From contig WJKK01000001.1 in NCBI GenBank assembly GCA_014729135.1, forward strand, positions 325,462 to 389,461: a stretch of 64,000 nucleotides of DNA, in the 5' to 3' direction. Position 1 is the first letter of the stretch. Each line of letters begins with the position of its first letter. Shown here one piece after another: positions 1 to 64,000 of this stretch. This DNA comes from a candidate division WWE3 bacterium (GTDB taxonomy: Bacteria; Patescibacteriota; WWE3; UBA101185; UBA10185). Under the pieces are notes generated by a model. The model was not told the origin of the DNA. It searched no databases and worked only from the letters and a program-made list of their open reading frames with translations. The position numbers were made by a program, and so were the translations under genes.

Positions 1-1
1 A

Positions 2-787
2 GTATATTTCGAAAAAGATATTAACGAAAGCGCCGCATTTGACTCTGTGAAGGCAAAAAAATCCTTTATTCTTAAGGAATCTTCCAAGAGAAATAATCTG
101 CAGCACATTTTGAAAAATCCTGACATCTACGAGGAGTTACTGTTACAAGTTACCTACAATACAAACAGTATAGAAGGAAGCACTTTAACTAAAGCAGATA
201 CAGCTGCTGTTCTATTTGAAAACAAGAGTCTGCCGGGCAAAAATTTAATAGAGCATTTGGAGGCAAAGAATCATCAGACTGCTTTTAAGTATCTGTTTGA
301 TTGGCTGGACGAAAGTGGCGCTAAACAGACTATAAATGAGCAGTTAATTTCTAAACTGCATCTTCTTTTAATGCATGGGATTTTGGATAATGCCGGAAAT
401 TATCGTGCTCATCCTGTGCGTATTGTGGGTTCCAATGTTCCTACAGCAAATTCATTGAAGGTTCCTGAATTAATGGAGGATTTGGTTGCGGAAATTAATA
501 GTGAATCTGCAGATGTTATTGCAAAGGTTGCCCGAATCCACAGTAAATTTGAGCAGATTCATCCTTTTAGTGATGGTAATGGTAGATTAGGCAGGTTGCT
601 TATTATTGCAATGCTTTTGCGTGAGAATATAGCGCCGGCAGTTGTTCAGCAAGATCAAAAGCAGGAGTATTTGGATGCTTTAAATAAGTCTCAGCTAAAA
701 GAAGATCACGGCCTTTTGGAGGATTTTATTTGTGATTCAATTATTTTTGGAATTAAGATTTTGAATCGTAACACTCTTGTTTCATAA
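2..787 (+). CDS. Fic/DOC family protein (adenylyltransferase-like), 5' partial. The reading frame is open to the window edge; the ORF track starts it at GTG 47.
   Basis: Fic active-site motif HPFSDGNGRLGR (HxFx[DE]GNGRxxR). N-terminal TNSIEG matches the [ST]xxxE[GN] auto-inhibitory helix motif. There is no in-frame stop upstream to nt 2. Confidence 0.8.
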   Translation, partial: VYFEKDINESAAFDSVKAKKSFILKESSKRNNLQHILKNPDIYEELLLQVTYNTNSIEGSTLTKADTAAVLFENKSLPGKNLIEHLEAKNHQTAFKYLFDWLDESGAKQTINEQLISKLHLLLMHGILDNAGNYRAHPVRIVGSNVPTANSLKVPELMEDLVAEINSESADVIAKVARIHSKFEQIHPFSDGNGRLGRLLIIAMLLRENIAPAVVQQDQKQEYLDALNKSQLKEDHGLLEDFICDSIIFGIKILNRNTLVS

Positions 788-907
788 ATTGGCTTTTTGA
801 CTTTAGTTTCTGTATCTAGGGGATTTCTCCATCTCACATCTGTTGACCCCTATCCACTAATGTGCTAACTTAACCATGGCAGTATAAAGGTGAATACTTA
901 ATGTTCA

Positions 908-933
908 AGTGGGGTCTCACCCACTTTCTTTAT
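908..933 (+). terminator. Rho-independent terminator-like hairpin downstream of the Fic gene
   Basis: agtggg-gtctca-cccact stem-loop followed by the T-rich ttctttat. Confidence 0.45.
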
Positions 934-953
934 ATATGCGGTAAAATAACGAT

Positions 954-2147
954 ATGGCAATAACAGAATTTAATGCAGCAGTAAACCAAATAGCAACCGA
1001 ACGTGGAATCTCCGTGGAGAGCGTAATTGAATCCATTGAGAGTGCCCTAATTTCCGCTTACAAAAAAGACTACGGAGAGAACGTTGAAAACGACTCCGAA
1101 GAAGAAGCTGCTCTTGAAGAAGAATCCCTAACTGCAGAACTTGACCCATTAACCGGAGAAGCAAAGGTTTTTAAAGACGGCAAGGACGTGACCCCTTCCG
1201 GATTTGGCCGAATAGCAGCTCAAACAGCAAAGCAAGTCATTTATCAAAAGATCCGTGAAACAGAAAAAGATGTAGTTTTAGGTGAATATGAAGACAAAGT
1301 GGGCGAAATAGTTAATGGTCACATTTTTAGAATAGAAAATAACGTTATTGTTATAGATTTAGGTAAAGCGCATGGAATTTTGCTTCCTAATGAGCAGATT
1401 CCCGATGAAGAATATCGTGTTAATCAGCGATTGAAAGCTGTTGTTAGGGGTGTTAGAGACTCCGGTAAAGGTCCGGAAGTTATGGTAAGTCGTGCAGCTC
1501 CTGAGTTTGTAACCAAGCTTTTTGAACAGGAGGTTCCTGAGATTGCTTCTGAAGTTGTTGTTATAGAGGCTATTGCTAGAGAGCCCGGTTCCCGAACTAA
1601 AATGGCGGTTTCTTCCAATGATGAGCGAATTGATCCTGTGGGGAGTTGTGTGGGCCAAAAAGGTGTTCGCGTTCAATCTGTTATAGCTGAGCTTAACGGG
1701 GAGAAAATTGATATTGTTCCTTTTTCTGAGGATTCGGCAAAGTTTATTGCTTCGGCGCTTTCTCCTGCTCGTGTTACGGATGTGGCTTTGGATAGGGAAA
1801 ATAAGGTTGCTACGGTTTCGGTTCCTGAGGATCAGCAGAGTTTGGCCATTGGTAAGGCCGGTCAAAATGCTCGTTTGGCTAATAAGCTTACGGATTGGAA
1901 AATTGATATTAAGGGGGCTGCTGACTTTTTTGACGAGGAGACGGGAGAAGCAAAGGAGTCAGAGGTTCAGGGAGGTATTTGGGATGAGCTTATTCAAAAG
2001 GTTGAGGATGACGAAGAGAAGGAGAACGCAGAGGACGAATCCGTATCAGAGTCCGGAACGACTGCGGAAGAGGAAACTGAAACCAAAGAAACCCAAGAAG
2101 AAGAAAAAGAAAACGAAGAAACTACAGAAACAAGCGAAAATGAGTAA
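954..2147 (+). CDS. nusA: Transcription termination/antitermination factor NusA with an E/T-rich acidic C-terminal tail
   Basis: N-terminal NusA domain, then S1 and KH regions (GQKGVRVQSV, AIGKAGQNARLA). Gene order nusA-infB. Confidence 0.93.
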   Translation: MAITEFNAAVNQIATERGISVESVIESIESALISAYKKDYGENVENDSEEEAALEEESLTAELDPLTGEAKVFKDGKDVTPSGFGRIAAQTAKQVIYQKIRETEKDVVLGEYEDKVGEIVNGHIFRIENNVIVIDLGKAHGILLPNEQIPDEEYRVNQRLKAVVRGVRDSGKGPEVMVSRAAPEFVTKLFEQEVPEIASEVVVIEAIAREPGSRTKMAVSSNDERIDPVGSCVGQKGVRVQSVIAELNGEKIDIVPFSEDSAKFIASALSPARVTDVALDRENKVATVSVPEDQQSLAIGKAGQNARLANKLTDWKIDIKGAADFFDEETGEAKESEVQGGIWDELIQKVEDDEEKENAEDESVSESGTTAEEETETKETQEEEKENEETTETSENE

Positions 2148-2171
2148 AATCATGAACCGTTTAAATAAAAC

Positions 2172-3662
2172 ATGGCAAAAAAAGACACAAACAACAACTC
2201 AAAATATGTCAGAGCGCCTATTGTCACCTTTATGGGACATGTTGACCACGGCAAAACAAGTCTTCTTGATGCCATTCGTGACACTAGCGTTCAAAAAGGC
2301 GAATACGGCGGTATTACGCAACATGTAGGTGCTTACTCCATTGAGCACAACTCTCAAAAAATTACATTTATAGATACTCCCGGTCATAGTGCTTTTACGC
2401 AAATGCGTGCTCGTGGCGGTAAAGCTGCAGATGTAGTGGTTTTGGTTGTGGCTGCAGACGATGGGGTTATGCCTCAAACAAAAGAGGCTATAGCTCATGC
2501 AAAAGCTGCTAACGTTCCCATGATTGTGGCCATCAATAAAATGGATGTTGCCGGCGCTAATCCGGATAAGGTTAAGCAGCAGCTGGCTCAGGAAAACGTT
2601 TTAGTAGAAGATTGGGGAGGCGATATTGTCTCTGTAGAGGTTTCAGCTGAAACTAAGGACAATCTGGACACTCTTTTGGATGCAATTTTAGCAGTGTCGG
2701 ATCTTTTGGAGCTAGAGGCAGATTCTACGGATGAGTTGGAGGCTATAATCATTGAGTCTAAGAAGGATCCTAAGAAAGGCGTTGTTGTAAATTGCATTAT
2801 TCGCAATGGTACTTTGCAGGTGGGGGATGAGATTCAGGCTAGCGGTTTGGAGGCTAAGGTTAAGCGTATTACTGATGAACATGGGCAAAGTATTCAAGAA
2901 ACTACAGCTACGGCTCCGGTGAGTGTTTTAGGTTTTGGAGAGGTTCCTACAGTAGGCGATCTAATTGTTGAGCAGGGCAGTGAGTTAGCGGAGTTAGCTG
3001 TTGATCAGGATCATGTCGAAATTATAGGTACTAATGCTGCAAACATGGTTTCCATTATTTTAAAGGCTGATACAAAAGGAACTTTAGAGGCTGTTAAGGC
3101 AAGCTTAGCGGATTTGGTGACTTCTTCAGTAGGGAAGACTTTTTCATTAAAGTTTATTCAAACTTCAACAGGCTCAATAACTGATTCAGATGTTTTATTG
3201 GCTCAAAGCGTGGAGGGTGTGGTTATAGGGTTTAATGTAGCTATTTCAAACTCGGCGGATACACTGGCTCATAGTTTGAGTATTCCGGTAAAGACTTATA
3301 AGACTATTTATGACCTATTAGATGAGGCTGAAGATTTATTGAAGTGGACGGCTGAAAAGGAAGAGGCCAAGATAAAAGGTCGTGCTGGTGTTTTGAAGCT
3401 TTTTAAGTTGCGTTCAGGGGATATTGTGGCCGGTTGCACTGTTATGGCAGGGAGAATGCCAAGGAATGCCTCCGTTGCCGTTTATGACAAAAATCCTGCT
3501 GACGTTGAAGAAGATGAAGAACCTCTATATCGAGGGAGAATTAAGAAAGTGCAGTCAGGTACGGAGGAGGTCTCTTCTATAGGCAAAGGCAATGAATGTG
3601 GAATCATGTTAAAGCCTCAGTTTGAAGATATAAAACCCGGTATGTTTATTGAAGTTGTTTAG
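2172..3662 (+). CDS. infB: Translation initiation factor IF-2, short form without N-terminal domains
   Basis: G domain [20 protein letters not shown] and NKMD motifs, plus the C-terminal IF-2 beta-barrel region. Confidence 0.95.
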   Translation: MAKKDTNNNSKYVRAPIVTFMGHVDHGKTSLLDAIRDTSVQKGEYGGITQHVGAYSIEHNSQKITFIDTPGHSAFTQMRARGGKAADVVVLVVAADDGVMPQTKEAIAHAKAANVPMIVAINKMDVAGANPDKVKQQLAQENVLVEDWGGDIVSVEVSAETKDNLDTLLDAILAVSDLLELEADSTDELEAIIIESKKDPKKGVVVNCIIRNGTLQVGDEIQASGLEAKVKRITDEHGQSIQETTATAPVSVLGFGEVPTVGDLIVEQGSELAELAVDQDHVEIIGTNAANMVSIILKADTKGTLEAVKASLADLVTSSVGKTFSLKFIQTSTGSITDSDVLLAQSVEGVVIGFNVAISNSADTLAHSLSIPVKTYKTIYDLLDEAEDLLKWTAEKEEAKIKGRAGVLKLFKLRSGDIVAGCTVMAGRMPRNASVAVYDKNPADVEEDEEPLYRGRIKKVQSGTEEVSSIGKGNECGIMLKPQFEDIKPGMFIEVV

Positions 3663-3692
3663 TTTGCTTTAGAAAAGTGTTCTCCAAGAATT

Positions 3693-3721
3693 TTGACAAA
3701 GTACCCTATAACTGGTAAAAT
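3693..3721 (+). promoter_or_regulatory. Sigma70-like promoter: TTGACA, 17 nt spacer, TAAAAT
   Basis: TTGACA at 3693-3698, a 17-nt spacer and TAAAAT at 3716-3721, about 60 nt upstream of the 3782 start. Confidence 0.45.
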
Positions 3722-3781
3722 CCCACGAGATCAAAAAAGTAACAACTTGATCTAATTTCCTGCCAAAAAGGTAAATAGTAT

Positions 3782-4438
3782 ATGAATACACAAGAAATTG
3801 ATACTGGAAAAGTCAAAAATTTAATAGAAAACGCCCAAACTATAGCGGTAGTGCCCTCCGAAGTTGCCGGTGCGGATTCTTTTAGTGCAGCTGCAGGTCT
3901 TTATTACACGTTGCAAGCAGCCGGAAAAGACGTATCTCTTGTTTATATTGGCAATATTCCTGCTGAAGCTAAAGGGCTTATAGATGCTGAAAAATTAACA
4001 AAAGACATTTATGCACGCCAACTTAGCATTTCCATTGATTATTCTGATACACCGGCTAGCAAATTAGCCTATTCAAATGAAGATAACGTTTTAAAGTTGG
4101 TTTTATCTCCTATTTCTAAGGATTTTGATCGCTCTAAAATTAAAACCAGAATAGAAGGAAACGATTTTGACTTAATTCTTGTTCTAGGTGTTCAATCTCC
4201 TGATGATTTGGGAATTGTCTATAAAGAATTGCAGGATGACTTTGCAGGAGCAGATGTTGTGAATATTGATAATACCTCCATGAATTTGTTACATGGGGAT
4301 GTAAATTTTATTGATACAACAGCGGCCAATTTAAGTGAGTTAGTATTTAAATTACTTTCTAAAGTAGGTCTTGTACCTAACGGAAGGGCTGCAAAGGCTC
4401 TCCTTGTAGGTATGACGTATAGGGAGCCTCAAGAGTAA
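3782..4438 (+). CDS. DHH-domain (NrnA-like) protein with degenerate catalytic motifs and no DHHA1 domain
   Basis: Collinear with NrnA/YtqI N-terminal DHH domain. Motif I HxxPDxDxxGS is replaced by VPSEVAGADSFS. The DHH motif is replaced by DNT in IDNTSMNLLHGDVNFIDTTAANLSE. Confidence 0.5.
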   Translation: MNTQEIDTGKVKNLIENAQTIAVVPSEVAGADSFSAAAGLYYTLQAAGKDVSLVYIGNIPAEAKGLIDAEKLTKDIYARQLSISIDYSDTPASKLAYSNEDNVLKLVLSPISKDFDRSKIKTRIEGNDFDLILVLGVQSPDDLGIVYKELQDDFAGADVVNIDNTSMNLLHGDVNFIDTTAANLSELVFKLLSKVGLVPNGRAAKALLVGMTYREPQE

Positions 4439-4513
4439 CCTTTGGGATCAATTTCCAGAGGACTTGGAAGACCCGGAGTTTGCTGCAGAATAAAGGCAAA
4501 GAAAGTCAAAGTG

Positions 4514-4542
4514 TTGATAGGCTGAAACATCTTTGTTAGAAT
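4514..4542 (+). promoter_or_regulatory. Candidate promoter: TTGATA, 17 nt spacer, TAGAAT, directly upstream of rpsO
   Basis: Hexamers at 4514-4519 and 4537-4542. The -10 lies only 5-11 nt before the start codon, so the mRNA would be leaderless or nearly so. Confidence 0.3.
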
Positions 4543-4553
4543 AGCTATTGCTT

Positions 4554-4823
4554 ATGGCGTTACCAAAAGATTTAAAAGACAAAATAATTAACGATTATCA
4601 AGTGCACGAGGAAGATACAGGATCTCCTGAGGTTCAAATTGCCCTATTAACTGAAAGAATTTCCCAATTAGCCGACCACTTAAAGACTCACAAAAAGGAT
4701 AACCACTCTAGAAGAGGTCTATTGCAGCTTGTGGGGAAGAGACGTCGCCTTCTTTCCTATTTAAAAGGAAAAGACAAGGAACGTTACAAGACGGTTACTA
4801 AGAAATTAGGCCTTAAATCCTAA
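4554..4823 (+). CDS. rpsO: 30S ribosomal protein S15
   Basis: MALPKDLK...[13 protein letters not shown]...[19 protein letters not shown] is a canonical S15 sequence. The ORF-track start at 4548 is TTG; the ATG is at 4554. Confidence 0.95.
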
Positions 4824-5075
4824 TAAATTCAGCACTCCGTTTGCAATTTTCGTTGATTTATACTATAAAGTTAACAATTATTAATTATAAGTAAAGGAAG
4901 TTTAGTAGAGGATTTGGATTAAGGGTTAAATATTGGACATTATTCTCATTTAGGATTTTCCCGTTAGATAGAAACTTATCTAGAAGAAGGAATTTAAGTG
5001 AGTTTTAATAGTGTGACAAATATTTTATTCCTTAATCTATTCTTAAAACACTTCCCATAGAAGAAAGGTAAAAAA

Positions 5076-7199
5076 ATGAATAAATATGTGAAAAAAGAGA
5101 TCGAGCTAGCCGGTAGAAAATTGGTATTGGAAACCGGTGAGTTGGCCATGCAAGCAAACATGGCAGTAAAAGTAAGTTATGCTGATTCTGTAGTTTTGTC
5201 TACAGCAGTGCAGGGAGGGATGAATCCCGATTTGGACTATTTCCCTTTGCGAGTTCAGTACGAGGAGAAGCTTTACGCAAGTGGATCTATTAAGACTTCT
5301 CGCTTTGTTAAGAGAGAAGGTCGCCCAACGGATGAGGCCACAGTAACGCGCCGTTTGGTGGATCATGCTATTCGTCCTTTGTTTCCCGAAGATTATCGAA
5401 ATGAAGTGCAAGTGGTAAATACCGTTTTATCCTATGATCCTGCTGCTTCACCTACGTTTTTGAGTTTAATTGGAACTTCTGCTGCTTTAACGGCTTCGGA
5501 CATTCCTTGGACCGGACTGATGGTATCAGCAATTGTAGGTTATGTTGAAGGTTCTTATGTTTTGAATCCTACTGAGGAGGAACTGGAAGAATCCGAGATT
5601 GATTTGACTGTTTCCTTTGTTGGAGAGGATTTGAAGTATTTGGCTATGGAAGCTGAAGTTGAGAACCTCCCCGAAGAAGTAGTTTTAGGGGCTATTGAAT
5701 TTGCTCGTAATGAACTTAAACCGGTGGTTACCTTTATAAAGGAGTTTGCTGAGGAGCTAAATCCTGAGGGTGCCAAGGCCGACTATGAATCTTGTGCCCT
5801 ATCGGAAGAGCTTATTGAAGATGTTAAAGGCATAATTGGTGATAAAGTTGAAGACCTTTTATATGGTGGCTTTGTTGAAAAAGCAGCTTTCAGTGCTCGT
5901 CGTGATGCAATGATGGAGGAAGTTTATGAGAAGTTTGAAGGTACTTATAAGAAGAAAGACATGGCTAAAGCTTTTGAAGAGATCGAAAAAGATATTCTTC
6001 AAACGCGAGAAGTTCATGAAGGTAAACGCCCTGATGATCGCGACATTAATGAAGTCCGTGAAATTAGTACTAAGGTAAATATTTTACCTAGAACGCATGG
6101 AACAGCTTTGTTTACACGCGGTTTAACTCAGGTCATGACAGTTGCAACACTTGGCTCTCCTAACTTGGAGATGCTCATTCACGATATGTATGGTGAAGAA
6201 ACCAAGCGGTTCATGCACTTTTACAACTTCCCTCCCTTTTCAGTAGGAGAAGTTGGACGTATGGGTTGGCCCGGTGGAAGAGAGATTGGCCACGGAATGT
6301 TGGCTGAGCATGCTTTAAAAGCAGTTATCCCTACACAAGAGGAGTTCCCTTATACGATCGTGTTAATGTCCGAAACTCTGTCTTCAAGCGGATCCAGTTC
6401 TATGGCAGCTACTTGTGGTTCTACAATGGCTCTTATGGACGCTGGAGTTCCTATTAAGGACATGGTGGCAGGAATTGGTGTTGGCTTAATGGCTAACGAC
6501 GATTTCAGTGAGTATCGCATAATTACTGACCTTGCTTATCGTGAAGACGCCTTTGGTTTATTGGACTTTAAGATGACAGGTACCCGTACAGGAGTTACTG
6601 CCATCCAATCTGATATGAAGGCTCGCGGGATTCCTATGTCGCTCCTTCCTAAGATTTTTGAACAGTCTAAAGAGGCGCGGCTTCATGTTTTAGATCAGAT
6701 GGAAAAGACTATTAAAGAGCCTAAAGAGGGCGTTTCTGAGCATGCTCCTAAGAGCAGAGGTCTTCAAATTGATCCTGAAAAAATCGGGATGGTTATTGGC
6801 GGCGGTGGTAAGACCATTAAAGCCTTACAGGAAAAATCCGGGGCTGTTATTAGCATTGATGATGACGGAAGCGTTATTGTTACCGGTAAATCCGCTGAAG
6901 GTGTAGATCAGGCTGTTGAAGAGATAGAAGCAATTGTAAAAGACGTTGAAGTAGGAGAAGTTTATGAAGGTGAAGTTAAAGATATAGTCGACTTTGGTGC
7001 CTTTGTGGAAATTCTTCCCGGAAAAGAAGGTCTTCTACATGTTAGCGAAATTTCCCACGAATACGTAGAGGATGTTTCTGACTATCTTAAAAAAGGTGAT
7101 GAAGTTAAAGTTAAGGTTATTGATGTTAACCACGGTAAAATCGGGTTGTCCAAGAAGATCTTGGAAGATAAACCCGGCCGTCGTTCCAAAAGTCAGTAA
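5076..7199 (+). CDS. pnp: Polyribonucleotide nucleotidyltransferase (PNPase)
   Basis: Two RNase PH-like cores followed by KH (GMVIGGGGKTIKAL) and S1 domains. The RBS gaaagg lies upstream. Confidence 0.95.
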   Translation: MNKYVKKEIELAGRKLVLETGELAMQANMAVKVSYADSVVLSTAVQGGMNPDLDYFPLRVQYEEKLYASGSIKTSRFVKREGRPTDEATVTRRLVDHAIRPLFPEDYRNEVQVVNTVLSYDPAASPTFLSLIGTSAALTASDIPWTGLMVSAIVGYVEGSYVLNPTEEELEESEIDLTVSFVGEDLKYLAMEAEVENLPEEVVLGAIEFARNELKPVVTFIKEFAEELNPEGAKADYESCALSEELIEDVKGIIGDKVEDLLYGGFVEKAAFSARRDAMMEEVYEKFEGTYKKKDMAKAFEEIEKDILQTREVHEGKRPDDRDINEVREISTKVNILPRTHGTALFTRGLTQVMTVATLGSPNLEMLIHDMYGEETKRFMHFYNFPPFSVGEVGRMGWPGGREIGHGMLAEHALKAVIPTQEEFPYTIVLMSETLSSSGSSSMAATCGSTMALMDAGVPIKDMVAGIGVGLMANDDFSEYRIITDLAYREDAFGLLDFKMTGTRTGVTAIQSDMKARGIPMSLLPKIFEQSKEARLHVLDQMEKTIKEPKEGVSEHAPKSRGLQIDPEKIGMVIGGGGKTIKALQEKSGAVISIDDDGSVIVTGKSAEGVDQAVEEIEAIVKDVEVGEVYEGEVKDIVDFGAFVEILPGKEGLLHVSEISHEYVEDVSDYLKKGDEVKVKVIDVNHGKIGLSKKILEDKPGRRSKSQ

Positions 7200-7233
7200 C
7201 ATAACATAGAGATTTGGTAGAATTAACTTGATA

Positions 7234-8334
7234 ATGCCTGATAAACCTGCTCCTAACAAAGCGCCTTCAAAAGAGGTTCAGAACTACGTCTTTGATGAGT
7301 TGACCTCCCTTTCAGATAAGGTAGATAGTGTAGAGGGTATGCCTGAGGATCTTCAGGAGCGTATCCATCAGATGCTAAACCGTCTGGATAGGATGGCGCG
7401 TATGGGTCACTATGCTTCTGAGTTTGACACCCTCTCCCGTTATATTGAGGTTGTAACTTCTATTCCATGGGTTGCCCGAACGGAGGATAACCTGGATATA
7501 GAGCGTGCCCGTCAAATGTTGGATAGTCAGCACTATGGAATGCCTAATGTTAAAGAGCGCATTTTAGAGTATTTGGCTACAATGAATTTAATTAAGCGTC
7601 GAGGTGAAAATGCTATTGCCAAATCTCCGGTTTTGCTTTTAGTAGGGCTGCAGGGTGTTGGTAAAACTACCTTAGCTAAGTCAGTGGCAGACACTTTAGG
7701 GCGTGAGTTCATTCGTGTTGCCATGGGAGCTATTGGTTCCTCCTTTGAGCTTCGCGGAAAAAGTAAAGCTTTGCCGGGGGCAGAACCCGGCCAAATTATT
7801 AAAGCTTTAATGCGAACAAAGGTTCGAAATCCTCTTATTCTTTTGGATGAGATAGAGAAGGCCAGTGGAGACAAGTCCCTATTATCGGATGTTATGGCAA
7901 TCCTTTTGGAGATTTTGGATCCTAATCAGAACATTGCCTTTAGGGATCATTACGTGGATTATCCTGTTGATTTATCCCAGGTGCTTTTCATTTGTTCTGC
8001 AAACAACACGGGAACTTTGTCAGCAGCACTTCTAGACCGTATGGAGATTGTTAAGATGCCTTCCTATACCAACGAGGAAAAAGCTGTTATTGCACGTGAT
8101 TATCTTTTCCCAAAAATCCGTGAAGATTCCGGATTAAAAGAAGAAGAACTACAAATTGATCCAAGTCTTTGGCCCGAAATTGTTAATCCCTTTGGTTACG
8201 ATTCCGGCATTAGAAGTTTAGGACGTATTTTACAAAGCCTTTGCAGAAAAGTGGCCATGAAAATTGTTACGGGAGAAGCGGAAAGCGTTTATATTACGCA
8301 GGAAAATCTTAAGTATTTTATGCCTTCTTGGTAG
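7234..8334 (+). CDS. Lon-family AAA+ ATPase module only, with no N-terminal Lon domain and no S16 protease domain
   Basis: Collinear with the Lon helical linker plus AAA+ module: SIPWVARTEDNLDIERARQMLDSQHYGM, Walker A GLQGVGKTT, Walker B LILLDEIEK, sensor-1 ICSANNTG, LLDRMEIVK. The ORF ends at the domain boundary. Confidence 0.7.
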   Translation: MPDKPAPNKAPSKEVQNYVFDELTSLSDKVDSVEGMPEDLQERIHQMLNRLDRMARMGHYASEFDTLSRYIEVVTSIPWVARTEDNLDIERARQMLDSQHYGMPNVKERILEYLATMNLIKRRGENAIAKSPVLLLVGLQGVGKTTLAKSVADTLGREFIRVAMGAIGSSFELRGKSKALPGAEPGQIIKALMRTKVRNPLILLDEIEKASGDKSLLSDVMAILLEILDPNQNIAFRDHYVDYPVDLSQVLFICSANNTGTLSAALLDRMEIVKMPSYTNEEKAVIARDYLFPKIREDSGLKEEELQIDPSLWPEIVNPFGYDSGIRSLGRILQSLCRKVAMKIVTGEAESVYITQENLKYFMPSW

Positions 8335-8379
8335 CTTACTTTTTTAAGGTTTCCTTTTGGAGTTTTAGAGTTTAAAGAT

Positions 8380-9033
8380 ATGAAAAAGATTGAAGTAATG
8401 GAAAAAATAACCGCAAAAGTTGAGAAGTGTGAGAAGTGTCGTTTATGTAAAGAGGCTAAAAACGCTGTTCCGGGTGAGGGGGACATTAACGCGGATATTG
8501 TTTTTATTGGAGAGGCTCCGGGGGCTAATGAGGATAAGACGGGGCGCCCTTTTGTAGGTCGGGCCGGACAACTCCTGGAATCTTTGCTTGGGGAAATAGG
8601 TTTAAGTCGCGAGGAAGTTTGGATAGGCAACATAATTAAGCATCGCCCTCCAAAAAATCGTGATCCTAAACCGGATGAAATAGCAGCTTGTGAGCCTTAC
8701 TTAACGGTTCAGCTAAGAACAATTCGGCCGAAATTGATTGTAACTTTGGGAAGATTTGCGATGTATTACTTTCATAAGGGAGGCAAAATTTCGCGAGATC
8801 GTGGTAACCTTATAAAAGTTGACTCAAAAAAGGTAGGCAGTGTTTTAAACGTTTATCCCGTTTATCACCCTGCTGCCGGTTTAAGAAATGGTCGTTTTAG
8901 GGAGGCTCTGGAGGAGGACTTCATGAGAATCCCCCAAATTTTGAAAGAAATTGAATTAGAACAAGTACAAAATAAGAACTCTTCCACTTATAGAGAGGAA
9001 GAGCAGAAAGGACAAATAAAATTGGATTTATAG
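8380..9033 (+). CDS. Uracil-DNA glycosylase, family 4 (Fe-S type)
   Basis: CEKCRLC cysteine motif, GEAPGANEDKTGRPFVGRAGQLL and the HPAA motif. Confidence 0.8.
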   Translation: MKKIEVMEKITAKVEKCEKCRLCKEAKNAVPGEGDINADIVFIGEAPGANEDKTGRPFVGRAGQLLESLLGEIGLSREEVWIGNIIKHRPPKNRDPKPDEIAACEPYLTVQLRTIRPKLIVTLGRFAMYYFHKGGKISRDRGNLIKVDSKKVGSVLNVYPVYHPAAGLRNGRFREALEEDFMRIPQILKEIELEQVQNKNSSTYREEEQKGQIKLDL

Positions 9034-9035
9034 AT

Positions 9036-10709
9036 ATGTTAAAAATAATTAATTTAGGAGGAACAGAAGACGTTACCGGCAACTTAACTGCCTTTGAATA
9101 TGGTGACGATATTATATTAGTAGATTGTGGAATAGGTTTTCCCGATAGCGAGACTTTAGGGGTGGATTTGGTCATACCTGACTTTGATTATCTGCGTGAA
9201 AATGCACATAAGATAAAAGGGTTGTTGTTAACTCATGGACACGAGGACCATATTGGGGCGGTGCCTTACTTTTTAGCGGAGTTTCCTAATGTGCCGGTTT
9301 TTTCGGATAAGTTGGCGTTAGGCTTCTTGCGTGAAAAGTTTGAGGAGAAACGACGTTATCCGGGATTGCCCAATAATCCTTCGTTAGGTTTGATAACTCC
9401 TGAGACGGAGCCTTTGAGTTTAGGTGTTTTCACTATAGAGGCTTTTAGAGTAAGTCACTCTGTGCCTGATTCGTTAGGTTACGCCATAAGAACACCTGAG
9501 GGAACGATTTTACACGTTTCTGACTTTAAAGTAGATTTGCATCCTGTTTTGGATGATCCTATTGATTTAAACAGAATAGCTGCTTATGGTAATGAAGGCG
9601 TTTTATGCTTGCTTTCGGATTGTTTAGGCGTAACTGCTTCAGGGTATTCTCAGCCGGAGGTAGAACTAAGCAAGACTTTTGATCTTTTATTTGAGGAGGC
9701 TGCCGGAAAGCAAATAATTGTAACTACAATTTCGTCAAATGTTTCGCGAATTTATCAGATAATTAGTAGTGCGCAGCGGTTAGGTCGAAAGGTGGTTCTT
9801 CTTGGTTATTCAATTAGCCGGAGTACTGAAGTAGCGCGTGGTTTGGGGTATATTCCCTTTGAAGATGACGTTTTTGTGAATCCGCGGAAGGCTTCTGGTT
9901 ACAACCAAGCGGATCTTGTGTATATTGCTGCCGGTTGTTATGGTCAGCCTCGTTCCGCTTTAGGTCGCTTAAGCCGTGGGGAGCATCGCGACGTTAAACT
10001 TGAAGAAGGTGCTTATGTAATTTTTTCGGCGGATCCCAGCCCTCCAGGAACAATAGAGCCCGTTGAAAAGGTGCAGGATAATCTTACGTTGCGTGGAGCT
10101 AGAGTTTTATTTAGTGAAATTCAGGATAATCTTCATGTTTCAGGTCACGGTACCAGGGGAGATATTCAGTTGCTTGCTTATTTGTCAAAGGCAAAATATT
10201 ACATTCCTATTGGAGGCAGCATAAAGCGAATGCGTATTTATTCCGATATGATAGGTTCTTTAGGACGTCCCTCTGAAAATGTTTTTGAGCAGCGCGAAGG
10301 TGATACGGTAATTTTTGAGAAGGGCTCTGCGCGAAAAGGGGATCCTGTTGCGGTTAAGGACGTTTTCATTGACGGTTCTAACATAGGTGATGTTGGCCCC
10401 TTGGTTTTGCGTGATCGCGAAAAGCTCTCTGATGACGGTATTTTCGTGGTAATTGTTCCTATAGATCAGAAGACGCGGCAATTAGCAGGAGATGTAGAAG
10501 TTGTAACAAGAGGATTTGTTTACGTAAAGGAATCAGGCGAGTTACTAAATAAAACAAAACAATCCGTTACAGGCTTGCTTCAAAAGCACAAGGAAGGTCT
10601 TAAAGACTGGAATAACATCCGCGAAGAGATAGAAAAGCGCTTAGATAAGATGCTTTACAAGGAAACCGGTAGAGATCCCTTAATCTTTGTGCAAGCGATT
10701 TATCTCTAA
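9036..10709 (+). CDS. rnj: Ribonuclease J (metallo-beta-lactamase/beta-CASP RNase)
   Basis: HGHEDHIGAVPY metal-binding motif, beta-CASP region, length 557 aa. Confidence 0.9.
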   Translation: MLKIINLGGTEDVTGNLTAFEYGDDIILVDCGIGFPDSETLGVDLVIPDFDYLRENAHKIKGLLLTHGHEDHIGAVPYFLAEFPNVPVFSDKLALGFLREKFEEKRRYPGLPNNPSLGLITPETEPLSLGVFTIEAFRVSHSVPDSLGYAIRTPEGTILHVSDFKVDLHPVLDDPIDLNRIAAYGNEGVLCLLSDCLGVTASGYSQPEVELSKTFDLLFEEAAGKQIIVTTISSNVSRIYQIISSAQRLGRKVVLLGYSISRSTEVARGLGYIPFEDDVFVNPRKASGYNQADLVYIAAGCYGQPRSALGRLSRGEHRDVKLEEGAYVIFSADPSPPGTIEPVEKVQDNLTLRGARVLFSEIQDNLHVSGHGTRGDIQLLAYLSKAKYYIPIGGSIKRMRIYSDMIGSLGRPSENVFEQREGDTVIFEKGSARKGDPVAVKDVFIDGSNIGDVGPLVLRDREKLSDDGIFVVIVPIDQKTRQLAGDVEVVTRGFVYVKESGELLNKTKQSVTGLLQKHKEGLKDWNNIREEIEKRLDKMLYKETGRDPLIFVQAIYL

Positions 10710-10728
10710 TTTTGCTATCATTGCCCTA

Positions 10729-13023
10729 ATGGCCAAAAGAGGACGCAAGAAAAAATTCAAACTTAAAGTCGATTTTAATCTTCGGCCGGAAGTCGTGAAA
10801 TCCATTGCAGTTGTAGTTTTCTTCCTTCTGGGGGCTTTAAGTTTAATTTCTTTTGTTGCGCCTACTTATACGCTAAACAATAAAATTCGCAATTTGCTTT
10901 TGGGGAATTTTGGTTTGGCGGCTTATTTAATCCCTCTTGTTTTTATTTTAGTAGCAACATTTTTCATAGATGCACTGAAATTAAAAATTAAGGATGTGCG
11001 TGTGTTTTTAGGTCTTTTAGGTTTGCTTATTTTTGGATCCGGCTTTTTTTCGCTTTTTTGTTGGAGGTCTGATCCTTTTTCGAGAGCTTCCGCCGGTAAG
11101 TGTGGAGGCCTTTTGGGCTATCATCTGCTTTTCCTTTTAAATAAGACAGTAAGCATTTATGGTGCCGCCTTAATTTTAGTTTCGGCCGTGGTGATTTCTG
11201 TTTTGTTGCTTTTTAATCTTTCTTTAAACAAGCTTTTTGAGTGGTTACTGGAGTTATTGCAGAAAATGCGTTCTAAAAAGGATGCTGCCGAAGAGGCGGT
11301 TTCGGAGGATTCCTCTAAGGAGTCGGAGTCCGCTCTTGCAGGAACTATTAGTCAGTTGGCTCAAATGTCGCTGGGCTTAGGTTCCTCTGAAGAGCCTCCG
11401 GAAGAGTCTGCAGAAGCTCCCGCCGAGATAATAGAGCCGGAAGAACCCGAAGAGCCCGCAAAGATTGAAATTTTACCCTCTTATTCGGAGCCTCAGGACG
11501 AGGAAATAGTAATGCCCACTCCTTTGGAGGAAGACGACTCCGAAGTGACCTCGTTGGTGCCTAATCTTCCTTATAGCGACAGAGTTTGGCAGCTACCTCC
11601 GCTGAGTTTGCTTCAAGATCCTCCTGCTAGTAGACCGGATGCCGGAAATGTTAAGGCCAGGGCGGAGGTAATTGAGAACACGTTAAAGTCGTTTGGTATT
11701 GATGCAGAGGTTAAGGACATTAAGCCGGGACCTTCAGTAACTCAATACGCTTTGGATGCTGCTACAGGGACTAAGATTTCAAAGATTGTAAACTTGCAGT
11801 ACGATTTAGCTTTGGCGTTGGCTTCTCCTACGGGCTCTGTTCGTATTGAGGCGCCAATTCCGGGCAAGTCGCTTGTTGGTATTGAGGTGCCAAATAATAA
11901 TCGCGTAACAGTGCACTTTAAGTCACTTTTAACCTCAGAACCTATGAAAGGTCTGGATTCTAAACTGGGAATTGTTCTAGGTAAGGATGTTGGGGGACGC
12001 TCGTTAGTTTATGACATTGGAAAGATGCCTCACCTTTTGGTTGCAGGTGCTACGGGTTCAGGTAAATCTGTGTTTTTGCACTCGCTGCTTTTTTCCATGC
12101 TTTATCGAGCAACTCCGCAAGAGGTAAAGTTTGTTTTGGTGGATCCCAAGCGAGTTGAGTTCACTCACTACTCAGACATTCCGCATCTTTTAACCCCTGT
12201 TGTGACTGATATTGACAATTCTCCCTCCGTTTTTAAGTGGGCGGTTGTGGAAATGGAGCGTCGTTATAAACTTTTTGAAAAGGCACGTGCTAGAAATATT
12301 GACTCCTATAATGAAAAATCCGGTTTTCAAGCCCTTCCTTATATTGTGATTATTGTGGATGAGCTAGGCGAAATTATGGTGGCGGATCCTGCAGGTGTGG
12401 AAAAAAGCATTATTCGTTTGGCACAGCTTGCTCGTGCTACAGGTATTCATCTTGTGCTTTCGGTACAGCGCCCTTCTACCAATGTTATTACGGGATTAAT
12501 TAAGGCAAACATTCCTTGTCGTGTTGCGTTTAATGTTTCAAGTCAGGTGGATTCGCGAGTAATTATTGATCAGCCGGGAGCTGAAAAGCTGTTAGGTCAA
12601 GGTGACATGCTTTTTGTTCCGCCGGATGCTTCTAAACCGCAGCGACTCCAAGGTTCTCTAGTTACAGAGCAGGAGATTTCTTCATTGGTGGGTTACCTTA
12701 AATCCCAGGGAGTTGAGCCTAATTACAAGGAGGAGGTTTTTAAAGTCGAGCAAAAGATTGAGCAAAAGAATACAAGTATTGCAGCAGGAGGCGAGGCAAA
12801 GGATGAGCTTTTTGATGATGCTATTGATGTTTGTTTGCAGGCAGGGCGTGGGTCAGCTTCGCTTTTGCAGAGGCGCCTCTCCGTAGGATATGCTCGTGCT
12901 GCCCGCATTCTGGATGAACTTGAAGCTGCCGGAATAGTAGGTCCAAAAAACGGTAGTCAGCCTCGTGACCTTCTAATTGATAGCCATCCGAATCGTGACG
13001 ATTCAGATGATCTACCCTTTTGA
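10729..13023 (+). CDS. ftsK: DNA translocase FtsK/SpoIIIE
   Basis: N-terminal TM helices, acidic linker, Walker A GATGSGKSV, and a C-terminal gamma winged-helix (LLQRRLSVGYARAARILDELE). An alternative TTG start at 10687 overlaps rnj. Confidence 0.9.
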   Translation: MAKRGRKKKFKLKVDFNLRPEVVKSIAVVVFFLLGALSLISFVAPTYTLNNKIRNLLLGNFGLAAYLIPLVFILVATFFIDALKLKIKDVRVFLGLLGLLIFGSGFFSLFCWRSDPFSRASAGKCGGLLGYHLLFLLNKTVSIYGAALILVSAVVISVLLLFNLSLNKLFEWLLELLQKMRSKKDAAEEAVSEDSSKESESALAGTISQLAQMSLGLGSSEEPPEESAEAPAEIIEPEEPEEPAKIEILPSYSEPQDEEIVMPTPLEEDDSEVTSLVPNLPYSDRVWQLPPLSLLQDPPASRPDAGNVKARAEVIENTLKSFGIDAEVKDIKPGPSVTQYALDAATGTKISKIVNLQYDLALALASPTGSVRIEAPIPGKSLVGIEVPNNNRVTVHFKSLLTSEPMKGLDSKLGIVLGKDVGGRSLVYDIGKMPHLLVAGATGSGKSVFLHSLLFSMLYRATPQEVKFVLVDPKRVEFTHYSDIPHLLTPVVTDIDNSPSVFKWAVVEMERRYKLFEKARARNIDSYNEKSGFQALPYIVIIVDELGEIMVADPAGVEKSIIRLAQLARATGIHLVLSVQRPSTNVITGLIKANIPCRVAFNVSSQVDSRVIIDQPGAEKLLGQGDMLFVPPDASKPQRLQGSLVTEQEISSLVGYLKSQGVEPNYKEEVFKVEQKIEQKNTSIAAGGEAKDELFDDAIDVCLQAGRGSASLLQRRLSVGYARAARILDELEAAGIVGPKNGSQPRDLLIDSHPNRDDSDDLPF

Positions 13024-13038
13024 TACCTCTAAGAAACC

Positions 13039-13746
13039 ATGAAAAATTTAGGCGAGATTTTAAAATCTCAACGAAAAAAGCGAAAGCTCACGTATAATCA
13101 AGTTTACGCTAAAATAAAAATTCATCCCAATTATATAAAGGCGCTTGAGGAAAATGATTATGCAGTTTTTGATAGTGGCGTTCATGCCAAAGGTTTTTTG
13201 AAGATTTATGCGGAGCTTTTAAATTTAAATGTTTCGCAGATTTTGGCTCTTTGGCGTAGGGAGCATAGTTTTACTTTTGAGCACGAACTGGAAAAAACTA
13301 AGGAGCAAACAGTTTTTGAGGAAATAAAGCAGGGTTTTACGCTTACTACTAATAAAGTTTTGGCTCTTATAGGAATAGTTTTGTTGGTCGCATTTTTTGG
13401 TTATCTTTTTTATTCTTATAAAAATTATTCAGGCCCTCCGGATCTTAAGATAGACACTCCGGAAAATAATAAAATAGTTGGCAATTCTTTGGTTGATATT
13501 ACGGGTAAGACGGATATTGACTCTGTGCTTTTTATTAATGGAGAAAGGGTTTTTTTAAAACCGGATGGATCGTTTGCTACTTCGTTGCATTTAAAGGAAG
13601 GGGTAAACACTCTTAGCATAACGTCAATTAATAAGCTTGATAAAAAGACGGAGGAGGTTTTGACGGTAATTTATCGCCCCACAGAGGATTCGGTTTTGGA
13701 ATCTACTGAAAGCACTTCTCCTGTTTCTCCGGAAGACCTCCCTTAA
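13039..13746 (+). CDS. RodZ-like cytoskeletal protein: HTH, then a TM helix, then a C-terminal domain
   Basis: N-terminal XRE-like HTH LGEILKSQRKKRKLTYNQVYAKIKIHPNYIKALEENDY resembles RodZ, followed by a single TM helix. Confidence 0.5.
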   Translation: MKNLGEILKSQRKKRKLTYNQVYAKIKIHPNYIKALEENDYAVFDSGVHAKGFLKIYAELLNLNVSQILALWRREHSFTFEHELEKTKEQTVFEEIKQGFTLTTNKVLALIGIVLLVAFFGYLFYSYKNYSGPPDLKIDTPENNKIVGNSLVDITGKTDIDSVLFINGERVFLKPDGSFATSLHLKEGVNTLSITSINKLDKKTEEVLTVIYRPTEDSVLESTESTSPVSPEDLP

Positions 13747-13798
13747 AAATTGCACTAAAGTCATTGTGCTATACTCTTAATTAAGGAATTAACTGCCT

Positions 13799-14083
13799 AT
13801 GACTAACGAAACATTAACAACCATACTCATAGTTTTGCTAAGTATCAATTTTGTTCTTTGGATTGCCTTTTTGATCTTTGTGCTAGTGCAAATTCGAAGA
13901 ATTTTCAAAGTCATCTTTGGGATTTTGGACGACATAGAGGACTTTTCATCTTCCATAATAGGATCTGCCTTTAAAGTAGCTCCTTTGGTACTGGGCTTTC
14001 TTAAAAGTTTTCAAGCTGTTAAATCTATTACAACTTTAAAAGACTCCGGTGATTCGGAGGATAGAAATAAAAAGGAGGATTAA
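13799..14083 (+). CDS. Small hypothetical membrane protein
   Basis: Hydrophobic N-terminal half, no recognisable domain. Confidence 0.4.
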   Translation: MTNETLTTILIVLLSINFVLWIAFLIFVLVQIRRIFKVIFGILDDIEDFSSSIIGSAFKVAPLVLGFLKSFQAVKSITTLKDSGDSEDRNKKED

Positions 14084-14086
14084 CAT

Positions 14087-14357
14087 GACTAAAAAAGACA
14101 AAAAAAATAAATTTTGGTTAGGTGCTTTAGCAGGAGCCGTTTTAGGTGTTTTATTTGCTCCCCGCAAGGGAAAGGAGACGCGCGAAAAGCTTTCCGAGGA
14201 TCTTGAGGGAGTGAAGGATAAGCTTGACGATGTTTCTGATAAAGCTGCAAAGAAAGCCGAAGAGGTCAAAGAGAAGGCTGAGCCTTATGTGGAGTCGCTT
14301 AAAAAGGGACTTAAGGGTGAGAAAGAAGCGTCTGATAAAGATAATAAGGAAGCCTAA
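14087..14357 (+). CDS. YtxH-like membrane-anchored protein
   Basis: Strong RBS aaaaggagg before ATG 14087. Hydrophobic helix WLGALAGAVLGVLFAPRKGKETREKL, then a K/E-rich helical tail typical of the YtxH family. Confidence 0.5.
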
Positions 14358-14375
14358 AATTCTAAAAATTAAACA

Positions 14376-14798
14376 ATGGTTGATGTAAAAAATCAGGATC
14401 CGGTTGTCGATTCTGCCGGTGATAAACAGGATGATTCTATTGCTGACTCTTCAACTCCTTCTAAGGGACGTACTTCCGGTCCGCAACCCACTGCTCCTGA
14501 AGGACTAGCATTTCAAGAAAAAAAAGCAGCACCTGAAAAGGAAAAAGGTGTAGAAAAAATAACCGACTTAAAAGTACCCACCCCCAAAGCTTTACAAGAA
14601 GATGACGATGAAGAGGTTATTGACTTCAAAAAAGAAGATCCCGGTGACTCTGTGGGGCGTGTTGTGGACATGCGCTCAAAAACAACAAAAACCAAGCCCA
14701 TTGAAGACCCCCGCCATGAGCTTACCGAATACGGCGATGAAAAAGAAGCTGATTTTATAGAAAAAGTTAAAGCTGCCCATGAATCTAGCGAATCTTAA
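14376..14798 (+). CDS. Acidic low-complexity hypothetical protein, 140 aa
   Basis: ORF only. Its 3' end overlaps the start of the next gene by 20 nt. Confidence 0.4.
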   Translation: MVDVKNQDPVVDSAGDKQDDSIADSSTPSKGRTSGPQPTAPEGLAFQEKKAAPEKEKGVEKITDLKVPTPKALQEDDDEEVIDFKKEDPGDSVGRVVDMRSKTTKTKPIEDPRHELTEYGDEKEADFIEKVKAAHESSES

Positions 14799-17190
14799 TC
14801 ACAGTCTTTATGTAGCTTTTTGGCTAACTGTTTACCTTTTAATTTTGGCGGCTGTCCTTGTGGGTGCTTTTACGGTCTTTTTGCGAAAACGACGTAAAAA
14901 GCACGAGGATTTAAGTAAGTTTGATCTCACTTTTTTAATGGTTAAGCTTCCTTCTGAAAATGAAATTGAAGTGGAGGCAGCGGAACAGTTTTTTGCCAGT
15001 TTGTGGGGTTTTAAGCGTACTTGGTGGGATGCTTTGTGGAAAGGGCAGTATCTGATTTCTTTTGAAATTGTTGCTAAGGCTTCCGGGATTGGTTTTTATG
15101 TAGTAGTTCCTGATGAGTTGGCCTTAGCTGTTGAGAAAAAGATCAATGGAGCCTACCCTGAAGCTGAAATTGACATTATTGATCCTAATGAAGTGTGGGA
15201 TAGAGGTGATTTTACTGCTGTTGCTGAACTAAAGCTTTCCGGAGCACCGTACTATCCTATTCGAACCTTTGAGGATTTAGCTTCCGACGCCTTAAGTTCT
15301 CTGACCTCTTCAATGAGCAAGCTTTCTGACGAAGATGTAGTAGCTTTGCAGTACGTTGTAAAGCCGGCAAGTAACTCCTGGAGGAGACAAGGTAATGCTT
15401 TTGTTGCCGGTGTTAGAAAGAAAAGCGCCGACCCGGAAAAAGGCGGGGGAGTAGATACTTCTTTTGTTGAAGGCGTAGAAAAAAAGGTGTCCAAGCCCGG
15501 ATTTGATGTAACCATCCGAATCGTCTCTATTGCAGAAGATGACTTATTGGCTCAAGATCACATTCAGAATATTGTCACTTCCTTTGATCAGTTTACAGAC
15601 GTTAAATATAACAACTTCAAGCGAATTAATCCTAGAGCGCATAGAACCATAGATAATTTTATTTTTCGAACTATGCGCGTTATTGACTGGAGTATCCCGA
15701 TTTTTGATGTTCCGCTTTATCGCAACGTTTCCGTTTTAAACACAGAGGAGATGGCTACTATTTTTCACTTTCCCAATAATGAGGTTAAGACTCCGGGAAT
15801 TAAATGGCTTAAGGCACGCAAAGCTCCTGCTCCTGAGGATGTTCCAAATGAGGGCCTTTATTTAGGGAAAAATTCTTATCGAGGTGTTGAGCGCAACATT
15901 TATATGAAAGATAAAGATCGCACACGCCACTTTTACATCATAGGTCAGACAGGTACAGGTAAGTCCGAATTTATGAAAACGTTAGCTTTGCAGGACATTG
16001 AAAATGGAGAGGGTTTAGCTTTTATTGACCCGCATGGAAGTGATATTGACGACATTTTAGAAAAGATTCCGGAGCATCGCGCAAATGATGTGATTTTGTT
16101 TGATGTTTCCGATATAGAGCGCCCCCTGGGAATGAACATCTTGGAGGCTCATTCGGAGGAAGAAAAACACATGGTTATTAACTCTTTTATTGCGCTTTTG
16201 TATAAGCTTTATGACCCTAATCGTCAGGGAATTATGGGTCCTCAGTTGGAGCGTGCTATTCGTAACGTTATGTTAACAGCTATGACGGATCCTAATAGTA
16301 CAATGGTTGATGTTTTGCGTCTTTTAATTGATGAGGATTATGCTAAGCAGTTTATTCCTAAGTTGGAAGATCCTATGGTGAAAAGGTTTTGGACGGATGA
16401 GATGGCCAAGACCAGTGATTATCATAAGAGTGAAAAGATGGGCTACTTTGTTTCCAAGTTTGACCGTTTTGTAACGGATCGAACTATGCGAAATATTCTA
16501 GGTCAGCCTAAATCTGCCATTAATTTTCCAAAAATTATGCGTGAGAAAAAGATTTTGCTGGTTGACTTGTCTAAGGGAAAAATAGGTGAGGAGAATTCCA
16601 ATTTCTTAGGTTTAATCTTGGTTCCGCGAATTTTGCAGGCTGCTTTAGGGCGTGCTACTAAGCTTGGTAAAGAGGAGTTTCCTAACTTTTTCTTATACGT
16701 AGATGAGTTTCAAAACTTTGCCACTCCGGATTTTGCCACAATTTTATCTGAGGCGCGTAAGTATAAGCTTAATTTAGTGGTGGCGCATCAGTTTGTTTCG
16801 CAGTTAACGGATGAGATTAAGGAGGCAATTTTTGGAAACGTTGGTACTATGGCTGTTTTTAGAGTAGGCGCTGATGATGCTGAATTTTTAGAGAGTCAGT
16901 TTGAACCTACTTTTACGCAAAGTGACCTAATTAATCTTCCGGTGGGTAATTACTATACTAAGTTGCTGGCTGATGGCCATCCCACGTCGCCGTTTTCTAT
17001 GAAAGTGGATTGGTCTATGGTTAATGAGGCAAATGCTCAAAAAGACAGCAAGCAAGCGCAGGAAATTAGGGAGCGCTCTCGTATGAACTATGGCGTGGCT
17101 CGCACGGAGATAGAGGAGTATATAGATAAGCGTTCAGGTTTGGATGCGCCTAAACCTGAACCCAAGCCTAAGAAGCGAATTCCTTTTTAG
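14779..17190 (+). CDS. Membrane-anchored FtsK-HerA superfamily ATPase, TrwB/VirD4 (type IV coupling protein)-like
   Basis: N-terminal TM helix. Walker A HFYIIGQTGTGKS, followed by AFIDPHGSDIDD and VILFDVSDIERPLGMNILEA, is collinear with the TrwB/TraD NBD. Walker B FFLYVDEFQNF. VVAHQFVSQL resembles the T4CP C-terminal Q motif. Confidence 0.6.
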   Translation: MNLANLNHSLYVAFWLTVYLLILAAVLVGAFTVFLRKRRKKHEDLSKFDLTFLMVKLPSENEIEVEAAEQFFASLWGFKRTWWDALWKGQYLISFEIVAKASGIGFYVVVPDELALAVEKKINGAYPEAEIDIIDPNEVWDRGDFTAVAELKLSGAPYYPIRTFEDLASDALSSLTSSMSKLSDEDVVALQYVVKPASNSWRRQGNAFVAGVRKKSADPEKGGGVDTSFVEGVEKKVSKPGFDVTIRIVSIAEDDLLAQDHIQNIVTSFDQFTDVKYNNFKRINPRAHRTIDNFIFRTMRVIDWSIPIFDVPLYRNVSVLNTEEMATIFHFPNNEVKTPGIKWLKARKAPAPEDVPNEGLYLGKNSYRGVERNIYMKDKDRTRHFYIIGQTGTGKSEFMKTLALQDIENGEGLAFIDPHGSDIDDILEKIPEHRANDVILFDVSDIERPLGMNILEAHSEEEKHMVINSFIALLYKLYDPNRQGIMGPQLERAIRNVMLTAMTDPNSTMVDVLRLLIDEDYAKQFIPKLEDPMVKRFWTDEMAKTSDYHKSEKMGYFVSKFDRFVTDRTMRNILGQPKSAINFPKIMREKKILLVDLSKGKIGEENSNFLGLILVPRILQAALGRATKLGKEEFPNFFLYVDEFQNFATPDFATILSEARKYKLNLVVAHQFVSQLTDEIKEAIFGNVGTMAVFRVGADDAEFLESQFEPTFTQSDLINLPVGNYYTKLLADGHPTSPFSMKVDWSMVNEANAQKDSKQAQEIRERSRMNYGVARTEIEEYIDKRSGLDAPKPEPKPKKRIPF

Positions 17191-17229
17191 TTTGTGGTTA
17201 TTTAGGAGGGGTTAAGTTATTATTTTTGT

Positions 17230-19698
17230 ATGGCAATAAGACGAGCTCAGGCAGAAACAGAACCGGATGGTGATGAGGTTATGACTATAGCTGCAGACGC
17301 TGAGAATGGTCCCGGAACAGACGAGGTCCCAGATTCTGTTGAAGCAGGTGAAACACAGGATTCCCCCGAAAGACATGAGTCAAGTTTAAATTTTGAACGA
17401 CGTGTTATTCCTGATGCTTGGAATGAAACAGCGGAGGCTTTGCGCGCATTGGATGCTCTGGTTGAAGATGTTGATTATGCGGAGGCTATAGAGGCGTTAG
17501 GCGATGCTATAGAAGCACAAGGCATTCGTGCTCAAGATGTATTTGCTTCAGAGACTATGCAGCGCACTTTGGGTGAAAACACTCAACAAGTTCTTTTGGA
17601 ATATCGGCAACAATTTAGGGAGGTTTTAACAGTTGTAAATTCTCTTTCACGTGAGTTAGCGGAAGATGTTGGAGAAGAGGCTCCCGAGGAGGAACAGGTT
17701 GCTCGCGCGGAACGTATTTTAGAGGTTGCACGTTATTTGGGATCGCCCGAAGATGTCCCAGATGCTGAAGTTTTCGATCAAGATAGAGAAATACCCATGC
17801 TAGAAGGTCTTCGAGAAGATTTGTACACCGATCCCGTGGAATTTGCTTCTCAATTTTCGGATTATGCAGAGGAACGTGCTCCCCTTGAAGATATCTCAAG
17901 TCGTCTACATTCACAGCGTAGACAAAGAGTGGAAAAAGTAAATGATCTTGTCCGCGAGTTTGCAGAATATGACGTAGAAGACTTTGTTGATCGCTCCGTT
18001 CCCATTGAAGCTGAAGAGTTTGCTGCAGAAATTGTTGCGGAAGAAACTCCTGAGACTGCCGAAACCGCTCCCAAAACAAAGGAACAGTATAAGGCAGAAT
18101 TCTTAGCCGAAAATGATTTTGATACATGGGATGCTCAAATGGAAGCAGAAGGGGGTTGGGTTATTAATACACAGGGTTATACCCAGGAAGGGGCAAAACA
18201 GGTTGTGGAGGAAAAGGGCTTTTTTAGGAAGCGGACTCGGCAAGTTAGGGCACCTCAGGTTCTTTTTGAGCAGAAAGAAAAAGTAACAATTCCCGCCGAG
18301 TTTACTGATGGAGATGTTGTAAGGACTGTCGAAGTTCCCATTATGTGCGCTACATTTGCGGAGTTGCGTCGAAGAGGTGAGGATATGGGTCTGCTTCCAG
18401 GTGAGTCTTCTCGTTTGGAAGGATATTACCAGCAACCTATTTATACTATGGATACGACGGCTAATTCTGTGGTAAAAGCACAGGAGCTTTTGTGGCGTCT
18501 GGAGGCGGGCGCTGATCCGGATGAAAATGGCCTTCACCGTGTTCCTATAAAAAGAGCAGGTAAGGCATCTTATTTGCCACTGACTTCTGTGGAGTACGCT
18601 CGCTGGAAGCAGGGTCTTCAAAAAACTGTGAATGCCTTTGAGGCTCAGGGTTTAACTTATGAACGTGTGAAAAGATTGCATGAGCGGTTAGCGGAAGAGC
18701 ATGGGGAGCCTCTTTTGGATGAGCCGGGAGTGCGTGATTTGGAGAGCGATTCGTCGCGTGCTTGGTACGCTGCTCATTTGCAGTTTGCTGTTTTGGGAGA
18801 GGGTCTGGATAAAATGGAGGATCTTGCGGGAGAAGCCGATTTATCTGCTGAAGAGGACGAGGCTTTGCGTCATGTAGTTGAAACTTTGCGTTTTGATTAC
18901 AGCGAGTTCTTAGCTGCCTATGGTCGTCGCAGTGAGTATGTGCGTGTGGCTTATGAAAATTTAACTCGAAGAGGTTTAGATTTAAGTCCTGAGAATGTGG
19001 AAAATGAGATTTTGCGAGTAGCAGCCGAATATGAAGCTAAAAAATCCTTATTACGTCGTTTGGGATCTCGTGTTTTAGGTGTTTTGGAGGAGGGAGAGTT
19101 TGATCCCGGGGAGGTACTTGATGATTTGCAAGCTCTTTTGGAGGAGTATGAGGATAATTTAGAGGCTCATGTTGAAGTTTTAGAGGATAATGCTACTTTT
19201 ACTACGGAGCATACCCGTATGGCTTTTACAGCCAATTTGCCTGGTCATGGTAATGTTTTAATTCCTGCGGCTGTTTGGGAAGTTCGGGATTTAGAAGATC
19301 TTAATGCCGCAGATTATCCGGAGGCTTATGCTTTTTATGAAAAGTACCGAGAAAATCCGGATCAGAGTGTTCCTGATTTTATGAAGGCTTTTAGGGAGAA
19401 TACCGAGACTTGGGCTGATATGGAGCGCAAGATTCGGGAAGCAGAGGAAGAAGGTGCCAGTGAAGGTGTAGACACTATTGCACCGGAAGAGCCTGTTGTG
19501 GAAGATTCTCTTGTGGAATTTTTAGAGAAAGATGCCCAAGAGATTAACTCTCTTGGCGAGCTTATAACCCAGGCAGCAACACACCTTGAACAAACTCCTG
19601 CACCCGAAGAAGGTGCTACACAAGAACAGCTCGCCGAATGGTGGAACGACACCCAAGGGGAAACAGAATTTGACGATTGGCTAGCCCAACAAAGTTAG
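17230..19698 (+). CDS. Large hyperacidic hypothetical protein, 822 aa, no TM helix
   Basis: ORF only. Strong D/E excess and visibly higher GC than flanking genes. Confidence 0.5.
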   Translation: MAIRRAQAETEPDGDEVMTIAADAENGPGTDEVPDSVEAGETQDSPERHESSLNFERRVIPDAWNETAEALRALDALVEDVDYAEAIEALGDAIEAQGIRAQDVFASETMQRTLGENTQQVLLEYRQQFREVLTVVNSLSRELAEDVGEEAPEEEQVARAERILEVARYLGSPEDVPDAEVFDQDREIPMLEGLREDLYTDPVEFASQFSDYAEERAPLEDISSRLHSQRRQRVEKVNDLVREFAEYDVEDFVDRSVPIEAEEFAAEIVAEETPETAETAPKTKEQYKAEFLAENDFDTWDAQMEAEGGWVINTQGYTQEGAKQVVEEKGFFRKRTRQVRAPQVLFEQKEKVTIPAEFTDGDVVRTVEVPIMCATFAELRRRGEDMGLLPGESSRLEGYYQQPIYTMDTTANSVVKAQELLWRLEAGADPDENGLHRVPIKRAGKASYLPLTSVEYARWKQGLQKTVNAFEAQGLTYERVKRLHERLAEEHGEPLLDEPGVRDLESDSSRAWYAAHLQFAVLGEGLDKMEDLAGEADLSAEEDEALRHVVETLRFDYSEFLAAYGRRSEYVRVAYENLTRRGLDLSPENVENEILRVAAEYEAKKSLLRRLGSRVLGVLEEGEFDPGEVLDDLQALLEEYEDNLEAHVEVLEDNATFTTEHTRMAFTANLPGHGNVLIPAAVWEVRDLEDLNAADYPEAYAFYEKYRENPDQSVPDFMKAFRENTETWADMERKIREAEEEGASEGVDTIAPEEPVVEDSLVEFLEKDAQEINSLGELITQAATHLEQTPAPEEGATQEQLAEWWNDTQGETEFDDWLAQQS

Positions 19699-19732
19699 CA
19701 AAACCACCCATCCTTTTGTATAATCAACCTAA

Positions 19733-20962
19733 ATGATTAAGCTGCCTTTCCTCAACCTCAGAAAAAACAAAAATCAATCCGAAAACTTTTTGGCAATATA
19801 TCCCGAACCCTTCAAAGTACAGGTGGCTTATTTTGAAGCTGCTAACCCTCCCACGGATGAAGTTCCGCAGGCTCAACTAATTAGCGCTGTCTCAAAGTTT
19901 ATGCCGGAAGATTCCCTATTTCATGCAGGCGATCACTTTAATCAAACTCTGGAAACTACAGAAGCTATTCTGGATGAAATGGCGCAGGAGTATCCCGATT
20001 TACCCACGCAAGTGATATTTGGTCTATCTTCTGATCATTGTATAGATCTAATGTCAATTGCCCGCTTGGAGAATCAAACAAAAAAGCGATTTACGCAGGA
20101 GCAGGTAGAAGAACTAGCTACTCAAGCGCAAAAGAACGCTTCGTTTAGGGCACAGGACATATTGGCAACTCAAAAAGGCGATACGGATACAGACTTGGAG
20201 CTTATAACTTCCGTGGATATTTTTAAAAAGATAGATGGCGCTGTTACGCGGGATCCCATTGGCTTAGAAGGCAAAGAGTTGGAATTTTCGTGGTTTGGTT
20301 CTTTTGCGGAGGCTCCCTATCTTAGGTACCTTCAGAATCTTGCAAAAAAACTGGGCTTAGACATATTGACCGTTTCTTCCCTATCTTATTCCTTTTACAG
20401 CAGCCTACAGGAGCTGGACTCTAATTATCGAAATTGCGTGGTCATCAACTTGGGAACTTCCTTAACGGAGGTGTCTGTGGCTTTTGGGGGAGGCTTAGTA
20501 GGCTCCCGCTTTATTAACATGGGCTTAATTTCTATTTTGAAGCAGATTTCAGCCAAGCTGGAACTGCATTATGAAGAGACTGAACGGGTTTTAGAAAAAT
20601 ATCGCGAAGGTACGCTGGATTCTTCTATCGCAGTAGAAGTTCAAAAAATAGTTCGTCGTTTTTTTGTGGTTTGGTCGCAAGCTTTAAACATGGTTTTCTC
20701 GGATTTTACGGGAATCAAAACTTTCTCTTCACGCGTCCTCTTGGTAGGGCCGGGTTTTGACATTCCCGATTTGGTTGAGCTAACTTCCGTTGAGCCCTGG
20801 TTTAAGTCGATCCCTTTTAAAGCCCCTCCCGAATTTGAAAAAGCCTTAGCCTCGGGTAAACTAACAGAGGTTACGGATATCTCAGGAAAGTCCTCTAAGC
20901 TTTCATGGACGCTTCCCTTGTCGCTTGCTCATGTTTATTTTAAGTTGGAAGAGGACGCTTAG
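19733..20962 (+). CDS. Actin-fold FtsA/PilM-like protein with a degenerate phosphate-1 motif
   Basis: LGLDILTVSSLSYSFYSS...NCVVINLGTSLTEVSVAFGGGLVGSRFINMGL...RVLLVGPGFDIP is collinear with the FtsA C-terminal subdomains. The N-terminal GxDxG loop is replaced by AIYPEPFKVQVAYFEA. Confidence 0.5.
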   Translation: MIKLPFLNLRKNKNQSENFLAIYPEPFKVQVAYFEAANPPTDEVPQAQLISAVSKFMPEDSLFHAGDHFNQTLETTEAILDEMAQEYPDLPTQVIFGLSSDHCIDLMSIARLENQTKKRFTQEQVEELATQAQKNASFRAQDILATQKGDTDTDLELITSVDIFKKIDGAVTRDPIGLEGKELEFSWFGSFAEAPYLRYLQNLAKKLGLDILTVSSLSYSFYSSLQELDSNYRNCVVINLGTSLTEVSVAFGGGLVGSRFINMGLISILKQISAKLELHYEETERVLEKYREGTLDSSIAVEVQKIVRRFFVVWSQALNMVFSDFTGIKTFSSRVLLVGPGFDIPDLVELTSVEPWFKSIPFKAPPEFEKALASGKLTEVTDISGKSSKLSWTLPLSLAHVYFKLEEDA

Positions 20963-20974
20963 TTTTTTACGGGA

Positions 20975-22555
20975 ATGATTTACGAAGTTGCAAAAAATAA
21001 AGACATATATACGCTCCTTTCTGAGTTAGCTACTCGAGGCGAAAGGGATTTGGAGGTTTTTATTCCGGAAGGTGCCTTAATTTTACAAAACAAATTGAAT
21101 TTGCAGTTTTTGTCGGATAGTTTAGAGAAGTTAGGTAAGTCTGTAACCTTTGAGACGGATGATCCAAGGGGGGTAGAGCTTTTGTCTAACATTACAACAG
21201 CGGGTGCAACTGATTATGGAGAGGCTTATGCTTCTTCCGGAGAAGATCAGACTTCTCCATTTTCTCAAGGCATTTTTGCAAAAATTCAGGGAGCACTTCC
21301 TTCTGTTAAGGCTCCTAAAATGCCAAAAATATCGCTCCCCTTATCTCGTTCAGAAGGCAATTCAGGTTTTCGTTTTAAACTAAATTTCATCTTTTTAGGA
21401 ATTGCTGCAGCTGTAATAATTGTTTTAACTTATGGAGTCTATCGCTATGTGTCTTCGCAAAAGGCTTATATAAAAATTGTTACTAAATCTGAGCCCATGG
21501 CGCGAAGTCTGACAATTAGAGTGGATTCTCAGCAGGCCACAAACATAGAGAATAAGATTTTGGAAGGCCGGGACATTTCTACAAGTTTGTTTGAAACGGC
21601 GGAAATTGAAACAACAGGGGAAAAGGTGGTGGGCGAATATGCAGAGGGTGAGATTACGCTTTTTAATGGTACTGAGGAGGAAATTGAGCTTGATGAGGGT
21701 ACTTTGGTTGAGTATAAGGAGGATGATGAGGATTTGGCCTTTGAGTTACAGGATGATGTTACGATTCCGGGCTTTACCTATGAAGTAGCTGAGGATCCAA
21801 CAAGTGACCGCATTTTAGGGGAGGCTTCTGTTTTAGTTAAAGCGGTGAACTATGGTGAGGATTACAACATTTCTGAAGGTGAAATCTTAGAGTTTGACGA
21901 CTACAAAAAGTCTGAACTGGTAGCTAAGTCAAAGGAAGATTTTAAGGGAGGCAGCAGTGAGACAGTTGCTATTGTTTCCGAAGAGGATGTGACCAATTTA
22001 AAAACGGAGGTGGCTAAGGTTTTGGAGGAGAAGGCTGATTCTGCTTTAAAGGATGCAGTTCCCGAAGATTACAAAATGATAGATGGTTCCATGACTTCAG
22101 TTTTGGGTGACTTTGAAATTGATCAAGAAGTAGGTGATGAGGCTGAAAAGATTTCAATTAAGCAGTCGGCTACAGTAACAGGGCTTGCTTATGCCGAGAA
22201 AAAACTGGATCAGTTGATTATGCAGATTGTCGGGGAGTATGTTCCCGATGAGTACGCCCTTTCCGGAACTAAGCACACTTTAAATGTAGAGGTTCTTGGT
22301 GAAACGGAAGATACGGTCTTGAGTGCTACAACGGCAGATTTGCAGGTGACGGTTAAGACTTCGGTGGTTCCTGATATAGATGTTTCAGCTTTAAAGGAGG
22401 AGCTTCAAGGCAAATCTTTGGATGAAGTTCAGCGCCATTTAGGAAGCATGCGCAGTGTGTCTACATATGAATTTAGTTTATCCCCTCCGGTTCCCTTTAA
22501 GACCAATGTTCCCTCTGATACAAATCGCATATTAGTGGAAATTGAGTCGGAGTAG
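20975..22555 (+). CDS. Bitopic membrane protein: 130-aa cytoplasmic N-domain, one TM helix, acidic C-terminal domain
   Basis: Single TM helix FIFLGIAAAVIIVLTYGVY at about residues 130-150. No recognisable domain. Confidence 0.45.
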   Translation: MIYEVAKNKDIYTLLSELATRGERDLEVFIPEGALILQNKLNLQFLSDSLEKLGKSVTFETDDPRGVELLSNITTAGATDYGEAYASSGEDQTSPFSQGIFAKIQGALPSVKAPKMPKISLPLSRSEGNSGFRFKLNFIFLGIAAAVIIVLTYGVYRYVSSQKAYIKIVTKSEPMARSLTIRVDSQQATNIENKILEGRDISTSLFETAEIETTGEKVVGEYAEGEITLFNGTEEEIELDEGTLVEYKEDDEDLAFELQDDVTIPGFTYEVAEDPTSDRILGEASVLVKAVNYGEDYNISEGEILEFDDYKKSELVAKSKEDFKGGSSETVAIVSEEDVTNLKTEVAKVLEEKADSALKDAVPEDYKMIDGSMTSVLGDFEIDQEVGDEAEKISIKQSATVTGLAYAEKKLDQLIMQIVGEYVPDEYALSGTKHTLNVEVLGETEDTVLSATTADLQVTVKTSVVPDIDVSALKEELQGKSLDEVQRHLGSMRSVSTYEFSLSPPVPFKTNVPSDTNRILVEIESE

Positions 22556-22561
22556 CTTATT

Positions 22562-22990
22562 ATGGCGGTATCTTCTACATCTTCAGCCCCCGGTATTTTA
22601 GGTATAGATTATGGGGAAACTAATATTGGTTTAGCCTTTGGGAGGGGCGGTATGGTTACTCCTTTGAGGGTTGTTTCGGGGAAAAATGACAATACGGCTG
22701 TTTCTGCAATTGGAAGAGTAGCAAAGGAATATAAAGTTGCCCGTTTTGTTGTGGGTTTGCCCCTGACAGTTGAGGGAAAGGAAACTCCGCAATCTTTGAA
22801 GGTGCGCAAGTTTGTTAAGGTTTTAAAGTCTCAGTTGAAGTTGCCGGTGGACTTGGTTAGTGAACATTCCACTTCTAAGGGTGCTGTTAAGGTTATGTTA
22901 AACGCAGGAGTTTCGCAAAAGCGTCGTCGAACTAAGGATCACTATTCAGCTGCTATTATTTTACGAAGGTATTTTAGAAATCGTACTTAG
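22562..22990 (+). CDS. ruvX: YqgF/RuvX-family putative Holliday junction resolvase / pre-16S rRNA nuclease
   Basis: ILGIDYGETNIGLAF N-terminus, and a C-terminal DHYSAAIILRRYF motif typical of YqgF. Confidence 0.8.
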   Translation: MAVSSTSSAPGILGIDYGETNIGLAFGRGGMVTPLRVVSGKNDNTAVSAIGRVAKEYKVARFVVGLPLTVEGKETPQSLKVRKFVKVLKSQLKLPVDLVSEHSTSKGAVKVMLNAGVSQKRRRTKDHYSAAIILRRYFRNRT

Positions 22991-23028
22991 TTTTTTACGG
23001 AAGTTTTGTTTTAGGCTTTTTTAGAAGT

Positions 23029-23316
23029 TTACGCAGCTTTTGCCTCTTCTTCAGGTTCCTTCTCTTTCTCAAAAGTTAACGTAACGTTCTTATTCCCGCA
23101 AAGATCGCAGATGAAATTTTCCCCCGGGTTTAAGCACTGTGGGCACATGTAAACTCCCTCTTTATAGATGAGTTGATCATGCTCGCAAACATTACAAGCA
23201 AAAATGACGTCATCTTGAGTTAAAACGCCACAATCCGGACAGGTAAAAACTGCTGTTTTACTGCCTAAAACTTCTTCTTCGTCTTCATAGTCTTCGTGTA
23301 TGTGTATATCTACCAT
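23029..23316 (-). CDS. Double zinc-ribbon hypothetical protein
   Basis: Four CxxC pairs (CPDC, CNVC, CPQC, CDLC) in 95 aa. Confidence 0.45.
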   Translation of the reverse strand: MVDIHIHEDYEDEEEVLGSKTAVFTCPDCGVLTQDDVIFACNVCEHDQLIYKEGVYMCPQCLNPGENFICDLCGNKNVTLTFEKEKEPEEEAKAA

Positions 23317-23554
23317 GATTTAAGTCTACACAAAAACTTTGACGCCTTCAATAGCCTCTGCTAATCTTGAGGTGTGCAATTCTTAACCTCCATTTTATAT
23401 GTCTATTTAGGTTTGGGCTTTATCTATGGCCTTTATGTAACCTTTGCCGGAAACGGAAAATGGTACACATTTCCAATTAACGTTTTAGGGGGGCCTATTG
23501 TTGTAGTTATCATCCTTTATAAGTCATTAACCGGTAGAAAGTTCCACGTTTAAA

Positions 23555-24310
23555 ATGTATAAGCAGTTTTTTTCAGGTAAGAAGGCGGTCTTTTTTGATT
23601 TGGATGGTACTTTGGTTGATACTACTCCTGTTTGGGATGCAGCTATGGCGGAGGCTCTAGGGAATTTGAATTTCCAGTGGCGAGGGGCTAATTTTATTGG
23701 GGGTAAGGGTCTGGCGAAGACATGGACAGAGTATTTGGATTATGAGGGCTATGATCCGGGAGTTTCTATTTCTGAGTTGGTGAAGCAAACAAAGGATAAG
23801 TTTATTAAGCACTTGAAGGATTCCGAAATTGATGTGCGTAAGGGTTTTTGGCCTTTTACCGTGCAATTACAGGAGCAGCTTGATATGAAGCTGGCGATGG
23901 TTACTAATACGGATAAGGAGGTAGCGGAGGCGATTTTAAAATATTTGGGGCTTTCCAATGCGTTTGATTTAAAGGTTTTTGGTGACGATGTTAAAAAGAA
24001 AAAGCCTAATCCCGAGATTTATAAGTTGGCAATTAAGCAGTTAAATTTAAGCCCAAAAGATGTTTTGGTCTTTGAGGATTCTCCTGAAGGGGCAAAAGCT
24101 GCTGCTAAGGCCGGAACGGATTTGATCGTGGTTTGGGATTGGCGTAAGTACGCGGAAAAGGAGTTTCCGCGAAAAGCGTTAGTTTTTATTCAGGATTTTT
24201 CTGCGTTTCCGGGTCATTTAGACAAGACTTATCTGGAGGCTTTTAAGGAAGCCAAAGAAGCTCGCGAATCCAAAGAAGCAGAAAAAGCCAAGGAAGAAGT
24301 CTCTGAGTAA
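23555..24310 (+). CDS. HAD-superfamily hydrolase, beta-phosphoglucomutase-like subfamily
   Basis: Motif I FFDLDGTLVDT, motif III K, motif IV EDSPEG. Confidence 0.85.
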   Translation: MYKQFFSGKKAVFFDLDGTLVDTTPVWDAAMAEALGNLNFQWRGANFIGGKGLAKTWTEYLDYEGYDPGVSISELVKQTKDKFIKHLKDSEIDVRKGFWPFTVQLQEQLDMKLAMVTNTDKEVAEAILKYLGLSNAFDLKVFGDDVKKKKPNPEIYKLAIKQLNLSPKDVLVFEDSPEGAKAAAKAGTDLIVVWDWRKYAEKEFPRKALVFIQDFSAFPGHLDKTYLEAFKEAKEARESKEAEKAKEEVSE

Positions 24311-24372
24311 TAGCTCCCGGTTGTGGTATCCCCTACCCTAAATTAATTAGTTCATCCCTCGCTTTGACTACC

Positions 24373-24648
24373 TCAAATTAGTTCTAATTCTTCAAGCAGG
24401 TCCCTGATTACAGGTTTGTCTTTATACCCAATGAAATCAATCTTCATTTGCGGATATTGTTCTTTTAACTTTTTTACAAACTCATCAATAAAGGAAGGAC
24501 TCATAACCTCAACTTCTTTAAAGTCAAGAATGGTGCTATCTCTCTCATCTTTTTGTTCTATTATTTGTTTTGCCCTTAAGGCAGCCTCCGCTCCAAAGGG
24601 GCGGCTATTTAGGATTTTTCCGAATTTTCTGAGCTTAATAGTGACCAT
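24373..24648 (-). CDS. Small STAS-like (anti-sigma-antagonist-like) protein, possibly of the DUF4325 type
   Basis: 91 aa. SPSFIDEF...IGYKDKPVIRDLLEELE resembles STAS-like small proteins. It starts 3 nt after the stop of the upstream GHKL ATPase gene. Confidence 0.4.
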   Translation of the reverse strand: MVTIKLRKFGKILNSRPFGAEAALRAKQIIEQKDERDSTILDFKEVEVMSPSFIDEFVKKLKEQYPQMKIDFIGYKDKPVIRDLLEELELI

Positions 24649-24651
24649 AAA

Positions 24652-25458
24652 TTAATTATAGAATAACATGAGTTTTACTATAGTGCCCGTAATTTTCGGG
24701 ACTTTTCTTTTCACCATTCTCTTTTTTGACACTATGGCAAGTCCTGCGCCGGAGTGAATTACCAGATTTCCCGAAAAGTTATTTAGGGTCCATTTTTGAA
24801 TAAGTTTTAATCCGTTGCCGCGTGTCTCTCCTACTCTTCCCGAGATGCCTTGCAATCCTTTTTCTATTGCTGCCAGATCATCCTTAATCTTAGGAAACAC
24901 GCTGCTTAATGATTTTTTAAATCCTACACCAAAGTCCATGACAACGATCTCTAGCATCTTTTGCTTTGGATCATTTTTTCCAAATATAATGCATCCAATG
25001 TTTCCTGTTGGCCACATCCCCAAATTATGATCGAAAACATTGTTTCCCAACTCCCCTAATAACGCGGTTATTCTACTGGCATCATCTTTTTTAATTCCCC
25101 AATTCTGATAAATTTGGTAAAAGTTGCCTAGTCGAGCGTTAAATACGTCGCTAGTGGGGCAGTGTGATACTTTTTGAAAATTTCTATCTTTTTCTTGGCT
25201 GTATCTTGAGGCAAATTCACACCGTATAAGCTTGTCAATCTCTAATGATGTAATCAATTTGGAAGTTGATTTTCCCTCAGGCACAACTAAACTTTTTGGT
25301 GTTTTTCTCTCATCTAGAAGTATGTGTAGAAGCAACGTTACTTTCCAGACGTTCGGAGTTTTTACGTTTAATGTTATTTTGTTTTGCCGTTGTAGAGTTT
25401 CAAAATCAGTGTACGCATTTAATATATCTTTACACATTGTTACAATTATTGCACACAA
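24652..25458 (-). CDS. GHKL-superfamily (HATPase_c) ATP-binding protein, RsbW/SpoIIAB-like serine-kinase fold with an N-terminal extension
   Basis: N box LGELGNNVFDHN, G1 box VVMDFGVGF and a G2-like GRVGETRGNGLK. The likely ATG start is at 25437; the ORF-track start at 25458 is TTG. Confidence 0.6.
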   Translation of the reverse strand: MCAIIVTMCKDILNAYTDFETLQRQNKITLNVKTPNVWKVTLLLHILLDERKTPKSLVVPEGKSTSKLITSLEIDKLIRCEFASRYSQEKDRNFQKVSHCPTSDVFNARLGNFYQIYQNWGIKKDDASRITALLGELGNNVFDHNLGMWPTGNIGCIIFGKNDPKQKMLEIVVMDFGVGFKKSLSSVFPKIKDDLAAIEKGLQGISGRVGETRGNGLKLIQKWTLNNFSGNLVIHSGAGLAIVSKKRMVKRKVPKITGTIVKLMLFYN

Positions 25459-25553
25459 ACAAATAATAGTAAAGAGTATTGTAATGATTTTCCGAGACTG
25501 CTTTCATCTGTTCTGTTGGTTAGTGTTTTTTTATAGAATGTTATAATCCCGCT

Positions 25554-26759
25554 GTGACAGGCATATATTCACCAACAAAATTTTATATAGAAACCTTGGG
25601 TTGTCAGGCAAATGAAGCTGATTCAGTGCGCATGACTCATTTACTGGAGTCTTTGGGACTTGAGCCAACAAAGGATTTTACAAAGGCCGATATGTTTATT
25701 GTTAACTCTTGTTCAGTTCGTCAAAAGAGTGAGGATAAAGTTTACGGTTGGGCTCGCAAAATTAATCAGCTTTCTAAGAAACCCTTTGTAGTTTTAGCCG
25801 GTTGCATGGTGGGTTCTGTAAAAGGTGACCGAACACGTTATTCTTTTAAAGAGCTGGAAGATCGTACGCTTTGGGTTGATTTGTATTTGAGCCCGGAGGA
25901 GCTGTTTAAACTCCCGCGTTACTTGCAGGAGGCAGGGATTTTGCCGGATCCGCCGGGAAAGGCGCCTTCACAAGAGTCTTCACCGGATGCTAGTGCCTCA
26001 AAAACGTCGTCCCTAAAAGACTCTCCCATTTTTGTAGACGATAAAACAGGATATGTGAATATTTCCTATGGTTGCGATAATTTTTGCACTTATTGTGTGG
26101 TTCCTTATGCTCGAGGAGAGGAGGTTTCACGTTCAAAAGATGAGATCTTACAAGAGGTGAAAATTCTTTTAGATAAAGGAATTACTCATATTACATTGTG
26201 CGGTCAAAATGTAAATTCGTGGGGTCTTTCATCCGAAAAAAAGCGCCAAATTAGGATAGGGGATGACAACAAGCTTCCTTTTGCGCAGCTGCTGCGAGAA
26301 GTGCATGATCTTGCGGGAATTGAAAAGCTTACGTTTTTGTCATCTAATCCGTTTGATTTCACAAAAGATTTAATTGAAGCCATAAAATTACCAAAAATTG
26401 ATGATTACCTCCATATTGCAGTTCAATCTGGAAATAACGACGTTCTTGCGCGAATGAATAGGCGACATACTATTGAGGAATTTTTAGACCTTGTTACTCA
26501 AATTAAAAAAGCGCGCCCTTCTGTAGAGTTAGGCACTGATGTCATAGTGGGCTTCCCCCAAGAAACTCGTGAACAATTTATGGATACGGTTAATCTTTTT
26601 AAGCAGGTTAAATTTAATGTAGCCTTTATTGCTATGTATTCCCCTCGAAAAGGAACAGCTGCCGAAAAAATGTTTGAAGATGATGTTCCCCTAAAGGAGA
26701 AGAAATGGCGTCATGCTTATTTAACAAAGGTTTGGAGGGAAAATAAGCCTTCAAGATGA
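25554..26759 (+). CDS. miaB: tRNA-i6A37 methylthiotransferase (radical SAM, MiaB family)
   Basis: N-terminal MTTase domain YIETLGCQANEADS, radical-SAM CxxxCxxC (CDNFCTYCVVP) and a TRAM-like C-terminus. GTG start. Confidence 0.85.
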   Translation: MTGIYSPTKFYIETLGCQANEADSVRMTHLLESLGLEPTKDFTKADMFIVNSCSVRQKSEDKVYGWARKINQLSKKPFVVLAGCMVGSVKGDRTRYSFKELEDRTLWVDLYLSPEELFKLPRYLQEAGILPDPPGKAPSQESSPDASASKTSSLKDSPIFVDDKTGYVNISYGCDNFCTYCVVPYARGEEVSRSKDEILQEVKILLDKGITHITLCGQNVNSWGLSSEKKRQIRIGDDNKLPFAQLLREVHDLAGIEKLTFLSSNPFDFTKDLIEAIKLPKIDDYLHIAVQSGNNDVLARMNRRHTIEEFLDLVTQIKKARPSVELGTDVIVGFPQETREQFMDTVNLFKQVKFNVAFIAMYSPRKGTAAEKMFEDDVPLKEKKWRHAYLTKVWRENKPSR

Positions 26760-27682
26760 AGATTCCTGTTATTTTAGGGCCAACCTCCACAGGTAAGACA
26801 AGTCTCTCTATAGATTTGTGCAAAAAGCTAGGCGGTCAAATAATTTCGGCAGATTCTCGCCAGGTCTATAAACACATGGATGTAGGTACAGGGAAGATTC
26901 CGGTTGCTAAGGATGTTTCCTATGAAAAGCACGATAAGTTTTGGATTCTGGAGGGTATGAAGGTTTGGGGCTATGACGTTGTAACCCCTGATACGAATTT
27001 TTCAGCTTACGATTTTGCTAAGTTTGGTCTTGAAAAGGCTAGGACTGCTATAGATATAGGCATGATTCCTGTTATTACAGGAGGAACCGGTTTATACATA
27101 GACTTTTTAACCGGTAGAATTACGGATTTAGCCGGACCGCCTGATTTAAACTTACGTAAAAAGTTGGAGCAAAAAGGTTTAAAAGAGCTTCAGGAAGAGG
27201 TGACGTCGTTAAATATAGAGCTAAATAATTCGGATTTTCACAACAAGTATCGTCTGGTTCGCATTCTAGAGCGTCAAAAAAACCCAAACCCCTCTCCCCC
27301 ACTCCCCTATTTGAAAAATGTTGATTACGTTTTTATGGGTTTAACAGCTTTCAGGGATTTTTTGTATTCTCGAGTTGATTCCTGGACTGACTCTATTTGG
27401 CATAATGACAAAATCTTAAAAGAAGTTCAGGATTTGATTAATCTCGGCTATAAAGACTCCCCTAAATTACACGGGCTTGTTTATGAAAATGCTCTAGCTC
27501 ATTTGCAAGGCAAAAAATCCCGTGAAGAAGCCATCCAAAGAACTAGATTTAACTTGCATGCTTATGTGCGTAGACAGCAAACCTACTTTAAGCGAAATAA
27601 AGGTATAAAATGGTTTGATATAGAGCAAGACAATTACGTTCAAAACCTTTATAATTATTTTAAGAGCCACAGGGAAGCCTAA
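26756..27682 (+). CDS. miaA: tRNA dimethylallyltransferase
   Basis: P-loop ILGPTSTGKTSLSIDL and SADSRQVYKHMDVGTGK. Overlaps the miaB stop. Confidence 0.9.
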   Translation: MKIPVILGPTSTGKTSLSIDLCKKLGGQIISADSRQVYKHMDVGTGKIPVAKDVSYEKHDKFWILEGMKVWGYDVVTPDTNFSAYDFAKFGLEKARTAIDIGMIPVITGGTGLYIDFLTGRITDLAGPPDLNLRKKLEQKGLKELQEEVTSLNIELNNSDFHNKYRLVRILERQKNPNPSPPLPYLKNVDYVFMGLTAFRDFLYSRVDSWTDSIWHNDKILKEVQDLINLGYKDSPKLHGLVYENALAHLQGKKSREEAIQRTRFNLHAYVRRQQTYFKRNKGIKWFDIEQDNYVQNLYNYFKSHREA

Positions 27683-27686
27683 AAAT

Positions 27687-28691
27687 ATGGGGAAAGAAAT
27701 TGTTATTTCAGTAAAAACAATCTTAATAAGTTTGGGAATTTTGGCAGGCCTCTATGTCACTTATGAATTGCGAGGGGTTTTGGCTATTTTGCTTATTGCT
27801 GTGCTTTTGGTCATTTCAATTGAACCTGCTGTCAAGTATTTCTCAACAATTACCGTTTTAAACAAGCCTTTATCTCGAAGTGCTGCCGTTTTTATAGTCT
27901 ATGCTTTGTTAATTTTGATTTTAGCTTTAACTTTCACTACGGCTGTTCCTATGTTGGTGAATCAGTCGCAAAGTTTTGTTGAGAATTTTTCCTACTTGTT
28001 TTCAAACGTTAAAATAGCCGGTCAAAGTGTTTTAGAGTATTTGAGCTTTTTAAATGTTTTGGAAGAGCTTACAAAGGAGCGAAGTTTGTCCTCTATTGTT
28101 TTGAACTCGGTTTCCTTTGTAATGAGCTTGTTTACGTTGGTAGTTGTTTCAATTTACATGTCACTGGATTGGGCAAATATTAAGGAGCGCTTTTTGGTTT
28201 TGTTTAGAGGAAAAGCGCGTCAAGATGCCAACGAGGTTATTCATGAAATAGAGCATGAAGTAGGCGCTTGGGTGAAGGGTCAGTTGATTTTGATGCTGGC
28301 AGTAGGACTTTCCAGTTTTGTTGGTTTTCTTTTAGCAGGAATAAGTTATCCGGTGGCTTTGGGTTTTATTGCCGCGGTTTTAGAAATTGTTCCTTTATTA
28401 GGTCCCTTTTTTACGGCAGTGATAGCTGTAGCAGTGGCTTTGGCGCAATCCCCTGTAAAGGCAGCTTTAGCGTTGGGAATTTCAATTGCAATTCAGCAGT
28501 TGGAAAATAACTTTTTAGTTCCCAAAATTATGCAGAAAGTGTCGGGTTTTAGTCCTCTCGTTATTTTAATTGCTTTGCTTGTTGGTACGGAGTTTTTTGA
28601 TGTTCTAGGAGCTCTGCTAGCAGTTCCTGTAACTATGATTTTGCGCATTCTGTTTGTACGTTTTGTGCATTACCCCCATTTAGAGGAGTAA
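27687..28691 (+). CDS. AI-2E family (PerM/YhhT-like) membrane transporter
   Basis: Eight predicted TM helices and typical family topology with a conserved central loop. Confidence 0.55.
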   Translation: MGKEIVISVKTILISLGILAGLYVTYELRGVLAILLIAVLLVISIEPAVKYFSTITVLNKPLSRSAAVFIVYALLILILALTFTTAVPMLVNQSQSFVENFSYLFSNVKIAGQSVLEYLSFLNVLEELTKERSLSSIVLNSVSFVMSLFTLVVVSIYMSLDWANIKERFLVLFRGKARQDANEVIHEIEHEVGAWVKGQLILMLAVGLSSFVGFLLAGISYPVALGFIAAVLEIVPLLGPFFTAVIAVAVALAQSPVKAALALGISIAIQQLENNFLVPKIMQKVSGFSPLVILIALLVGTEFFDVLGALLAVPVTMILRILFVRFVHYPHLEE

Positions 28692-28702
28692 TTGACGAAA
28701 AA

Positions 28703-29050
28703 TACAGGAAGTCATAAGCCGGATTCTGTACTAAGGAATCATCTATCTTAACTCCATCTTCGTGCCGTACCGCCAAAGACGGTTCGTCGGGTTAACTCAA
28801 CGGCAACTTCGTGGATTGCTGCAGGTGGGATTGCCCGTTTCACGCTTCAACCATATCCGAAGACTTAGGCCAAAGATCGTCTCTGTTGCTCTCAGAGCGC
28901 GTCAATTCGCCCTCTGTTCCTCCCTCGTTTCCAGGGGAAGACACCAGCGTTTATGAATTATACGTCGGGGGTTGCCCCCCATCCCTTTACCCTCTGCAGT
29001 CCGGACTTTCCTCCCCGCCATATAGGCAAGGCGATTCCTGACTTCCTGCA
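28703..29050 (-). ncRNA. rnpB: RNase P RNA, bacterial type A
   Basis: Minus-strand read gives GGGGAGGAAAGUCCGGACUG (P4 5' strand) and ACAGAAUCCGGCUUAUGAC (P4 3' strand). The P1 helix is 5' GCAGGAAGUCA pairing with 3' UGACUUCCUG. The region is GC-rich and the overlapping small ORFs on both strands are incoherent. Confidence 0.9.
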
Positions 29051-29056
29051 ACCCAT

Positions 29057-29084
29057 ATTCTACCATCAGTTTCTGTGATATCAT
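29057..29084 (-). promoter_or_regulatory. Candidate rnpB promoter: -10 TAGAAT, -35-like ATGATA, 16 nt spacer
   Basis: Minus-strand TAGAAT ends 7 nt before the predicted RNA 5' end. Confidence 0.4.
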
Positions 29085-29090
29085 AGCGAT

Positions 29091-30179
29091 ATGGAAAAAG
29101 AGGTGCAAAAAGAGCTTGATCCCAAAAAGTTTCATGTTCTGGATCAAACCAAGAAAAACATTCTTTTGGTGAGTTTAGCAGTTGTGGTTTTTGTTCTTAT
29201 GCCCTTTTTAACCTATTACTACATGAAATTTGCTGTAAATCGCCCCTCGCAAACTCCGGATGAGCACACCATTGAAATTAAATCGGGGTGGGGAGTTTCT
29301 AAGATTGCAGATGAACTTTACTCTGAAGACATAATAAATTCCGAATTTTTGTTCACGCTTTTCGTTTTGGTTAACAACTTAGAAGGTAATATTCAGGCCG
29401 GTGTTTATACTATTCCGGCGGGAACGTCTATTAAGGAGTTAGGTCAACTTTTGCAGCATGGAACTAAGGACGTGGCTATCACCCTTTTGGAGGGTTGGCG
29501 TGTGGAGCAGTTTGCTTTGGAGGCTTCGGAAATGTATGAAAATGTGAATTACGAGGATTTTGTGCATTTGGCGCAGGATGATGAGGGCTACCTTTTCCCC
29601 GATACTTACGTTTTTCCGTCTGATGTGACTACAGAGGTTATGGTGGAGCATTTAAAGGATACTTTTGAAACTAAAACTGCAGATGTTCTAACTCCGGAGG
29701 CACTTCAAAGAGCGGGTTTAACGGAGGATGAGGTTGTAATCATGGCTTCTATTGTGGAGCGTGAGGTAGCCGATCCCTACGATCGTCCTTTGGTAGCGGG
29801 AGTTTTAGTAAAGCGTTATAAGGATGATCAAACAATTGGAGCTGATGCTACTGTTCAGTACTATGCCTCATTGTTGCGTGTTGGTTGTACTTTAAATAGC
29901 GAAGCGGTTTGTCCTCATGAGGAAGTGGCTCGTGAAATTGACTGGTGGCCTTACAGCTTAACTTTGGAGGAGCTTGATTATGAATCGGATTACAACACTA
30001 GAAAATATGTAGGACTTCCTCCAGCGCCTATTTCCAGTGTGAGTGTTTCTGCTTTAGAGTCGGTTTTAAACTACAAGGAAACGTCCTACACTTATTATCT
30101 AACTGATAGAGAGGGCGTTACTCATTTTGCGGAAACACTGGAAGAGCACGAGAATAATATAAATCTTTACCTTCGCTAA
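29091..30179 (+). CDS. mltG: Endolytic murein transglycosylase MltG (YceG-like)
   Basis: N-terminal TM helix; YceG motifs GVYTIPAGTS and YLFPDTYVF. Confidence 0.8.
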   Translation: MEKEVQKELDPKKFHVLDQTKKNILLVSLAVVVFVLMPFLTYYYMKFAVNRPSQTPDEHTIEIKSGWGVSKIADELYSEDIINSEFLFTLFVLVNNLEGNIQAGVYTIPAGTSIKELGQLLQHGTKDVAITLLEGWRVEQFALEASEMYENVNYEDFVHLAQDDEGYLFPDTYVFPSDVTTEVMVEHLKDTFETKTADVLTPEALQRAGLTEDEVVIMASIVEREVADPYDRPLVAGVLVKRYKDDQTIGADATVQYYASLLRVGCTLNSEAVCPHEEVAREIDWWPYSLTLEELDYESDYNTRKYVGLPPAPISSVSVSALESVLNYKETSYTYYLTDREGVTHFAETLEEHENNINLYLR

Positions 30180-30231
30180 TTTACTCTTTAATAGGAAAGT
30201 GCAAGTCCCTTTTTTCAAATCCCTTCTAGAG

Positions 30232-30678
30232 TCACTTCCCACAAAGCAAAGAAGCCTCCAAAAGCTCACGTGTCACATAAATCCCTTCCCTTTTTAAAAC
30301 ACTACTCTCAATTTCTAAAGGAATATTTAATAAACGTGCCGTTAAAAACCCCGAAAAGAAACTGGTAATAATTTTTCTAGGTACAATAAACTTCCTGGCC
30401 TTAATAATAGCTCGATAAGAATTATCCGCCCGCCCTTTAGAAATCACAATCCTCTTGATCTTTTGCTTGTTAAAGTTTTCAAAGAAAGCCCGCAAACTTG
30501 TTAATCCAGTGTGCTCCTTTTTAATAAGCGCTTCAACCAAAACAACACTAACCTCTATAGCCAGAAGCTGCTTGGTCTGCTTACAAAAAAAGTACGCTTG
30601 AAAGGTTGTTTTGTCTTTTTTCTCTTCCGGAATTACGGCAAGAAAATCTACCTTTCTGGACATAGATTTATTGTACAA
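30232..30678 (-). CDS. Hypothetical protein, 148 aa, basic
   Basis: ORF only. Co-directional with, and 26 nt downstream of, the 648-aa membrane protein gene. Confidence 0.4.
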   Translation of the reverse strand: MYNKSMSRKVDFLAVIPEEKKDKTTFQAYFFCKQTKQLLAIEVSVVLVEALIKKEHTGLTSLRAFFENFNKQKIKRIVISKGRADNSYRAIIKARKFIVPRKIITSFFSGFLTARLLNIPLEIESSVLKREGIYVTRELLEASLLCGK

Positions 30679-30704
30679 AGCAATTATTAAAATTGTATTA
30701 AGAC

Positions 30705-32651
30705 TTATTGGGAAATTCGAGCACGTTTTTCTTTAATGAAGTTTCTCCACCCTTCCAGAAACTCTATGAATGTGGAGAAAGGCATGTCTACAAGTGTGGA
30801 AAAAAAGACACTTACAAAGTTAAATTCTTTCCATTTGTCGGAAAGCCAACCGCCAATTCTAGCTAAAGGAATTGAGAAGAAATCCAGTAAAAATTCTAAG
30901 ATGCTGGTGCGCTCTTTAATGGAAAGCTCCTTGGATTTTTGACGAATTACCATGGCTGCAAAAACTACAACGGCTACATTTACGGTGTCAATGTAGAGTG
31001 AAGTGAAGGGAACTCCGGCAACCTTGAAAACCCAATAGATTAGGTAAAGTGATCCAAATCCTCCCAGTAAGTACATTACGGTAAAGAAGAAATTCTGGAC
31101 TTTTTTAATCTTTTTACTAAGCTTAATCTTATATGTCTGACGCTCCCCTTCCTTATAAATTATCTTTTTAATCTCTTCTTGAACCCTCTGTAAGTTATCG
31201 TCAGCTGGAGGTCTAATTATGCTAACAAGGAAGAACATTAAGGCCGTAGGAATCATGATGTCTGCAAATACTGCCCAGGCTGAAAATTCTCCATAGAAAA
31301 ACATGGCTACGGGATACTCAAAGATAAATAAACTTGCCGCACCTGCCACAAAAATTGACAATGTCGAATAAAAAGCACTTCTATACAAGCGCTTTTTCAA
31401 TGTTGACAGACGCTTTTCATAGGTTTCTTTTACCACTTGGGCTACTTTTTCAGGCTTTGCCAAGAATTCTTCAAAAGGCGTATCTTCTGTTTTTTCCTTT
31501 TGGATTTGTTTCATGGCGTCTGAAAGAATTAGATAAGCAGCATCATATTTTTCGCAAAGAGCACTAAACTCCCCTCTTTTGGGGTGTTCTAAATCCGCTT
31601 TAGTACTTTGCCAAATAGATTCAATGTTTTCCGTAAACTCCTTAGTAAATTCCAAATTATTTTCTGCAAAAAGAGGATAGCGCTTTTTTAAGACATGAAA
31701 AGTAATTACAGGTTCGTCTAGGTTGTAAAGAGTCCTATGAACGGCAATATAAGTTTGAATGTATTTGTCTTCTTCTGACAGTTTTTCTTCAGGAATAAGC
31801 TTTAAGTTTCCATACATTGCTTCTGTCATGAATTCAAGCATTGCAATGCCTTTATACGGGTAATCAAGGATTTCCTCAATTTCACAAGCAGCCACTTCTA
31901 GGATCCAGTTATAAAATTGCACTTTTGTTTTTATGGCCAGGGCGCTTTCTTTAGCATAAGGGCTGTTTTTTAAGATGTGGATGTACTTTTTAAGAACCAT
32001 TTCTATTTCGTCTATTTTGTCTTCCGGGATTTTTCCGTTTTCAAAATAACCTGTTCTAATGATTTCCAAGGTCATAGGACGTGCTATTTTTGCAGGTTCT
32101 AAGTCGGGAAGTATTGTAATTTCCGAAATTTCTGAAATAAGTCTTCGCTTTAAGATTCTTTCAATGGCTGTCCTTCGAACTAGGTGCTCTTCTTTCCAGT
32201 CAATTACTCGACGCATTTTCTCATAAAGCTTTGCTATTTTTGAGGCTATTTCGTCAACGTGAATGGGATTTTCGGGAGTTTTTTGTTTTTGTTTAACTGC
32301 ATGTTTGTAGTCTTGCAGGTATTTTTGCATTGTAGGGGTAAATGCAGTGTTCTCCCTTTCTTCCTGGTTTTTAGTTGTTTTCTCTGTTGTAGGGGTAAAG
32401 GTAGTGCTCTCTTTTTCTTCGGTTGCTACTGTTGTTGGGGGCAAATCCCTGGTGGTTTCTTTGTTAACTTCGGTTTTTTTAGCTTCCGAGGTAGCTTTTT
32501 GATCGATTTTAGGATCATCTTGCTTAACAGGGCCTTTCTTTGGAGACGCTGAATTCACTCCATTTTTTTGCGCTTTAGAGGCACCTTCAGCACGCTCTTG
32601 GGGGTCTTTTTCCTTGTTGTTATCCTGGTCCAGATAAATTACTCCTTGCAT
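30705..32651 (-). CDS. Hypothetical membrane protein: disordered K/E/T-rich N-terminus, helical middle, multi-TM C-terminus
   Basis: ORF and hydropathy only. Confidence 0.45.
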   Translation of the reverse strand: MQGVIYLDQDNNKEKDPQERAEGASKAQKNGVNSASPKKGPVKQDDPKIDQKATSEAKKTEVNKETTRDLPPTTVATEEKESTTFTPTTEKTTKNQEERENTAFTPTMQKYLQDYKHAVKQKQKTPENPIHVDEIASKIAKLYEKMRRVIDWKEEHLVRRTAIERILKRRLISEISEITILPDLEPAKIARPMTLEIIRTGYFENGKIPEDKIDEIEMVLKKYIHILKNSPYAKESALAIKTKVQFYNWILEVAACEIEEILDYPYKGIAMLEFMTEAMYGNLKLIPEEKLSEEDKYIQTYIAVHRTLYNLDEPVITFHVLKKRYPLFAENNLEFTKEFTENIESIWQSTKADLEHPKRGEFSALCEKYDAAYLILSDAMKQIQKEKTEDTPFEEFLAKPEKVAQVVKETYEKRLSTLKKRLYRSAFYSTLSIFVAGAASLFIFEYPVAMFFYGEFSAWAVFADIMIPTALMFFLVSIIRPPADDNLQRVQEEIKKIIYKEGERQTYKIKLSKKIKKVQNFFFTVMYLLGGFGSLYLIYWVFKVAGVPFTSLYIDTVNVAVVVFAAMVIRQKSKELSIKERTSILEFLLDFFSIPLARIGGWLSDKWKEFNFVSVFFSTLVDMPFSTFIEFLEGWRNFIKEKRARISQ

Positions 32652-32695
32652 ATCAAACGCTATTATACCGTATTATAGGATATTTTTCGAATTTA

Positions 32696-33397
32696 ATGAC
32701 TCCATTGTATTATATATGTATGAAGTCATTTTCGGTTAAAATTTCGAATATTGAGCCGGTTACTCATGATGTTAAGCGTTTTGTTGTGGAAAAGCCGGCA
32801 GGTTTTAAGTTTGTTCCGGGGCAGGCAACGGAGGTTTCTATTAATTTGCCGGAATGGAGGGAAAAGAAGCGTCCTTTTACGTTTACAAGTTTAAATTCCG
32901 AAGAAGTTTTGGAGTTTGTTATTAAAGCGTATCCTTCTCATGAAGGGGTTACGCAAAAGTTGCATACTTTAGAGCCGGGGGCTGAGATTTTAATTGGTGA
33001 GCCTTGGGGTACGATTAATTATTCCGGTAAGGGGGTGTTTTTGGCTGGAGGGGCAGGAGTTACTCCGTTTATTGCGATTTTTCGGGATTTACACAAGAAG
33101 GGTCAGCTAGAAGGCAACAAACTTATTTTTTCTAATAAAACTGATAAAGATGTGATTTTAGAAAAGGAGTTACGGGAGTATTTTGGAGATGCTGCTACTT
33201 TTGTTTTAACTGATCAGGAAAATGTTGATGCTTCCAAATATGAAAAAGCTTATATTGACAAGGAATATCTGTCTTCAAAAATTTCGGATTTTTCACAAAA
33301 GTTTTATGTATGTGGTCCTCCCGGTTTTGTTAAGGCTATGCGTGGTTCTCTAACTGACTTAGGCGCCTCCTCTGATGAAGTAGTTTTTGAGAAGTAG
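32696..33397 (+). CDS. FNR-like FAD/NAD(P)-binding oxidoreductase (cytochrome-b5-reductase / flavodoxin-reductase fold)
   Basis: FAD-binding RPFTFTS (RxY[ST]), NAD-binding GGAGVTPF, and a C-terminal CGPPGF. Confidence 0.65.
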   Translation: MTPLYYICMKSFSVKISNIEPVTHDVKRFVVEKPAGFKFVPGQATEVSINLPEWREKKRPFTFTSLNSEEVLEFVIKAYPSHEGVTQKLHTLEPGAEILIGEPWGTINYSGKGVFLAGGAGVTPFIAIFRDLHKKGQLEGNKLIFSNKTDKDVILEKELREYFGDAATFVLTDQENVDASKYEKAYIDKEYLSSKISDFSQKFYVCGPPGFVKAMRGSLTDLGASSDEVVFEK

Positions 33398-33412
33398 TTT
33401 CAAAAACAATTT

Positions 33413-33925
33413 TTATAGTAAAGTTAGGCCTTTTACCATCTTTAGGATTTCCCGTATTTCCTGCTCTTCCTTTGAATCGATACTTTTCATATTGATAACC
33501 ACTTTTACTGAATATCCCCGCGGATTTACAGCATCTATATAGTATTTTTCTGTTCCACAGAAATCCTTTTGAGTTACGCTTTCTTGGCCTATCTGAAAAG
33601 TTCTTTCCATTGATTCTTGAGCTCCCATACAGCCCATACCCGTACTTGTATTGCTTAATTCTATTCTTGTTTCGCCTGCTTCATTTTTGAATTCTATTTT
33701 ACTTTTTTCGGATTCCCCTTCTTTTCTTACTGCTTTCCAATTAGATGGATATTTCAAACTAACTTGTTTTTCTTCCCACATGTACTGCTTCCATCCTCTT
33801 TTTAAGCCAAGTTTTGTAGATAGATCTTTGTTTCCTATGACGAATATGCCCAAAATAGCTACTGTGACGATGACGATAGCACCTAATTTTTTATTAATGT
33901 TTGCGGTTTTTTTGTTTTTACCCAT
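33413..33925 (-). CDS. Hypothetical membrane-anchored or secreted protein
   Basis: N-terminal TM or signal helix; no recognisable domain. Confidence 0.4.
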   Translation of the reverse strand: MGKNKKTANINKKLGAIVIVTVAILGIFVIGNKDLSTKLGLKRGWKQYMWEEKQVSLKYPSNWKAVRKEGESEKSKIEFKNEAGETRIELSNTSTGMGCMGAQESMERTFQIGQESVTQKDFCGTEKYYIDAVNPRGYSVKVVINMKSIDSKEEQEIREILKMVKGLTLL

Positions 33926-33981
33926 ATTTATTTTCCTTTAATTCTAAATTTTTATTATGCGTTACATTGTTTAGCTTTAGA

Positions 33982-34803
33982 TTAACAGCCCAATAATTCG
34001 TAATCAAAATCAATTATACAATCCTTATAAACATTCGTATTGCCGGGAGTCACTTTAATTGTTCCTTCTCTAAAGGTGCATCCACCTGAGTGACAGGATT
34101 GATAGAATTGTTCAAGCTCCTCGGAATAAAAGATGTTTTTGTAAGGACCTAATTCCTTTATCCCTACAGAGTCATTGTAATAATAGATCTCGGGATCTTC
34201 ACTGTTCTTCAAGTGCTGCGGTATTTTTTGTTCACATGTTTCCCCGGGAAGAAAATACTGGTCAGAGTCCTTTTCATAAATAAAGGTATAAGAGTCCAGA
34301 TTTGTAAAATAAACGTATAATAAATGCTTTGTTCCCTCTGCTCTAGGGTACATACTAGGAGCTCCCAAAAGAAGATGAAGTTTTTCAGCTTTAATGATTC
34401 TGCTTTCTGCATATCCCCAAGAAAGTTCGCCCTCTATTTGTATTGGAACGTTAAGATAACTGTTAGCGTTCTTGTTTAGATCTTCGGGGAGATAGACCTC
34501 TAGCTTATTTAGTTTTGTGTCCTTATTTCCGCTCGCTGTAATGGGTTGGATGGCTTTATTTAGATAAAGTTGATACCAATAGTCTCCTAGTTGGAGCTCT
34601 TCCGGGATCCGCTCTTTTTTTAGAATGCCAACAAAAACGGAATTTTCTTTAGAGATTTTTTCCTCTTCGTGTGTGTAATCTTTAAGTCGTTTCTCGCTAT
34701 ATTTTGAGTTTTTTGAAAGTAAAAAGAAGCTTCCTAACACCCCAGTTACCGCGATTATTGCGAAGAGAAAGCTTGGGAGGAGTTTTGACGGAAATAATTT
34801 CAT
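33982..34803 (-). CDS. Hypothetical secreted protein
   Basis: N-terminal signal/TM helix; Cys-containing C-terminal domain. Confidence 0.4.
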   Translation of the reverse strand: MKLFPSKLLPSFLFAIIAVTGVLGSFFLLSKNSKYSEKRLKDYTHEEEKISKENSVFVGILKKERIPEELQLGDYWYQLYLNKAIQPITASGNKDTKLNKLEVYLPEDLNKNANSYLNVPIQIEGELSWGYAESRIIKAEKLHLLLGAPSMYPRAEGTKHLLYVYFTNLDSYTFIYEKDSDQYFLPGETCEQKIPQHLKNSEDPEIYYYNDSVGIKELGPYKNIFYSEELEQFYQSCHSGGCTFREGTIKVTPGNTNVYKDCIIDFDYELLGC

Positions 34804-35104
34804 GTTTTATTTGAGAAGTTGTTTAAATAATAGCATGGGAGCCTTTCATCTCGATTTTAGCATGCTAAAACTGCGCACAGTTTTCTAGCTGACTTTGGGA
34901 GTCACTTCAGAAGGAGTGGTTTTTGAGAAGTAATCTCAAAAAATCGTTTGTTTTTGGAAAAGCATTTTTGTATTTTTATTTCCGTTAATTGACACTTTAT
35001 GTATATTATCCGAAATAAAAACCTGTTTTTTAGATGCTCCTTCTGTGCCAGATAACTAATGCGTTTTTTCCGGGCGTTTTTAGGAGATATGCTAAAATCC
35101 CCAC

Positions 35105-35431
35105 ATGAAAGAGAAAATAACATTTGACGAATTTTCAAAACTAGACATAAAAATAGGTCAAATAAAAGAAGCGGAACGTGTGCCGGAATCCGATAAACTT
35201 ATTAAATTGCAGGTAGATTTAGGTGAGGAGACAAGGCAAGTAGTAGCCGGTTTTGGTAAGTTTTTTCAGCCGGAAGAGCTTCTTGGTGTCCAGGTTCCTG
35301 TGGTTGTGAATATGTCTCCTGTGAAGCTTATGGGAGTGGAAAGCAATGGAATGGTTTTAGCAGTAGATCCGGGAGGTTTGGTTTTGTTAACTCCGGATGA
35401 GGATGTGCCCAATGGCTCTGTTGTGAGGTAG
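35105..35431 (+). CDS. tRNA-binding domain protein (CsaA/YgjH/MetG-C-terminal EMAP-like)
   Basis: FSKLDIKIGQIKEAERVPESDKLIKLQVDLGEE...NGMVLAV is a canonical OB-fold tRNA-binding domain. An extended -10 tgcTAAAAT lies upstream. Confidence 0.7.
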   Translation: MKEKITFDEFSKLDIKIGQIKEAERVPESDKLIKLQVDLGEETRQVVAGFGKFFQPEELLGVQVPVVVNMSPVKLMGVESNGMVLAVDPGGLVLLTPDEDVPNGSVVR

Positions 35432-35442
35432 TTGTGTTTGTT

Positions 35443-35634
35443 TTAGTAGCTTAGGACAAGTTGGATCATTTCTTTCAGCTGGATTTTCTCGCAATAATGG
35501 TTCCTGCCATCTTTTGTAAACGCAAAGTAACCTAGTTTACACTTGCCGTATCCACTGATATGAAATCCTAAGAAGAGAAATACTGACACCAAGATTAAGA
35601 AAATTTTTATGGTTTTTTGATTGAAAAACTTCAT
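35443..35634 (-). CDS. Small secreted hypothetical protein (63 aa)
   Basis: Signal-peptide-like N-terminus; weak call. Confidence 0.25.
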   Translation of the reverse strand: MKFFNQKTIKIFLILVSVFLFLGFHISGYGKCKLGYFAFTKDGRNHYCEKIQLKEMIQLVLSY

Positions 35635-35638
35635 GTTT

Positions 35639-36028
35639 TTATTTAAGTTTCTTTAGTTCTATTACAGCCTCCTCAACAGTATCTACTAAAGTTCCTGCTC
35701 TTCGTGGGAACTCTATAGACCATTTGGGCTCTCTTTCATCCGGCCAGATGATTATCAAAGTTTTGCACCTGTCGCCGGGGGTTTCTGTATTAAGGGCAAG
35801 GAAATATCCCACTTCAATCCAAGTTCCCTCTGAGGGTTTAGTTCCTGGATATGCTATTAGAATTTCCGAGTCATAAATAGCTTGCAAATCCTGTGGGAAG
35901 AAGGTGTCCGGAGAGGATTGATCTGAATCCGTGTCTGGGTCATAGAAGTCGAATCCTTGTATGTTTTCAAATTGTTTTCTCCAAGGGTCGTATTGGTTGG
36001 GTTGTCCTGCTAGATATACTTTTTTCAT
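35639..36028 (-). CDS. Nucleoside 2-deoxyribosyltransferase-like protein
   Basis: VYLAGQP N-terminus and TWIEVGYFLA (the glutamate-nucleophile region of the NDT fold). Confidence 0.5.
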   Translation of the reverse strand: MKKVYLAGQPNQYDPWRKQFENIQGFDFYDPDTDSDQSSPDTFFPQDLQAIYDSEILIAYPGTKPSEGTWIEVGYFLALNTETPGDRCKTLIIIWPDEREPKWSIEFPRRAGTLVDTVEEAVIELKKLK

Positions 36029-36248
36029 GAGGAAATTGTACCAGTTTTGCGGTTTTGGCTATTTTTAGATAGCTATTCGCAATTTTCTACATCTGTGTTT
36101 TTTATTTGCTTATCTAGAGTCATTACATATTTTGGTGGAGCAGCCGTTAAAAGAGTTTTTTTTGACCGGGTTCTATGGAAATTGGACATAGCGGACTCTG
36201 CTTGCAACTTTTTACAATTGTGCGGGTTGTGATGCTAAAATGTAGCTG

Positions 36249-37163
36249 ATGTCAGATACTACCATTACTCTCATAGTTCCTACGCATAACGAACAGGATT
36301 TAATATGTGAGCGCTCACTGAAGACCCTGTCCCAACAGGAGCTTGGGGATCTGCGGTTGAAGGTATTGGTTATTCCAAATGGTTGTCAAGATGCCACAGC
36401 CAAGAACGCACGAAATTTCATTTCTAAACAATCGAAGAAAAATATATCATGGCAAGTTGAGGAACTTGAGCTAGGTCACCGAACAAAATCATTGAATTAT
36501 GGTATTTCTCTTGCAGAGACGGACATCGTAATGTATTTAAATCCCGATTGCATATTAGAACCAAATGCGATTAAGACAATGTACGACTGCATTACCGGAT
36601 CAGACAAGCTGAATTATGTTGGGATGCTTGAAGAACCTGATCTTAGCTTTTTAAAGGAAGGAACAATGTTGTATAAAACCATCCAGCTTCTTGCATATAA
36701 CCGAAAAATATCCGGTACGCATCCTCCCTCCGGGCGTTTTATTGCCTTTAGAAAGGAGATATTTCCCAAATTTCCGGAAATCCATTCTGAAGATACCTGG
36801 GCAAGTTTGTATACATACAAAGAATACGGTCCTGAGTCACTTAAGGTTTTTATGGGGCAAACAGTGAAGTTTATTCCCTATACCAATTGGATAGATTTTA
36901 TGAAGGTGGGGTCTCGCTATATGGAGGGAACATACGAAGTTTTTGAGAGATTTCCCGGATATGAAGAGGTGGATAAAAAGAGGGCTGCTGAAGGTAAGTT
37001 GGATGATGAGACTAGGATGAGTCTAATTGCAGATTTCTGCACAAAAAATGACATTGATATGGAGTTTGTGCAAAATATCAAGAACGTAATTTTTCCCTTA
37101 GTTGTGGAAAATACTAAATTGGTAAGGCAACTTAGTGATTCGGGAACGTGGGAGTTGGTTTAG
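36249..37163 (+). CDS. Glycosyltransferase family 2
   Basis: LIVPTHNEQDLI N-terminus and GT-A fold DxD region. Confidence 0.7.
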   Translation: MSDTTITLIVPTHNEQDLICERSLKTLSQQELGDLRLKVLVIPNGCQDATAKNARNFISKQSKKNISWQVEELELGHRTKSLNYGISLAETDIVMYLNPDCILEPNAIKTMYDCITGSDKLNYVGMLEEPDLSFLKEGTMLYKTIQLLAYNRKISGTHPPSGRFIAFRKEIFPKFPEIHSEDTWASLYTYKEYGPESLKVFMGQTVKFIPYTNWIDFMKVGSRYMEGTYEVFERFPGYEEVDKKRAAEGKLDDETRMSLIADFCTKNDIDMEFVQNIKNVIFPLVVENTKLVRQLSDSGTWELV

Positions 37164-37345
37164 GAACCAGTTTGGGCTTATTTACTATTTGATTTTCGGA
37201 TTTTATTATCTATTATAACCGTATAGTCTCCTTTGAGCCGGGACTGTTTCAGGATGTTCGTTGTCCCCATTTATCCCATAACCATGGTCGGGGTGTTGGG
37301 TGGTGACTCATTCGAGCGCGTTTACGCCCTAACTATATCCTATAG

Positions 37346-37422
37346 TGGTCAGAGTGACTGGACTTGAACCAGCGGCCCCCACTACCCCATAGTGGTGCTC
37401 TATCCAACTGAGCTACACTCTG
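37346..37422 (-). tRNA. tRNA-Pro, anticodon GGG
   Basis: Minus-strand 77 nt folds as a cloverleaf: C1-G72 acceptor stem of 7 bp, U8, D-stem GCUC/GAGC with GG in the loop, anticodon stem CCACU/AGUGG, loop AU-GGG-GU with U33 and G37, T-loop UUCAAGU, encoded CCA. Confidence 0.9.
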
Positions 37423-37441
37423 CCAAATTTCTAACGCCGAA

Positions 37442-37447
37442 ATTATA
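37442..37447 (-). promoter_or_regulatory. Extended -10 (TGtTATAAT) for the tRNA-Pro gene
   Basis: A perfect TATAAT with upstream TG on the minus strand, 19 nt before the mature tRNA 5' end. Confidence 0.45.
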
Positions 37448-37460
37448 ACACAAAAAATTC

Positions 37461-37489
37461 TTGACGATTTCGGTTATTCTTCGTATACT
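37461..37489 (+). promoter_or_regulatory. Sigma70-like promoter: TTGACG, 17 nt spacer, TATACT
   Basis: The -10 ends 7 nt before ATG 37497 of the downstream gene, implying a leaderless transcript. Confidence 0.45.
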
Positions 37490-37496
37490 TGATTCA

Positions 37497-38474
37497 ATGC
37501 CTGTACTTATTAACGTATCTTGTACAAATTGTGCCAGGAAGTTTCAAGTCCCCCTAAAAAGATTTAATGAATCCAAGAAAAAGGGCTGGAATTTTTATTG
37601 TAGTAGAGAGTGTCAAGGGGAATGCAAAAAGACCGGAAAAACATTGGTTTGTGACAATCCCGCTTGTTCGAAAACGTTTTACCGTATCAAAAGTGAGATT
37701 AACTCTACTAAAAATTTCTGTTCTCAAAGCTGCGCTGCTTCAGTAAATAACTTGGGGGTTACTAGAAATAAACAAGGTTGTCCTGAGAATTTCAAACGCT
37801 CCTCCTATTCGAGATCTAAACAAGCTAATGGAATATCTGCTCAGCAGCTGCTGTCGAAAAAATGTAGAAATCCTAAATGTGAAAAAAGTGTCCTTTCACC
37901 GCGCATTTATTGTTCCCATGAGTGTCACATGCACTCTGTTAAGAAAACAAAGGTTTACCATCAAGAAAAGGCATTGAAGGCCATTAAAAGTTTTGTTGAG
38001 GAGCACGGGCGCATCCCGTTTAAAAGAGAGGTGCCTGCTATTTACTCTCGCGCTAGGAGGGGTTTTGGTAGCTGGAATAAGGCAATTGAGGTGGCCGGCT
38101 ATAGGAAAAATCCTGTTCGCTTTGCAAAAAGAAAGAGGGCAAAGGATGGTCATATGTGTGACTCTTTTTCGGAAGCTTTAATTGATAATTGGCTAAGCAA
38201 ATAGGGTATTAAGCATGAGATTAATGTTTCCTATCCGGAGGAACCTGCTTTTACAGCCGATTTTGTAGTAAGGGATTATTGGATAGAATTTTTTGGTTTG
38301 CATGGAGAAATGGAAAAGTACGATAAAAACGTTTCAAAGAAGCTGGAAATAGCAAAAAAGTACAAAATAAACTTAATCAAACTTTATCCAAAACACCTCT
38401 TTCCAAAATCACAGCTGGATAGGGTACTTTCGGATGTTTTCTATCACCACGCCAAAGGCTGGGTAGCTCTCTAG
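37497..38474 (+). pseudogene. Multi-zinc-finger protein with a homing-endonuclease-associated repeat and a DUF559/Vsr-like PD-(D/E)xK nuclease domain, interrupted by an in-frame TAG at 38202-38204
   Basis: At least eight CxxC pairs. GRIPFKREVPAIYSRARRGFGSWNKAIEVAGY matches the FGSWxxAxxxAG repeat. Across the TAG the frame continues as SEALIDNWLSK*GIKHEINVSYPEEPAFTADFVVRDYWIEFFGLHGE...NLIKLYPKHL, a single collinear nuclease domain. Confidence 0.55.
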
Positions 38475-38496
38475 CGTGGTCATTAAGAGTTAAATC

Positions 38497-39564
38497 TTAT
38501 TCAGTTTCAGGGCTTTCTTCTGCTTCAGAATTTCCTTCCGAGGTCATTCCGGACTCTGCTCCGGAATCGTTCTCTGAATCCTCAGATCCCGAAGGAGCGG
38601 CGGGTGACTCCATTGGAGTAGCCTGCTTAGCCTTTAAATCCTCAAAAACCTTCAACAACGCTAAAGGAGTAAATACCGAAATAATAGGTGTTAACAACCC
38701 TTGAGTTGCATACATCACAAAAAGCAAAGGGATCATGGCCAGCATCATCAAAACGGTGTACCCAAGACCCTTCCCAAAGAGATTTCCTCTAAAGCCCTTA
38801 GTCATCTGCTTACTCTTCTTAAGAGCTTCAAAAACACCAACATCCTCAGTTAGCAAAATGTAAGGAGCAAATAGGAACCAAAGTGTGAAAATCACTCCCG
38901 GAACTATCAATAGAATGTAACCAATTCCAATAATGAAAGCGCTAATTATTGTCAGCAAAGCAAACTTGAACAGTTTTTTGAAGGCCTCTCCAATTAGCTC
39001 TTTTATAGGAACAAGATTTTGTGAGTGGATTTTAATTGGAAGCAGCGTCATGAAAGTGGCCATAAAAAAGATCCAACCCAAGCCCAAAACACTTACAACT
39101 ATTGAAATAATTATGGCCACAGGACCAAAGGCTTTAGCAGGAGTGTCATAATAAGCTTCAGGCATTGCATTTGAACTGGAAGCAGGCATTTCCTGAGCTT
39201 GTTGACTTTGACGGGCCTGCCTTTGCATCTCGCGCATAAGCTCCATAGTCTCCGGAGAATAATCCCCTTCAGGCAACTCCATAGGAACAGGAGACTCCAT
39301 ATTAGCTACCGACTCTGGCGCTCCTAAAGATCGCGAAGGCATTGAATCGCTCACATACTTATCACCGGGCATCAACTTAGCCATCCTACTCATCGTAAAG
39401 ATGTAAAGCGGCAGCCCCACAACAAGCATAAAAGCCCCCATAATCAACGTCACTGTTAAATAGGACTTAAAGGTATATCCTAACGGCGCATTTTCAAATA
39501 AATTCTTAAAAGCATCCTTTATTGCTTTTTTCAACGTGATTAATTTAGTTTTTTCCATAGGCAT
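38497..39564 (-). CDS. Hypothetical polytopic membrane protein with an S/E-rich acidic C-terminal tail
   Basis: Several TM helices; tail SGSEDSENDSGAESGMTSEGNSEAEESPETE. Confidence 0.45.
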   Translation of the reverse strand: MPMEKTKLITLKKAIKDAFKNLFENAPLGYTFKSYLTVTLIMGAFMLVVGLPLYIFTMSRMAKLMPGDKYVSDSMPSRSLGAPESVANMESPVPMELPEGDYSPETMELMREMQRQARQSQQAQEMPASSSNAMPEAYYDTPAKAFGPVAIIISIVVSVLGLGWIFFMATFMTLLPIKIHSQNLVPIKELIGEAFKKLFKFALLTIISAFIIGIGYILLIVPGVIFTLWFLFAPYILLTEDVGVFEALKKSKQMTKGFRGNLFGKGLGYTVLMMLAMIPLLFVMYATQGLLTPIISVFTPLALLKVFEDLKAKQATPMESPAAPSGSEDSENDSGAESGMTSEGNSEAEESPETE

Positions 39565-39574
39565 AGTCTACTTT

Positions 39575-41014
39575 CTAATTTAGTAATTTGTCAACAATGG
39601 TGTAAATGCTGAAGCCTCCATAAAAGAGAAAAGCCATTGTCATAGCTGCAATTCTTCCAAATTTAGGTCTTATTTCTTTGTGTAAAAGTGAAAGGTTGGT
39701 GACTAAGGTTAGCCCTACGTGGATGAACATTGCAAAGGCGTTTAATACTGCTGCTATGGTAATTAACTGGAAGGGTTCGTTTATCCCAAAGGAGTAGATG
39801 GCAACGCCGGATAAGATTTGAAGCCATAAGACGATGTAGTAAATTTTTGAGATGTCGTTGCCTTTGATTTTTTTGTTGGCTAAAACGAGATTTTCAGAGA
39901 GGATTCTGCTGGTTGAGTCAAAAACGGTTAATTGGGTGGCAAAAAGCATGATGCCTGTGACTGTTAAAAAGAGCACGCCTGCCCATGGAGCAATTTTTAA
40001 GCCAATTTGTTGCGCTTCTGCTAAAACGAAGTTGACGCCGGTAGTTTCGATGCCTTTCTGATAGGTTGTAACGTAGGCCAGCAGCGCCAAGAGGCAGATT
40101 GTTATTGCTCCGGTTAGCCAAAAGACTAAAAAGTGCTCTGTATTTACGTTTTTCCACCATTTTTTAAACTTGCTGATGTTTTCTTCGGTGGGGTCAAAGG
40201 CTGTGCCTGTTAATTCAATGGTTTCTTTTTTGCCGGTTAGGAGGCTTTTGATCTTGCCGGCGTATTCACCCATCCCGTAACCTTTGGCCTTAACGTAGAA
40301 GGATTGCGATAGATTTAAGTTTCCGCCGGCTCCTGCATAGGCAAGTGCGGCCAAAAATGAGGGAAGTGCTATTCCTGCGGGGAGAAATCTGTAGCCGTCT
40401 CCAATTCCTACAATTCCTTGGCCTAAAGTTATAAAGTCTGCTTTGGCTGCTATTATGATGGCTAAGGTGAAAATTGCGGGGACTCCCAAGGTGATAAAGA
40501 GCTTTTGTATGCTTTCGACTGTTTTATAAAGGACCGGGCCTAAAGATAAGATTGCCCCTATGGTAAAGAGCAGGACCACTGTGAGGATTTTTTGGTTTTG
40601 AATCCCTAGGAGGGTTCCGAGAAGTTTTGCGGAAGTGGCAATTATGCCTGGCCACATCCAGGGAATGTAGGTTGATAGCAAAAACCAGATTGGTGCCCAC
40701 TTGAACTTTCGGGCTATTCCCACAAAGATGCTTTCGCCATGGGCAAGTGCATAGCGCTCAATTTCCATGTTCATAAAGAATTGAAAGGTTATTCCAAGGA
40801 TTGCTCCCCAAATGATTCCTAGTCCGTGGTGGGCTGCCAGGTAGGGCCAAAGGATTATTTCGCCGCTGCCCAGGCCCAGACCGAGGATTATGAAGCTTGG
40901 TCCTATGAGTTTTTTAAGTGGGAGTGGGTTTGGCAGTTCGTTCTTTTTTAAGGGGTTTATTTTGGGGTTGGTTTTTGTACTTGTATTTTTTGGAGTGTTT
41001 TTTGTTGTGGGCAT
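39575..41014 (-). CDS. Polytopic membrane transporter, divergent NRAMP/MntH-like
   Basis: About 11 TM helices. The N-terminal arrangement GPSFIILGLGLGSGEIILWPYLAAHHGLGIIWG parallels the Nramp TM1 region, but DPGN is replaced by GLGSGE. Confidence 0.35.
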   Translation of the reverse strand: MPTTKNTPKNTSTKTNPKINPLKKNELPNPLPLKKLIGPSFIILGLGLGSGEIILWPYLAAHHGLGIIWGAILGITFQFFMNMEIERYALAHGESIFVGIARKFKWAPIWFLLSTYIPWMWPGIIATSAKLLGTLLGIQNQKILTVVLLFTIGAILSLGPVLYKTVESIQKLFITLGVPAIFTLAIIIAAKADFITLGQGIVGIGDGYRFLPAGIALPSFLAALAYAGAGGNLNLSQSFYVKAKGYGMGEYAGKIKSLLTGKKETIELTGTAFDPTEENISKFKKWWKNVNTEHFLVFWLTGAITICLLALLAYVTTYQKGIETTGVNFVLAEAQQIGLKIAPWAGVLFLTVTGIMLFATQLTVFDSTSRILSENLVLANKKIKGNDISKIYYIVLWLQILSGVAIYSFGINEPFQLITIAAVLNAFAMFIHVGLTLVTNLSLLHKEIRPKFGRIAAMTMAFLFYGGFSIYTIVDKLLN

Positions 41015-41067
41015 TGTTTTTATAGTAGCAAAGTTGTTTCTTAGGGCAAAGTTTTTGTTAGGTTATT

Positions 41068-41709
41068 TTATTTCTTTTTAAACTCAAGCAAAAACATAGG
41101 GCGAGGTTTACCAAAACTAAGTTTTTTACTCCAGCTAGTTTCCAGTTCCTGCAAATCCTCCCGCGTCATTTCCTTAAAATTTTTTAAGGTGAGGCCTGCA
41201 TTTTCATAGCGAGGAATCAGCTCTTCTTTTATGTAAGCTTCATTCAGATTCTCCAAATTTAGACGCTCAGTTTCTGTTGGCTCCTGCTCCTCGGTATAAC
41301 CAAAAACTAACCTAAGATCACCTCCACTTTTCAAAATCGCCAAAATGTTTTGCATATGCTCCTGATTAAAATTGGCCACATGATCCAAAAGACTCCCCCA
41401 AGGAAGCAGCACATTTAGCTTATCTGCAGTATTTTCCAATTCTTCCGGCAACATTTCAGCACTTGCTAAAACAAATAAAACATTTTCCAAATTCTTTCGA
41501 ACTGCTTTTCGGGAGTATTTTCGAAGCTGTTTTTCAACCGGATCAATACCAATGTACAAATTATTTGGTTTTTCTAGAGCTTTTTTGTAAACATAGCGTC
41601 CATTCCCGGTGCCCAAATCCACCTCTATTTTCTCCCACTCCTGTGCCAAAAGCTCCTTAAAGTTCTCTTTAGACAACTCCTTTAATTTATTTCCAATCAC
41701 TATTTTCAT
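41068..41709 (-). CDS. trmB: tRNA (guanine46-N7)-methyltransferase
   Basis: VDLGTGNGRYVYKKALEKPNNLYIGIDPVEKQL is collinear with B. subtilis TrmB IEVGTGKGQF...NYIGIE. Conserved LPW; 213 aa. Confidence 0.7.
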   Translation of the reverse strand: MKIVIGNKLKELSKENFKELLAQEWEKIEVDLGTGNGRYVYKKALEKPNNLYIGIDPVEKQLRKYSRKAVRKNLENVLFVLASAEMLPEELENTADKLNVLLPWGSLLDHVANFNQEHMQNILAILKSGGDLRLVFGYTEEQEPTETERLNLENLNEAYIKEELIPRYENAGLTLKNFKEMTREDLQELETSWSKKLSFGKPRPMFLLEFKKK

Positions 41710-41746
41710 ACAACTAGGAGTATTATACTTGGTTTAGAATGTTGTT

Positions 41747-42601
41747 ATGACTGAACCTGAAATTATCCCTTTGTGGCAGCCGGTTGGAAATTCCACGCAC
41801 ATAATTGCTTCCAAGGTTGCTAAAAAACTTAACAAAAAAACTTCGCATACAGGGACGTTGGATCCTATGGCAGAAGGGATTATTGTTATCTTAGCCGGAG
41901 AGACGCGCCTAAAAAAGAAGGAGTTGGCTAAGTGGCCCAAGGAATATAAGTTTGACGTGGCGCTTGGCATTTCAACGGATACTTATGATGGTTTGGGGCT
42001 AATTCAGCAGGATTCTTTCTCTATAAAAAATACTTCTAAGTTTTTTTCTCATCGGGAGATTTTTGTTGGCCGAATTAAGCAGGCGCTTTCACGTTTGCAA
42101 GGGGATTATGTTCAGGAAGTACCTCCTTTTAGTGCTATTAAAGTTAGTGGCAAGCCTTTGCACTGGTATGCTCGGAATAAGAATTTGCCAAGAGAGCTTC
42201 CAAAAAGATCAGGCGAGATATTTGATATAGAGCTTTTGGATTTTAAAGAGGTTTCACTTCAGAATCTTATTTCAGATTTGTTGGAAAAGATTTCAAAGGT
42301 TACGGGGGATTTGCGTCAGGGGGAAATTGCACCTCAGTGGAGGGATTTCGCAGGCCTCCGTGAAAAATCAAAGGATGTAAGAATTCCGATAATTTCGATT
42401 CGGGCAACTCTTTCCAAAGGTCTTTATGTTCGGTCACTTTCTCAAGATATTTGTGGCCTCATAGGAGTTAAAGGTTTTGTTTCTAATTTGGTTCGAACAC
42501 GTAATGGCAGTTTCCATCGTGAGAACTCTTTAAGTTTAGAGGAGTTTTTTGGATCAGGCTTTCGGGACAAGTATGATTTTGTTTCTCGATTTAAATCCTG
42601 A
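41747..42601 (+). CDS. truB: tRNA pseudouridine55 synthase
   Basis: HTGTLDPMAEGIIVILAGE is the catalytic Asp motif of TruB. Confidence 0.85.
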   Translation: MTEPEIIPLWQPVGNSTHIIASKVAKKLNKKTSHTGTLDPMAEGIIVILAGETRLKKKELAKWPKEYKFDVALGISTDTYDGLGLIQQDSFSIKNTSKFFSHREIFVGRIKQALSRLQGDYVQEVPPFSAIKVSGKPLHWYARNKNLPRELPKRSGEIFDIELLDFKEVSLQNLISDLLEKISKVTGDLRQGEIAPQWRDFAGLREKSKDVRIPIISIRATLSKGLYVRSLSQDICGLIGVKGFVSNLVRTRNGSFHRENSLSLEEFFGSGFRDKYDFVSRFKS

Positions 42602-42790
42602 CTTAATTTGGAGGTGTGTTTTGGGGACTTCAAAGTAGTCGCCAAGTAGTTCCAACATTTCCTCGTTAGCCTCTCCGTTTTTAGGTAAAGATTTCACACG
42701 CACCACATAAACTACGTTTCCATACATATCCGTTTTTTCTTTAACACCGCTTTCCTTTGCTCCCGGCTTAATCTTGACTCTAATTTTCAT
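42554..42790 (-). CDS. DUF167 (YggU/UPF0235) family protein
   Basis: MKIRVKIKPGAK...VRVKSLPKNGEANEEMLELL...QIKSGFKSRNKIIL is a canonical DUF167 sequence. It overlaps the truB 3' end convergently by 48 nt. Confidence 0.6.
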   Translation of the reverse strand: MKIRVKIKPGAKESGVKEKTDMYGNVVYVVRVKSLPKNGEANEEMLELLGDYFEVPKTHLQIKSGFKSRNKIILVPKA

Positions 42791-42797
42791 ACCCTCA

Positions 42798-42934
42798 AGG
42801 ATGATCCTCCGTTAAATTCCATCTTTAATCTTATTAAAGGCTTTTCTCTCTTTATTTTCAAGGATAATCCTTCACAACTTTTCTAGAAATGCTTTATTGG
42901 AAGGGATTCGCTTAAAAACTTAAAGGATGATCCT
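42798..42934. promoter_or_regulatory. Array of three 11-bp palindromes AGGATnATCCT, phased exactly 63 bp apart; candidate operator array
   Basis: aggatgatcct at 42798-42808, aggataatcct at 42861-42871, aggatgatcct at 42924-42934. Each is preceded by AA. They lie in the divergent region between the DUF167 gene (-) and the 43073 gene (+). Confidence 0.55.
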
Positions 42935-43072
42935 TGTTCACCATGCTTGGGTCTTGAAAATACTTACAAAGGTGCTATAGACTATCTACTTGTGACATGC
43001 GATCCGTCAACAAAAAATTGCAAGCAAAAATTTAAATCAAAAAAATTAACAAATAAAGAAAGGAACTAAAAA

Positions 43073-43438
43073 ATGTCAAAAAGAGATATGGCACAAAGAA
43101 GAATCCGAATTATAAACGAGCTCAAAGCGGAGTTAAAAGAATTAAAAGGTCATCGCAAGGATATTTTGGAGGAAGATCCCGAATACTCCGAGCTTAAAGA
43201 ACAGTCCAAACTAGTTAAAGATCAAACACGTACAAAGCGTAAGCAGGTTTTGGATGCTCCCGAGTATAAAGCAGTGACAGATCAAATGAGCGATATTAGG
43301 GCGGAAATTCGCGATCAAAAAGAAGCTCTTTCACAGGAATTAGTTGAACTTTACAAAGAAGAGGGGGTTACCGAAATAGAGGACTCTGAGGGTAATTTGA
43401 AGAAGTTGAAGTTTAGTGTTCAGTTGGTTAATGCTTAA
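43073..43438 (+). CDS. Coiled-coil hypothetical protein (121 aa)
   Basis: ORF preceded by the RBS aaaggaac; heptad-rich K/E sequence. Confidence 0.45.
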   Translation: MSKRDMAQRRIRIINELKAELKELKGHRKDILEEDPEYSELKEQSKLVKDQTRTKRKQVLDAPEYKAVTDQMSDIRAEIRDQKEALSQELVELYKEEGVTEIEDSEGNLKKLKFSVQLVNA

Positions 43439-43543
43439 TTGTTTCGATCGCGTTTTAACGTTAGGAATTATTCGTAAAAAGCTCTCTAAAAGATCCGTCG
43501 AAACCCTAAATAATCCTATAAAATCATCTGGTATACTACTCGC

Positions 43544-44209
43544 ATGACAAAAGAAAACACAACATCAAAAACAGAAACTGCCAATAATAAAGCTCCCTCA
43601 AAAGGAAAAGCAGGTTCTCAAAAACTTCTTAAAACTTTAGGAATTGTGGCAGCAGTAATATTAGTTTTGGGAGGCCTTTCGATTTTAGGATACACTTATA
43701 AGCACCTTTTTATTGTAGGCAGAGTGAATAACAAACTTATCACACGAGTCGAGCTAAACAAACTTTTAATTAACGCTTATGGTCCCAGCGCCGTTGAAGA
43801 GCTGGTTAACAAAAAGCTAATTAAGCAGGAATTAAAAAAGCAAGGCATAGAGGTTACAGCGGAACAGTTGCAGGCTAAAAAAGACGAAATTTCTCAGCAG
43901 ATTCAGGAGCAGCAAGGGACTACACTTGAGGACTATTTGGATCGTCAGGGTGTTTCCATGAAGGAGTTTGAGGAAAATATTGAAACGCAGCTAGCTATTG
44001 AGCAGCTTTTGGCGGAAAAAGTGGAGGTTACTGAAGAAGAGGTGGACGACTTTTTGGAGACTTATGGTGATCAGCTTGAGGGAGAAACTGAGGAAGATAA
44101 GCGTGCACAGGCTGTAGATATCTTGGTAGACCAGCAAATTGGATCCCTTTTTCAACAGTGGATTCAGGAAGTTCGTTCTGAAGCTAAGATTGATACTTTC
44201 TTAAAGTAA
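43544..44209 (+). CDS. Membrane-anchored SurA/PrsA N-terminal-domain-like chaperone protein (no PPIase domain)
   Basis: N-terminal TM helix, then a helical domain resembling the SurA N-terminal domain. Confidence 0.35.
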   Translation: MTKENTTSKTETANNKAPSKGKAGSQKLLKTLGIVAAVILVLGGLSILGYTYKHLFIVGRVNNKLITRVELNKLLINAYGPSAVEELVNKKLIKQELKKQGIEVTAEQLQAKKDEISQQIQEQQGTTLEDYLDRQGVSMKEFEENIETQLAIEQLLAEKVEVTEEEVDDFLETYGDQLEGETEEDKRAQAVDILVDQQIGSLFQQWIQEVRSEAKIDTFLK

Positions 44210-44328
44210 CGCTTTACGCTTTTTGTTGAGCTTAAATATTAATTTCCAAATTTCCGGGGGTGAGGTTTACAATTTGCCTCAAGCCTTCCCGGTTGCACAA
44301 CACCTCCAAAAACGGTTAACCTAAACCT

Positions 44329-45993
44329 ATGGGAAAGATAATAAAACTGCCTCAATCCGTTATTCAAAAAACAGCTGCCGGTGAAGTTATAGAAAATCCT
44401 GCCTCCGTTGTAAAAGAACTTATAGAGAACTCACTTGATGCCGGTGCAGCCTCCATAAAAATTCACGTCCAAAAAGGAGGACAGCAAAAAATCCTTGTAG
44501 TAGACAACGGCTGCGGAATGCAAAAAGACGATCTGCTCCTTAGTTACAAACCGCACACCTCCAGCAAAATTCAAAAAGAAGACGACCTAAATTCCATAGC
44601 AACCTTTGGTTTTCGTGGGGAAGCCTTAAATAGCATCAGCACCGTCAGTAACTTCACAATAAAAAGTAAAGAGCCTAATTCACCAACGGGGTGGGCTTTA
44701 AACATTTACTATGGCAAGGAAAAAGAACTCAAGCCTTCAGGCCTTTCTACAGGGACAATAGTAGAAGTAGCTAATTTATTTTCAAATCTGCCGGCACGTC
44801 GCGAATTTTTAAAAAGCGCGCAAGCAGAGCTAACTCAAATTAAACAAGTAGTCGCATCCATGGCTTTGGCAAATCCTTCCGTGGCTTTTCTGCTTCAGTC
44901 TGATAACAAAACGATTTTAAATATCCCTTCTCAATATGATTTGCAAAAAAGAATTCAAGTTCTTCTTGATGACGCCGGGAAATTCTTGGATGTGACAAAA
45001 AAAGATCCGCATCATCACATTCACGGCAAAATTTCGCTTCCGCAATTTTCAACTAATACCGGAAAGGATCAGTATCTTTTTGTAAACGGTCGCTATGTAA
45101 ATTTTCGTGCTTCAACATCGGCAATTAAGCGGGCTTATGGGACGCTTCTGGACAAGTATCAGTATCCAAAGCATGTTTTGTACTTGCAGCTTCCTCATGA
45201 GCTTGTGGATGTTAATGTTCACCCCCGCAAGGAGGAGGTTCGGTTTAAAAATGAGACTCATGTTTTGGAGCTGCTTCACCAGGCGATTCAGCAGTCACTG
45301 GATAAGGCTAATTTAACTTACCGCTATGATCCTAAGCCTGCCCAGTATGTGGCGTCGCTTTATTCCAATTTAAAGGATTCGGTGGAGATGTGGTCAGTTT
45401 CAGACCTTCCTGAGGCTGACTCTGTTACTGAAGTTTTGCAGTTTTTGCAGACTTATTTAATTGTACCTTTAAAGGATCGTGTGCTTTTTATTGACCAGCA
45501 TGCAGCTCATGAGAAGATTTTGTATGCGCAGATTTTGGATTTTTTAAAGGGTGCTTCTACGGAAGATCTTTTTGAGCCTAAGGATCCTGTGCAGATCTCA
45601 ACAGAGGATCTGGACTTTGAGGTGGATGATTCCAAGCTTGCTTTGCTTTCGGATTTGGGGCTTAATTTGACTTTGGAAGATGCTGTTTTAAAGATTAAGC
45701 AGGTGCCTAAGGTGTTTTCAGGCCTTAATCTGGAGGACTTTGTAATTTATCTTTTAAGTTTGGATGAAGCTGCGCTTTCTTTAAGTTATTCAAGTGACGT
45801 TTCTAATATGATTTCTACGTTGGCTTGTAAGAGTGCAGTTAAAGCAGGGGATTTTTTAACGCAGGAGCAGGCTTTGCGTCTTGTTAAGAAGCTTTTAAAT
45901 ACGGATTTGGAGAAGTATACGTGTCCTCACGGTCGTCCTACTATGGTGGAGTTTTTGGAGGGTGATTTTGAGCGGATGTTTAAGCGCCACTAG
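44329..45993 (+). CDS. mutL: DNA mismatch repair protein MutL with an endonuclease motif
   Basis: N-terminal GHKL ATPase (ELIENSLDAGA, DNGCGM) and C-terminal DQHAAHEKILY (DQHA(X)2E(X)4E). Confidence 0.93.
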   Translation: MGKIIKLPQSVIQKTAAGEVIENPASVVKELIENSLDAGAASIKIHVQKGGQQKILVVDNGCGMQKDDLLLSYKPHTSSKIQKEDDLNSIATFGFRGEALNSISTVSNFTIKSKEPNSPTGWALNIYYGKEKELKPSGLSTGTIVEVANLFSNLPARREFLKSAQAELTQIKQVVASMALANPSVAFLLQSDNKTILNIPSQYDLQKRIQVLLDDAGKFLDVTKKDPHHHIHGKISLPQFSTNTGKDQYLFVNGRYVNFRASTSAIKRAYGTLLDKYQYPKHVLYLQLPHELVDVNVHPRKEEVRFKNETHVLELLHQAIQQSLDKANLTYRYDPKPAQYVASLYSNLKDSVEMWSVSDLPEADSVTEVLQFLQTYLIVPLKDRVLFIDQHAAHEKILYAQILDFLKGASTEDLFEPKDPVQISTEDLDFEVDDSKLALLSDLGLNLTLEDAVLKIKQVPKVFSGLNLEDFVIYLLSLDEAALSLSYSSDVSNMISTLACKSAVKAGDFLTQEQALRLVKKLLNTDLEKYTCPHGRPTMVEFLEGDFERMFKRH

Positions 45994-46025
45994 CTTATTT
46001 CCTTTATAATTAATCAGATAATTCC

Positions 46026-46802
46026 ATGACTTTTATAGATTCACATTGCCATTTACCGGATATAAAACACAAAAAAGCTTTAGAGCAAATCCTTCAAGAA
46101 GCGCAAAAAGAAGGAGTCACAAAATTCATTAACATAGGAACTTCCGTTAAGCACAATAAAAAAGCTTTAAAAACAGCAAAAAACTATCTAAATGTTTCTG
46201 CAACGGCTGCTGTTTATCCGCATGAAGATCAAAACAAAAGCCTAAAAGAAATAAAAACTTATCTTCAAAATTACATTGAAATCAATAAAAAAGACCTTGT
46301 AGGTATAGGAGAAACCGGAATAGATATAACAAGTTGGAAAAACGGACGTTCCAAAAAAGAACAAATAGAACTTTTCGAATTTCAAGCTCACCTAGCCAAA
46401 GAATACGATCTTCCTTTAATAGTGCATAATAGAAATGGAGATAAAGAGGTCCTGCAAGTTCTAAAAAACGTTAAAGTTCCAAAAGGAGTTATTCACTGTT
46501 TTGCTTCCAAATGGGATTTTGCAAAAGAGGTTTTAGATTTAGGCTTTTACATATCTTTTTCAGGTCTAATAACCTATAAATCACGAGATTATTTGCTGGA
46601 AACTGTAAAAAAAGTTCCAAATGATAGATTTCTAATTGGAACCGATGCGCCTCTACTTCCGCCTGAAGGTCACCGCGGAGAGCAAAACCAACCAAAGTAT
46701 GTTAAAATCATTGCGCAAAAAGTTGCTGATGTTAAAGGGCTTTCCTTGGAGCAAGTAGCTAAGTTTTCCACTTCAAATGCAGAAGAGCTGTTTGACCTCT
46801 AG
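46026..46802 (+). CDS. tatD: TatD-family metal-dependent DNase
   Basis: FIDSHCHL N-terminus, ETGID motif, LIVHNR. Confidence 0.9.
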   Translation: MTFIDSHCHLPDIKHKKALEQILQEAQKEGVTKFINIGTSVKHNKKALKTAKNYLNVSATAAVYPHEDQNKSLKEIKTYLQNYIEINKKDLVGIGETGIDITSWKNGRSKKEQIELFEFQAHLAKEYDLPLIVHNRNGDKEVLQVLKNVKVPKGVIHCFASKWDFAKEVLDLGFYISFSGLITYKSRDYLLETVKKVPNDRFLIGTDAPLLPPEGHRGEQNQPKYVKIIAQKVADVKGLSLEQVAKFSTSNAEELFDL

Positions 46803-46863
46803 TTTTGTGTGCATGCAACTTTACTTTGCCTAAAACTAAGTTAGGAAGACATAAATTAAACAC

Positions 46864-48408
46864 ATGAAAGAATTTGTAGAAAAACACGACAGCATAATAC
46901 ATCGCCTTTTAGAGATAGTTCCCGGCTTTTTAACTTGGAGTGTTCTCTTATCTCCTCTATGGTTGGGAATCTTATTTCCACAGCTAATTGTTTACATTTT
47001 AATTGCTTTAACTGTTTACTGGGCTTTTATGGCAACCAAACACTCCTATGGGATGCTTAAAGGCTATAGAATTTATGAAAAGGAAATGGGAATGGATTGG
47101 ATGGCTCAGTGTCGAGAACTTGATTTTGAAACTTTGCCCGAACCTGAAACTCGCCCTGACACTTTGGAAAAAGTAAAGCACTTTGTTTTAATTCCCGCTG
47201 TTAACGAGCCTTACGAAGTTTTAAAGCCCGCTTTCGATAGCTTTTATAATCAGACTTTTTCTAGAGATCAAATAGTTTTGGTTTATACGTTAGAAGGGCG
47301 CAATGACTACGATAAGCAGGTTCGTGCTACTTTAGAGGAGGTTTTTGAGGGGCGCGATAAAGAATTTGCGGATGTTTTAATTTACACCCACCCTGCTGGT
47401 ATTCCAGGAGAGGCCATTGGAGCAGGTGCTGCTAACCGTACTTGGGGAGCTAAAAAAGCTGTAGCCGAATTGAAAGCAAAAGGAGAGGATTTGCGTAACT
47501 ACATCTTTAGCACGTTTGATGCCGACCACGTTTTAGACAAGCAGTTTTTGGCGCGGTTGACTCACTTGTATCTAAACGAAGATAAGCGCGATTACAAGTT
47601 TTATCAATCCGCAGTTGCTCTTTTTGATAACAACTACTGGAAGGTTCCTGTTTTCATGCGAATTGAGGCCACTTCTGTTGCTCTTGGGGGTCTTGCGGAA
47701 TGGACAGTTAAAGGTAAGCTGAAAGATACATTTGCAGCTTATTCTGCTTCGCTTCAGACTTTATTGGATGCCGACTATTGGGATGTCGGTTTAGGTGTCG
47801 ATGATCAGATTTTTTATTGGCGCGCTTTCTTTCAACGAGATGGCGATTTTACGGGAGTTCCACATTACATTCCCTATTCTGCAGACGCCGTTATGGGTTC
47901 AGATTTTCGAGATTCCTGTAAAAGTCTTTACAAACAGCTTGTTCGGTGGGGGTGGGGTGTCATTGATTTTCCCCTATCTTTAAAGGAGTTTATGAAAAAT
48001 TACAAGGTTCCTTTACGTTTAAAGATTGCTTGGTTTTTTCGTCACTTGGAAAAACGTGTGCTTCTTATAGATAGCGTCTTTTTGATTACATTTGGCTTTG
48101 GACTTTTAACATTTGCCAATCCCGATGTCAAACAAGCTACCTTTGCCTATAGCCTCCCCGACATTATGAGCGTGATTTTAACCATAACTCTAGTCTTCTT
48201 TTTGCCCATTTCAATTATTCGTTTTAAACTGGTAAAGCCAATGCCTAAAGATTGGCCCCTTTGGAAAAAGCTTCTGGCAGTTCTAGAGGCTCCTTTGGTT
48301 ACAATTAACATGTTGTCTTTTTCGTTCTTGCCTCATATAGAAGCGCAAACGCGAATGCTCCTTGGTAAGAAAATGAAGGACCTGTATCACACACCTAAAG
48401 TTAGATGA
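46864..48408 (+). CDS. Membrane-integrated processive family-2 glycosyltransferase (cellulose/chitin-synthase-like)
   Basis: N-terminal TM helices, DAD in FSTFDADHVL, the QxxRW motif QLVRWGWG, and C-terminal TM helices. Confidence 0.65.
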   Translation: MKEFVEKHDSIIHRLLEIVPGFLTWSVLLSPLWLGILFPQLIVYILIALTVYWAFMATKHSYGMLKGYRIYEKEMGMDWMAQCRELDFETLPEPETRPDTLEKVKHFVLIPAVNEPYEVLKPAFDSFYNQTFSRDQIVLVYTLEGRNDYDKQVRATLEEVFEGRDKEFADVLIYTHPAGIPGEAIGAGAANRTWGAKKAVAELKAKGEDLRNYIFSTFDADHVLDKQFLARLTHLYLNEDKRDYKFYQSAVALFDNNYWKVPVFMRIEATSVALGGLAEWTVKGKLKDTFAAYSASLQTLLDADYWDVGLGVDDQIFYWRAFFQRDGDFTGVPHYIPYSADAVMGSDFRDSCKSLYKQLVRWGWGVIDFPLSLKEFMKNYKVPLRLKIAWFFRHLEKRVLLIDSVFLITFGFGLLTFANPDVKQATFAYSLPDIMSVILTITLVFFLPISIIRFKLVKPMPKDWPLWKKLLAVLEAPLVTINMLSFSFLPHIEAQTRMLLGKKMKDLYHTPKVR

Positions 48409-49916
48409 ATTTAGCCCTTCGCATAACACAATTTTCAAAGCGCATAAAAAAGGATGATTTCAAGTTGGCAGGTTTTTTGTTTGGAAGCAGCATTTTTGTT
48501 GTGCTGGTTCAGCTAGTCTATTTAAATTTGCGCTATAATTTTCTGCTTCAGAAGCTTCCCCTTTTTTATACACGAGTTTGGGGAGAGCCTCAGCTTGTAT
48601 CTAAAGAAACAATCTTTCTAATTCCTGCTCTATCCATAGTTATTGCCCTTTTAGGTTTTGTGTTTTTTTACTACATGGCTGTTAAATTTTACAAATATGG
48701 GACCAAGCTAATTACATTTATTGTTTTATTTAGTCATGTTTTCTTGACTTACTCCTTATTTCGCGTGGTTTCCATAAGTTTAACTACAAATGATCCATTG
48801 ATTTCCGAAAACTACTTGGCTTTAATTTTTCCCTTTTTAGTAGCTTTGGCAGTAACTTTACTTTTAGCTCCCTTGTATGTTCGGTTAATGAATAAATGGG
48901 GAATTGTTACCGATCCTGAAGCTCATTCACATCCGGGTATGTTATTAAAGACTCCTTCCGCACGTGGTGGAGGTCTATTGTTTGCGGCTTTGTTTGTCTT
49001 GATTTCCCTTTTCACAGTGCCTTTAACTTTAGAAGTTATTGGAGTTATTGTTTTAAGTTTGGTCTTAGCTTTTTTTGGCCTTTTAGATGATTATCAAAAT
49101 ACTCATCCAAAGTCTCCGCTTTCATTTTTGGAAAACCCCGTAATTCGCTTAACTGTACTTTTCGTTTTGGTAAGCCTTTTATATTTTTTCAACATTCGTA
49201 TTAGCTTTTTAAGTAATCCTTTTGACGGCTTTTTACACCTAACCGGGTTTAGCTTTAAGCTTGGGAATTTAGTAATTCAGCCCCTATCTTGGCTTTTTAC
49301 AACAGTTTGGGTAGTTTGGATTTTAAATCTTTTGTCGTGGTCCAATGGTGTTGATGGGCAGTATGGAGGTATCATAGGAATTTCCTTAATTTTTCTTGCC
49401 CTTTTGGGATTGCGTTTTGAAGACATTACTTCGATTCAGCTTGGATATGCTCAGCTTGCCATCATTGCTGCAGGAATAAGTTTTGGTCTGGTAGGTGTTA
49501 TGTGGTTTCCTTCTAAGATTATGTGGGGGTTTGGCGCTATGTCCGCCGGAGTGGTTGTTGCTTCTCTTTCCACTTTAATCCAGGCTAAAGTTATTGCATC
49601 TATAATGATTTTGTTTGTTCCTTTTGTAGACGCTTCCGTTACAATTGTTCGACGCCTTTATCGCGGTAGAAACCCTCTTAAAGGTGATCGCGGTCATTTA
49701 CATCATTTGCTTATTGATCAAGGAGTTTCCATTCCAAAGGTGGCACTTTTTTACTGGATTATTACGCTTTTATTTGGTGGTTTGAGTTTGTATTCAGCAG
49801 AAAAGCCTGTTATTCAAGCGGTTCTAATGATTTTAGGAGTTGCGTTTTTTGCTATAGCCCTAGTGAATTTGCGCTTATCAAGAAGGAAATCAGCATTACA
49901 AGAACCTGAGAAATAA
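48405..49916 (+). CDS. Polyprenyl-phosphate sugar-1-phosphate transferase (MraY/WecA family) with an extra N-terminal membrane module
   Basis: Start ATGA overlaps the upstream stop. LAPLYVRLMNKWGIVTDPEAHSHPGMLLKTPSARGGGL is an MraY/WecA signature. About 11 TM helices. Confidence 0.7.
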   Translation: MNLALRITQFSKRIKKDDFKLAGFLFGSSIFVVLVQLVYLNLRYNFLLQKLPLFYTRVWGEPQLVSKETIFLIPALSIVIALLGFVFFYYMAVKFYKYGTKLITFIVLFSHVFLTYSLFRVVSISLTTNDPLISENYLALIFPFLVALAVTLLLAPLYVRLMNKWGIVTDPEAHSHPGMLLKTPSARGGGLLFAALFVLISLFTVPLTLEVIGVIVLSLVLAFFGLLDDYQNTHPKSPLSFLENPVIRLTVLFVLVSLLYFFNIRISFLSNPFDGFLHLTGFSFKLGNLVIQPLSWLFTTVWVVWILNLLSWSNGVDGQYGGIIGISLIFLALLGLRFEDITSIQLGYAQLAIIAAGISFGLVGVMWFPSKIMWGFGAMSAGVVVASLSTLIQAKVIASIMILFVPFVDASVTIVRRLYRGRNPLKGDRGHLHHLLIDQGVSIPKVALFYWIITLLFGGLSLYSAEKPVIQAVLMILGVAFFAIALVNLRLSRRKSALQEPEK

Positions 49917-50328
49917 TTCCCCAAGGTAACGGTGCCTGAAACTGGAGTCTGCTCTGCACCTTTGCTACTGCTTCTACAAACTTTGGTTCCTCTTTCATGT
50001 AAATATGGGGTGCTTCTATCACATCCGGTAAGACTGCCCCTACGCCGCCCAAAAAAACATTAATTGCAAGCATAGGATTTTTAAGTACCCACAAAGCATA
50101 AAGTGTTGTCGTCAAACCAATAGCAATTCCAAGGGCAATATCTGCCATTAAAGCCAGAGGCCTCCACCCTACAATACGCTCCTCTTTTTTTGTGTTTGAA
50201 TAAAAATCCCAATGAGGTACCAAATCACCTGCAAAATGTGAGGCAATTGAAAGAGGTACAGTCAATAATGGGTTTTGAGTTGTTGCTCCAATAGCTATTC
50301 CAACCATTGTGTGAGGTGTTAAAAGCAT
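49852..50328 (-). CDS. Membrane-bound metal-dependent hydrolase-like protein (YdjM/DUF457-like)
   Basis: PHTMVGIAIG...HFAGDLVPHWDF histidine/aspartate pattern in a four-TM protein. Its 3' end overlaps the convergent gene by 65 nt. Confidence 0.35.
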   Translation of the reverse strand: MLLTPHTMVGIAIGATTQNPLLTVPLSIASHFAGDLVPHWDFYSNTKKEERIVGWRPLALMADIALGIAIGLTTTLYALWVLKNPMLAINVFLGGVGAVLPDVIEAPHIYMKEEPKFVEAVAKVQSRLQFQAPLPWGIISQVLVMLISFLISANSLGL

Positions 50329-50335
50329 GCAGGCG

Positions 50336-51847
50336 CTATTCTAACATATTAGGCTTCATTTCCAGTGCTTTTTGAATTAGTGCCTCTCCCTCTTCCTTTT
50401 TGTCGGTGTTAACGTAAGCATTGCCCAAGTTGTACATAGCTTCTGCATAGTTTGGATTCAGTTCCACAGCTTTCTCAAAACTTGCAATTGCCTTTTCCAT
50501 GTTGCCCTCCAGAGAGTAAACGTCTCCCAAGTTGTTGTGCACTTTAGGGCTATTGGGATTGGTTCTTGCCGTGGCCTCCCATAAGGTTTTGCGGTTTTGC
50601 CAGTCGTTATTTCTAAGAACATCCCGATAAATGTAAACTCCTGCTATTAAAATCGTTAAATAAAGGCTTAGGTTTTTAATTTTAATTTCGGATTCCAGCT
50701 TTTTTATAAGTAAAGCCGCAAAAATCACAAAAAACACTGATGTAAAGTAAAGGTATCTGTCGGCAATAAACCATGAAACTTGAATAGGGCTAAATGTAGG
50801 CAGAAGTGATAGGTACATTCCTGCTAGAAGTCCCGCCAATTTATGTTTTTTAGAACTTATCCAGTAGATAAGCATTCCTCCCGAGATTACAAGGATTAGT
50901 TGACCGCTTATCAGTAGAAAGTTGGAGACTTTTTCGCCTTCATGATAAAGTGATAAATCTTTTGGAAAGACCAGAAGTTTTGCTGCTGATGTTGTTGTGT
51001 ATGTAACGCGGTTTATGTAGGAAGGTTTATTTTCTTGAGGTGCTTGTTCTGTTGATGTTGAAGAAATTGTTGAAGCAGTGGAGTTTCCGTTTTGCATATA
51101 TTTAATTCGATTTACAATTTTTCCTGACATAGCAAAAGCTACAAAAACTCCTACAACTAAAAGATAAATTGCCGGATAAAATCCTTTTTTCTTTTTTTCG
51201 TCAATAAAAAACAATTCTATAAGAGCAGCAAAAAAGGGAGTTATAAATGTCCATGTACTTTTAATCATGATCAAATATGCTGCCAGAACAACAATGGAGA
51301 AGATTAAGTAACTTTTCCTTTTAGTTTCTCTAAAATACAGATAAAGGAGTCCTATAATTAAAAGCGCATTTGTATTTGCAATATAGTGTTTTCCAGAAAT
51401 CCAATTGACAGGTTCAGTAACAATAGGATGTACGGCAAAAAGCAAGGCCGAAATATAAGCGGTTTTTTTATTTTCAAATACTTTAAGAACAAAATAAAAG
51501 ACTAAAACAGCATTTAAGTTGTGCATTAAGATAGCCCAAAAATGTAGAGGTGTTGGATTTAATCCAAAAAGCTGATATGTAAAGGCATATAAAAGGCGTG
51601 GTCCGCTGAAGCCTTTAAGAGAAAGAACGTTTTTAAAGGAATGCAGCTCATCCGATTTTACAAAGGCGGCTATATCATCAGAAACAAATCCGTTGTTTAA
51701 GACCATGGCAAAAGTCCCCCAACAAATTACCGATAGTAGTATTAAGAATGGAAGATACGGTTTTATTTGTTGTTTAAAAAAATTCTTTAAGGCATTTGAG
51801 GTTGGTGTTGCCTCTGAAACAGTTTTTTTACTTTTAGAAGTTTTCAT
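50336..51847 (-). CDS. GT-C fold membrane glycosyltransferase (PMT/ArnT/TMTC-like) with C-terminal TPR repeats
   Basis: About 11 TM helices with a first-loop FVSDDIAAF acidic motif. C-terminal TPR units (NLGDVYSLEGNMEKAIASFEKAVELNPNYAEAMYNLGNAY). Confidence 0.6.
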   Translation of the reverse strand: MKTSKSKKTVSEATPTSNALKNFFKQQIKPYLPFLILLSVICWGTFAMVLNNGFVSDDIAAFVKSDELHSFKNVLSLKGFSGPRLLYAFTYQLFGLNPTPLHFWAILMHNLNAVLVFYFVLKVFENKKTAYISALLFAVHPIVTEPVNWISGKHYIANTNALLIIGLLYLYFRETKRKSYLIFSIVVLAAYLIMIKSTWTFITPFFAALIELFFIDEKKKKGFYPAIYLLVVGVFVAFAMSGKIVNRIKYMQNGNSTASTISSTSTEQAPQENKPSYINRVTYTTTSAAKLLVFPKDLSLYHEGEKVSNFLLISGQLILVISGGMLIYWISSKKHKLAGLLAGMYLSLLPTFSPIQVSWFIADRYLYFTSVFFVIFAALLIKKLESEIKIKNLSLYLTILIAGVYIYRDVLRNNDWQNRKTLWEATARTNPNSPKVHNNLGDVYSLEGNMEKAIASFEKAVELNPNYAEAMYNLGNAYVNTDKKEEGEALIQKALEMKPNMLE

Positions 51848-51922
51848 TAAATTAATTTTACATTAGATAAATTTTTAGGCTTTTCTTTTATAGATGTGCT
51901 TTTTCTTATAAAATGATTTTAC

Positions 51923-52543
51923 ATGTCAGAGACGAGAGGCGTTTTTAAAGACAATTCAATAAAAAGTCCGGAATCATTGGAATCAGAGGACGCCGGGAAC
52001 TTATCTTCAAAAAGTTTGATTTTAGAACTAGTGGAAAATTTTCTCAGTTCCATATTTGTTCTTTTTTTACTATATAAGTTTGTGGCCATGCCCGAAGTAG
52101 TTTCCGGAGCCAGCATGCAACCAAACTTTGAATCCGGCGAGCGCATCCTCATGGAGCGGATTACAAAACATTTTAAACCTTTTGAACGCGGTGAGGTTGT
52201 AATTTTGCATCCCCCGGGAAATGATCACAAAGACTACATAAAAAGAATTGTTGGGCTTCCGGGTGACATTATAAAAATTAAGGACTGTCAGGTTTACATT
52301 AATCGTGATGGTGAAAGGTTTATTTTAGAGGAGACCTATTTACCGTCAGATGTTTGCACAGTTGAAGGCCCTCAATTAAAAGAGGGGCGCTCTCTACGCC
52401 TTAAGGAAGGGGAATACGCCGTTATGGGAGACAATCGGGCGGACTCCATAGACTCGCGAGTTTTCGGCGTTCTTAAAGAAGAAAGAATACTTGGGCGAGT
52501 GGTGTTTCGATTTTGGCCTTTAGAGCGTCTTGGATTTTTATAA
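51923..52543 (+). CDS. lepB: Signal peptidase I
   Basis: S26 boxes GASMQPNF (catalytic Ser), the catalytic Lys region, and GDNRADSIDSRVFG. Confidence 0.85.
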   Translation: MSETRGVFKDNSIKSPESLESEDAGNLSSKSLILELVENFLSSIFVLFLLYKFVAMPEVVSGASMQPNFESGERILMERITKHFKPFERGEVVILHPPGNDHKDYIKRIVGLPGDIIKIKDCQVYINRDGERFILEETYLPSDVCTVEGPQLKEGRSLRLKEGEYAVMGDNRADSIDSRVFGVLKEERILGRVVFRFWPLERLGFL

Positions 52544-52676
52544 TCCCTGTGTTACTATTCCTGTTGTTGACATCAAGGGGCAAGGTGTGTTAAGTTTCTC
52601 CTTGTACAAAAAACAGCGTGGGTTAGAAAAAGCCGTATTTTAAACTGGAAACTCGGGTTTCAAAACTAAAAATTTA

Positions 52677-55600
52677 ATGCAAGAACATAACTTCTCTAAA
52701 AGAAAAGACGTCCTGCCGTTACCTAACCTTTCTGAAGTGCAGCTTGAGTCCTATCAGTGGTTCCGTGACACGGGGATTCAGGAGGTGCTTGATGAACTTG
52801 GTACTATTGAAGATGACTCCGGACGCGGTTGGATTCTTTCTATGTCCGATTCCCGTTTTCATAAACCAAATATAAGTATTGAAGAGGCTTTGCGTATTGG
52901 TCGTACTTATGATGCTCCTTGGTATATGACGGCCACTTTGAAAGATCCTGTTGAGGGTAAGGAAAATTCTCAGGAAATTTATATGGGCGATGTTCCTTTA
53001 ATGACCGAAAAGGGTACTTTTATCATCAATGGAGTAGAGCGAGTTATAGTAAGTCAGCTTATTCGTTCGGAAGGTGTCATTTTTACGGGTGAGGTTTCTT
53101 CGGTGACCGGTCAAATGCTTGGAGGCGCTAAGATTTTGCCTCAGCATGGTGCCTGGCTTGAAATTACAACCTCTCGACGCGGTGTTATTAGTGTTCGTAT
53201 TGATCGACGTCGTAAGCTTTCAATAGCAACTTTACTTAGGGTCTTTGGTCTGGAAACCGACGAAGATATTCTGGATGCCTTTGCAGAAGTAGAGACGGAC
53301 CCTGAAATTAACTACATAGAAAAGTCTTTGGCTAAAGATCCCTCTGCTTCTTATGACGAAGCTTGTTTGGAAGTTTACCGAAAAGTGCGCCCTGGTGAGC
53401 CTTTGGTTTTAGAGAATGCTAAAGAATTGGTAAAAGAAATGTTTTTTAACCCCAAGCGCTATAGTTTAGGCGAGGTTGGTAGATTTAAGCTTAATCAGGT
53501 TTTAGGTTTAAATTTCCCAAATACTCCTAAAGGGCGCGTTCTCCAACTGGAAGATCTTATTGAAATTGTTTCCCGTATTATTCAAATGAATAATGGTATT
53601 GGAGAGCCTACGGATGTCGACAATCTTGGTAATCGTCGTGTTCGTCGTGTAGGGGAGTTGTTACAGAATCGTGTCCGAGTAGGGTTTTTGCGCTTAGCTC
53701 GTAATGTTCGTGGAAGAATGACTTTACAACCCAGAGATGAACTTCCTAATCCTTCTAAACTGATTTCTCCGCGAGCAGTTACTGCAAACGTTCAAAGCTT
53801 TTTTGCTACAGGGCGTTTATCCCAGTTTCAAGATCAGCAGAATCCTTTAACCTCTTTGGCACATATTCGTCGTCTTTCGGTTTTAGGTCCCGGCGGATTA
53901 ACAAAAGAACGCGCCAGTATGGCCGTTCGAGACGTTCACTACTCCTCCTTTGGGCGAATCTGTCCTGTTCGAACTCCGGAAGGTCCCAGTATTGGCCTTA
54001 TTAACTATCTAGCTATGTACTCCCGTGTAAATGAATACGGTTTTGTTGAGACTCCTTATATTAAACTGGAATCCGATTCTAAAGGTGTTAAAGTCACTAA
54101 TGAAATAGAGTTTTTGGCGGCTTATGATGAAGAGGAGAAAAATATTACTGATGCTTCTGTAGAGGTAGATTCCAAAGGATACATAACAGTTGATCAAGTT
54201 CCTTTGCGTCAGCATGGTGAGTTCTTTTTAGGAAACACATCCGATGCAGAATATATGGAGGTTATTCCTAAGCAGATTGTGGGTATTTCTGCAGGTTTAA
54301 TCCCTTTCCTTTCAAATGACGACATTACGCGAGCCTTGGTTGCAGCCCAGCAGCTGTCTCAGGCGGTTCCGCTAATTGCCCCCGATGCTCCTTTGGTGGG
54401 GACAGGTATAGAAAAAGAGGTGGCAGTAAACTCCGGTGCCGTTGTGCTAGCTGAAAAAGATGGAGAAGTTGTTTATGCCGACTCCTCTAGGATAGAAATT
54501 AAATATAAAGGTGACAAAAAAGAAACCATATACGAGCCCAACAAATTTGTAAAATCTAATGTTTCCACTAACTATAACCAATCCGTAAAAGTTGAAACAG
54601 GTCAAAAGCTTGAAAAGGGAGACATTCTTTATGAAGGTCCTGCTTCTGACGACGGCTATATTTCCTTGGGAGCAAACGTAAAAGTAGCTTACATGATTTG
54701 GGAAGGATATGAATTTGAAGATGGAATCGTTATTTCTGACCGTTTAGTAAAGGAAGATGTTTTAACTTCTATACACATTAATGACTATGATATTTCTGTT
54801 GTTGAGACTAAGTTGGGTGCTGAAGAGCTTACTAATGATATACCCAACGTTTCTGAATATGCACTTCGCAACTTGGATGAGGACGGCATTGTCACAATAG
54901 GATCCGATGTTCGTTCAGGTGACATTTTGGTAGGTAAGGTTGCTCCTAAAGGAGAAGTGGACTTATCTGCAGAGGAGCGCTTGTTGCGTGCTATTTTTGG
55001 TGAGCAGGCAAAAGAGGTTCGAGATACTTCTTTGCGTATGCCACATGGTTCGCATGGTGTTGTTATTGGAGTAAAGCGAGTTTCCCGCGAAGATAATGAC
55101 CAATTGACAGTCGGGGTTTTGGAAGAAATCACTGTTTATGTAGCAGAGCGTCGCAAGATTCAGGTTGGTGATAAGCTTGCAGGCCGTCATGGTAACAAGG
55201 GAGTTATTTCCGCTATTGTTCCGCAGGCTGATATGCCTCATTTGGAAGATGGTACTCCTGTTGACGTTGTTTTTTCTTCCGAGGCGGTTTTAAAGCGAAT
55301 GAATATGGGTCAGATTTTGGAGGCTCCCCTTGGATTAGCCGGTCGAAAGCTAGGCAAGCGCTATTTGGTCCCTCCTTTGGAAGTTGTGCCTGAGTCTGAG
55401 ATAGTTGATCAGTTGAAAGAGGCGGGCCTTCCCGAAACGGGCAAGTTTAAACTGGTAGATGGTCGTACAGGAGAGTATTTCCACGACAAGGTAGTTGTAG
55501 GGGAAACTTACGTTTTGAAGCTTGTTCACATGAGTGAGGAGAAAATGCATGCTCGTTCTACAGGACCTTACTCTCTGGTTACACAGCAACCTCTAGGGGG

Positions 55601-56006
55601 TAAGTCTCAATTTGGAGGTCAGCGTTTTGGAGAGATGGAGGTTTGGGCATTGGAGGCTTATGGAGCTGCTCATACTCTAAAGGAGATGTTGACTATTAAG
55701 TCTGATGACCTTATTGGAAGGACCAAGGCTTATAGTTCAATTATTCAGGGGCGTCCTATTGTGGAGTCTACAATTCCTGAGACGTTTAAGCTTTTGGTCA
55801 GGCAGCTGAATGGTTTGGGTATCGGTCTGGAGCCTTTGCGAGATGAAAGGGAGGAGCTTGTTCTCGAAGAGGATACGGATCAAACGGAAGATGCAACTGA
55901 AGCTGCCGAGGACTTTTTCAAGAGTGATGATTCCGGTGATGCTGACGAAGCCAAAGATGAGGATAAAGATGAAAACGATTCTGAAAATTTAAAAGAGGAG
56001 GAATAA
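52677..56006 (+). CDS. rpoB: DNA-directed RNA polymerase beta subunit with an acidic C-terminal extension
   Basis: Conserved RpoB blocks throughout (GDKLAGRHGNKGVIS etc.); 1109 aa. Confidence 0.97.
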   Translation: MQEHNFSKRKDVLPLPNLSEVQLESYQWFRDTGIQEVLDELGTIEDDSGRGWILSMSDSRFHKPNISIEEALRIGRTYDAPWYMTATLKDPVEGKENSQEIYMGDVPLMTEKGTFIINGVERVIVSQLIRSEGVIFTGEVSSVTGQMLGGAKILPQHGAWLEITTSRRGVISVRIDRRRKLSIATLLRVFGLETDEDILDAFAEVETDPEINYIEKSLAKDPSASYDEACLEVYRKVRPGEPLVLENAKELVKEMFFNPKRYSLGEVGRFKLNQVLGLNFPNTPKGRVLQLEDLIEIVSRIIQMNNGIGEPTDVDNLGNRRVRRVGELLQNRVRVGFLRLARNVRGRMTLQPRDELPNPSKLISPRAVTANVQSFFATGRLSQFQDQQNPLTSLAHIRRLSVLGPGGLTKERASMAVRDVHYSSFGRICPVRTPEGPSIGLINYLAMYSRVNEYGFVETPYIKLESDSKGVKVTNEIEFLAAYDEEEKNITDASVEVDSKGYITVDQVPLRQHGEFFLGNTSDAEYMEVIPKQIVGISAGLIPFLSNDDITRALVAAQQLSQAVPLIAPDAPLVGTGIEKEVAVNSGAVVLAEKDGEVVYADSSRIEIKYKGDKKETIYEPNKFVKSNVSTNYNQSVKVETGQKLEKGDILYEGPASDDGYISLGANVKVAYMIWEGYEFEDGIVISDRLVKEDVLTSIHINDYDISVVETKLGAEELTNDIPNVSEYALRNLDEDGIVTIGSDVRSGDILVGKVAPKGEVDLSAEERLLRAIFGEQAKEVRDTSLRMPHGSHGVVIGVKRVSREDNDQLTVGVLEEITVYVAERRKIQVGDKLAGRHGNKGVISAIVPQADMPHLEDGTPVDVVFSSEAVLKRMNMGQILEAPLGLAGRKLGKRYLVPPLEVVPESEIVDQLKEAGLPETGKFKLVDGRTGEYFHDKVVVGETYVLKLVHMSEEKMHARSTGPYSLVTQQPLGGKSQFGGQRFGEMEVWALEAYGAAHTLKEMLTIKSDDLIGRTKAYSSIIQGRPIVESTIPETFKLLVRQLNGLGIGLEPLRDEREELVLEEDTDQTEDATEAAEDFFKSDDSGDADEAKDEDKDENDSENLKEEE

Positions 56007-56009
56007 ACC

Positions 56010-59000
56010 ATGAAACATTTAAGTAATTTAAGGGATTTTGATGCCCTAAAAATATATTTAGCTTCCAGTGAGGAGATCTTGTCCTGGTCCTATGGAGAAG
56101 TAACCAAGCCGGAAACTATAAACTATCGTACTTTTAAAGCTGTACGTGGGGGTCTTTTTGACGAAAAGATTTTTGGGCCTACAACAAATTTTGAATGTTA
56201 CTGCGGTAAGTATAAAGGAATTCGCTATAAGGGCGTTATTTGTGATAAGTGTGGTGTAGAAGTGGCACATTCCCGTATTCGACGAGAGCGCATGGGTCAC
56301 ATTAGTTTAGCGGCTCCTGTTGTGCATGTTTGGTTTTTTAGAGGAATTCCCTCTAAGCTAGCTTATTTGCTGGACGTGTCCCCTAGAAAGATTTCTTCCG
56401 TAATTTACTTTTCCTCGTTTATTGCTATTTCCGTAGATTCTGAGATGCGAGCTAAGGCCATCTCCATGGTAGAAACTGATATGCAAGCGGCTGAAAAAAA
56501 TCATGAAGAAAGCCTTGAAAGAAAGATTAAAGAGACCGAAAAAGAGTTTAAAGAAAAGGCCAAAACATTTAAAGGGGATGAGCTAAAAGAAGAGGAACAC
56601 GCTCTAAAGTTGAAACAGCGCCTTCAGGCTCTTAGAAATAAAAGCCTTCAGGATTGGGAAGAGCAAGAGCAGATTTTTAAATTGATTCGTAAAAAGATTG
56701 AAGGTATAGAAAAGTTTTCCATTGTAAGCGATAACGAATATATGCAAATGCGTCGTTATGTGGATACTTTTGCAGATATGCAAATAGGTGCTGAGGCCAT
56801 TCAGACAATTTTGCAAAACATGGATTTGGATTCGGTAGCCCTGGAGCTTGAGGATAAACTTGAGAAGAGTCGAAGTAAGACCAAGTCCAAAAAGATGGCA
56901 CGCAGGTTAAATGTTGTTCAGCAGTTTAGAAACTCCGAGATAGATCCTGCTAACATGGTTTTTGAAGTTTTGCCTGTAATTCCTGCTGATTTACGACCTT
57001 TGGTTCAGCTAGAGGGAGGTCGTTTTGCTTCTTCTGACTTGAACGACCTTTATAGAGCTATTATTAATCGAAATAACCGTTTAAAGAAGTTAATGGAAAT
57101 TGGTGCCCCTGAGGTAATCTTGCGAAATGAAAAGCGAATGCTTCAGGAATCCGTCGATGCCTTTATTGATTCTTCTAAACAGCGAAATCAGCGCCGTTCC
57201 CGAAGAGGGCGTAAAGAGCTTAGATCCTTGGCCGATATGGTTAAAGGTAAGCAAGGTACTTTCCGTTTGAACCTTTTGGGTAAGCGTGTAGATTACTCCG
57301 GTCGAGGGGTAATTGTTAATGGCCCTAAGCTAAAGCTTAATGAATGCGGTATTCCTAAGGAGATGGCTCTAGAGTTGTTTAAGCCTTTTGTTTTGCGAGG
57401 AATTATGGATAAGGAGTTGGCTCCTAACATTAAGAGTGCTCGTCGAGTTTTAAGTGAGCGTGGTGCCGAAGTTTGGGAGACCTTAGAGGAAGTAGTTGAA
57501 GGTCATCCGGTGCTCTTAAATCGTGCTCCTACTTTGTGGAGACTTGGTATTCAGGCTTTTTATCCAAAGCTTATTGAGGGAGATGCTATTCAGCTGCACC
57601 TTTGTGTGTGTTCCGGTTACAATGCTGACTTTGACGGTGACCAGATGGCTGTTCACCTTCCTTTGTCGGAAGCTGCTCAGGAAGAAGCACGCACAACCAT
57701 GCTTTCCACGGAGAATTTGCTAAATCCCTCTAACGGATCACCTATTTCAGTGCCCAACAAGATCATGCTTTTTGGAATTTATTACATGACTTCTATTGAT
57801 CCTACAATGGAGTTGGTAGAGGAACCTTTTGCAAATGTGGAAGAAGCTCTTTATAATTATGAAGTTTCTAAATTAGTGGAGCTTCGTCAGCCTATTAAGG
57901 TTAAGATGAGCGGCAATATAGTGGAGACGACGGTTGGGAGAATCCGTTTTAATGAAATTGTTCCCGAGGAGTTTGGTTTCATTAATGAAGACATGCCAAA
58001 AAAGAAGGTGCATGACTTATTAAGTGACACCTTTGAGCGCTTTGACCATTCTGTTGCAGTTAAGTTAATTGACGATGTAAAAGATCTAGGTCTTAAATAT
58101 GGTACTTACTCCGGTCACTCCGTTTCGTTAAGTGATATTGATATTCCTGAGGAGCGCGATGAATTAATAGAGAAGGGTCGTGACGCTGTTGCCAAGATAG
58201 ACAAAAACTTTAAGCGCGGTTTAATTACTAAGAAAGAGGCTCAGCGATTAACAGAAGACACTTGGATTGAGATTACAGCAGAAATTGATGAAGCTGTTTG
58301 GTCTAACCTGTCGGAAGAAAATCCGGTTAAGGTTTTGGTTAAGTCCGGTTCCACGCGAGCTTCTCGTGACCAGGTTAAGCAGATTGCAGGTATGCGTGGT
58401 CTTATGACGGATCCTACCGGAAAGATTGTACCGATGCCTATTTTAGGTAACTACAAGAATGGATTATCTGGTTTAGAATACTTTGTAGGTGCTCGTGGTG
58501 CGCGAAAAGGTCTTGTTGACAAGGGTCTTAAGACAGCTGATGCTGGTTATTTGACACGCCGTTTGGTGGATGTTTCTCAGGATGTGATTGTTCGTGAGGA
58601 AGATTGCGGTACTGAAGAGGGGCGCGTAATCGAGGTTGGAGATTCCACCGTTTTGCAGACTTTTATAGAGCGTTTTGAAGGTCGTTACTTGGCGCAAGAT
58701 GTTAAGGATGGTCGCAAGAAGTTAGCAAGTGCTGGTGATTTGTTGACTGCTGAGATTTTGAAGGAAATCGAGGATGCCGGTGTTGAAGAAATAGTGATTC
58801 GTTCTCCTATGGCTTGCAAGACTCGTCGAGGGATTTGTGCCAAGTGTTATGGTATCGATCTAATGTCTCGTGAACTGGTTAAGATAGGCACAACTGTAGG
58901 AGTTCAAGCAGCTCAATCCATTGGAGAACCCGGAACTCAGTTGACAATGCGAACATTCCACACAGGAGGTATTGCCGGTAAAGATATTACGCAAGGTCTT

Positions 59001-59696
59001 CCCCGTGTAGAAGAGATTGTGGAAACCCGCTCACCTAAAACGCTTTCCATAATGAGCGAGGTTACGGGAACAGTTAAGATTTTAGAAACCGGTGAAGATC
59101 GCAAGATTATTGTAATTCCTACAGACGGTAAAAAAGAGGATGCAGTGGAATACATGGTGGATCCTGTTTCTGAGATCAGTGTAGAGGACGGTCAGCTGGT
59201 TGCTAAGGGCGACAAGTTAACTGTAGGTCACTTGGATCTTGAGAAGCTAATGGATACCGTTGGGGTTCGTTATACGCAAAACTACATAGTAGATCAAATT
59301 CAAAAGGTCTACGCTTCCCAGGGAGTTTCTTTAAATGACAAGCATATTGAAGTTGTTGTAAGCAAGATGTTTAATAACGTGGAAATTAAGGATGGGGGCG
59401 ATACTGATTTGATGCCTGGTGAGACGGTTACAACGGACACTTTTGCGGAGAAGAACGAGGCTATAATTGCCGAGGGCGGTGAGCCTGCAGAAGGTAATCG
59501 AGTTTTGCTTGGTATTACAAAAGCAGCTCTAAATACCGACAGCTTCCTGTCTGCAGCTTCCTTCATTTACACCAGTAGGGTATTGACTGATGCCGCTTGC
59601 TCTGGTAAGGTCGATAAGCTTTTGGGCTTGAAGGAGAACGTTATTATTGGTAATCTGATTCCGACAGGTGAGAGAGCAAAGTTAGAAGACGAATAA
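56010..59696 (+). CDS. rpoC: DNA-directed RNA polymerase beta' subunit
   Basis: Zinc finger CYCGKYKGIRYKGVICDKCGV and the NADFDGDQMAVH catalytic motif. RBS GAGGAGG lies inside the rpoB 3' end. Confidence 0.97.
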   Translation: MKHLSNLRDFDALKIYLASSEEILSWSYGEVTKPETINYRTFKAVRGGLFDEKIFGPTTNFECYCGKYKGIRYKGVICDKCGVEVAHSRIRRERMGHISLAAPVVHVWFFRGIPSKLAYLLDVSPRKISSVIYFSSFIAISVDSEMRAKAISMVETDMQAAEKNHEESLERKIKETEKEFKEKAKTFKGDELKEEEHALKLKQRLQALRNKSLQDWEEQEQIFKLIRKKIEGIEKFSIVSDNEYMQMRRYVDTFADMQIGAEAIQTILQNMDLDSVALELEDKLEKSRSKTKSKKMARRLNVVQQFRNSEIDPANMVFEVLPVIPADLRPLVQLEGGRFASSDLNDLYRAIINRNNRLKKLMEIGAPEVILRNEKRMLQESVDAFIDSSKQRNQRRSRRGRKELRSLADMVKGKQGTFRLNLLGKRVDYSGRGVIVNGPKLKLNECGIPKEMALELFKPFVLRGIMDKELAPNIKSARRVLSERGAEVWETLEEVVEGHPVLLNRAPTLWRLGIQAFYPKLIEGDAIQLHLCVCSGYNADFDGDQMAVHLPLSEAAQEEARTTMLSTENLLNPSNGSPISVPNKIMLFGIYYMTSIDPTMELVEEPFANVEEALYNYEVSKLVELRQPIKVKMSGNIVETTVGRIRFNEIVPEEFGFINEDMPKKKVHDLLSDTFERFDHSVAVKLIDDVKDLGLKYGTYSGHSVSLSDIDIPEERDELIEKGRDAVAKIDKNFKRGLITKKEAQRLTEDTWIEITAEIDEAVWSNLSEENPVKVLVKSGSTRASRDQVKQIAGMRGLMTDPTGKIVPMPILGNYKNGLSGLEYFVGARGARKGLVDKGLKTADAGYLTRRLVDVSQDVIVREEDCGTEEGRVIEVGDSTVLQTFIERFEGRYLAQDVKDGRKKLASAGDLLTAEILKEIEDAGVEEIVIRSPMACKTRRGICAKCYGIDLMSRELVKIGTTVGVQAAQSIGEPGTQLTMRTFHTGGIAGKDITQGLPRVEEIVETRSPKTLSIMSEVTGTVKILETGEDRKIIVIPTDGKKEDAVEYMVDPVSEISVEDGQLVAKGDKLTVGHLDLEKLMDTVGVRYTQNYIVDQIQKVYASQGVSLNDKHIEVVVSKMFNNVEIKDGGDTDLMPGETVTTDTFAEKNEAIIAEGGEPAEGNRVLLGITKAALNTDSFLSAASFIYTSRVLTDAACSGKVDKLLGLKENVIIGNLIPTGERAKLEDE

Positions 59697-59699
59697 ACT

Positions 59700-60116
59700 A
59701 TGCCTACAGTAAATCAATTAGTCCGAAAAGGACGAAAAAGTAAAAAGAAAAAGGTTAAGACACCGGCTTTAAAGAGTGTCTATAACTCGCTTGATCGAGT
59801 TAAGAAGCCTGTAGCTGCTCCTTTAAAGAAGGGTGTATGTTTGCAGGTTAAAACCATGACTCCAAAGAAGCCTAACTCCGCTTTAAGAAAGGTTGCTCGT
59901 GTACGCCTCTCCAATGGGGACGAGGTAACAGCCTACATTCCCGGAGAAGGCCACAATTTGCAAGAACACTCTGTAGTTTTAGTACGAGGAGGCCGTGTAA
60001 AAGACCTTCCGGGAATTAAGTACACTCTAGTTAGAGGTGTTTATGACCTTACGGGAGTCTCCGACAGAAAGTCTTCCCGTTCATTATATGGTGCCAAAAG
60101 ACCCAGAGGAGAATAA
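59700..60116 (+). CDS. rpsL: 30S ribosomal protein S12
   Basis: [11 protein letters not shown]...[10 protein letters not shown] is a canonical S12 sequence. Confidence 0.97.
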
Positions 60117-60129
60117 GGAAAAATAGTAT

Positions 60130-60594
60130 ATGCGTGGAAAACAAGCAACAAGAAGAGAACCTAAACCGGATCCCATTTATCATTCGCCTACAATTACTCG
60201 TTTAATAAATAAAGTTATGCTTGATGGTAAAAAGACTATGGCACGAAACATGGTTTATGATGCCATTTCCAAATTAGGAAAAGATGAAAAAGAGGCTTTG
60301 GAAAATTTTAAAAAAGCAATTGATAATGTAATGCCTGTTAAAGAGATTCGCTCTCGTCGTGTGGGGGGTGCAACTTATCAGGTTCCCCTGCCTGTGCAGC
60401 ATTGGAGATCAGAAGCTTTAGCAATTCGCTGGATAGTTGAGTCTGCTCGTTCAAAAAGTGGAAAACCTTTTACAGACTTCCTTTACGAGGAGTTAAAAGC
60501 AGCTAGCACAGGAGAAGGTGCAGCAGTTCGAAAGAGAGATGAAGTACATAGAATGGCCGAGGCAAACAGAGCATTTGCACACTTCGCCAGATAA
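60130..60594 (+). CDS. rpsG: 30S ribosomal protein S7
   Basis: Canonical S7 sequence; 154 aa. Confidence 0.95.
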   Translation: MRGKQATRREPKPDPIYHSPTITRLINKVMLDGKKTMARNMVYDAISKLGKDEKEALENFKKAIDNVMPVKEIRSRRVGGATYQVPLPVQHWRSEALAIRWIVESARSKSGKPFTDFLYEELKAASTGEGAAVRKRDEVHRMAEANRAFAHFAR

Positions 60595-60609
60595 GGTAGA
60601 ATACTTCCC

Positions 60610-62694
60610 ATGGCAAAAACAGAAAATAAAAAGTACCCTTTAGAAAAAATAAGAAACATTGGAATTATTGCCCATATTGATGCCGGTAAAACTACTACTA
60701 CCGAGCGTGTTTTGTTTTATACAGGTAAATCCCACAAGATTGGTGAGGTTCATGAAGGTGAGGCTCAAATGGACTGGATGGACCAAGAACGTGAGCGTGG
60801 TATTACTATTCAGTCAGCTGCTACAACTTGTTTTTGGAATAATCACCGTATAAACATTATTGACACTCCCGGACATGTTGACTTTACGGCAGAAGTTGAG
60901 CGTTCTTTGCGCGTTTTGGATGGTGGAGTTGTTCTTTTTGACGGTTCTGCAGGTGTTGAGCCTCAAAGTGAAACGGTTTGGCGTCAGGCGGAAAAGTACA
61001 ACGTGCCCCTCCTTTGTTTTGTAAATAAATTGGACAAAATAGGAGGAGACTTTTTAATGTCGCTAGATTCTATTCGGGACCGCTTGTCTACGGAAGCTTA
61101 CCCTGTTCAGCTGCCTATTGGAAAAGAGGGTGACTTTAAAGCGGTTATAGATTTGATTGAGCGTAAGGCTTACACGTTTACAGGTAAGTTGGGGTCAGAA
61201 ATAAATGAGATTCCTATTCCGGAGGACATGAAAGCTCAAGTAGAGGAGCATCGTGCTAATTTGGTTGAAAAGCTGGCGGAATCCAGTGATGAAATGATTG
61301 AGAAGTTTTTAAATGGTGAGGAGATTCCTAATGAGGAATTGGTTAAGGCTTTGCGAGAGATGACTATTAAGACTCAGATTTATCCCGTTTTTGCCGGAGC
61401 AGCTTTGGCTAATGTAGGTGTTCAAAAGTTGCTTGATGGTGTTGTTGCTTATTTGCCTTCTCCAAAGGATGTAGGGGAAATAGTTGCCCATCGTCAGTTT
61501 TCGGAAGATGAAGTTACTTTGAGTTCCGAAGAAGATGGTCCTTTTGTGGCACTTGCCTTTAAGCTGCAAACTGATCCTTACGTAGGTCGTTTAACATATT
61601 TTAGAGTTTACTCCGGATCTGCAGACGCGGGTTCTTACGTTTTAAACTCTACGCAAGATAAAAAAGAGCGTTTGGGTCGTATCATTTTAATGCATGCAAA
61701 TAAGCGCGAGGAAATTGAGCAGATTCATGCAGGTGAAATTGGAGCCGCTGTTGGTTTAGAAGTGCAGACGGGGGACACGCTTTGTGATCCTGATGAGCCT
61801 ATTGTTCTGGATTCCATTACCTTTGCAGAGCCTGTTATTGGTTTAGTTGTTGAGCCTAAGACTAAGGCAGACCGCGACAAGTTAGGTAAAGCCCTAAAGA
61901 AGTTTTTGGACGAGGATCCTACTTTGAAAATTAAATCCGATGCTGAAACTTCTCAGACGATTCTTTACGGAATGGGTGAGTTGCACCTGGAGATTATTGT
62001 TGATCGTTTAAAGCGGGAATTTGGTGTTGAGGTTGTAACCGGTAAGCCCCAAGTTGCTTATCGCGAGACTATTAAGCGAAAGGTGGAGCAGGAAAACAAG
62101 TATGTTCGTCAGTCGGGTGGCCGAGGTCAGTATGGTCATGTTGTTATTGAGATGGAGCCTAGGGAACCCGGCGAAGGTTATGAGTTTGAAGATCAAATTA
62201 AAGGTGGGGCAATTCCTAAGGAGTTTATTCCTGGTGTTGAAAAGGGAATTAAAGAGGCTATGGAAAGTGGAGTAGTTGCCGGTTATCCGGTGGTTGATGT
62301 TAAAGTTAATTTAGTAGATGGGTCCTTCCATGAAGTTGACTCGTCTGAAATGGCCTTTAAGATAGCTGCTTCCGAAGCTTTTAAGAAAGCCCAAAGGAAA
62401 GCTAATCCGCATCTTTTAGAGCCTATTATGGATGTGGAAGTTATTACACCTGATGAGTTTATGGGTGACGTTATAGGAAACCTTTCAGGTAAGCGCGGGA
62501 AGATTGAAGGTACCGAAAAGAGAGGCCAGGCCACGGTTGTGAAGGCGGAGGTTCCGTTGGCAGAGATGTTTGGGTATGCTACAGTATTACGAGGTATGAC
62601 GCAGGGACGAGCAAGCTTCACCATGGAGCCCAGTCACTACGCTGAAGTACCTTCAAATGTTGCTGATGAAATATCGGCAGGAGAAGCCAAGTAG
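60610..62694 (+). CDS. fusA: Elongation factor G
   Basis: [23 protein letters not shown] and NKLD motifs; 694 aa. Confidence 0.97.
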
Positions 62695-62769
62695 TATTAA
62701 ATTTTGCCAATTTTGTGGTAATATCATAACCACTAGAGCATAATTAGAAAGTTATTTAGAAAGGTATTT

Positions 62770-63960
62770 ATGCCAGAAGAATTTAAAAGAGACAAACCAC
62801 ATGTTAATGTTGGTACCATTGGTCACGTAGACCACGGTAAGACCACTTTAACTGCAGCTATGACTCACGTTTTAGCTGACAAGCAACCCTCTGATATCAA
62901 TAAGCCATTGACTTATGATGACATTGAAACCTCCGAAGAGGAGAGACAAAGAGGAATTACAGTAAATATTTCCCACGTTGAGTACGAGACCGCAAATCGC
63001 CACTACGCTCACATCGACGCTCCAGGACATGCTGACTACATTAAGAACATGATCACAGGAGCCGCTCAAATGGACGGCGCTATTTTGGTAGTAGCCGCTT
63101 CCGATGGGCCAATGCCTCAGACACGAGAGCACATTTTGCTTGCTAAGCAGGTAAACGTTCCCGCTATGGTCGTATTTTTGAACAAATGCGACATGGTAGA
63201 TGATGAGGAGATTTTGGACCTAGTTGAGATGGAGGTTCGCGAACTTCTAACCAAGTACGGCTTTGATGGTGATAGCATTCCCGTAATTCGTGGATCTGCT
63301 ACAGGGGCTTTAGACGGTGACGAAAAGTATGTTGCTGCAATAGAGGAGCTTTTGGCTGCTATTGACGAGAACATTCCTACACCTGAAAGAGATCTTGATA
63401 AGCCATTCTTGATGCCTGTTGAGGACGTCTTCTCCATTTCCGGACGAGGAACTGTTGCCACAGGAAGAATTGAGCGCGGTAAGGTTGACCTAAACGAGGA
63501 AATTGAGATCGTCGGCATTAAAGACACTCAAACTTCTGTTGTAACCGGAATTGAGATGTTTAAGAAGCAGATGAAGGAAGGTCAAGCAGGAGATAACGTA
63601 GGAATTTTGTTGCGAGGTATGAGCCGAGATGACGTTGAAAGAGGTCAGGTATTGGCTGCTAAAGGATCCGTTACACCTCACACAGAATTTGAAGCTAAGG
63701 TTTACATTTTATCCAAGGAGGAGGGTGGACGTCAGAAGCCTTTCTTTACAGGATATAAGCCTCAGTTCTATGTTCGAACCACTGACGTTACAGGTGAAAT
63801 TACACTTGATGAAGGTGTGGAAATGGTCATGCCCGGTGATAACGTGAATCTGAAAGTTAAGTTGATTACTCCGGTAGCTATTGAAGAAGGTCTTCGATTT
63901 GCTATTCGTGAAGGTGGTCACACTGTAGGAGCCGGAGCTGTTACCAAGATAATTAAGTAA
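62770..63960 (+). CDS. tuf: Elongation factor Tu
   Basis: [21 protein letters not shown] and NKCD motifs; 396 aa. Confidence 0.97.
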
Positions 63961-63974
63961 CACAAATATATGCG

Positions 63975-63994
63975 GGACCCACTACGGTGGGTCC
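63975..63994 (+). terminator. Terminator-like hairpin after tuf
   Basis: ggacccac-tacg-gtgggtcc, an 8-bp GC-rich stem. The U-tract cannot be assessed because the window ends. Confidence 0.4.
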
Positions 63995-64000
63995 TTGCAT

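Follow-up and report, generated by a model that had tools for sequence, protein, structure and literature searches.

Patescibacteria are tiny, mostly host-dependent bacteria, and in the sole member that has been studied genetically a type IV secretion system (T4SS) is essential for epibiotic growth. To our knowledge, neither a substrate of the patescibacterial T4SS nor the ATPase that feeds it has been described. VirD4-type coupling protein (T4CP) homologues have been reported in 2,918 of 3,035 patescibacterial genomes (about 96%), where they number 5,713 and where a position away from virB4 is the rule, 148 of the 5,713 being located near it (Quinonero-Coronel et al. 2025, PMC12102498). With an average of about two homologues per genome, this set probably mixes two or more types of paralogue. 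Outside the phylum, the coupling ATPase of a 'DNA translocation operon' has been described in the Bacillus phages 0305phi8-36 (orf201), SPO1 (gp27.4) and G (gp156) (Pathria et al. 2012, PMC3357382), and this operon is dispensable in the laboratory (PMC3357382). The coupling proteins TrwB (R388), DotL (Legionella) and Cag-beta, and the VirB4 ATPases (C-terminal domain from Thermoanaerobacter pseudethanolicus, 4ag5; TrwK), complete the comparison.

The WWE3 locus presented here exemplifies well the unlinked coupling-type ATPase that is widespread in the phylum. Its core is a two-gene module (14376-17190) in which a small acidic disordered protein is translationally coupled to a membrane-tethered ATPase formed by a TM helix, a DUF8128 domain and a motor domain. 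The comparison adds an ATPase family with its own N-domain, DUF8128, a small conserved partner, in some loci fused to the ATPase, and nearest extra-phylum relatives in the T4SS-like operons of large Bacillus phages; the VirB4 of these phages likewise resembles that of Patescibacteria. The domain, the partner and the phage relatives do not make a new machine class. The evidence leans somewhat towards a block that is a WWE3-specific run of neighbours and not one apparatus, with the core module feeding a T4SS in trans.

Layout and setting of the locus

The block comprises seven ORFs (g1 to g7, positions 13799-22555), all on the + strand of the window, that is, the whole 64-kb stretch of DNA that was analysed. 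The genes are separated by 1 to 39 nt with the exception of g3 and g4, which overlap (Table 1). A previous sequence-only reading had described this tight co-directional array and the overlap at the ATPase start, and the ORF coordinates, gaps and strand bear it out on both. The insertion between rodZ and ruvX that it proposed is found in this genome and in the relatives L001 and L083, but in other WWE3 genomes the block follows grpE-dnaK. Homologues at the position of the ftsK gene carry FtsK_4TM, FtsK_alpha, FtsK_SpoIIIE and FtsK_gamma; the canonical division DNA translocase is therefore already present in this genome.

Table 1. Positions and properties of the features of the locus in the window
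Feature	Position	Strand	Properties
FtsK (context gene, bona fide)	10687..13023	+	four predicted TM segments in the translation
RodZ-like protein (context gene)	13039..13746	+	HTH_25 7e-16 plus one TM
g1, 94-aa small membrane protein	13799..14083	+	hydrophobic segment, residues 9-27
g2, YtxH-like small protein	14085..14357	+	Pfam YtxH 9.8e-19
g3, 140-aa acidic low-complexity protein	14376..14798	+	pI 4.6; stop overlaps ATPase start by 20 nt
g4, 803-aa ATPase, TM + DUF8128 + motor domain	14779..17190	+	type IV coupling protein / VirB4 branch
g4 N-terminal membrane anchor, residues 16-34	14824..14880	+	one strong hydrophobic segment, then RKRRKK
g4 DUF8128 N-domain, residues ~47-345	14917..15813	+	alpha/beta, two parts
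g4 RecA-like motor domain, residues ~360-745	15856..17013	+	Walker A 387-396, Walker B DEFQNF 642-647
g4 inserted all-helical domain, residues ~460-590	16156..16548	+	within motor domain
g5, 822-aa hyperacidic protein	17230..19698	+	pI 4.28, net charge -111
g6, 409-aa actin-fold protein, PilM/FtsA-like	19733..20962	+	below every curated cut-off
g7, 526-aa bitopic membrane protein	20975..22555	+	one TM 138-156, pI 4.33
ruvX (context gene)	22562..22990	+	RuvX match 4.5e-31; starts 6 nt past g7

No T4SS core gene had been noticed nearby, and this holds across the 64-kb window, in which neither a Pfam scan of almost every ORF of 200 aa or longer nor tblastn with CPR and phage T4SS proteins detected VirB4, VirB6, a pilin or a relaxase. 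The presence of full-length ATPase homologues in Bacillus phages, with a match of g4 to PHROG 5156 at 1.8e-91, would fit an origin from a mobile element or prophage that integrated and left a conjugation-type ATPase behind. We consider this origin extremely improbable, given that the GC content (0.41-0.45) and GC skew of the block are no different from the rest of the window and that no integrase, relaxase or flanking tRNA was found for it, the sole tRNA of the window lying at 37346. Moreover, the block occupies the same position in seven WWE3 genomes, the family is carried by at least 596 species genomes, and 2.9 million viral contigs gave one partial match only to the ATPase.

The ATPase and its small partner

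The single N-terminal TM segment claimed for g4 was confirmed, residues 3-46 being modelled as one long helix (AF2), and according to the positive-inside rule the RKRRKK that follows the anchor would leave the remainder of g4 cytoplasmic. The nucleotide-binding motifs previously quoted were likewise located between residues 387 and 676, with IIGQTGTGKS as Walker A, FIDPHGSDIDD at 415-425, NILEA at 453-457, DEFQNF as Walker B and AHQFVSQL at 669-676. DUF8128 (PF26449) lies N-terminal to the P-loop domain in precomputed Pfam annotation of the 100%-identical protein P0001 and of homologues. The domain is found in 1,588 representative clusters at E<=1e-3, and in the 150 best of these 1,588 matches it is N-terminal, with full-length members of ~780-1100 aa. 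The DUF8128 profile matched nothing in the PDB, so that it has no solved relative by sequence.

As in T4CPs, g4 combines a membrane anchor with a RecA-like nucleotide-binding domain bearing Walker A and B motifs and an inserted all-helical domain, the last of these common to TrwB, VirB4 and g4. It differs from TrwB, DotL and Cag-beta in having one TM helix instead of the two usual in canonical T4CPs, in the extra ~300-aa DUF8128 domain between anchor and motor, and in the lack of a relaxase partner or T4SS genes nearby; an association with relaxase, virB4 or virB6 was not seen within the 64-kb window. The profile scores are 28.5 for TraG-D_C (cut-off 22), 19.9 for TrwB_AAD_bind (cut-off 20.5) and 30-50 bits for the NCBIfam TraD and VirD4 models (cut-offs 250-650), with no match to T4SS-DNA_transf. 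Fold and sequence are closer to VirB4 and VirD4 than to FtsK, in line with the earlier designation as a T4CP-like ATPase; the cut-offs of the curated T4CP equivalogs lie far above the scores obtained.

Other assignments were discarded. For FtsK/SpoIIIE, PF01580 scored 14.9 against a cut-off of 24 and the combination of this domain with a gamma domain is missing. For VirB4, the CagE_TrbE_VirB N-domain is absent, TIGR00929 scored 19.9 against 643, and the TrwK alignment spans only ~368 residues, so that the N-domains are not superposed; CPR genomes carry a separate genuine VirB4 besides the g4-type ATPase. For HerA, the combination of a HerA-type N-terminal barrel with a NurA or other effector partner was not found. 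A motor of anti-phage defence of the HerA, DptH/DndH or MADS mad8 type is very unlikely, since the matches to such proteins span the shared P-loop domain only, g3, g5, g6 and g7 have no PADLOC match, no nuclease, Sir2, methylase or Dnd partner is adjacent, and the gene keeps a conserved, constant place among housekeeping genes, outside any variable island.

At least 596 matches to the ATPase were obtained in one-genome-per-species contigs, covering WWE3, Levy-, Woese-, Gottesman-, Roizman-, Davies-, Curtiss-, Shapiro- and Dojkabacteria; in WWE3, Microgenomatia and Dojkabacteria the gene is a conserved part of the chromosome. A CPR virB4 lies within 10 kb of it (7-9 kb away) in two of 80 loci, in agreement with the published 148/5,713 (PMC12102498). 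Most likely, g4 belongs to the VirD4-type T4CP homologues reported for Patescibacteria. These orphan T4CPs are, like g4, chromosomal, widespread, almost never adjoining virB4 and devoid of a relaxase; PMC12102498 gives no description of the DUF8128 N-domain, the small upstream partner or the WWE3 neighbourhood. For the core ATPase, a kind already on record as near-universal and usually unlinked in Patescibacteria (PMC12102498), the view that no known system has such a composition does not hold; only in the WWE3 lineage do the surrounding genes accompany it.

The nearest non-CPR homologues of g4 are located in T4SS-like operons. Gp156 of Bacillus phage G is a full-length homologue including the N-domain (tblastn 7e-39, residues 69-789; Foldseek 1.9e-46 with TM-scores of 0.54-0.65). 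Its gene directly follows that of the VirB4 homologue gp155, in a cluster that also encodes a TrbL/VirB6-like protein (gp153), a T4SS_pilin (gp150) and a Replic_Relax nickase (gp146), and gp155 is by far closer to CPR VirB4 (phmmer 7e-63) than to the solved Thermoanaerobacter VirB4 (5e-13). Small ORFs precede the phage ATPase genes, overlapping the start in PBC5 and ending 12 nt short of it in SPO1. The block itself is not a phage DNA translocation operon: the full-length ATPase homology is shared, but the Replic_Relax nickase, VirB4, VirB6/TrbL-like, pilin-like and ALP actin components of that operon are all absent from this window, where homologues of Replic_Relax and TrbL/VirB6 in particular were not found. 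Under laboratory conditions the phages can do without this operon, whereas the CPR ATPase gene is conserved on the chromosome.

Most ATPase loci have a small disordered protein encoded immediately upstream on the same strand. This partner carries the motif LPLT..Q...G....S.RWLAEWC.RRLK, and in two loci (L019 and L024) it is fused to the ATPase, replacing the TM helix. By position g3 is its counterpart; the WWE3 counterparts of g3 end with a shared C-terminal motif, F/I..V.AAHG, and no homology between g3 and the Microgenomatia 'C2' partner was demonstrated. Upstream of the module, g1 has no family match and has homologues at the same position in the WWE3 loci L083 (54% identity) and L002 (28%). 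The start of g2 is most likely ATG 14085, which comes 1 nt past the g1 stop and has an AAGGAGG site 6 nt upstream, and not GTG 14049 of the mechanical ORF (14049-14357); g2 is kept in L001, L005 and L083.

Judging from its homology with TrwB, DotL and VirB4, g4 may assemble into a ring on the inner side of the membrane, where it would spend ATP to recruit a substrate, either protein or DNA, and feed it to the patescibacterial T4SS. The receiving apparatus would be the VirB4/VirB6/pilin system encoded elsewhere, and the small upstream protein may act as an adaptor or membrane-proximal partner of the ATPase. Alternatively, exaptation could have moved the ATPase out of secretion and into chromosome- or division-linked work, for example on DNA at the septum or membrane, in concert with the neighbouring division and segregation genes instead of a T4SS. 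In this genome FtsK and RodZ are encoded upstream, in Microgenomatia the genes just downstream include a tyrosine recombinase of XerC/D architecture in 35 of 80 loci and a DivIC/FtsB-like gene in 27 of 80, and the ATPase gene is a conserved chromosomal one and no part of a mobile element. A Southlakia t4cp homologue has also been published as non-essential, which led the authors to raise exaptation. We regard this role as unlikely, because the neighbours vary by class and are often on the opposite strand, so that they look like inherited housekeeping order, and because a complete FtsK is already present, the affinities of g4 lie with VirB4/VirD4, as the PF01580 score also indicates, and the closest homologues beyond the CPR sit in T4SS-like operons.

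The downstream genes g5 to g7

The hyperacidic character attributed to g5 is evident from its pI and net charge, and the protein has no match in Pfam, NCBIfam, PADLOC, PHROGs or the PDB. Its identity is 33% in L083, where the ATPase reaches 82%, and 19% in L001; it is absent from L002, L004 and L005, its slot is filled by other genes in one locus, and in one genome an opposite-strand gene sits there. Most likely g5 is a dispensable, fast-evolving accessory gene in a variable slot.

The family profile of g6 retrieved Myxococcus xanthus PilM (4.6e-9) and Staphylococcus aureus FtsA (1e-7) among PDB sequences, in keeping with the FtsA/PilM-like actin fold that had been suggested, but g6 falls under the cut-offs of both families. 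As FtsA it scored 32.8 (TIGR01174, cut-off 175.85) and 18.3 (PF14450, cut-off 31.8) and has no adjoining ftsZ; as PilM it scored 15.3 (TIGR01175, cut-off 133) and its partner g7 is not of the PilN/PilO type. FtsZ was not found among the window ORFs scanned, and pilus genes are also absent from the window. The acidic external domain and bitopic topology described for g7 are seen in its layout, with a cytoplasmic alpha/beta domain (residues 1-76), a disordered linker, the TM segment and an acidic beta-rich ectodomain that contains a Baseplate_J/gp47-like domain. This single domain is all that g7 shares with the baseplate wedge proteins of contractile tails (Mu gp47, P1 BplA, diffocin, phiCD508); g7 is membrane-anchored and cellular, has no tail, sheath or baseplate genes nearby and does not combine a Baseplate_J (PF04865) score above cut-off with a tail or baseplate gene context. 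As in PilM-PilN and FtsA-FtsN/FtsQ, an actin-fold cytoplasmic protein is encoded beside a bitopic membrane protein, and by this analogy g6 may bind the cytoplasmic part of g7. PilN and PilO have a ferredoxin-like fold, and the g7 ectodomain is Baseplate_J-like and no POTRA domain.

Could the whole block be one VirB4-independent translocation or surface machine, in which g6 positions the ATPase, g7 exposes its ectodomain and g5 is the cargo or effector? All seven WWE3 genomes seen share the order g1-g2-g3-g4-(variable)-g6-g7-ruvX, with ATPase identities of 59-100%, even where the upstream neighbours switch from ftsK-rodZ to grpE-dnaK; g5 is fast-evolving and patchy, as host-interaction proteins often are; and in SPO1 and 0305phi8-36 the homologous ATPase also shares an operon with an actin-like protein (PMC3357382; gp27.9 vs ALP_N 2e-27). 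Against this, about 75 loci outside WWE3 have neither a g6 nor a g7 homologue within 10 kb of the ATPase; g6 and the phage ALP share the fold only (hhalign, not significant); and vertical descent by itself would be enough to give class-wide gene order in small, streamlined genomes. The insertions between g4 and g6 include an opposite-strand gene, L089 has an opposite-strand gene directly upstream of g6, and the top promoter-like match of the region, in itself weak evidence, lies just upstream of g6. A single machine is unlikely, and the proposal of a new seven-part apparatus was not borne out. A WWE3-specific envelope machine independent of VirB4 that recruited the ATPase, with g6 docking the ATPase ring to the cytoplasmic domain of g7, the Baseplate_J-like ectodomain of g7 touching the host cell or the wall and g5 exported as cargo, appears quite improbable. 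In a weaker version of this reading, DUF8128 ATPases across Patescibacteria may perform housekeeping translocation of DNA or protein, independently of secretion, with their small tryptophan-rich partner.

We incline slightly to a composite block, in which the profiles of g6 and g7 match WWE3 loci only, relatives of g7 occur without the ATPase and the g5 slot is variable. The g7 relatives are found in alaS-g7like-sortase-ruvX arrays that contain no ATPase, and ruvX is linked to g7 homologues within and beyond WWE3. Most likely, g6 and g7 form a separate envelope-associated pair tied to ruvX.

The coupling-type ATPase g4

All seven plus-strand ORFs of the block, g1 to g7, are present at 13799-22555, with an overlap of 20 nt between g3, a 140-aa acidic protein, and g4, the 803-aa ATPase, and gaps of 1-39 nt between the other block genes; for the YtxH-like g2 the ATG at 14085, which an AAGGAGG site precedes, is the probable start. 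The sequence-only reading had suggested for these genes a compact translocation, secretion or division-associated apparatus around a TrwB/VirD4-like ATPase. The present analysis best supports a reading in which g3-g4 represents locally a phylum-wide module, formed by a coupling-type ATPase and a small partner, the block apart from g3-g4 being a WWE3-specific gene order.

The motifs quoted earlier for g4 were recovered, Walker A at residues 387-396 and DEFQNF at 642-647, together with the single N-terminal hydrophobic segment (residues 16-34); RKRRKK comes after this segment, indicating that most of the protein is cytoplasmic. An exact-sequence look-up of the ATPase gave no entry, and relatives served for the comparisons; a protein in NCBI from a WWE3 contig shows 100% identity to it. 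Pfam searches gave DUF87 (32.1 bits) and TraG-D_C (28.5 bits) above cut-off, and TrwB_AAD_bind narrowly and FtsK_SpoIIIE by far below it. Among the NCBIfam models, all of them scoring far under their equivalog cut-offs, those for coupling proteins were best (SXT_TraD, 1.3e-13; VirD4-like CD1115, 9.3e-11, residues 372-701), with VirB4 behind at 1.8e-4, and the nearest solved relatives of the family profile by sequence are DotL (7e-6) and TrwB (2e-4). Four parts can be distinguished in the AlphaFold2 model (pLDDT 85.9, pTM 0.73): a long helix at the N-terminus, an alpha/beta domain in two pieces (~50-330), a RecA-like domain, and an insertion at ~460-590 that is entirely helical. Comparison of this model gave scores of 30.1 for the VirB4 C-terminal domain, 27.8 for the DptH/DndH C-domain, 26.6 for TrwB (360 aligned residues), 24.0 for HerA, 22.7 for DotL, 20.9 for Cag-beta, 17.5 for EccC, 16.9 for TcpA and 16.1 for FtsK; a type IV coupling protein (T4CP) and a VirB4 are not separable for the predicted g4 fold by structure alone. 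Family models, profile and structure comparison thus do not place g4 with FtsK or HerA instead of the T4CPs, in agreement with the assignment first made from the sequence.

The N-terminal part of g4 carries a PF26449 (DUF8128) domain according to precomputed annotation. At E<=1e-3 this domain was detected in 1,588 representative clusters; in the best 150 of them it occupies the N-terminal end, and full-length members have ~780-1100 aa. A sequence search for solved relatives returned none. The ATPase belongs to an already published kind, and the literature searched gave nothing on DUF8128, on DUF87 in Patescibacteria (CPR) or on VirD4 with FtsA in Patescibacteria. A defence system was also considered and is unlikely, because the matches are confined to the P-loop domain and partner genes are absent.

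The small partner and the conserved neighbourhood

A scan with one genome per species gave at least 596 ATPase loci, the best 80 of which come from WWE3, Dojkabacteria and many lineages of Microgenomatia. For the neighbourhood comparison, ORFs were called in all loci, clustered and searched with the window proteins and profiles. The sole recurrent same-strand neighbour in non-WWE3 loci is a small protein encoded directly upstream of the ATPase, with a disordered N-terminus and the conserved C-terminal motif LPLT..Q...G....S.RWLAEWC.RRLK. In two independent Patescibacteria genomes (loci L019 and L024) the partner module is fused to the ATPase in place of the TM helix and directly before the DUF8128 domain, which is direct evidence that partner and ATPase act together. 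The fused module comprises a disordered region and a tryptophan-rich helix ('..RWLSSFVERHVKKL' / 'RWLWVWWERQMKKL'); its place in the fusions suggests that this helix lies close to the membrane or stands in for the anchor. As far as the literature searched shows, this candidate partner and its ATPase fusions may be described here for the first time. The g3 of WWE3 is like the Microgenomatia partner in position and character (small, acidic, with a start/stop overlap) and has a C-terminal motif of its own; it was not matched by the HMM of the Microgenomatia partner family, and therefore corresponds to that partner by position only.

Only in the WWE3 loci (the window, L001, L002, L004, L005, L083 and one JGI locus) do g6 (409 aa), g7 (526 aa), ruvX and a HAD gene occur beside the ATPase. 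The gene order there is constant, g1-g2-g3-g4-(0-2 variable genes)-g6-g7-ruvX-HAD, although the upstream side varies, ftsK-rodZ versus grpE-dnaK. The linkage on which the earlier reading depended holds, in related genomes, for g1-g4 with g6-g7 in the WWE3 loci, but not in the ~75 non-WWE3 loci, in which a profile search found no g6 or g7 homologues within 10 kb of the ATPase. Since the adjacency of g4 and g6-g7 is class-wide in WWE3, it leaves room for a local functional tie between them, which we nevertheless regard as improbable.

In the Microgenomatia loci (L006-L082) the ATPase is preceded by NrdR, a class II ribonucleotide reductase and a PduO-type cobalamin adenosyltransferase, and followed by a XerC/D-type tyrosine recombinase (35/80 loci, as a rule encoded on the other strand) and a DivIC/FtsB-like gene (27/80). 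These neighbours look like an inherited housekeeping gene order; a role of the ATPase itself in division or segregation is unlikely in our judgement. A PBP2-type transpeptidase adjoins the ATPase in some Microgenomatia loci.

Bacillus phage homologues and the patescibacterial T4SS

A full-length homologue of the ATPase is gp156 of Bacillus phage G (residues 69-789, 7e-39), and further matches were found in the Bacillus phages SPO1 (gp27.4), CP-51 and PBC5. PHROG 5156 matches the ATPase at 1.8e-91 and a Foldseek search against viral models reached 1.9e-46 (TM-scores 0.54-0.65); a scan of viral contigs yielded one partial match. The SPO1 gene sits between the ALP-type actin gp27.9 and the Replic_Relax nickase gp27.3. 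The homologous region of phage 0305phi8-36, described by Pathria et al. (2012) as a 'DNA translocation operon', encodes a relaxase, a coupling ATPase and VirB6-like and MreB-like proteins, and is dispensable in the laboratory (PMC3357382).

The jumbo phage G contains a compact cluster resembling a type IV secretion system (T4SS), with a Replic_Relax nickase (gp146), a T4SS_pilin/VirB2-like protein (gp150; PF18895 score 27.4, cut-off 26.6), a TrbL/VirB6-like protein (gp153) and VirB4 (gp155), whose gene immediately precedes that of the DUF8128 ATPase gp156. With phmmer 7e-63 and 29-41% identity, gp155 is far nearer to the CPR VirB4 of loci L038 and L046 than to the Thermoanaerobacter VirB4 of solved structure (5e-13), and with the similarity of gp156 this means that both ATPases of the phage cluster have counterparts in Patescibacteria. 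Among monoderm T4SSs, VirB2-like pilins are otherwise reported as a feature of Patescibacteria alone (PMC12857230). The literature searched held nothing relevant on VirB4 of phage G, and the resemblance of its cluster to the patescibacterial T4SS may, within that literature, be a first description. The results on the partner, the phage G cluster and g6-g7 are based on sequence and predicted structure. A gene for a CarboxypepD_reg-domain protein lies near virB4 in phage G (gp160) and in L038.

VirB4 was reported in 2,417 of 3,035 Patescibacteria genomes by Quinonero-Coronel et al. (2025), and VirD4-type T4CP homologues numbered 5,713 in 2,918 genomes, 148 of them near virB4 (PMC12102498); nothing on WWE3 was found in the supplements of that work. 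Of our best 80 loci, out of at least 596, two have virB4 no more than 10 kb away from the ATPase, a similar proportion. No VirB4, VirB6, pilin or relaxase was found in the 64-kb window, as the earlier reading had it, nor was FtsZ. The ATPase would most likely serve a patescibacterial T4SS encoded elsewhere in the genome, that of WWE3 being putative; by homology, it would assemble as a ring and feed substrate at the expense of ATP, with the small partner as a putative adaptor. The Southlakia T4CP homologue is not essential and exaptation is therefore possible according to its authors (PMC12102498), a possibility which extends to the ATPase.

The genes g5 to g7 and the surroundings of the block

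The 822-aa g5 is hyperacidic as described (pI 4.28, net charge -111), and gave no match in Pfam, NCBIfam, PADLOC, PHROGs or PDB. The slot between g4 and g6 holds a fast-evolving acidic protein of 822, 720 or 882 aa depending on the genome, with 33% identity where the ATPase has 82%, and 19% where it has 66%; it is empty in L002, L004 and L005, and in one genome is occupied by two unrelated genes, one of them on the opposite strand.

An FtsA/PilM-like fold for g6 stands on profile matches to M. xanthus PilM (4.6e-9) and S. aureus FtsA (1e-7), although the curated FtsA and PilM models remain far below their cut-offs. The expected single TM (138-156) and acidic C-terminal part of g7 were found. 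An actin-fold protein beside a bitopic partner recalls, by analogy, PilM-PilN and FtsA-FtsN, and the pairing of PilM/FtsA-like and Baseplate_J-like bitopic proteins may be new to the literature searched. Comparisons of g6 and g7 with proteins of the phage operons (SPO1 ALP gp27.9; gp159 and gp160 of phage G) were all non-significant. Distant g7 homologues of 700-730 aa occur outside WWE3 in an array of RNase J, FtsK, RodZ, small genes, AlaS, the g7-like gene, sortase and RuvX, with YceG and RpoB further on, and with neither the ATPase nor an actin-fold gene; thus the g7-ruvX link is older than the ATPase-g6 adjacency. In two such loci, L084 and L085, a Baseplate_J-like membrane protein is thus encoded among envelope and housekeeping genes whose array is widely conserved. 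In L089 an opposite-strand gene precedes g6-g7-ruvX.

Features of the window and of the compared loci
Feature	Position	Strand	Remark
Phage G cluster (L088)	NC_023719.1 84955-99219		locus coordinates 105-929, 2017-2481, 2818-3777, 4240-5889, 5905-8382, 11221-12369
Partner-ATPase fusion, L019			ATPase ORF 913 aa; partner part N-terminal ~170 residues
Partner-ATPase fusion, L024			ATPase ORF 846 aa; partner part N-terminal ~120 residues
g7-like, faint Baseplate_J, 706-727 aa	L084 8001-10121; L085 8001-10184		between alaS and sortase gene, then ruvX; yceG, rpoB further downstream
Fic/DOC family protein	47-787	+	at start of window
ORF, 268 aa	24652-25458	-	no Pfam match at E<=1e-4
ORF, 648 aa	30705-32651	-	no Pfam match at E<=1e-4
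ORF, 273 aa	33982-34803	-	no Pfam match at E<=1e-4
Protein with homing-endonuclease-associated HNH repeat	37461-38204	+	beside sole window tRNA (Pro-GGG, 37346-37422)
ORF, 479 aa	39575-41014	-	no Pfam match at E<=1e-4
NpmA family protein, 213 aa	41068-41709	-	adjoins truB
ORF, 514 aa	46864-48408	+	no Pfam match at E<=1e-4

The housekeeping character of the surroundings was borne out, with NusA, IF-2, PNPase, RNase J, FtsK, a RodZ-like protein, RuvX, a HAD hydrolase, MiaB, MiaA, MltG/YceG, MutL, RpoB/C-sized ORFs and others. GC content and skew are flat across the window, with no compositional island; a mobile element is unlikely given this flat composition, the lack of integrase or tRNA flanks and the conserved position. 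A scan of the block for promoters and terminators showed no enrichment against shuffled sequence, and is at most a weak hint. Its top sigma-70-like match (TTAGCA-18-TATAAT, 10/12, 19695-19724), from a scan not enriched as a whole, is situated between g5 and g6, 9 nt ahead of the start codon of g6, and would be compatible with an own, nearly leaderless g6-g7 transcript. The FtsK ORF begins mechanically at TTG 10687, with 23 nt shared with the gene for RNase J; its first ATG, at residue 16 (MAKRGRKKK...) and so after the stretch 10687-10731, may be the true start. The Fic/DOC and HNH-repeat genes are possibly small mobile or toxin-type elements amid the housekeeping genes. The 213-aa protein matches, above cut-off, PF24675 (1.4e-59), the NpmA family of 16S rRNA (adenine1408-N1) methyltransferases, which is known from aminoglycoside resistance.

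Follow-up and report, generated by a model that had tools for sequence, protein, structure and literature searches.

What role could three copies of one short palindrome play when they are placed at equal distances between two divergently transcribed genes of a candidate division WWE3 bacterium? Genomes of CPR bacteria (Patescibacteria) are tiny and encode very few recognizable transcription factors. To our knowledge, almost nothing is known about how transcription is controlled or organized in the CPR. The array lies in a stretch of 64 kb, which was analyzed at its full length and is referred to here as the window. A first-pass annotation had suggested cooperative binding of the palindromes by a dimeric regulator, or a looping architecture.

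Symmetric sites with equal spacing

A pattern search of the window confirmed the three exact palindromes that had been annotated at 42798, 42861 and 42924. The motif AGGATNATCCT has exactly three matches in the window (42798-42808, 42861-42871 and 42924-42934), with start-to-start distances of 63 and 63 bp (6.0 helical turns). Dinucleotide-preserving shuffles of the window contain 0.07 matches on average and one at most, with three or more matches in none of 100 shuffles. The sites had been described as perfect 5+1+5 inverted repeats. The 11-mers are indeed exact, but the symmetry is longer than claimed and covers 13 bp in a 6+1+6 arrangement (consensus AAGGATNATCCTT), to which site 1 conforms only at 12 of 13 positions (Table 1). 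GATC is present in sites 1 and 3, in agreement with the annotation of GATC in two sites. Relaxing the search to up to two mismatches yields five sites in the window versus 4.8 expected, and the two additional sites are both at chance level and away from the array. At up to one mismatch, no further site was found elsewhere in the 64-kb window. The earlier proposal to define a regulon by scanning the genome could be followed across these 64 kb, where the motif is confined to the locus of the DUF167 gene and the gene starting at 43073. No other regularly spaced repeat array was found in the window.

The two spacers between the sites show no similarity to each other, either in forward orientation (z=1.1) or as reverse complement (z=0.4). 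The array is thus not a tandem repeat, and TRF reported nothing at 42797-42935. A repeat finder showed that the units share only the core and a few flanking bases, with 70-78% identity in a 23-nt register. The base at the center of the palindrome is free. It is G, A and G in the window, T, T and C in the orthologous array of L004 and A at both sites of L011, and the Saccharibacteria metagenome-assembled genome (MAG) described below has W (A or T) there. Individually symmetric sites with a free center point to recognition by a dyad-symmetric protein and away from RNA pairing between sites.

Table 1. Features of the array and of its flanking genes and promoters, with positions in the window.
Feature	Position	Strand	Description
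DUF167/YggU-family gene	42554-42790	-	78 aa; Pfam PF02594 (E=2.6e-19); TIGR00251; start abuts site 1
Site 1, AAGGATGATCCTC	42797-42809		12/13 palindrome; exact 11-mer at 42798-42808; 6 nt from DUF167 ATG
Possible weak -10 CATCCT within site 1 (predicted)	42798-42803	-	7 nt upstream of DUF167 ATG
Spacer 1	42810-42859		50 nt; holds the small palindrome CTTTAAT-ctt-ATTAAAG (42823-42839)
Site 2, AAGGATAATCCTT	42860-42872		perfect 6+1+6 palindrome
Spacer 2	42873-42922		50 nt; holds TTTCTAGAAA (42882-42891)
Site 3, AAGGATGATCCTT	42923-42935		fully symmetric (6+1+6); the -35 of the plus-strand promoter lies 18 nt downstream
-35 TTGAAA of the 43073 operon promoter	42954-42959	+	invariant in six WWE3 relatives (alignment)
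Extended -10 TGcTATAGA	42973-42981	+	hexamer at 42976-42981; 16-nt spacer from the -35; invariant in six relatives
Gene of a 121-aa helical (coiled-coil) protein	43073-43438	+	first gene of the plus-strand operon

Genes and promoters flanking the array

The array lies in the 282-bp region between the divergent DUF167 gene on the minus strand and the 43073 operon on the plus strand. The 121-aa protein is identical in sequence to a hypothetical protein from a candidate division WWE3 bacterium. The DUF167 gene converges on truB, and the plus-strand operon continues from the gene of the 121-aa protein to a SurA_N-like gene, mutL and tatD. The annotated distance of 139 nt between site 3 and the ATG at 43073 holds if it is counted from the end of the site. 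The distance of 8 nt given for site 1 and the DUF167 start is correct as a coordinate difference of the 11-mer, while the 13-mer ends 6 nt from the ATG at 42790.

The array region was aligned with five related WWE3 loci, which were fetched via homologues of the 121-aa protein. The 43073 operon has a sigma-70-type promoter (TTGAAA-N16-TGcTATAGA) downstream of site 3, and transcription is predicted to start near 42988-42990. Because this conserved promoter lies downstream of site 3, the site is located outside the plus-strand transcript. On the minus strand, L001 and L007, the two relatives that lack the array, have TAAAAT at a distance of exactly 7 nt upstream of the DUF167 ATG, as is typical of a leaderless promoter. 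The right half of site 1 occupies the position of this putative -10 in the window and in all array-bearing relatives. No stronger minus-strand promoter for DUF167 was found in the window. With the plus-strand promoter beyond site 3 and the leaderless -10 of DUF167 in array-less relatives, the array is placed between the promoters and is probably not transcribed. The simplest reading, with both start sites predicted from promoter motifs, is that site 1 overlaps the core promoter of DUF167.

Conservation and loss among WWE3 relatives

Orthologous arrays were found in three more distant WWE3 lineages. The first is a single species represented by L004, L005, L006, L123 and L130, in which the neighboring protein is 64% identical. 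This species carries three sites (AAGGATTATCCTT, AAGGATTGTCCTT and AAGGATCGTACTT) spaced 65 and 65 bp apart, compared to three near-perfect sites spaced 63 and 63 bp apart in the window. L011 has two sites at a distance of 81 bp. One of these is AAGGACAGTCCTT, which is changed in both half-sites such that the symmetry is kept. L013 has two degenerate sites 65 bp apart. L001 and L007, which at 80-82% protein identity are the closest relatives, lack the sites altogether. A metagenome scan with the DUF167 profile recovered five loci, of which one was close and identical to L004, and three further contigs that were examined yielded no additional orthologous array. No arrays were found away from the DUF167 locus in ~60 kb of WWE3 relatives. 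The suggestion that all sites face the same side of the helix fits the spacing in the window, but the spacing of the orthologues (65/65, 65 and 81 bp) shows that strict phase is not conserved.

Comparative footprinting, which had been proposed as a check on the sites, supports constraint on them. When the window is compared with L004, 32 of the 36 specified site positions are identical, as opposed to 59 of 111 columns in the optimally aligned spacers (Fisher p=7e-5). Spacer 1 shows weak residual homology (z=2.5). Spacer 2 has no detectable similarity (z<0), with a length of 50 nt in the window and 52 nt in L004. Both the sites and the spacer length are under constraint, since the sites were kept and the length of spacer 2 stayed within 2 nt despite the turnover of its sequence. 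Purifying selection on the sites relative to the spacers is supported by this comparison of aligned loci.

The position of the array is fixed on one side only. Site 1 lies 6-7 nt from the DUF167 ATG in the window, L004, L011 and L013. Site 3 is 18 nt from the -35 in the window and 3-4 nt in the orthologues, a difference of ~15 bp, which argues against a position-fixed activator site for the 43073 gene. The absence of the array in L001 and L007 and its decay in L013 indicate that the array is dispensable. The genes of DUF167 and of the 121-aa protein both persist in array-less relatives. Overall, the array is a conserved but dispensable element, which overlaps the DUF167 start region and is not position-locked to the plus-strand promoter.

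Candidates for a binding protein

Searches against Pfam, NCBIfam and PHROGs revealed no DNA-binding domain in the DUF167, 121-aa and SurA_N-like proteins. The DUF167 protein matches only PF02594/TIGR00251, and a PDB sequence search with the DUF167 profile retrieved only uncharacterized or hypothetical proteins. For the 121-aa protein, none of the families in these three collections scores above threshold. The protein was modeled with AF2 (pLDDT 84.7) as three long helices and a beta hairpin, a fold for which Foldseek retrieved no PDB counterpart at E<5. No classical transcription factor was found in the window, with the only helix-turn-helix (HTH) belonging to a RodZ-like HTH_25 protein. Elsewhere in the window, the genes are of housekeeping type (nusA, infB, pnp, RNase J, ftsK, rpoB, rpoC, rpsL, rpsG and tuf). 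An autoregulatory operator of a divergently encoded local transcription factor is thus not supported, because neither flanking protein shows a DNA-binding domain or fold and both genes outlive the loss of the array. The idea of a cooperative dimeric regulator gained from the symmetry, the selection on the sites and the fitting spacer length, but no candidate for the regulator was found among the window proteins.

Similar arrays in a Saccharibacteria genome

A genome collection was scanned for two AGGATNATCCT sites at a distance of 51-81 bp, and the matches listed give a lower bound on the taxonomic spread of such arrays. Among these matches, the spacing peaks at 65 bp (at least 18 pairs) and 63 bp (at least 7 pairs), and nearly all of the 65- and 63-bp pairs stem from a single Saccharibacteria MAG, CAZHSR01. 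There, the palindrome (C)AAGGATWATCCTT(G) occurs in arrays of two to four copies, most commonly three, with a period of 65 bp and sometimes 63 bp. Several arrays are found per 8-kb block, corresponding to about one per few kb in the fetched blocks, and they are intergenic. The outer sites are located 2-19 nt upstream of extended -10 hexamers (TGnTAnnnT), which in turn precede the start codon of leaderless genes by 6-9 nt, often at both genes of a divergent pair. The neighboring genes share no common function and encode, among others, a glycosyltransferase, a methyltransferase, a radical-SAM enzyme, a 5'-3' exonuclease, an integrase, ribosomal protein L10 and a solute-binding protein.

The 65-bp units of CAZHSR01 are weakly alike, with two near-identical paralogues. 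Their consensus is dyad-symmetric, and optimizing the orientation of the units barely raises the information content. The units contain A/T tracts with a period of ~10 bp whose power is matched by none of 1000 within-spacer shuffles, a control that leaves shared descent of the units uncorrected. The left and right halves of the spacers show no unit-specific complementarity when compared to the halves of other units (p=0.76). RNAalifold on 18 related units recovered only the trivial site-to-site helix, with no spacer structure and no covariation. Such features fit DNA bent or wrapped from one bound palindrome to the next, and they do not fit hairpins. Two further readings of the Saccharibacteria spacers were discarded. 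A sigma-54 promoter at the TGGCAC motif is ruled out by spacing, and small open reading frames are ruled out by early stops inside the spacers.

The array of the window agrees with those of CAZHSR01 in its 13-mer and period, in the usual number of copies and in its placement at divergent promoters. We regard the window array as probably the same kind of element, a link that is drawn from one MAG. AGGATNATCCT also occurs in a Pseudomonadales MAG, as part of a composite of 86 nt with four sites, and in 22-bp arrays of Bacteroides. Since unrelated repeat families also carry the motif, part of the resemblance between WWE3 and Saccharibacteria could be coincidence. The first-pass annotation had considered dispersal of the motif over many loci as evidence against its proposal. 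Our scans give a split picture on this point, with a motif unique in the window and a dispersed multi-locus element in CAZHSR01. The dispersed arrays imply that a private operator of a local regulator is not the whole story.

A proposed model of binding at the DNA level

We suggest that the three palindromes serve as binding sites for one putative symmetric DNA-binding protein, either homodimeric or of higher order, a reading that has the best support of those considered and that we judge as likely as not. We infer protein binding itself from the symmetry, conservation and position of the sites. The putative protein would fill the ~140-bp array in the probably non-transcribed gap between the divergent units. 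Because site 1 probably overlaps the core promoter or start of DUF167, its occupancy should silence the gene. Site 3, just upstream of the -35 of the 43073 operon, could modulate or insulate that promoter. The spacing of ~6 turns was kept while the spacer sequence decayed, which suggests that bound units contact each other rather than act independently. The units would then touch one another with the DNA between them bent or possibly wrapped. On the preferred reading, the putative protein represses or insulates the divergent promoters.

More tentatively, the arrays may be part of an undescribed chromatin or insulator system of the CPR. In such a system, AAGGATNATCCTT arrays, mostly of three copies at a period of 63/65 bp, would let ~140 bp of promoter DNA wrap on an oligomer of a conserved symmetric protein. 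Adjacent promoters, often divergent ones, would thereby be silenced or insulated, at a single locus in the WWE3 genome studied here and over a large share of the intergenic regions in some Saccharibacteria. We consider this broader proposal possible and hold it with clearly less confidence than binding by a symmetric protein. The 13-bp site is a potential bait for capturing a global DNA-binding protein of uncultured CPR bacteria. If the array were only a local operator, it would represent an ordinary though clean multi-site operator of DUF167, a gene of unknown function.

Alternative explanations

The main rival explanation is a dispersed repeat family of the CPR similar to REP/BIME or MITE elements, for which any effect on DUF167 would be incidental. 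Such a family would consist of short palindromes in regular clusters that owe their upkeep or spread to recombination or to a dedicated enzyme. It would be abundant in some genomes and nearly extinct in the one studied here. The occurrence of both palindrome and period at many unrelated CAZHSR01 loci, with no functional theme among the flanking genes, points in this direction, as do the weak similarity of the units and the two near-identical paralogues. However, the window contains one array in 64 kb and the relatives none in ~60 kb outside of the locus. The copy number differs hugely between lineages, and close WWE3 relatives have a decayed array or none, as might be expected of a repeat family. 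Yet, even between deeply diverged lineages the orthologous array keeps its place with respect to the DUF167 ATG, and its sites are under selection. The palindrome of 13 nt is also too short for stable REP-type hairpins, and the window shows no GTAG-type head, target-site duplication, transposase or RAYT gene. Viral contigs contained no match to the array. We consider a repeat family rather unlikely on balance, though serious enough to be kept in view. If true, the array would belong to the first REP/BIME-like family described for the CPR.

An explanation at the RNA level would require a long DUF167 leader starting near the plus-strand promoter. The palindromes would pair in alternative combinations (3:2, 2:1 or 3:1) and thereby hide or expose the ribosome-binding region beside site 1. 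The minimum free energy fold of the minus strand does pair site 3 with site 1 in a helix that extends over the start codon, but fold z-scores are insignificant on both strands (-1.21 and -0.76). Rfam yielded no family at the gathering score, with the best match at E<=10 being a spurious miRNA (22 bits versus a threshold of 86). A start for such a leader could be provided by a weak promoter-like match on the minus strand (TTGACG-N18-GATAGT at 43010-42981), whereas the leaderless -10 seven nt from the ATG in array-less relatives speaks for a DUF167 leader that is very short. Wherever symmetry is broken in L004 and L011, the change is from A to G. Such changes would form G-U pairs if read on the plus strand, but this is not the strand of the DUF167 mRNA. 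The center bases (G/A/G) mismatch in every pairing of sites, and no covariation is found among the Saccharibacteria units. Furthermore, pairing at the RNA level needs complementarity between sites only, and not a palindrome at each site. We find an RNA mechanism improbable.

Each palindrome could alternatively act as a symmetric, bidirectional -10-like element, which would make the array a cluster of weak divergent promoters. In the core GATNATC, A2 and T6 are placed as in -10 hexamers that overlap on the two strands, and GATNAT can be read on either strand, with NATCCT 7 nt before the DUF167 ATG. The half-site (CATCCT in the window, AATCCT in L004 and TATCCT in L011) lies exactly at the position of TAAAAT in L001 and L007. 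The best-conserved bases, AAGG/CCTT, are unexplained by sigma-70 recognition though, and bona fide promoters of these genomes have the forms TGnTAnnnT and TTGAAA-N16-TATAGA. Sites 2 and 3 have no gene to drive, and neither a TG extension nor a usable -35 was found. A role as promoter elements is thus highly improbable. Finally, the array could be a chance cluster without function, or what is left of a former tandem duplication that evolved neutrally. A duplicated 63-bp unit would indeed produce equal spacing, but the sites are perfect while the spacers are unrelated, only 0.07 sites are expected by chance, and the sites of orthologues are conserved compared to diverged spacers. This reading deserves next to no credence and is effectively refuted.

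Comparison with known systems

Several known arrangements of repeated sites were rejected for the array. A CRISPR array is contradicted by the ~13 nt shared between units, the three copies and the lack of cas domains among scanned window open reading frames. CRISPR arrays consist of direct repeats of 23-50 nt conserved over their full length, with unique spacers and a leader and/or cas genes. Rfam matches to CRISPR direct repeats nearby were far below threshold and located elsewhere. A replication origin or terminus is not indicated either, as the GC skew keeps its positive sign over the full window and shows no turning point near 42.8 kb. Of the DnaA box (TTATCCACA), the sites contain only the part TTATCC. 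The sequence CAAGGAUG resembles the CsrA SELEX core, but a CsrA sponge was rejected in view of the conservation of both palindrome halves and because the GGA would be engaged in base pairs. We neither found nor know of a described system with this motif or with the 63/65-bp period. The 13-mers are absent from 8 million full texts, and a literature search on Saccharibacteria palindromes, DUF167/YggU and Patescibacteria LexA motifs found nothing relevant.

Individual sites can be compared to the boxes of Fur, Zur and PerR and to matS of MatP (GTGACRNYGTCAC), which are palindromes of 13-15 bp with a 6-1-6 or 7-1-7 arrangement bound by symmetric dimers. The sites share with these boxes two inverted half-sites of 6 nt around one free base, and with the Fur family also the AT-N-AT center. 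The half-site AAGGAT differs from TGATAAT, TCGTAAT and GTGAC though, and equidistant triplets with a 63-bp period are not known from those systems. A 7-1-7 box of the Fur family was rejected, because AAGGAT shares only the two center-adjacent bases with TGATAAT, TTATAAT or TCGTAAT (consensus sequences as generally known), even though the 6-1-6 geometry is compatible.

Among promoter operators, the lambda sites OR1-OR3 bound by CI and Cro resemble the array in having three symmetric sites between divergent units, with the outer ones overlapping or abutting core promoters, as is probable for the array. Cooperative occupancy would be expected in both. Lambda operators are 17 bp long and ~23-24 bp apart, and the regulator is encoded by one of the divergent genes and has an HTH. 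The array differs by its period of 63 bp, the lack of a DNA-binding domain in the flanking proteins and the presence of sites at many loci in another genome. The operators O1/O3 of LacI, OE/OI of GalR and those of DeoR and NagC share with the array identical palindromes, an integral number of helical turns at the 63-bp spacing of the window, and a spacing kept independently of spacer sequence. Known operator loops span 92-113 bp or more, with two operators per loop and a tetrameric protein of the LacI/GalR family. The array departs from such loops with three equidistant sites, distances of 65 and 81 bp in orthologues and no gene of the LacI, GalR or DeoR families in the window.

The F plasmid sopC has twelve units of 43 bp, each with a 16-bp palindrome bound by SopB. 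The units of F sopC and the iterons of R1 parC resemble the array by combining a short palindrome, a fixed period and less conserved filler into one nucleoprotein complex. Unlike these centromere-like arrays of plasmids, the array has no adjacent parA/parB-type genes, a period of 63-65 bp and only three units, and it is chromosomal and associated with promoters. REP/BIME elements (REPINs) also form intergenic, regular clusters of palindromes, with a few to hundreds of copies per genome, and individual copies are inherited vertically while decaying. REPs are imperfect palindromes of 20-40 nt with stable hairpins, a GTAG head, alternating orientation, short fixed linkers and a RAYT transposase. 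The conserved unit of the array, in contrast, is 13 nt (at most 15), forms at best a 5-bp stem with a 3-nt loop and has no GTAG. Considering the arrays of CAZHSR01 as well, we see the array as a likely member of a broader class of phased palindrome arrays, which are dispersed in at least one further CPR genome.

The palindrome array and its flanking genes in WWE3

In three WWE3 relatives carrying orthologous arrays (L004, L011 and L013), the spacer between the last two palindromes holds a conserved block of the form TATAATACA...TTTCC...GGAAACC, within which GGTTTTCC/GGAAACC forms an inverted repeat. Spacer 2 of the window, between its second and third sites, contains no equivalent of this block. 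The DUF167 gene calls of L004, L011 and L130, a further relative, reach 113-119 aa because the open reading frame continues upstream across the palindrome array. Alignment with homologues of 78-85 aa places the true start at the internal MK(S/T)IKVKIKPG, and the public calls in all three are probably overlong.

In the window, the DUF167 gene and truB overlap tail-to-tail at their 3' ends by 48 nt. On the other side of the array, the inferred leader of the 43073 gene, first in its operon, is ~84 nt long, and leaders in the relatives are roughly 40 nt shorter; the difference is due to the insertion of an A-rich 13-nt tandem repeat (2.9 copies) in the 5' leader. No terminator-like hairpin was found at window positions 42500-43300.

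A nearby gene has a match (PF24675, E=1.4e-59) to the NpmA family of 16S rRNA (adenine1408-N1) methyltransferases, which is of the aminoglycoside-resistance type. It adjoins truB/DUF167 syntenically in every WWE3 relative fetched. Given such conserved synteny, the gene looks like a housekeeping function in WWE3 rather than acquired resistance.

Other features of the window

A series of large plus-strand genes with scant or absent annotation occupies 14779-22555. It includes a HerA/DUF87 plus TraG/TraD-like ATPase and, after it, three products (822, 409 and 526 aa) that have no Pfam match; the run could represent a secretion-, conjugation- or competence-like module. Separately, a 648-aa open reading frame without a Pfam match contains a 34-nt direct repeat (85% identical, 57-nt spacing).

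Coordinates of features in the window and in related or similar loci
Feature	Sequence	Positions	Strand
Fic/DOC-domain protein, start of window	window	47-787	
HerA/DUF87 plus TraG/TraD-like ATPase	window	14779-17190	+
648-aa ORF	window	30705-32651	-
34-nt direct repeat	window	32330-32420	
tRNA-Pro(GGG)	window	37346-37422	
Protein with homing-endonuclease-associated HNH_repeat, adjoins tRNA-Pro(GGG)	window	37461-38204	
NpmA-family gene	window	41068-41709	-
truB (+)/DUF167 (-) overlap	window	42554-42601	
A-rich tandem repeat	window	43011-43049	
Spacer with conserved block	L004	2866-2917	
Spacer with conserved block	L011	2857-2902	
Spacer with conserved block	L013	430-478	
Long DUF167 call	L004	2536-2877	
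Long DUF167 call	L011	2576-2935	
Long DUF167 call	L130	439-780	
CALUIQ01 22-bp array	L046	261-361	
CALUIQ01 22-bp array	L081	319-397	
CALUIQ01 22-bp array	L019	2259-2337	

Similar palindromes outside WWE3

Among the matches listed, AAGGATWATCCTT occurs in the Saccharibacteria MAG CAZHSR01 in arrays of 2-4 copies, most commonly three (L015, L027, L047, L051, L067, L078, L092, L113, L114 and L116), with a period of 65 bp, sometimes 63 bp. These arrays occupy many intergenic regions, immediately 5' of leaderless extended -10 promoters, and their unit consensus combines dyad symmetry with A/T tracts every ~10 bp.

The MAG CAZRWP01, labelled Pseudomonadales, carries a dispersed 86-nt composite element with four GGATSATCC palindromes spaced 31-11-31, arranged as AAGGATCATCCTTGCC-N16-GGAAGGATCATCCTAGGATGATCCTTC-N16-GGCAAGGATGATCCTT and found in both orientations (L021, L025, L030, L036, L045 and about 20 other loci among the matches listed). 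The element looks like a MITE/REPIN-type repeat that has the 13-mer in common by happenstance. In the Bacteroides MAG CALUIQ01, AGAGGATYATCCTMT recurs every 22 bp in four to five copies per array, and these arrays are iteron-like in appearance.
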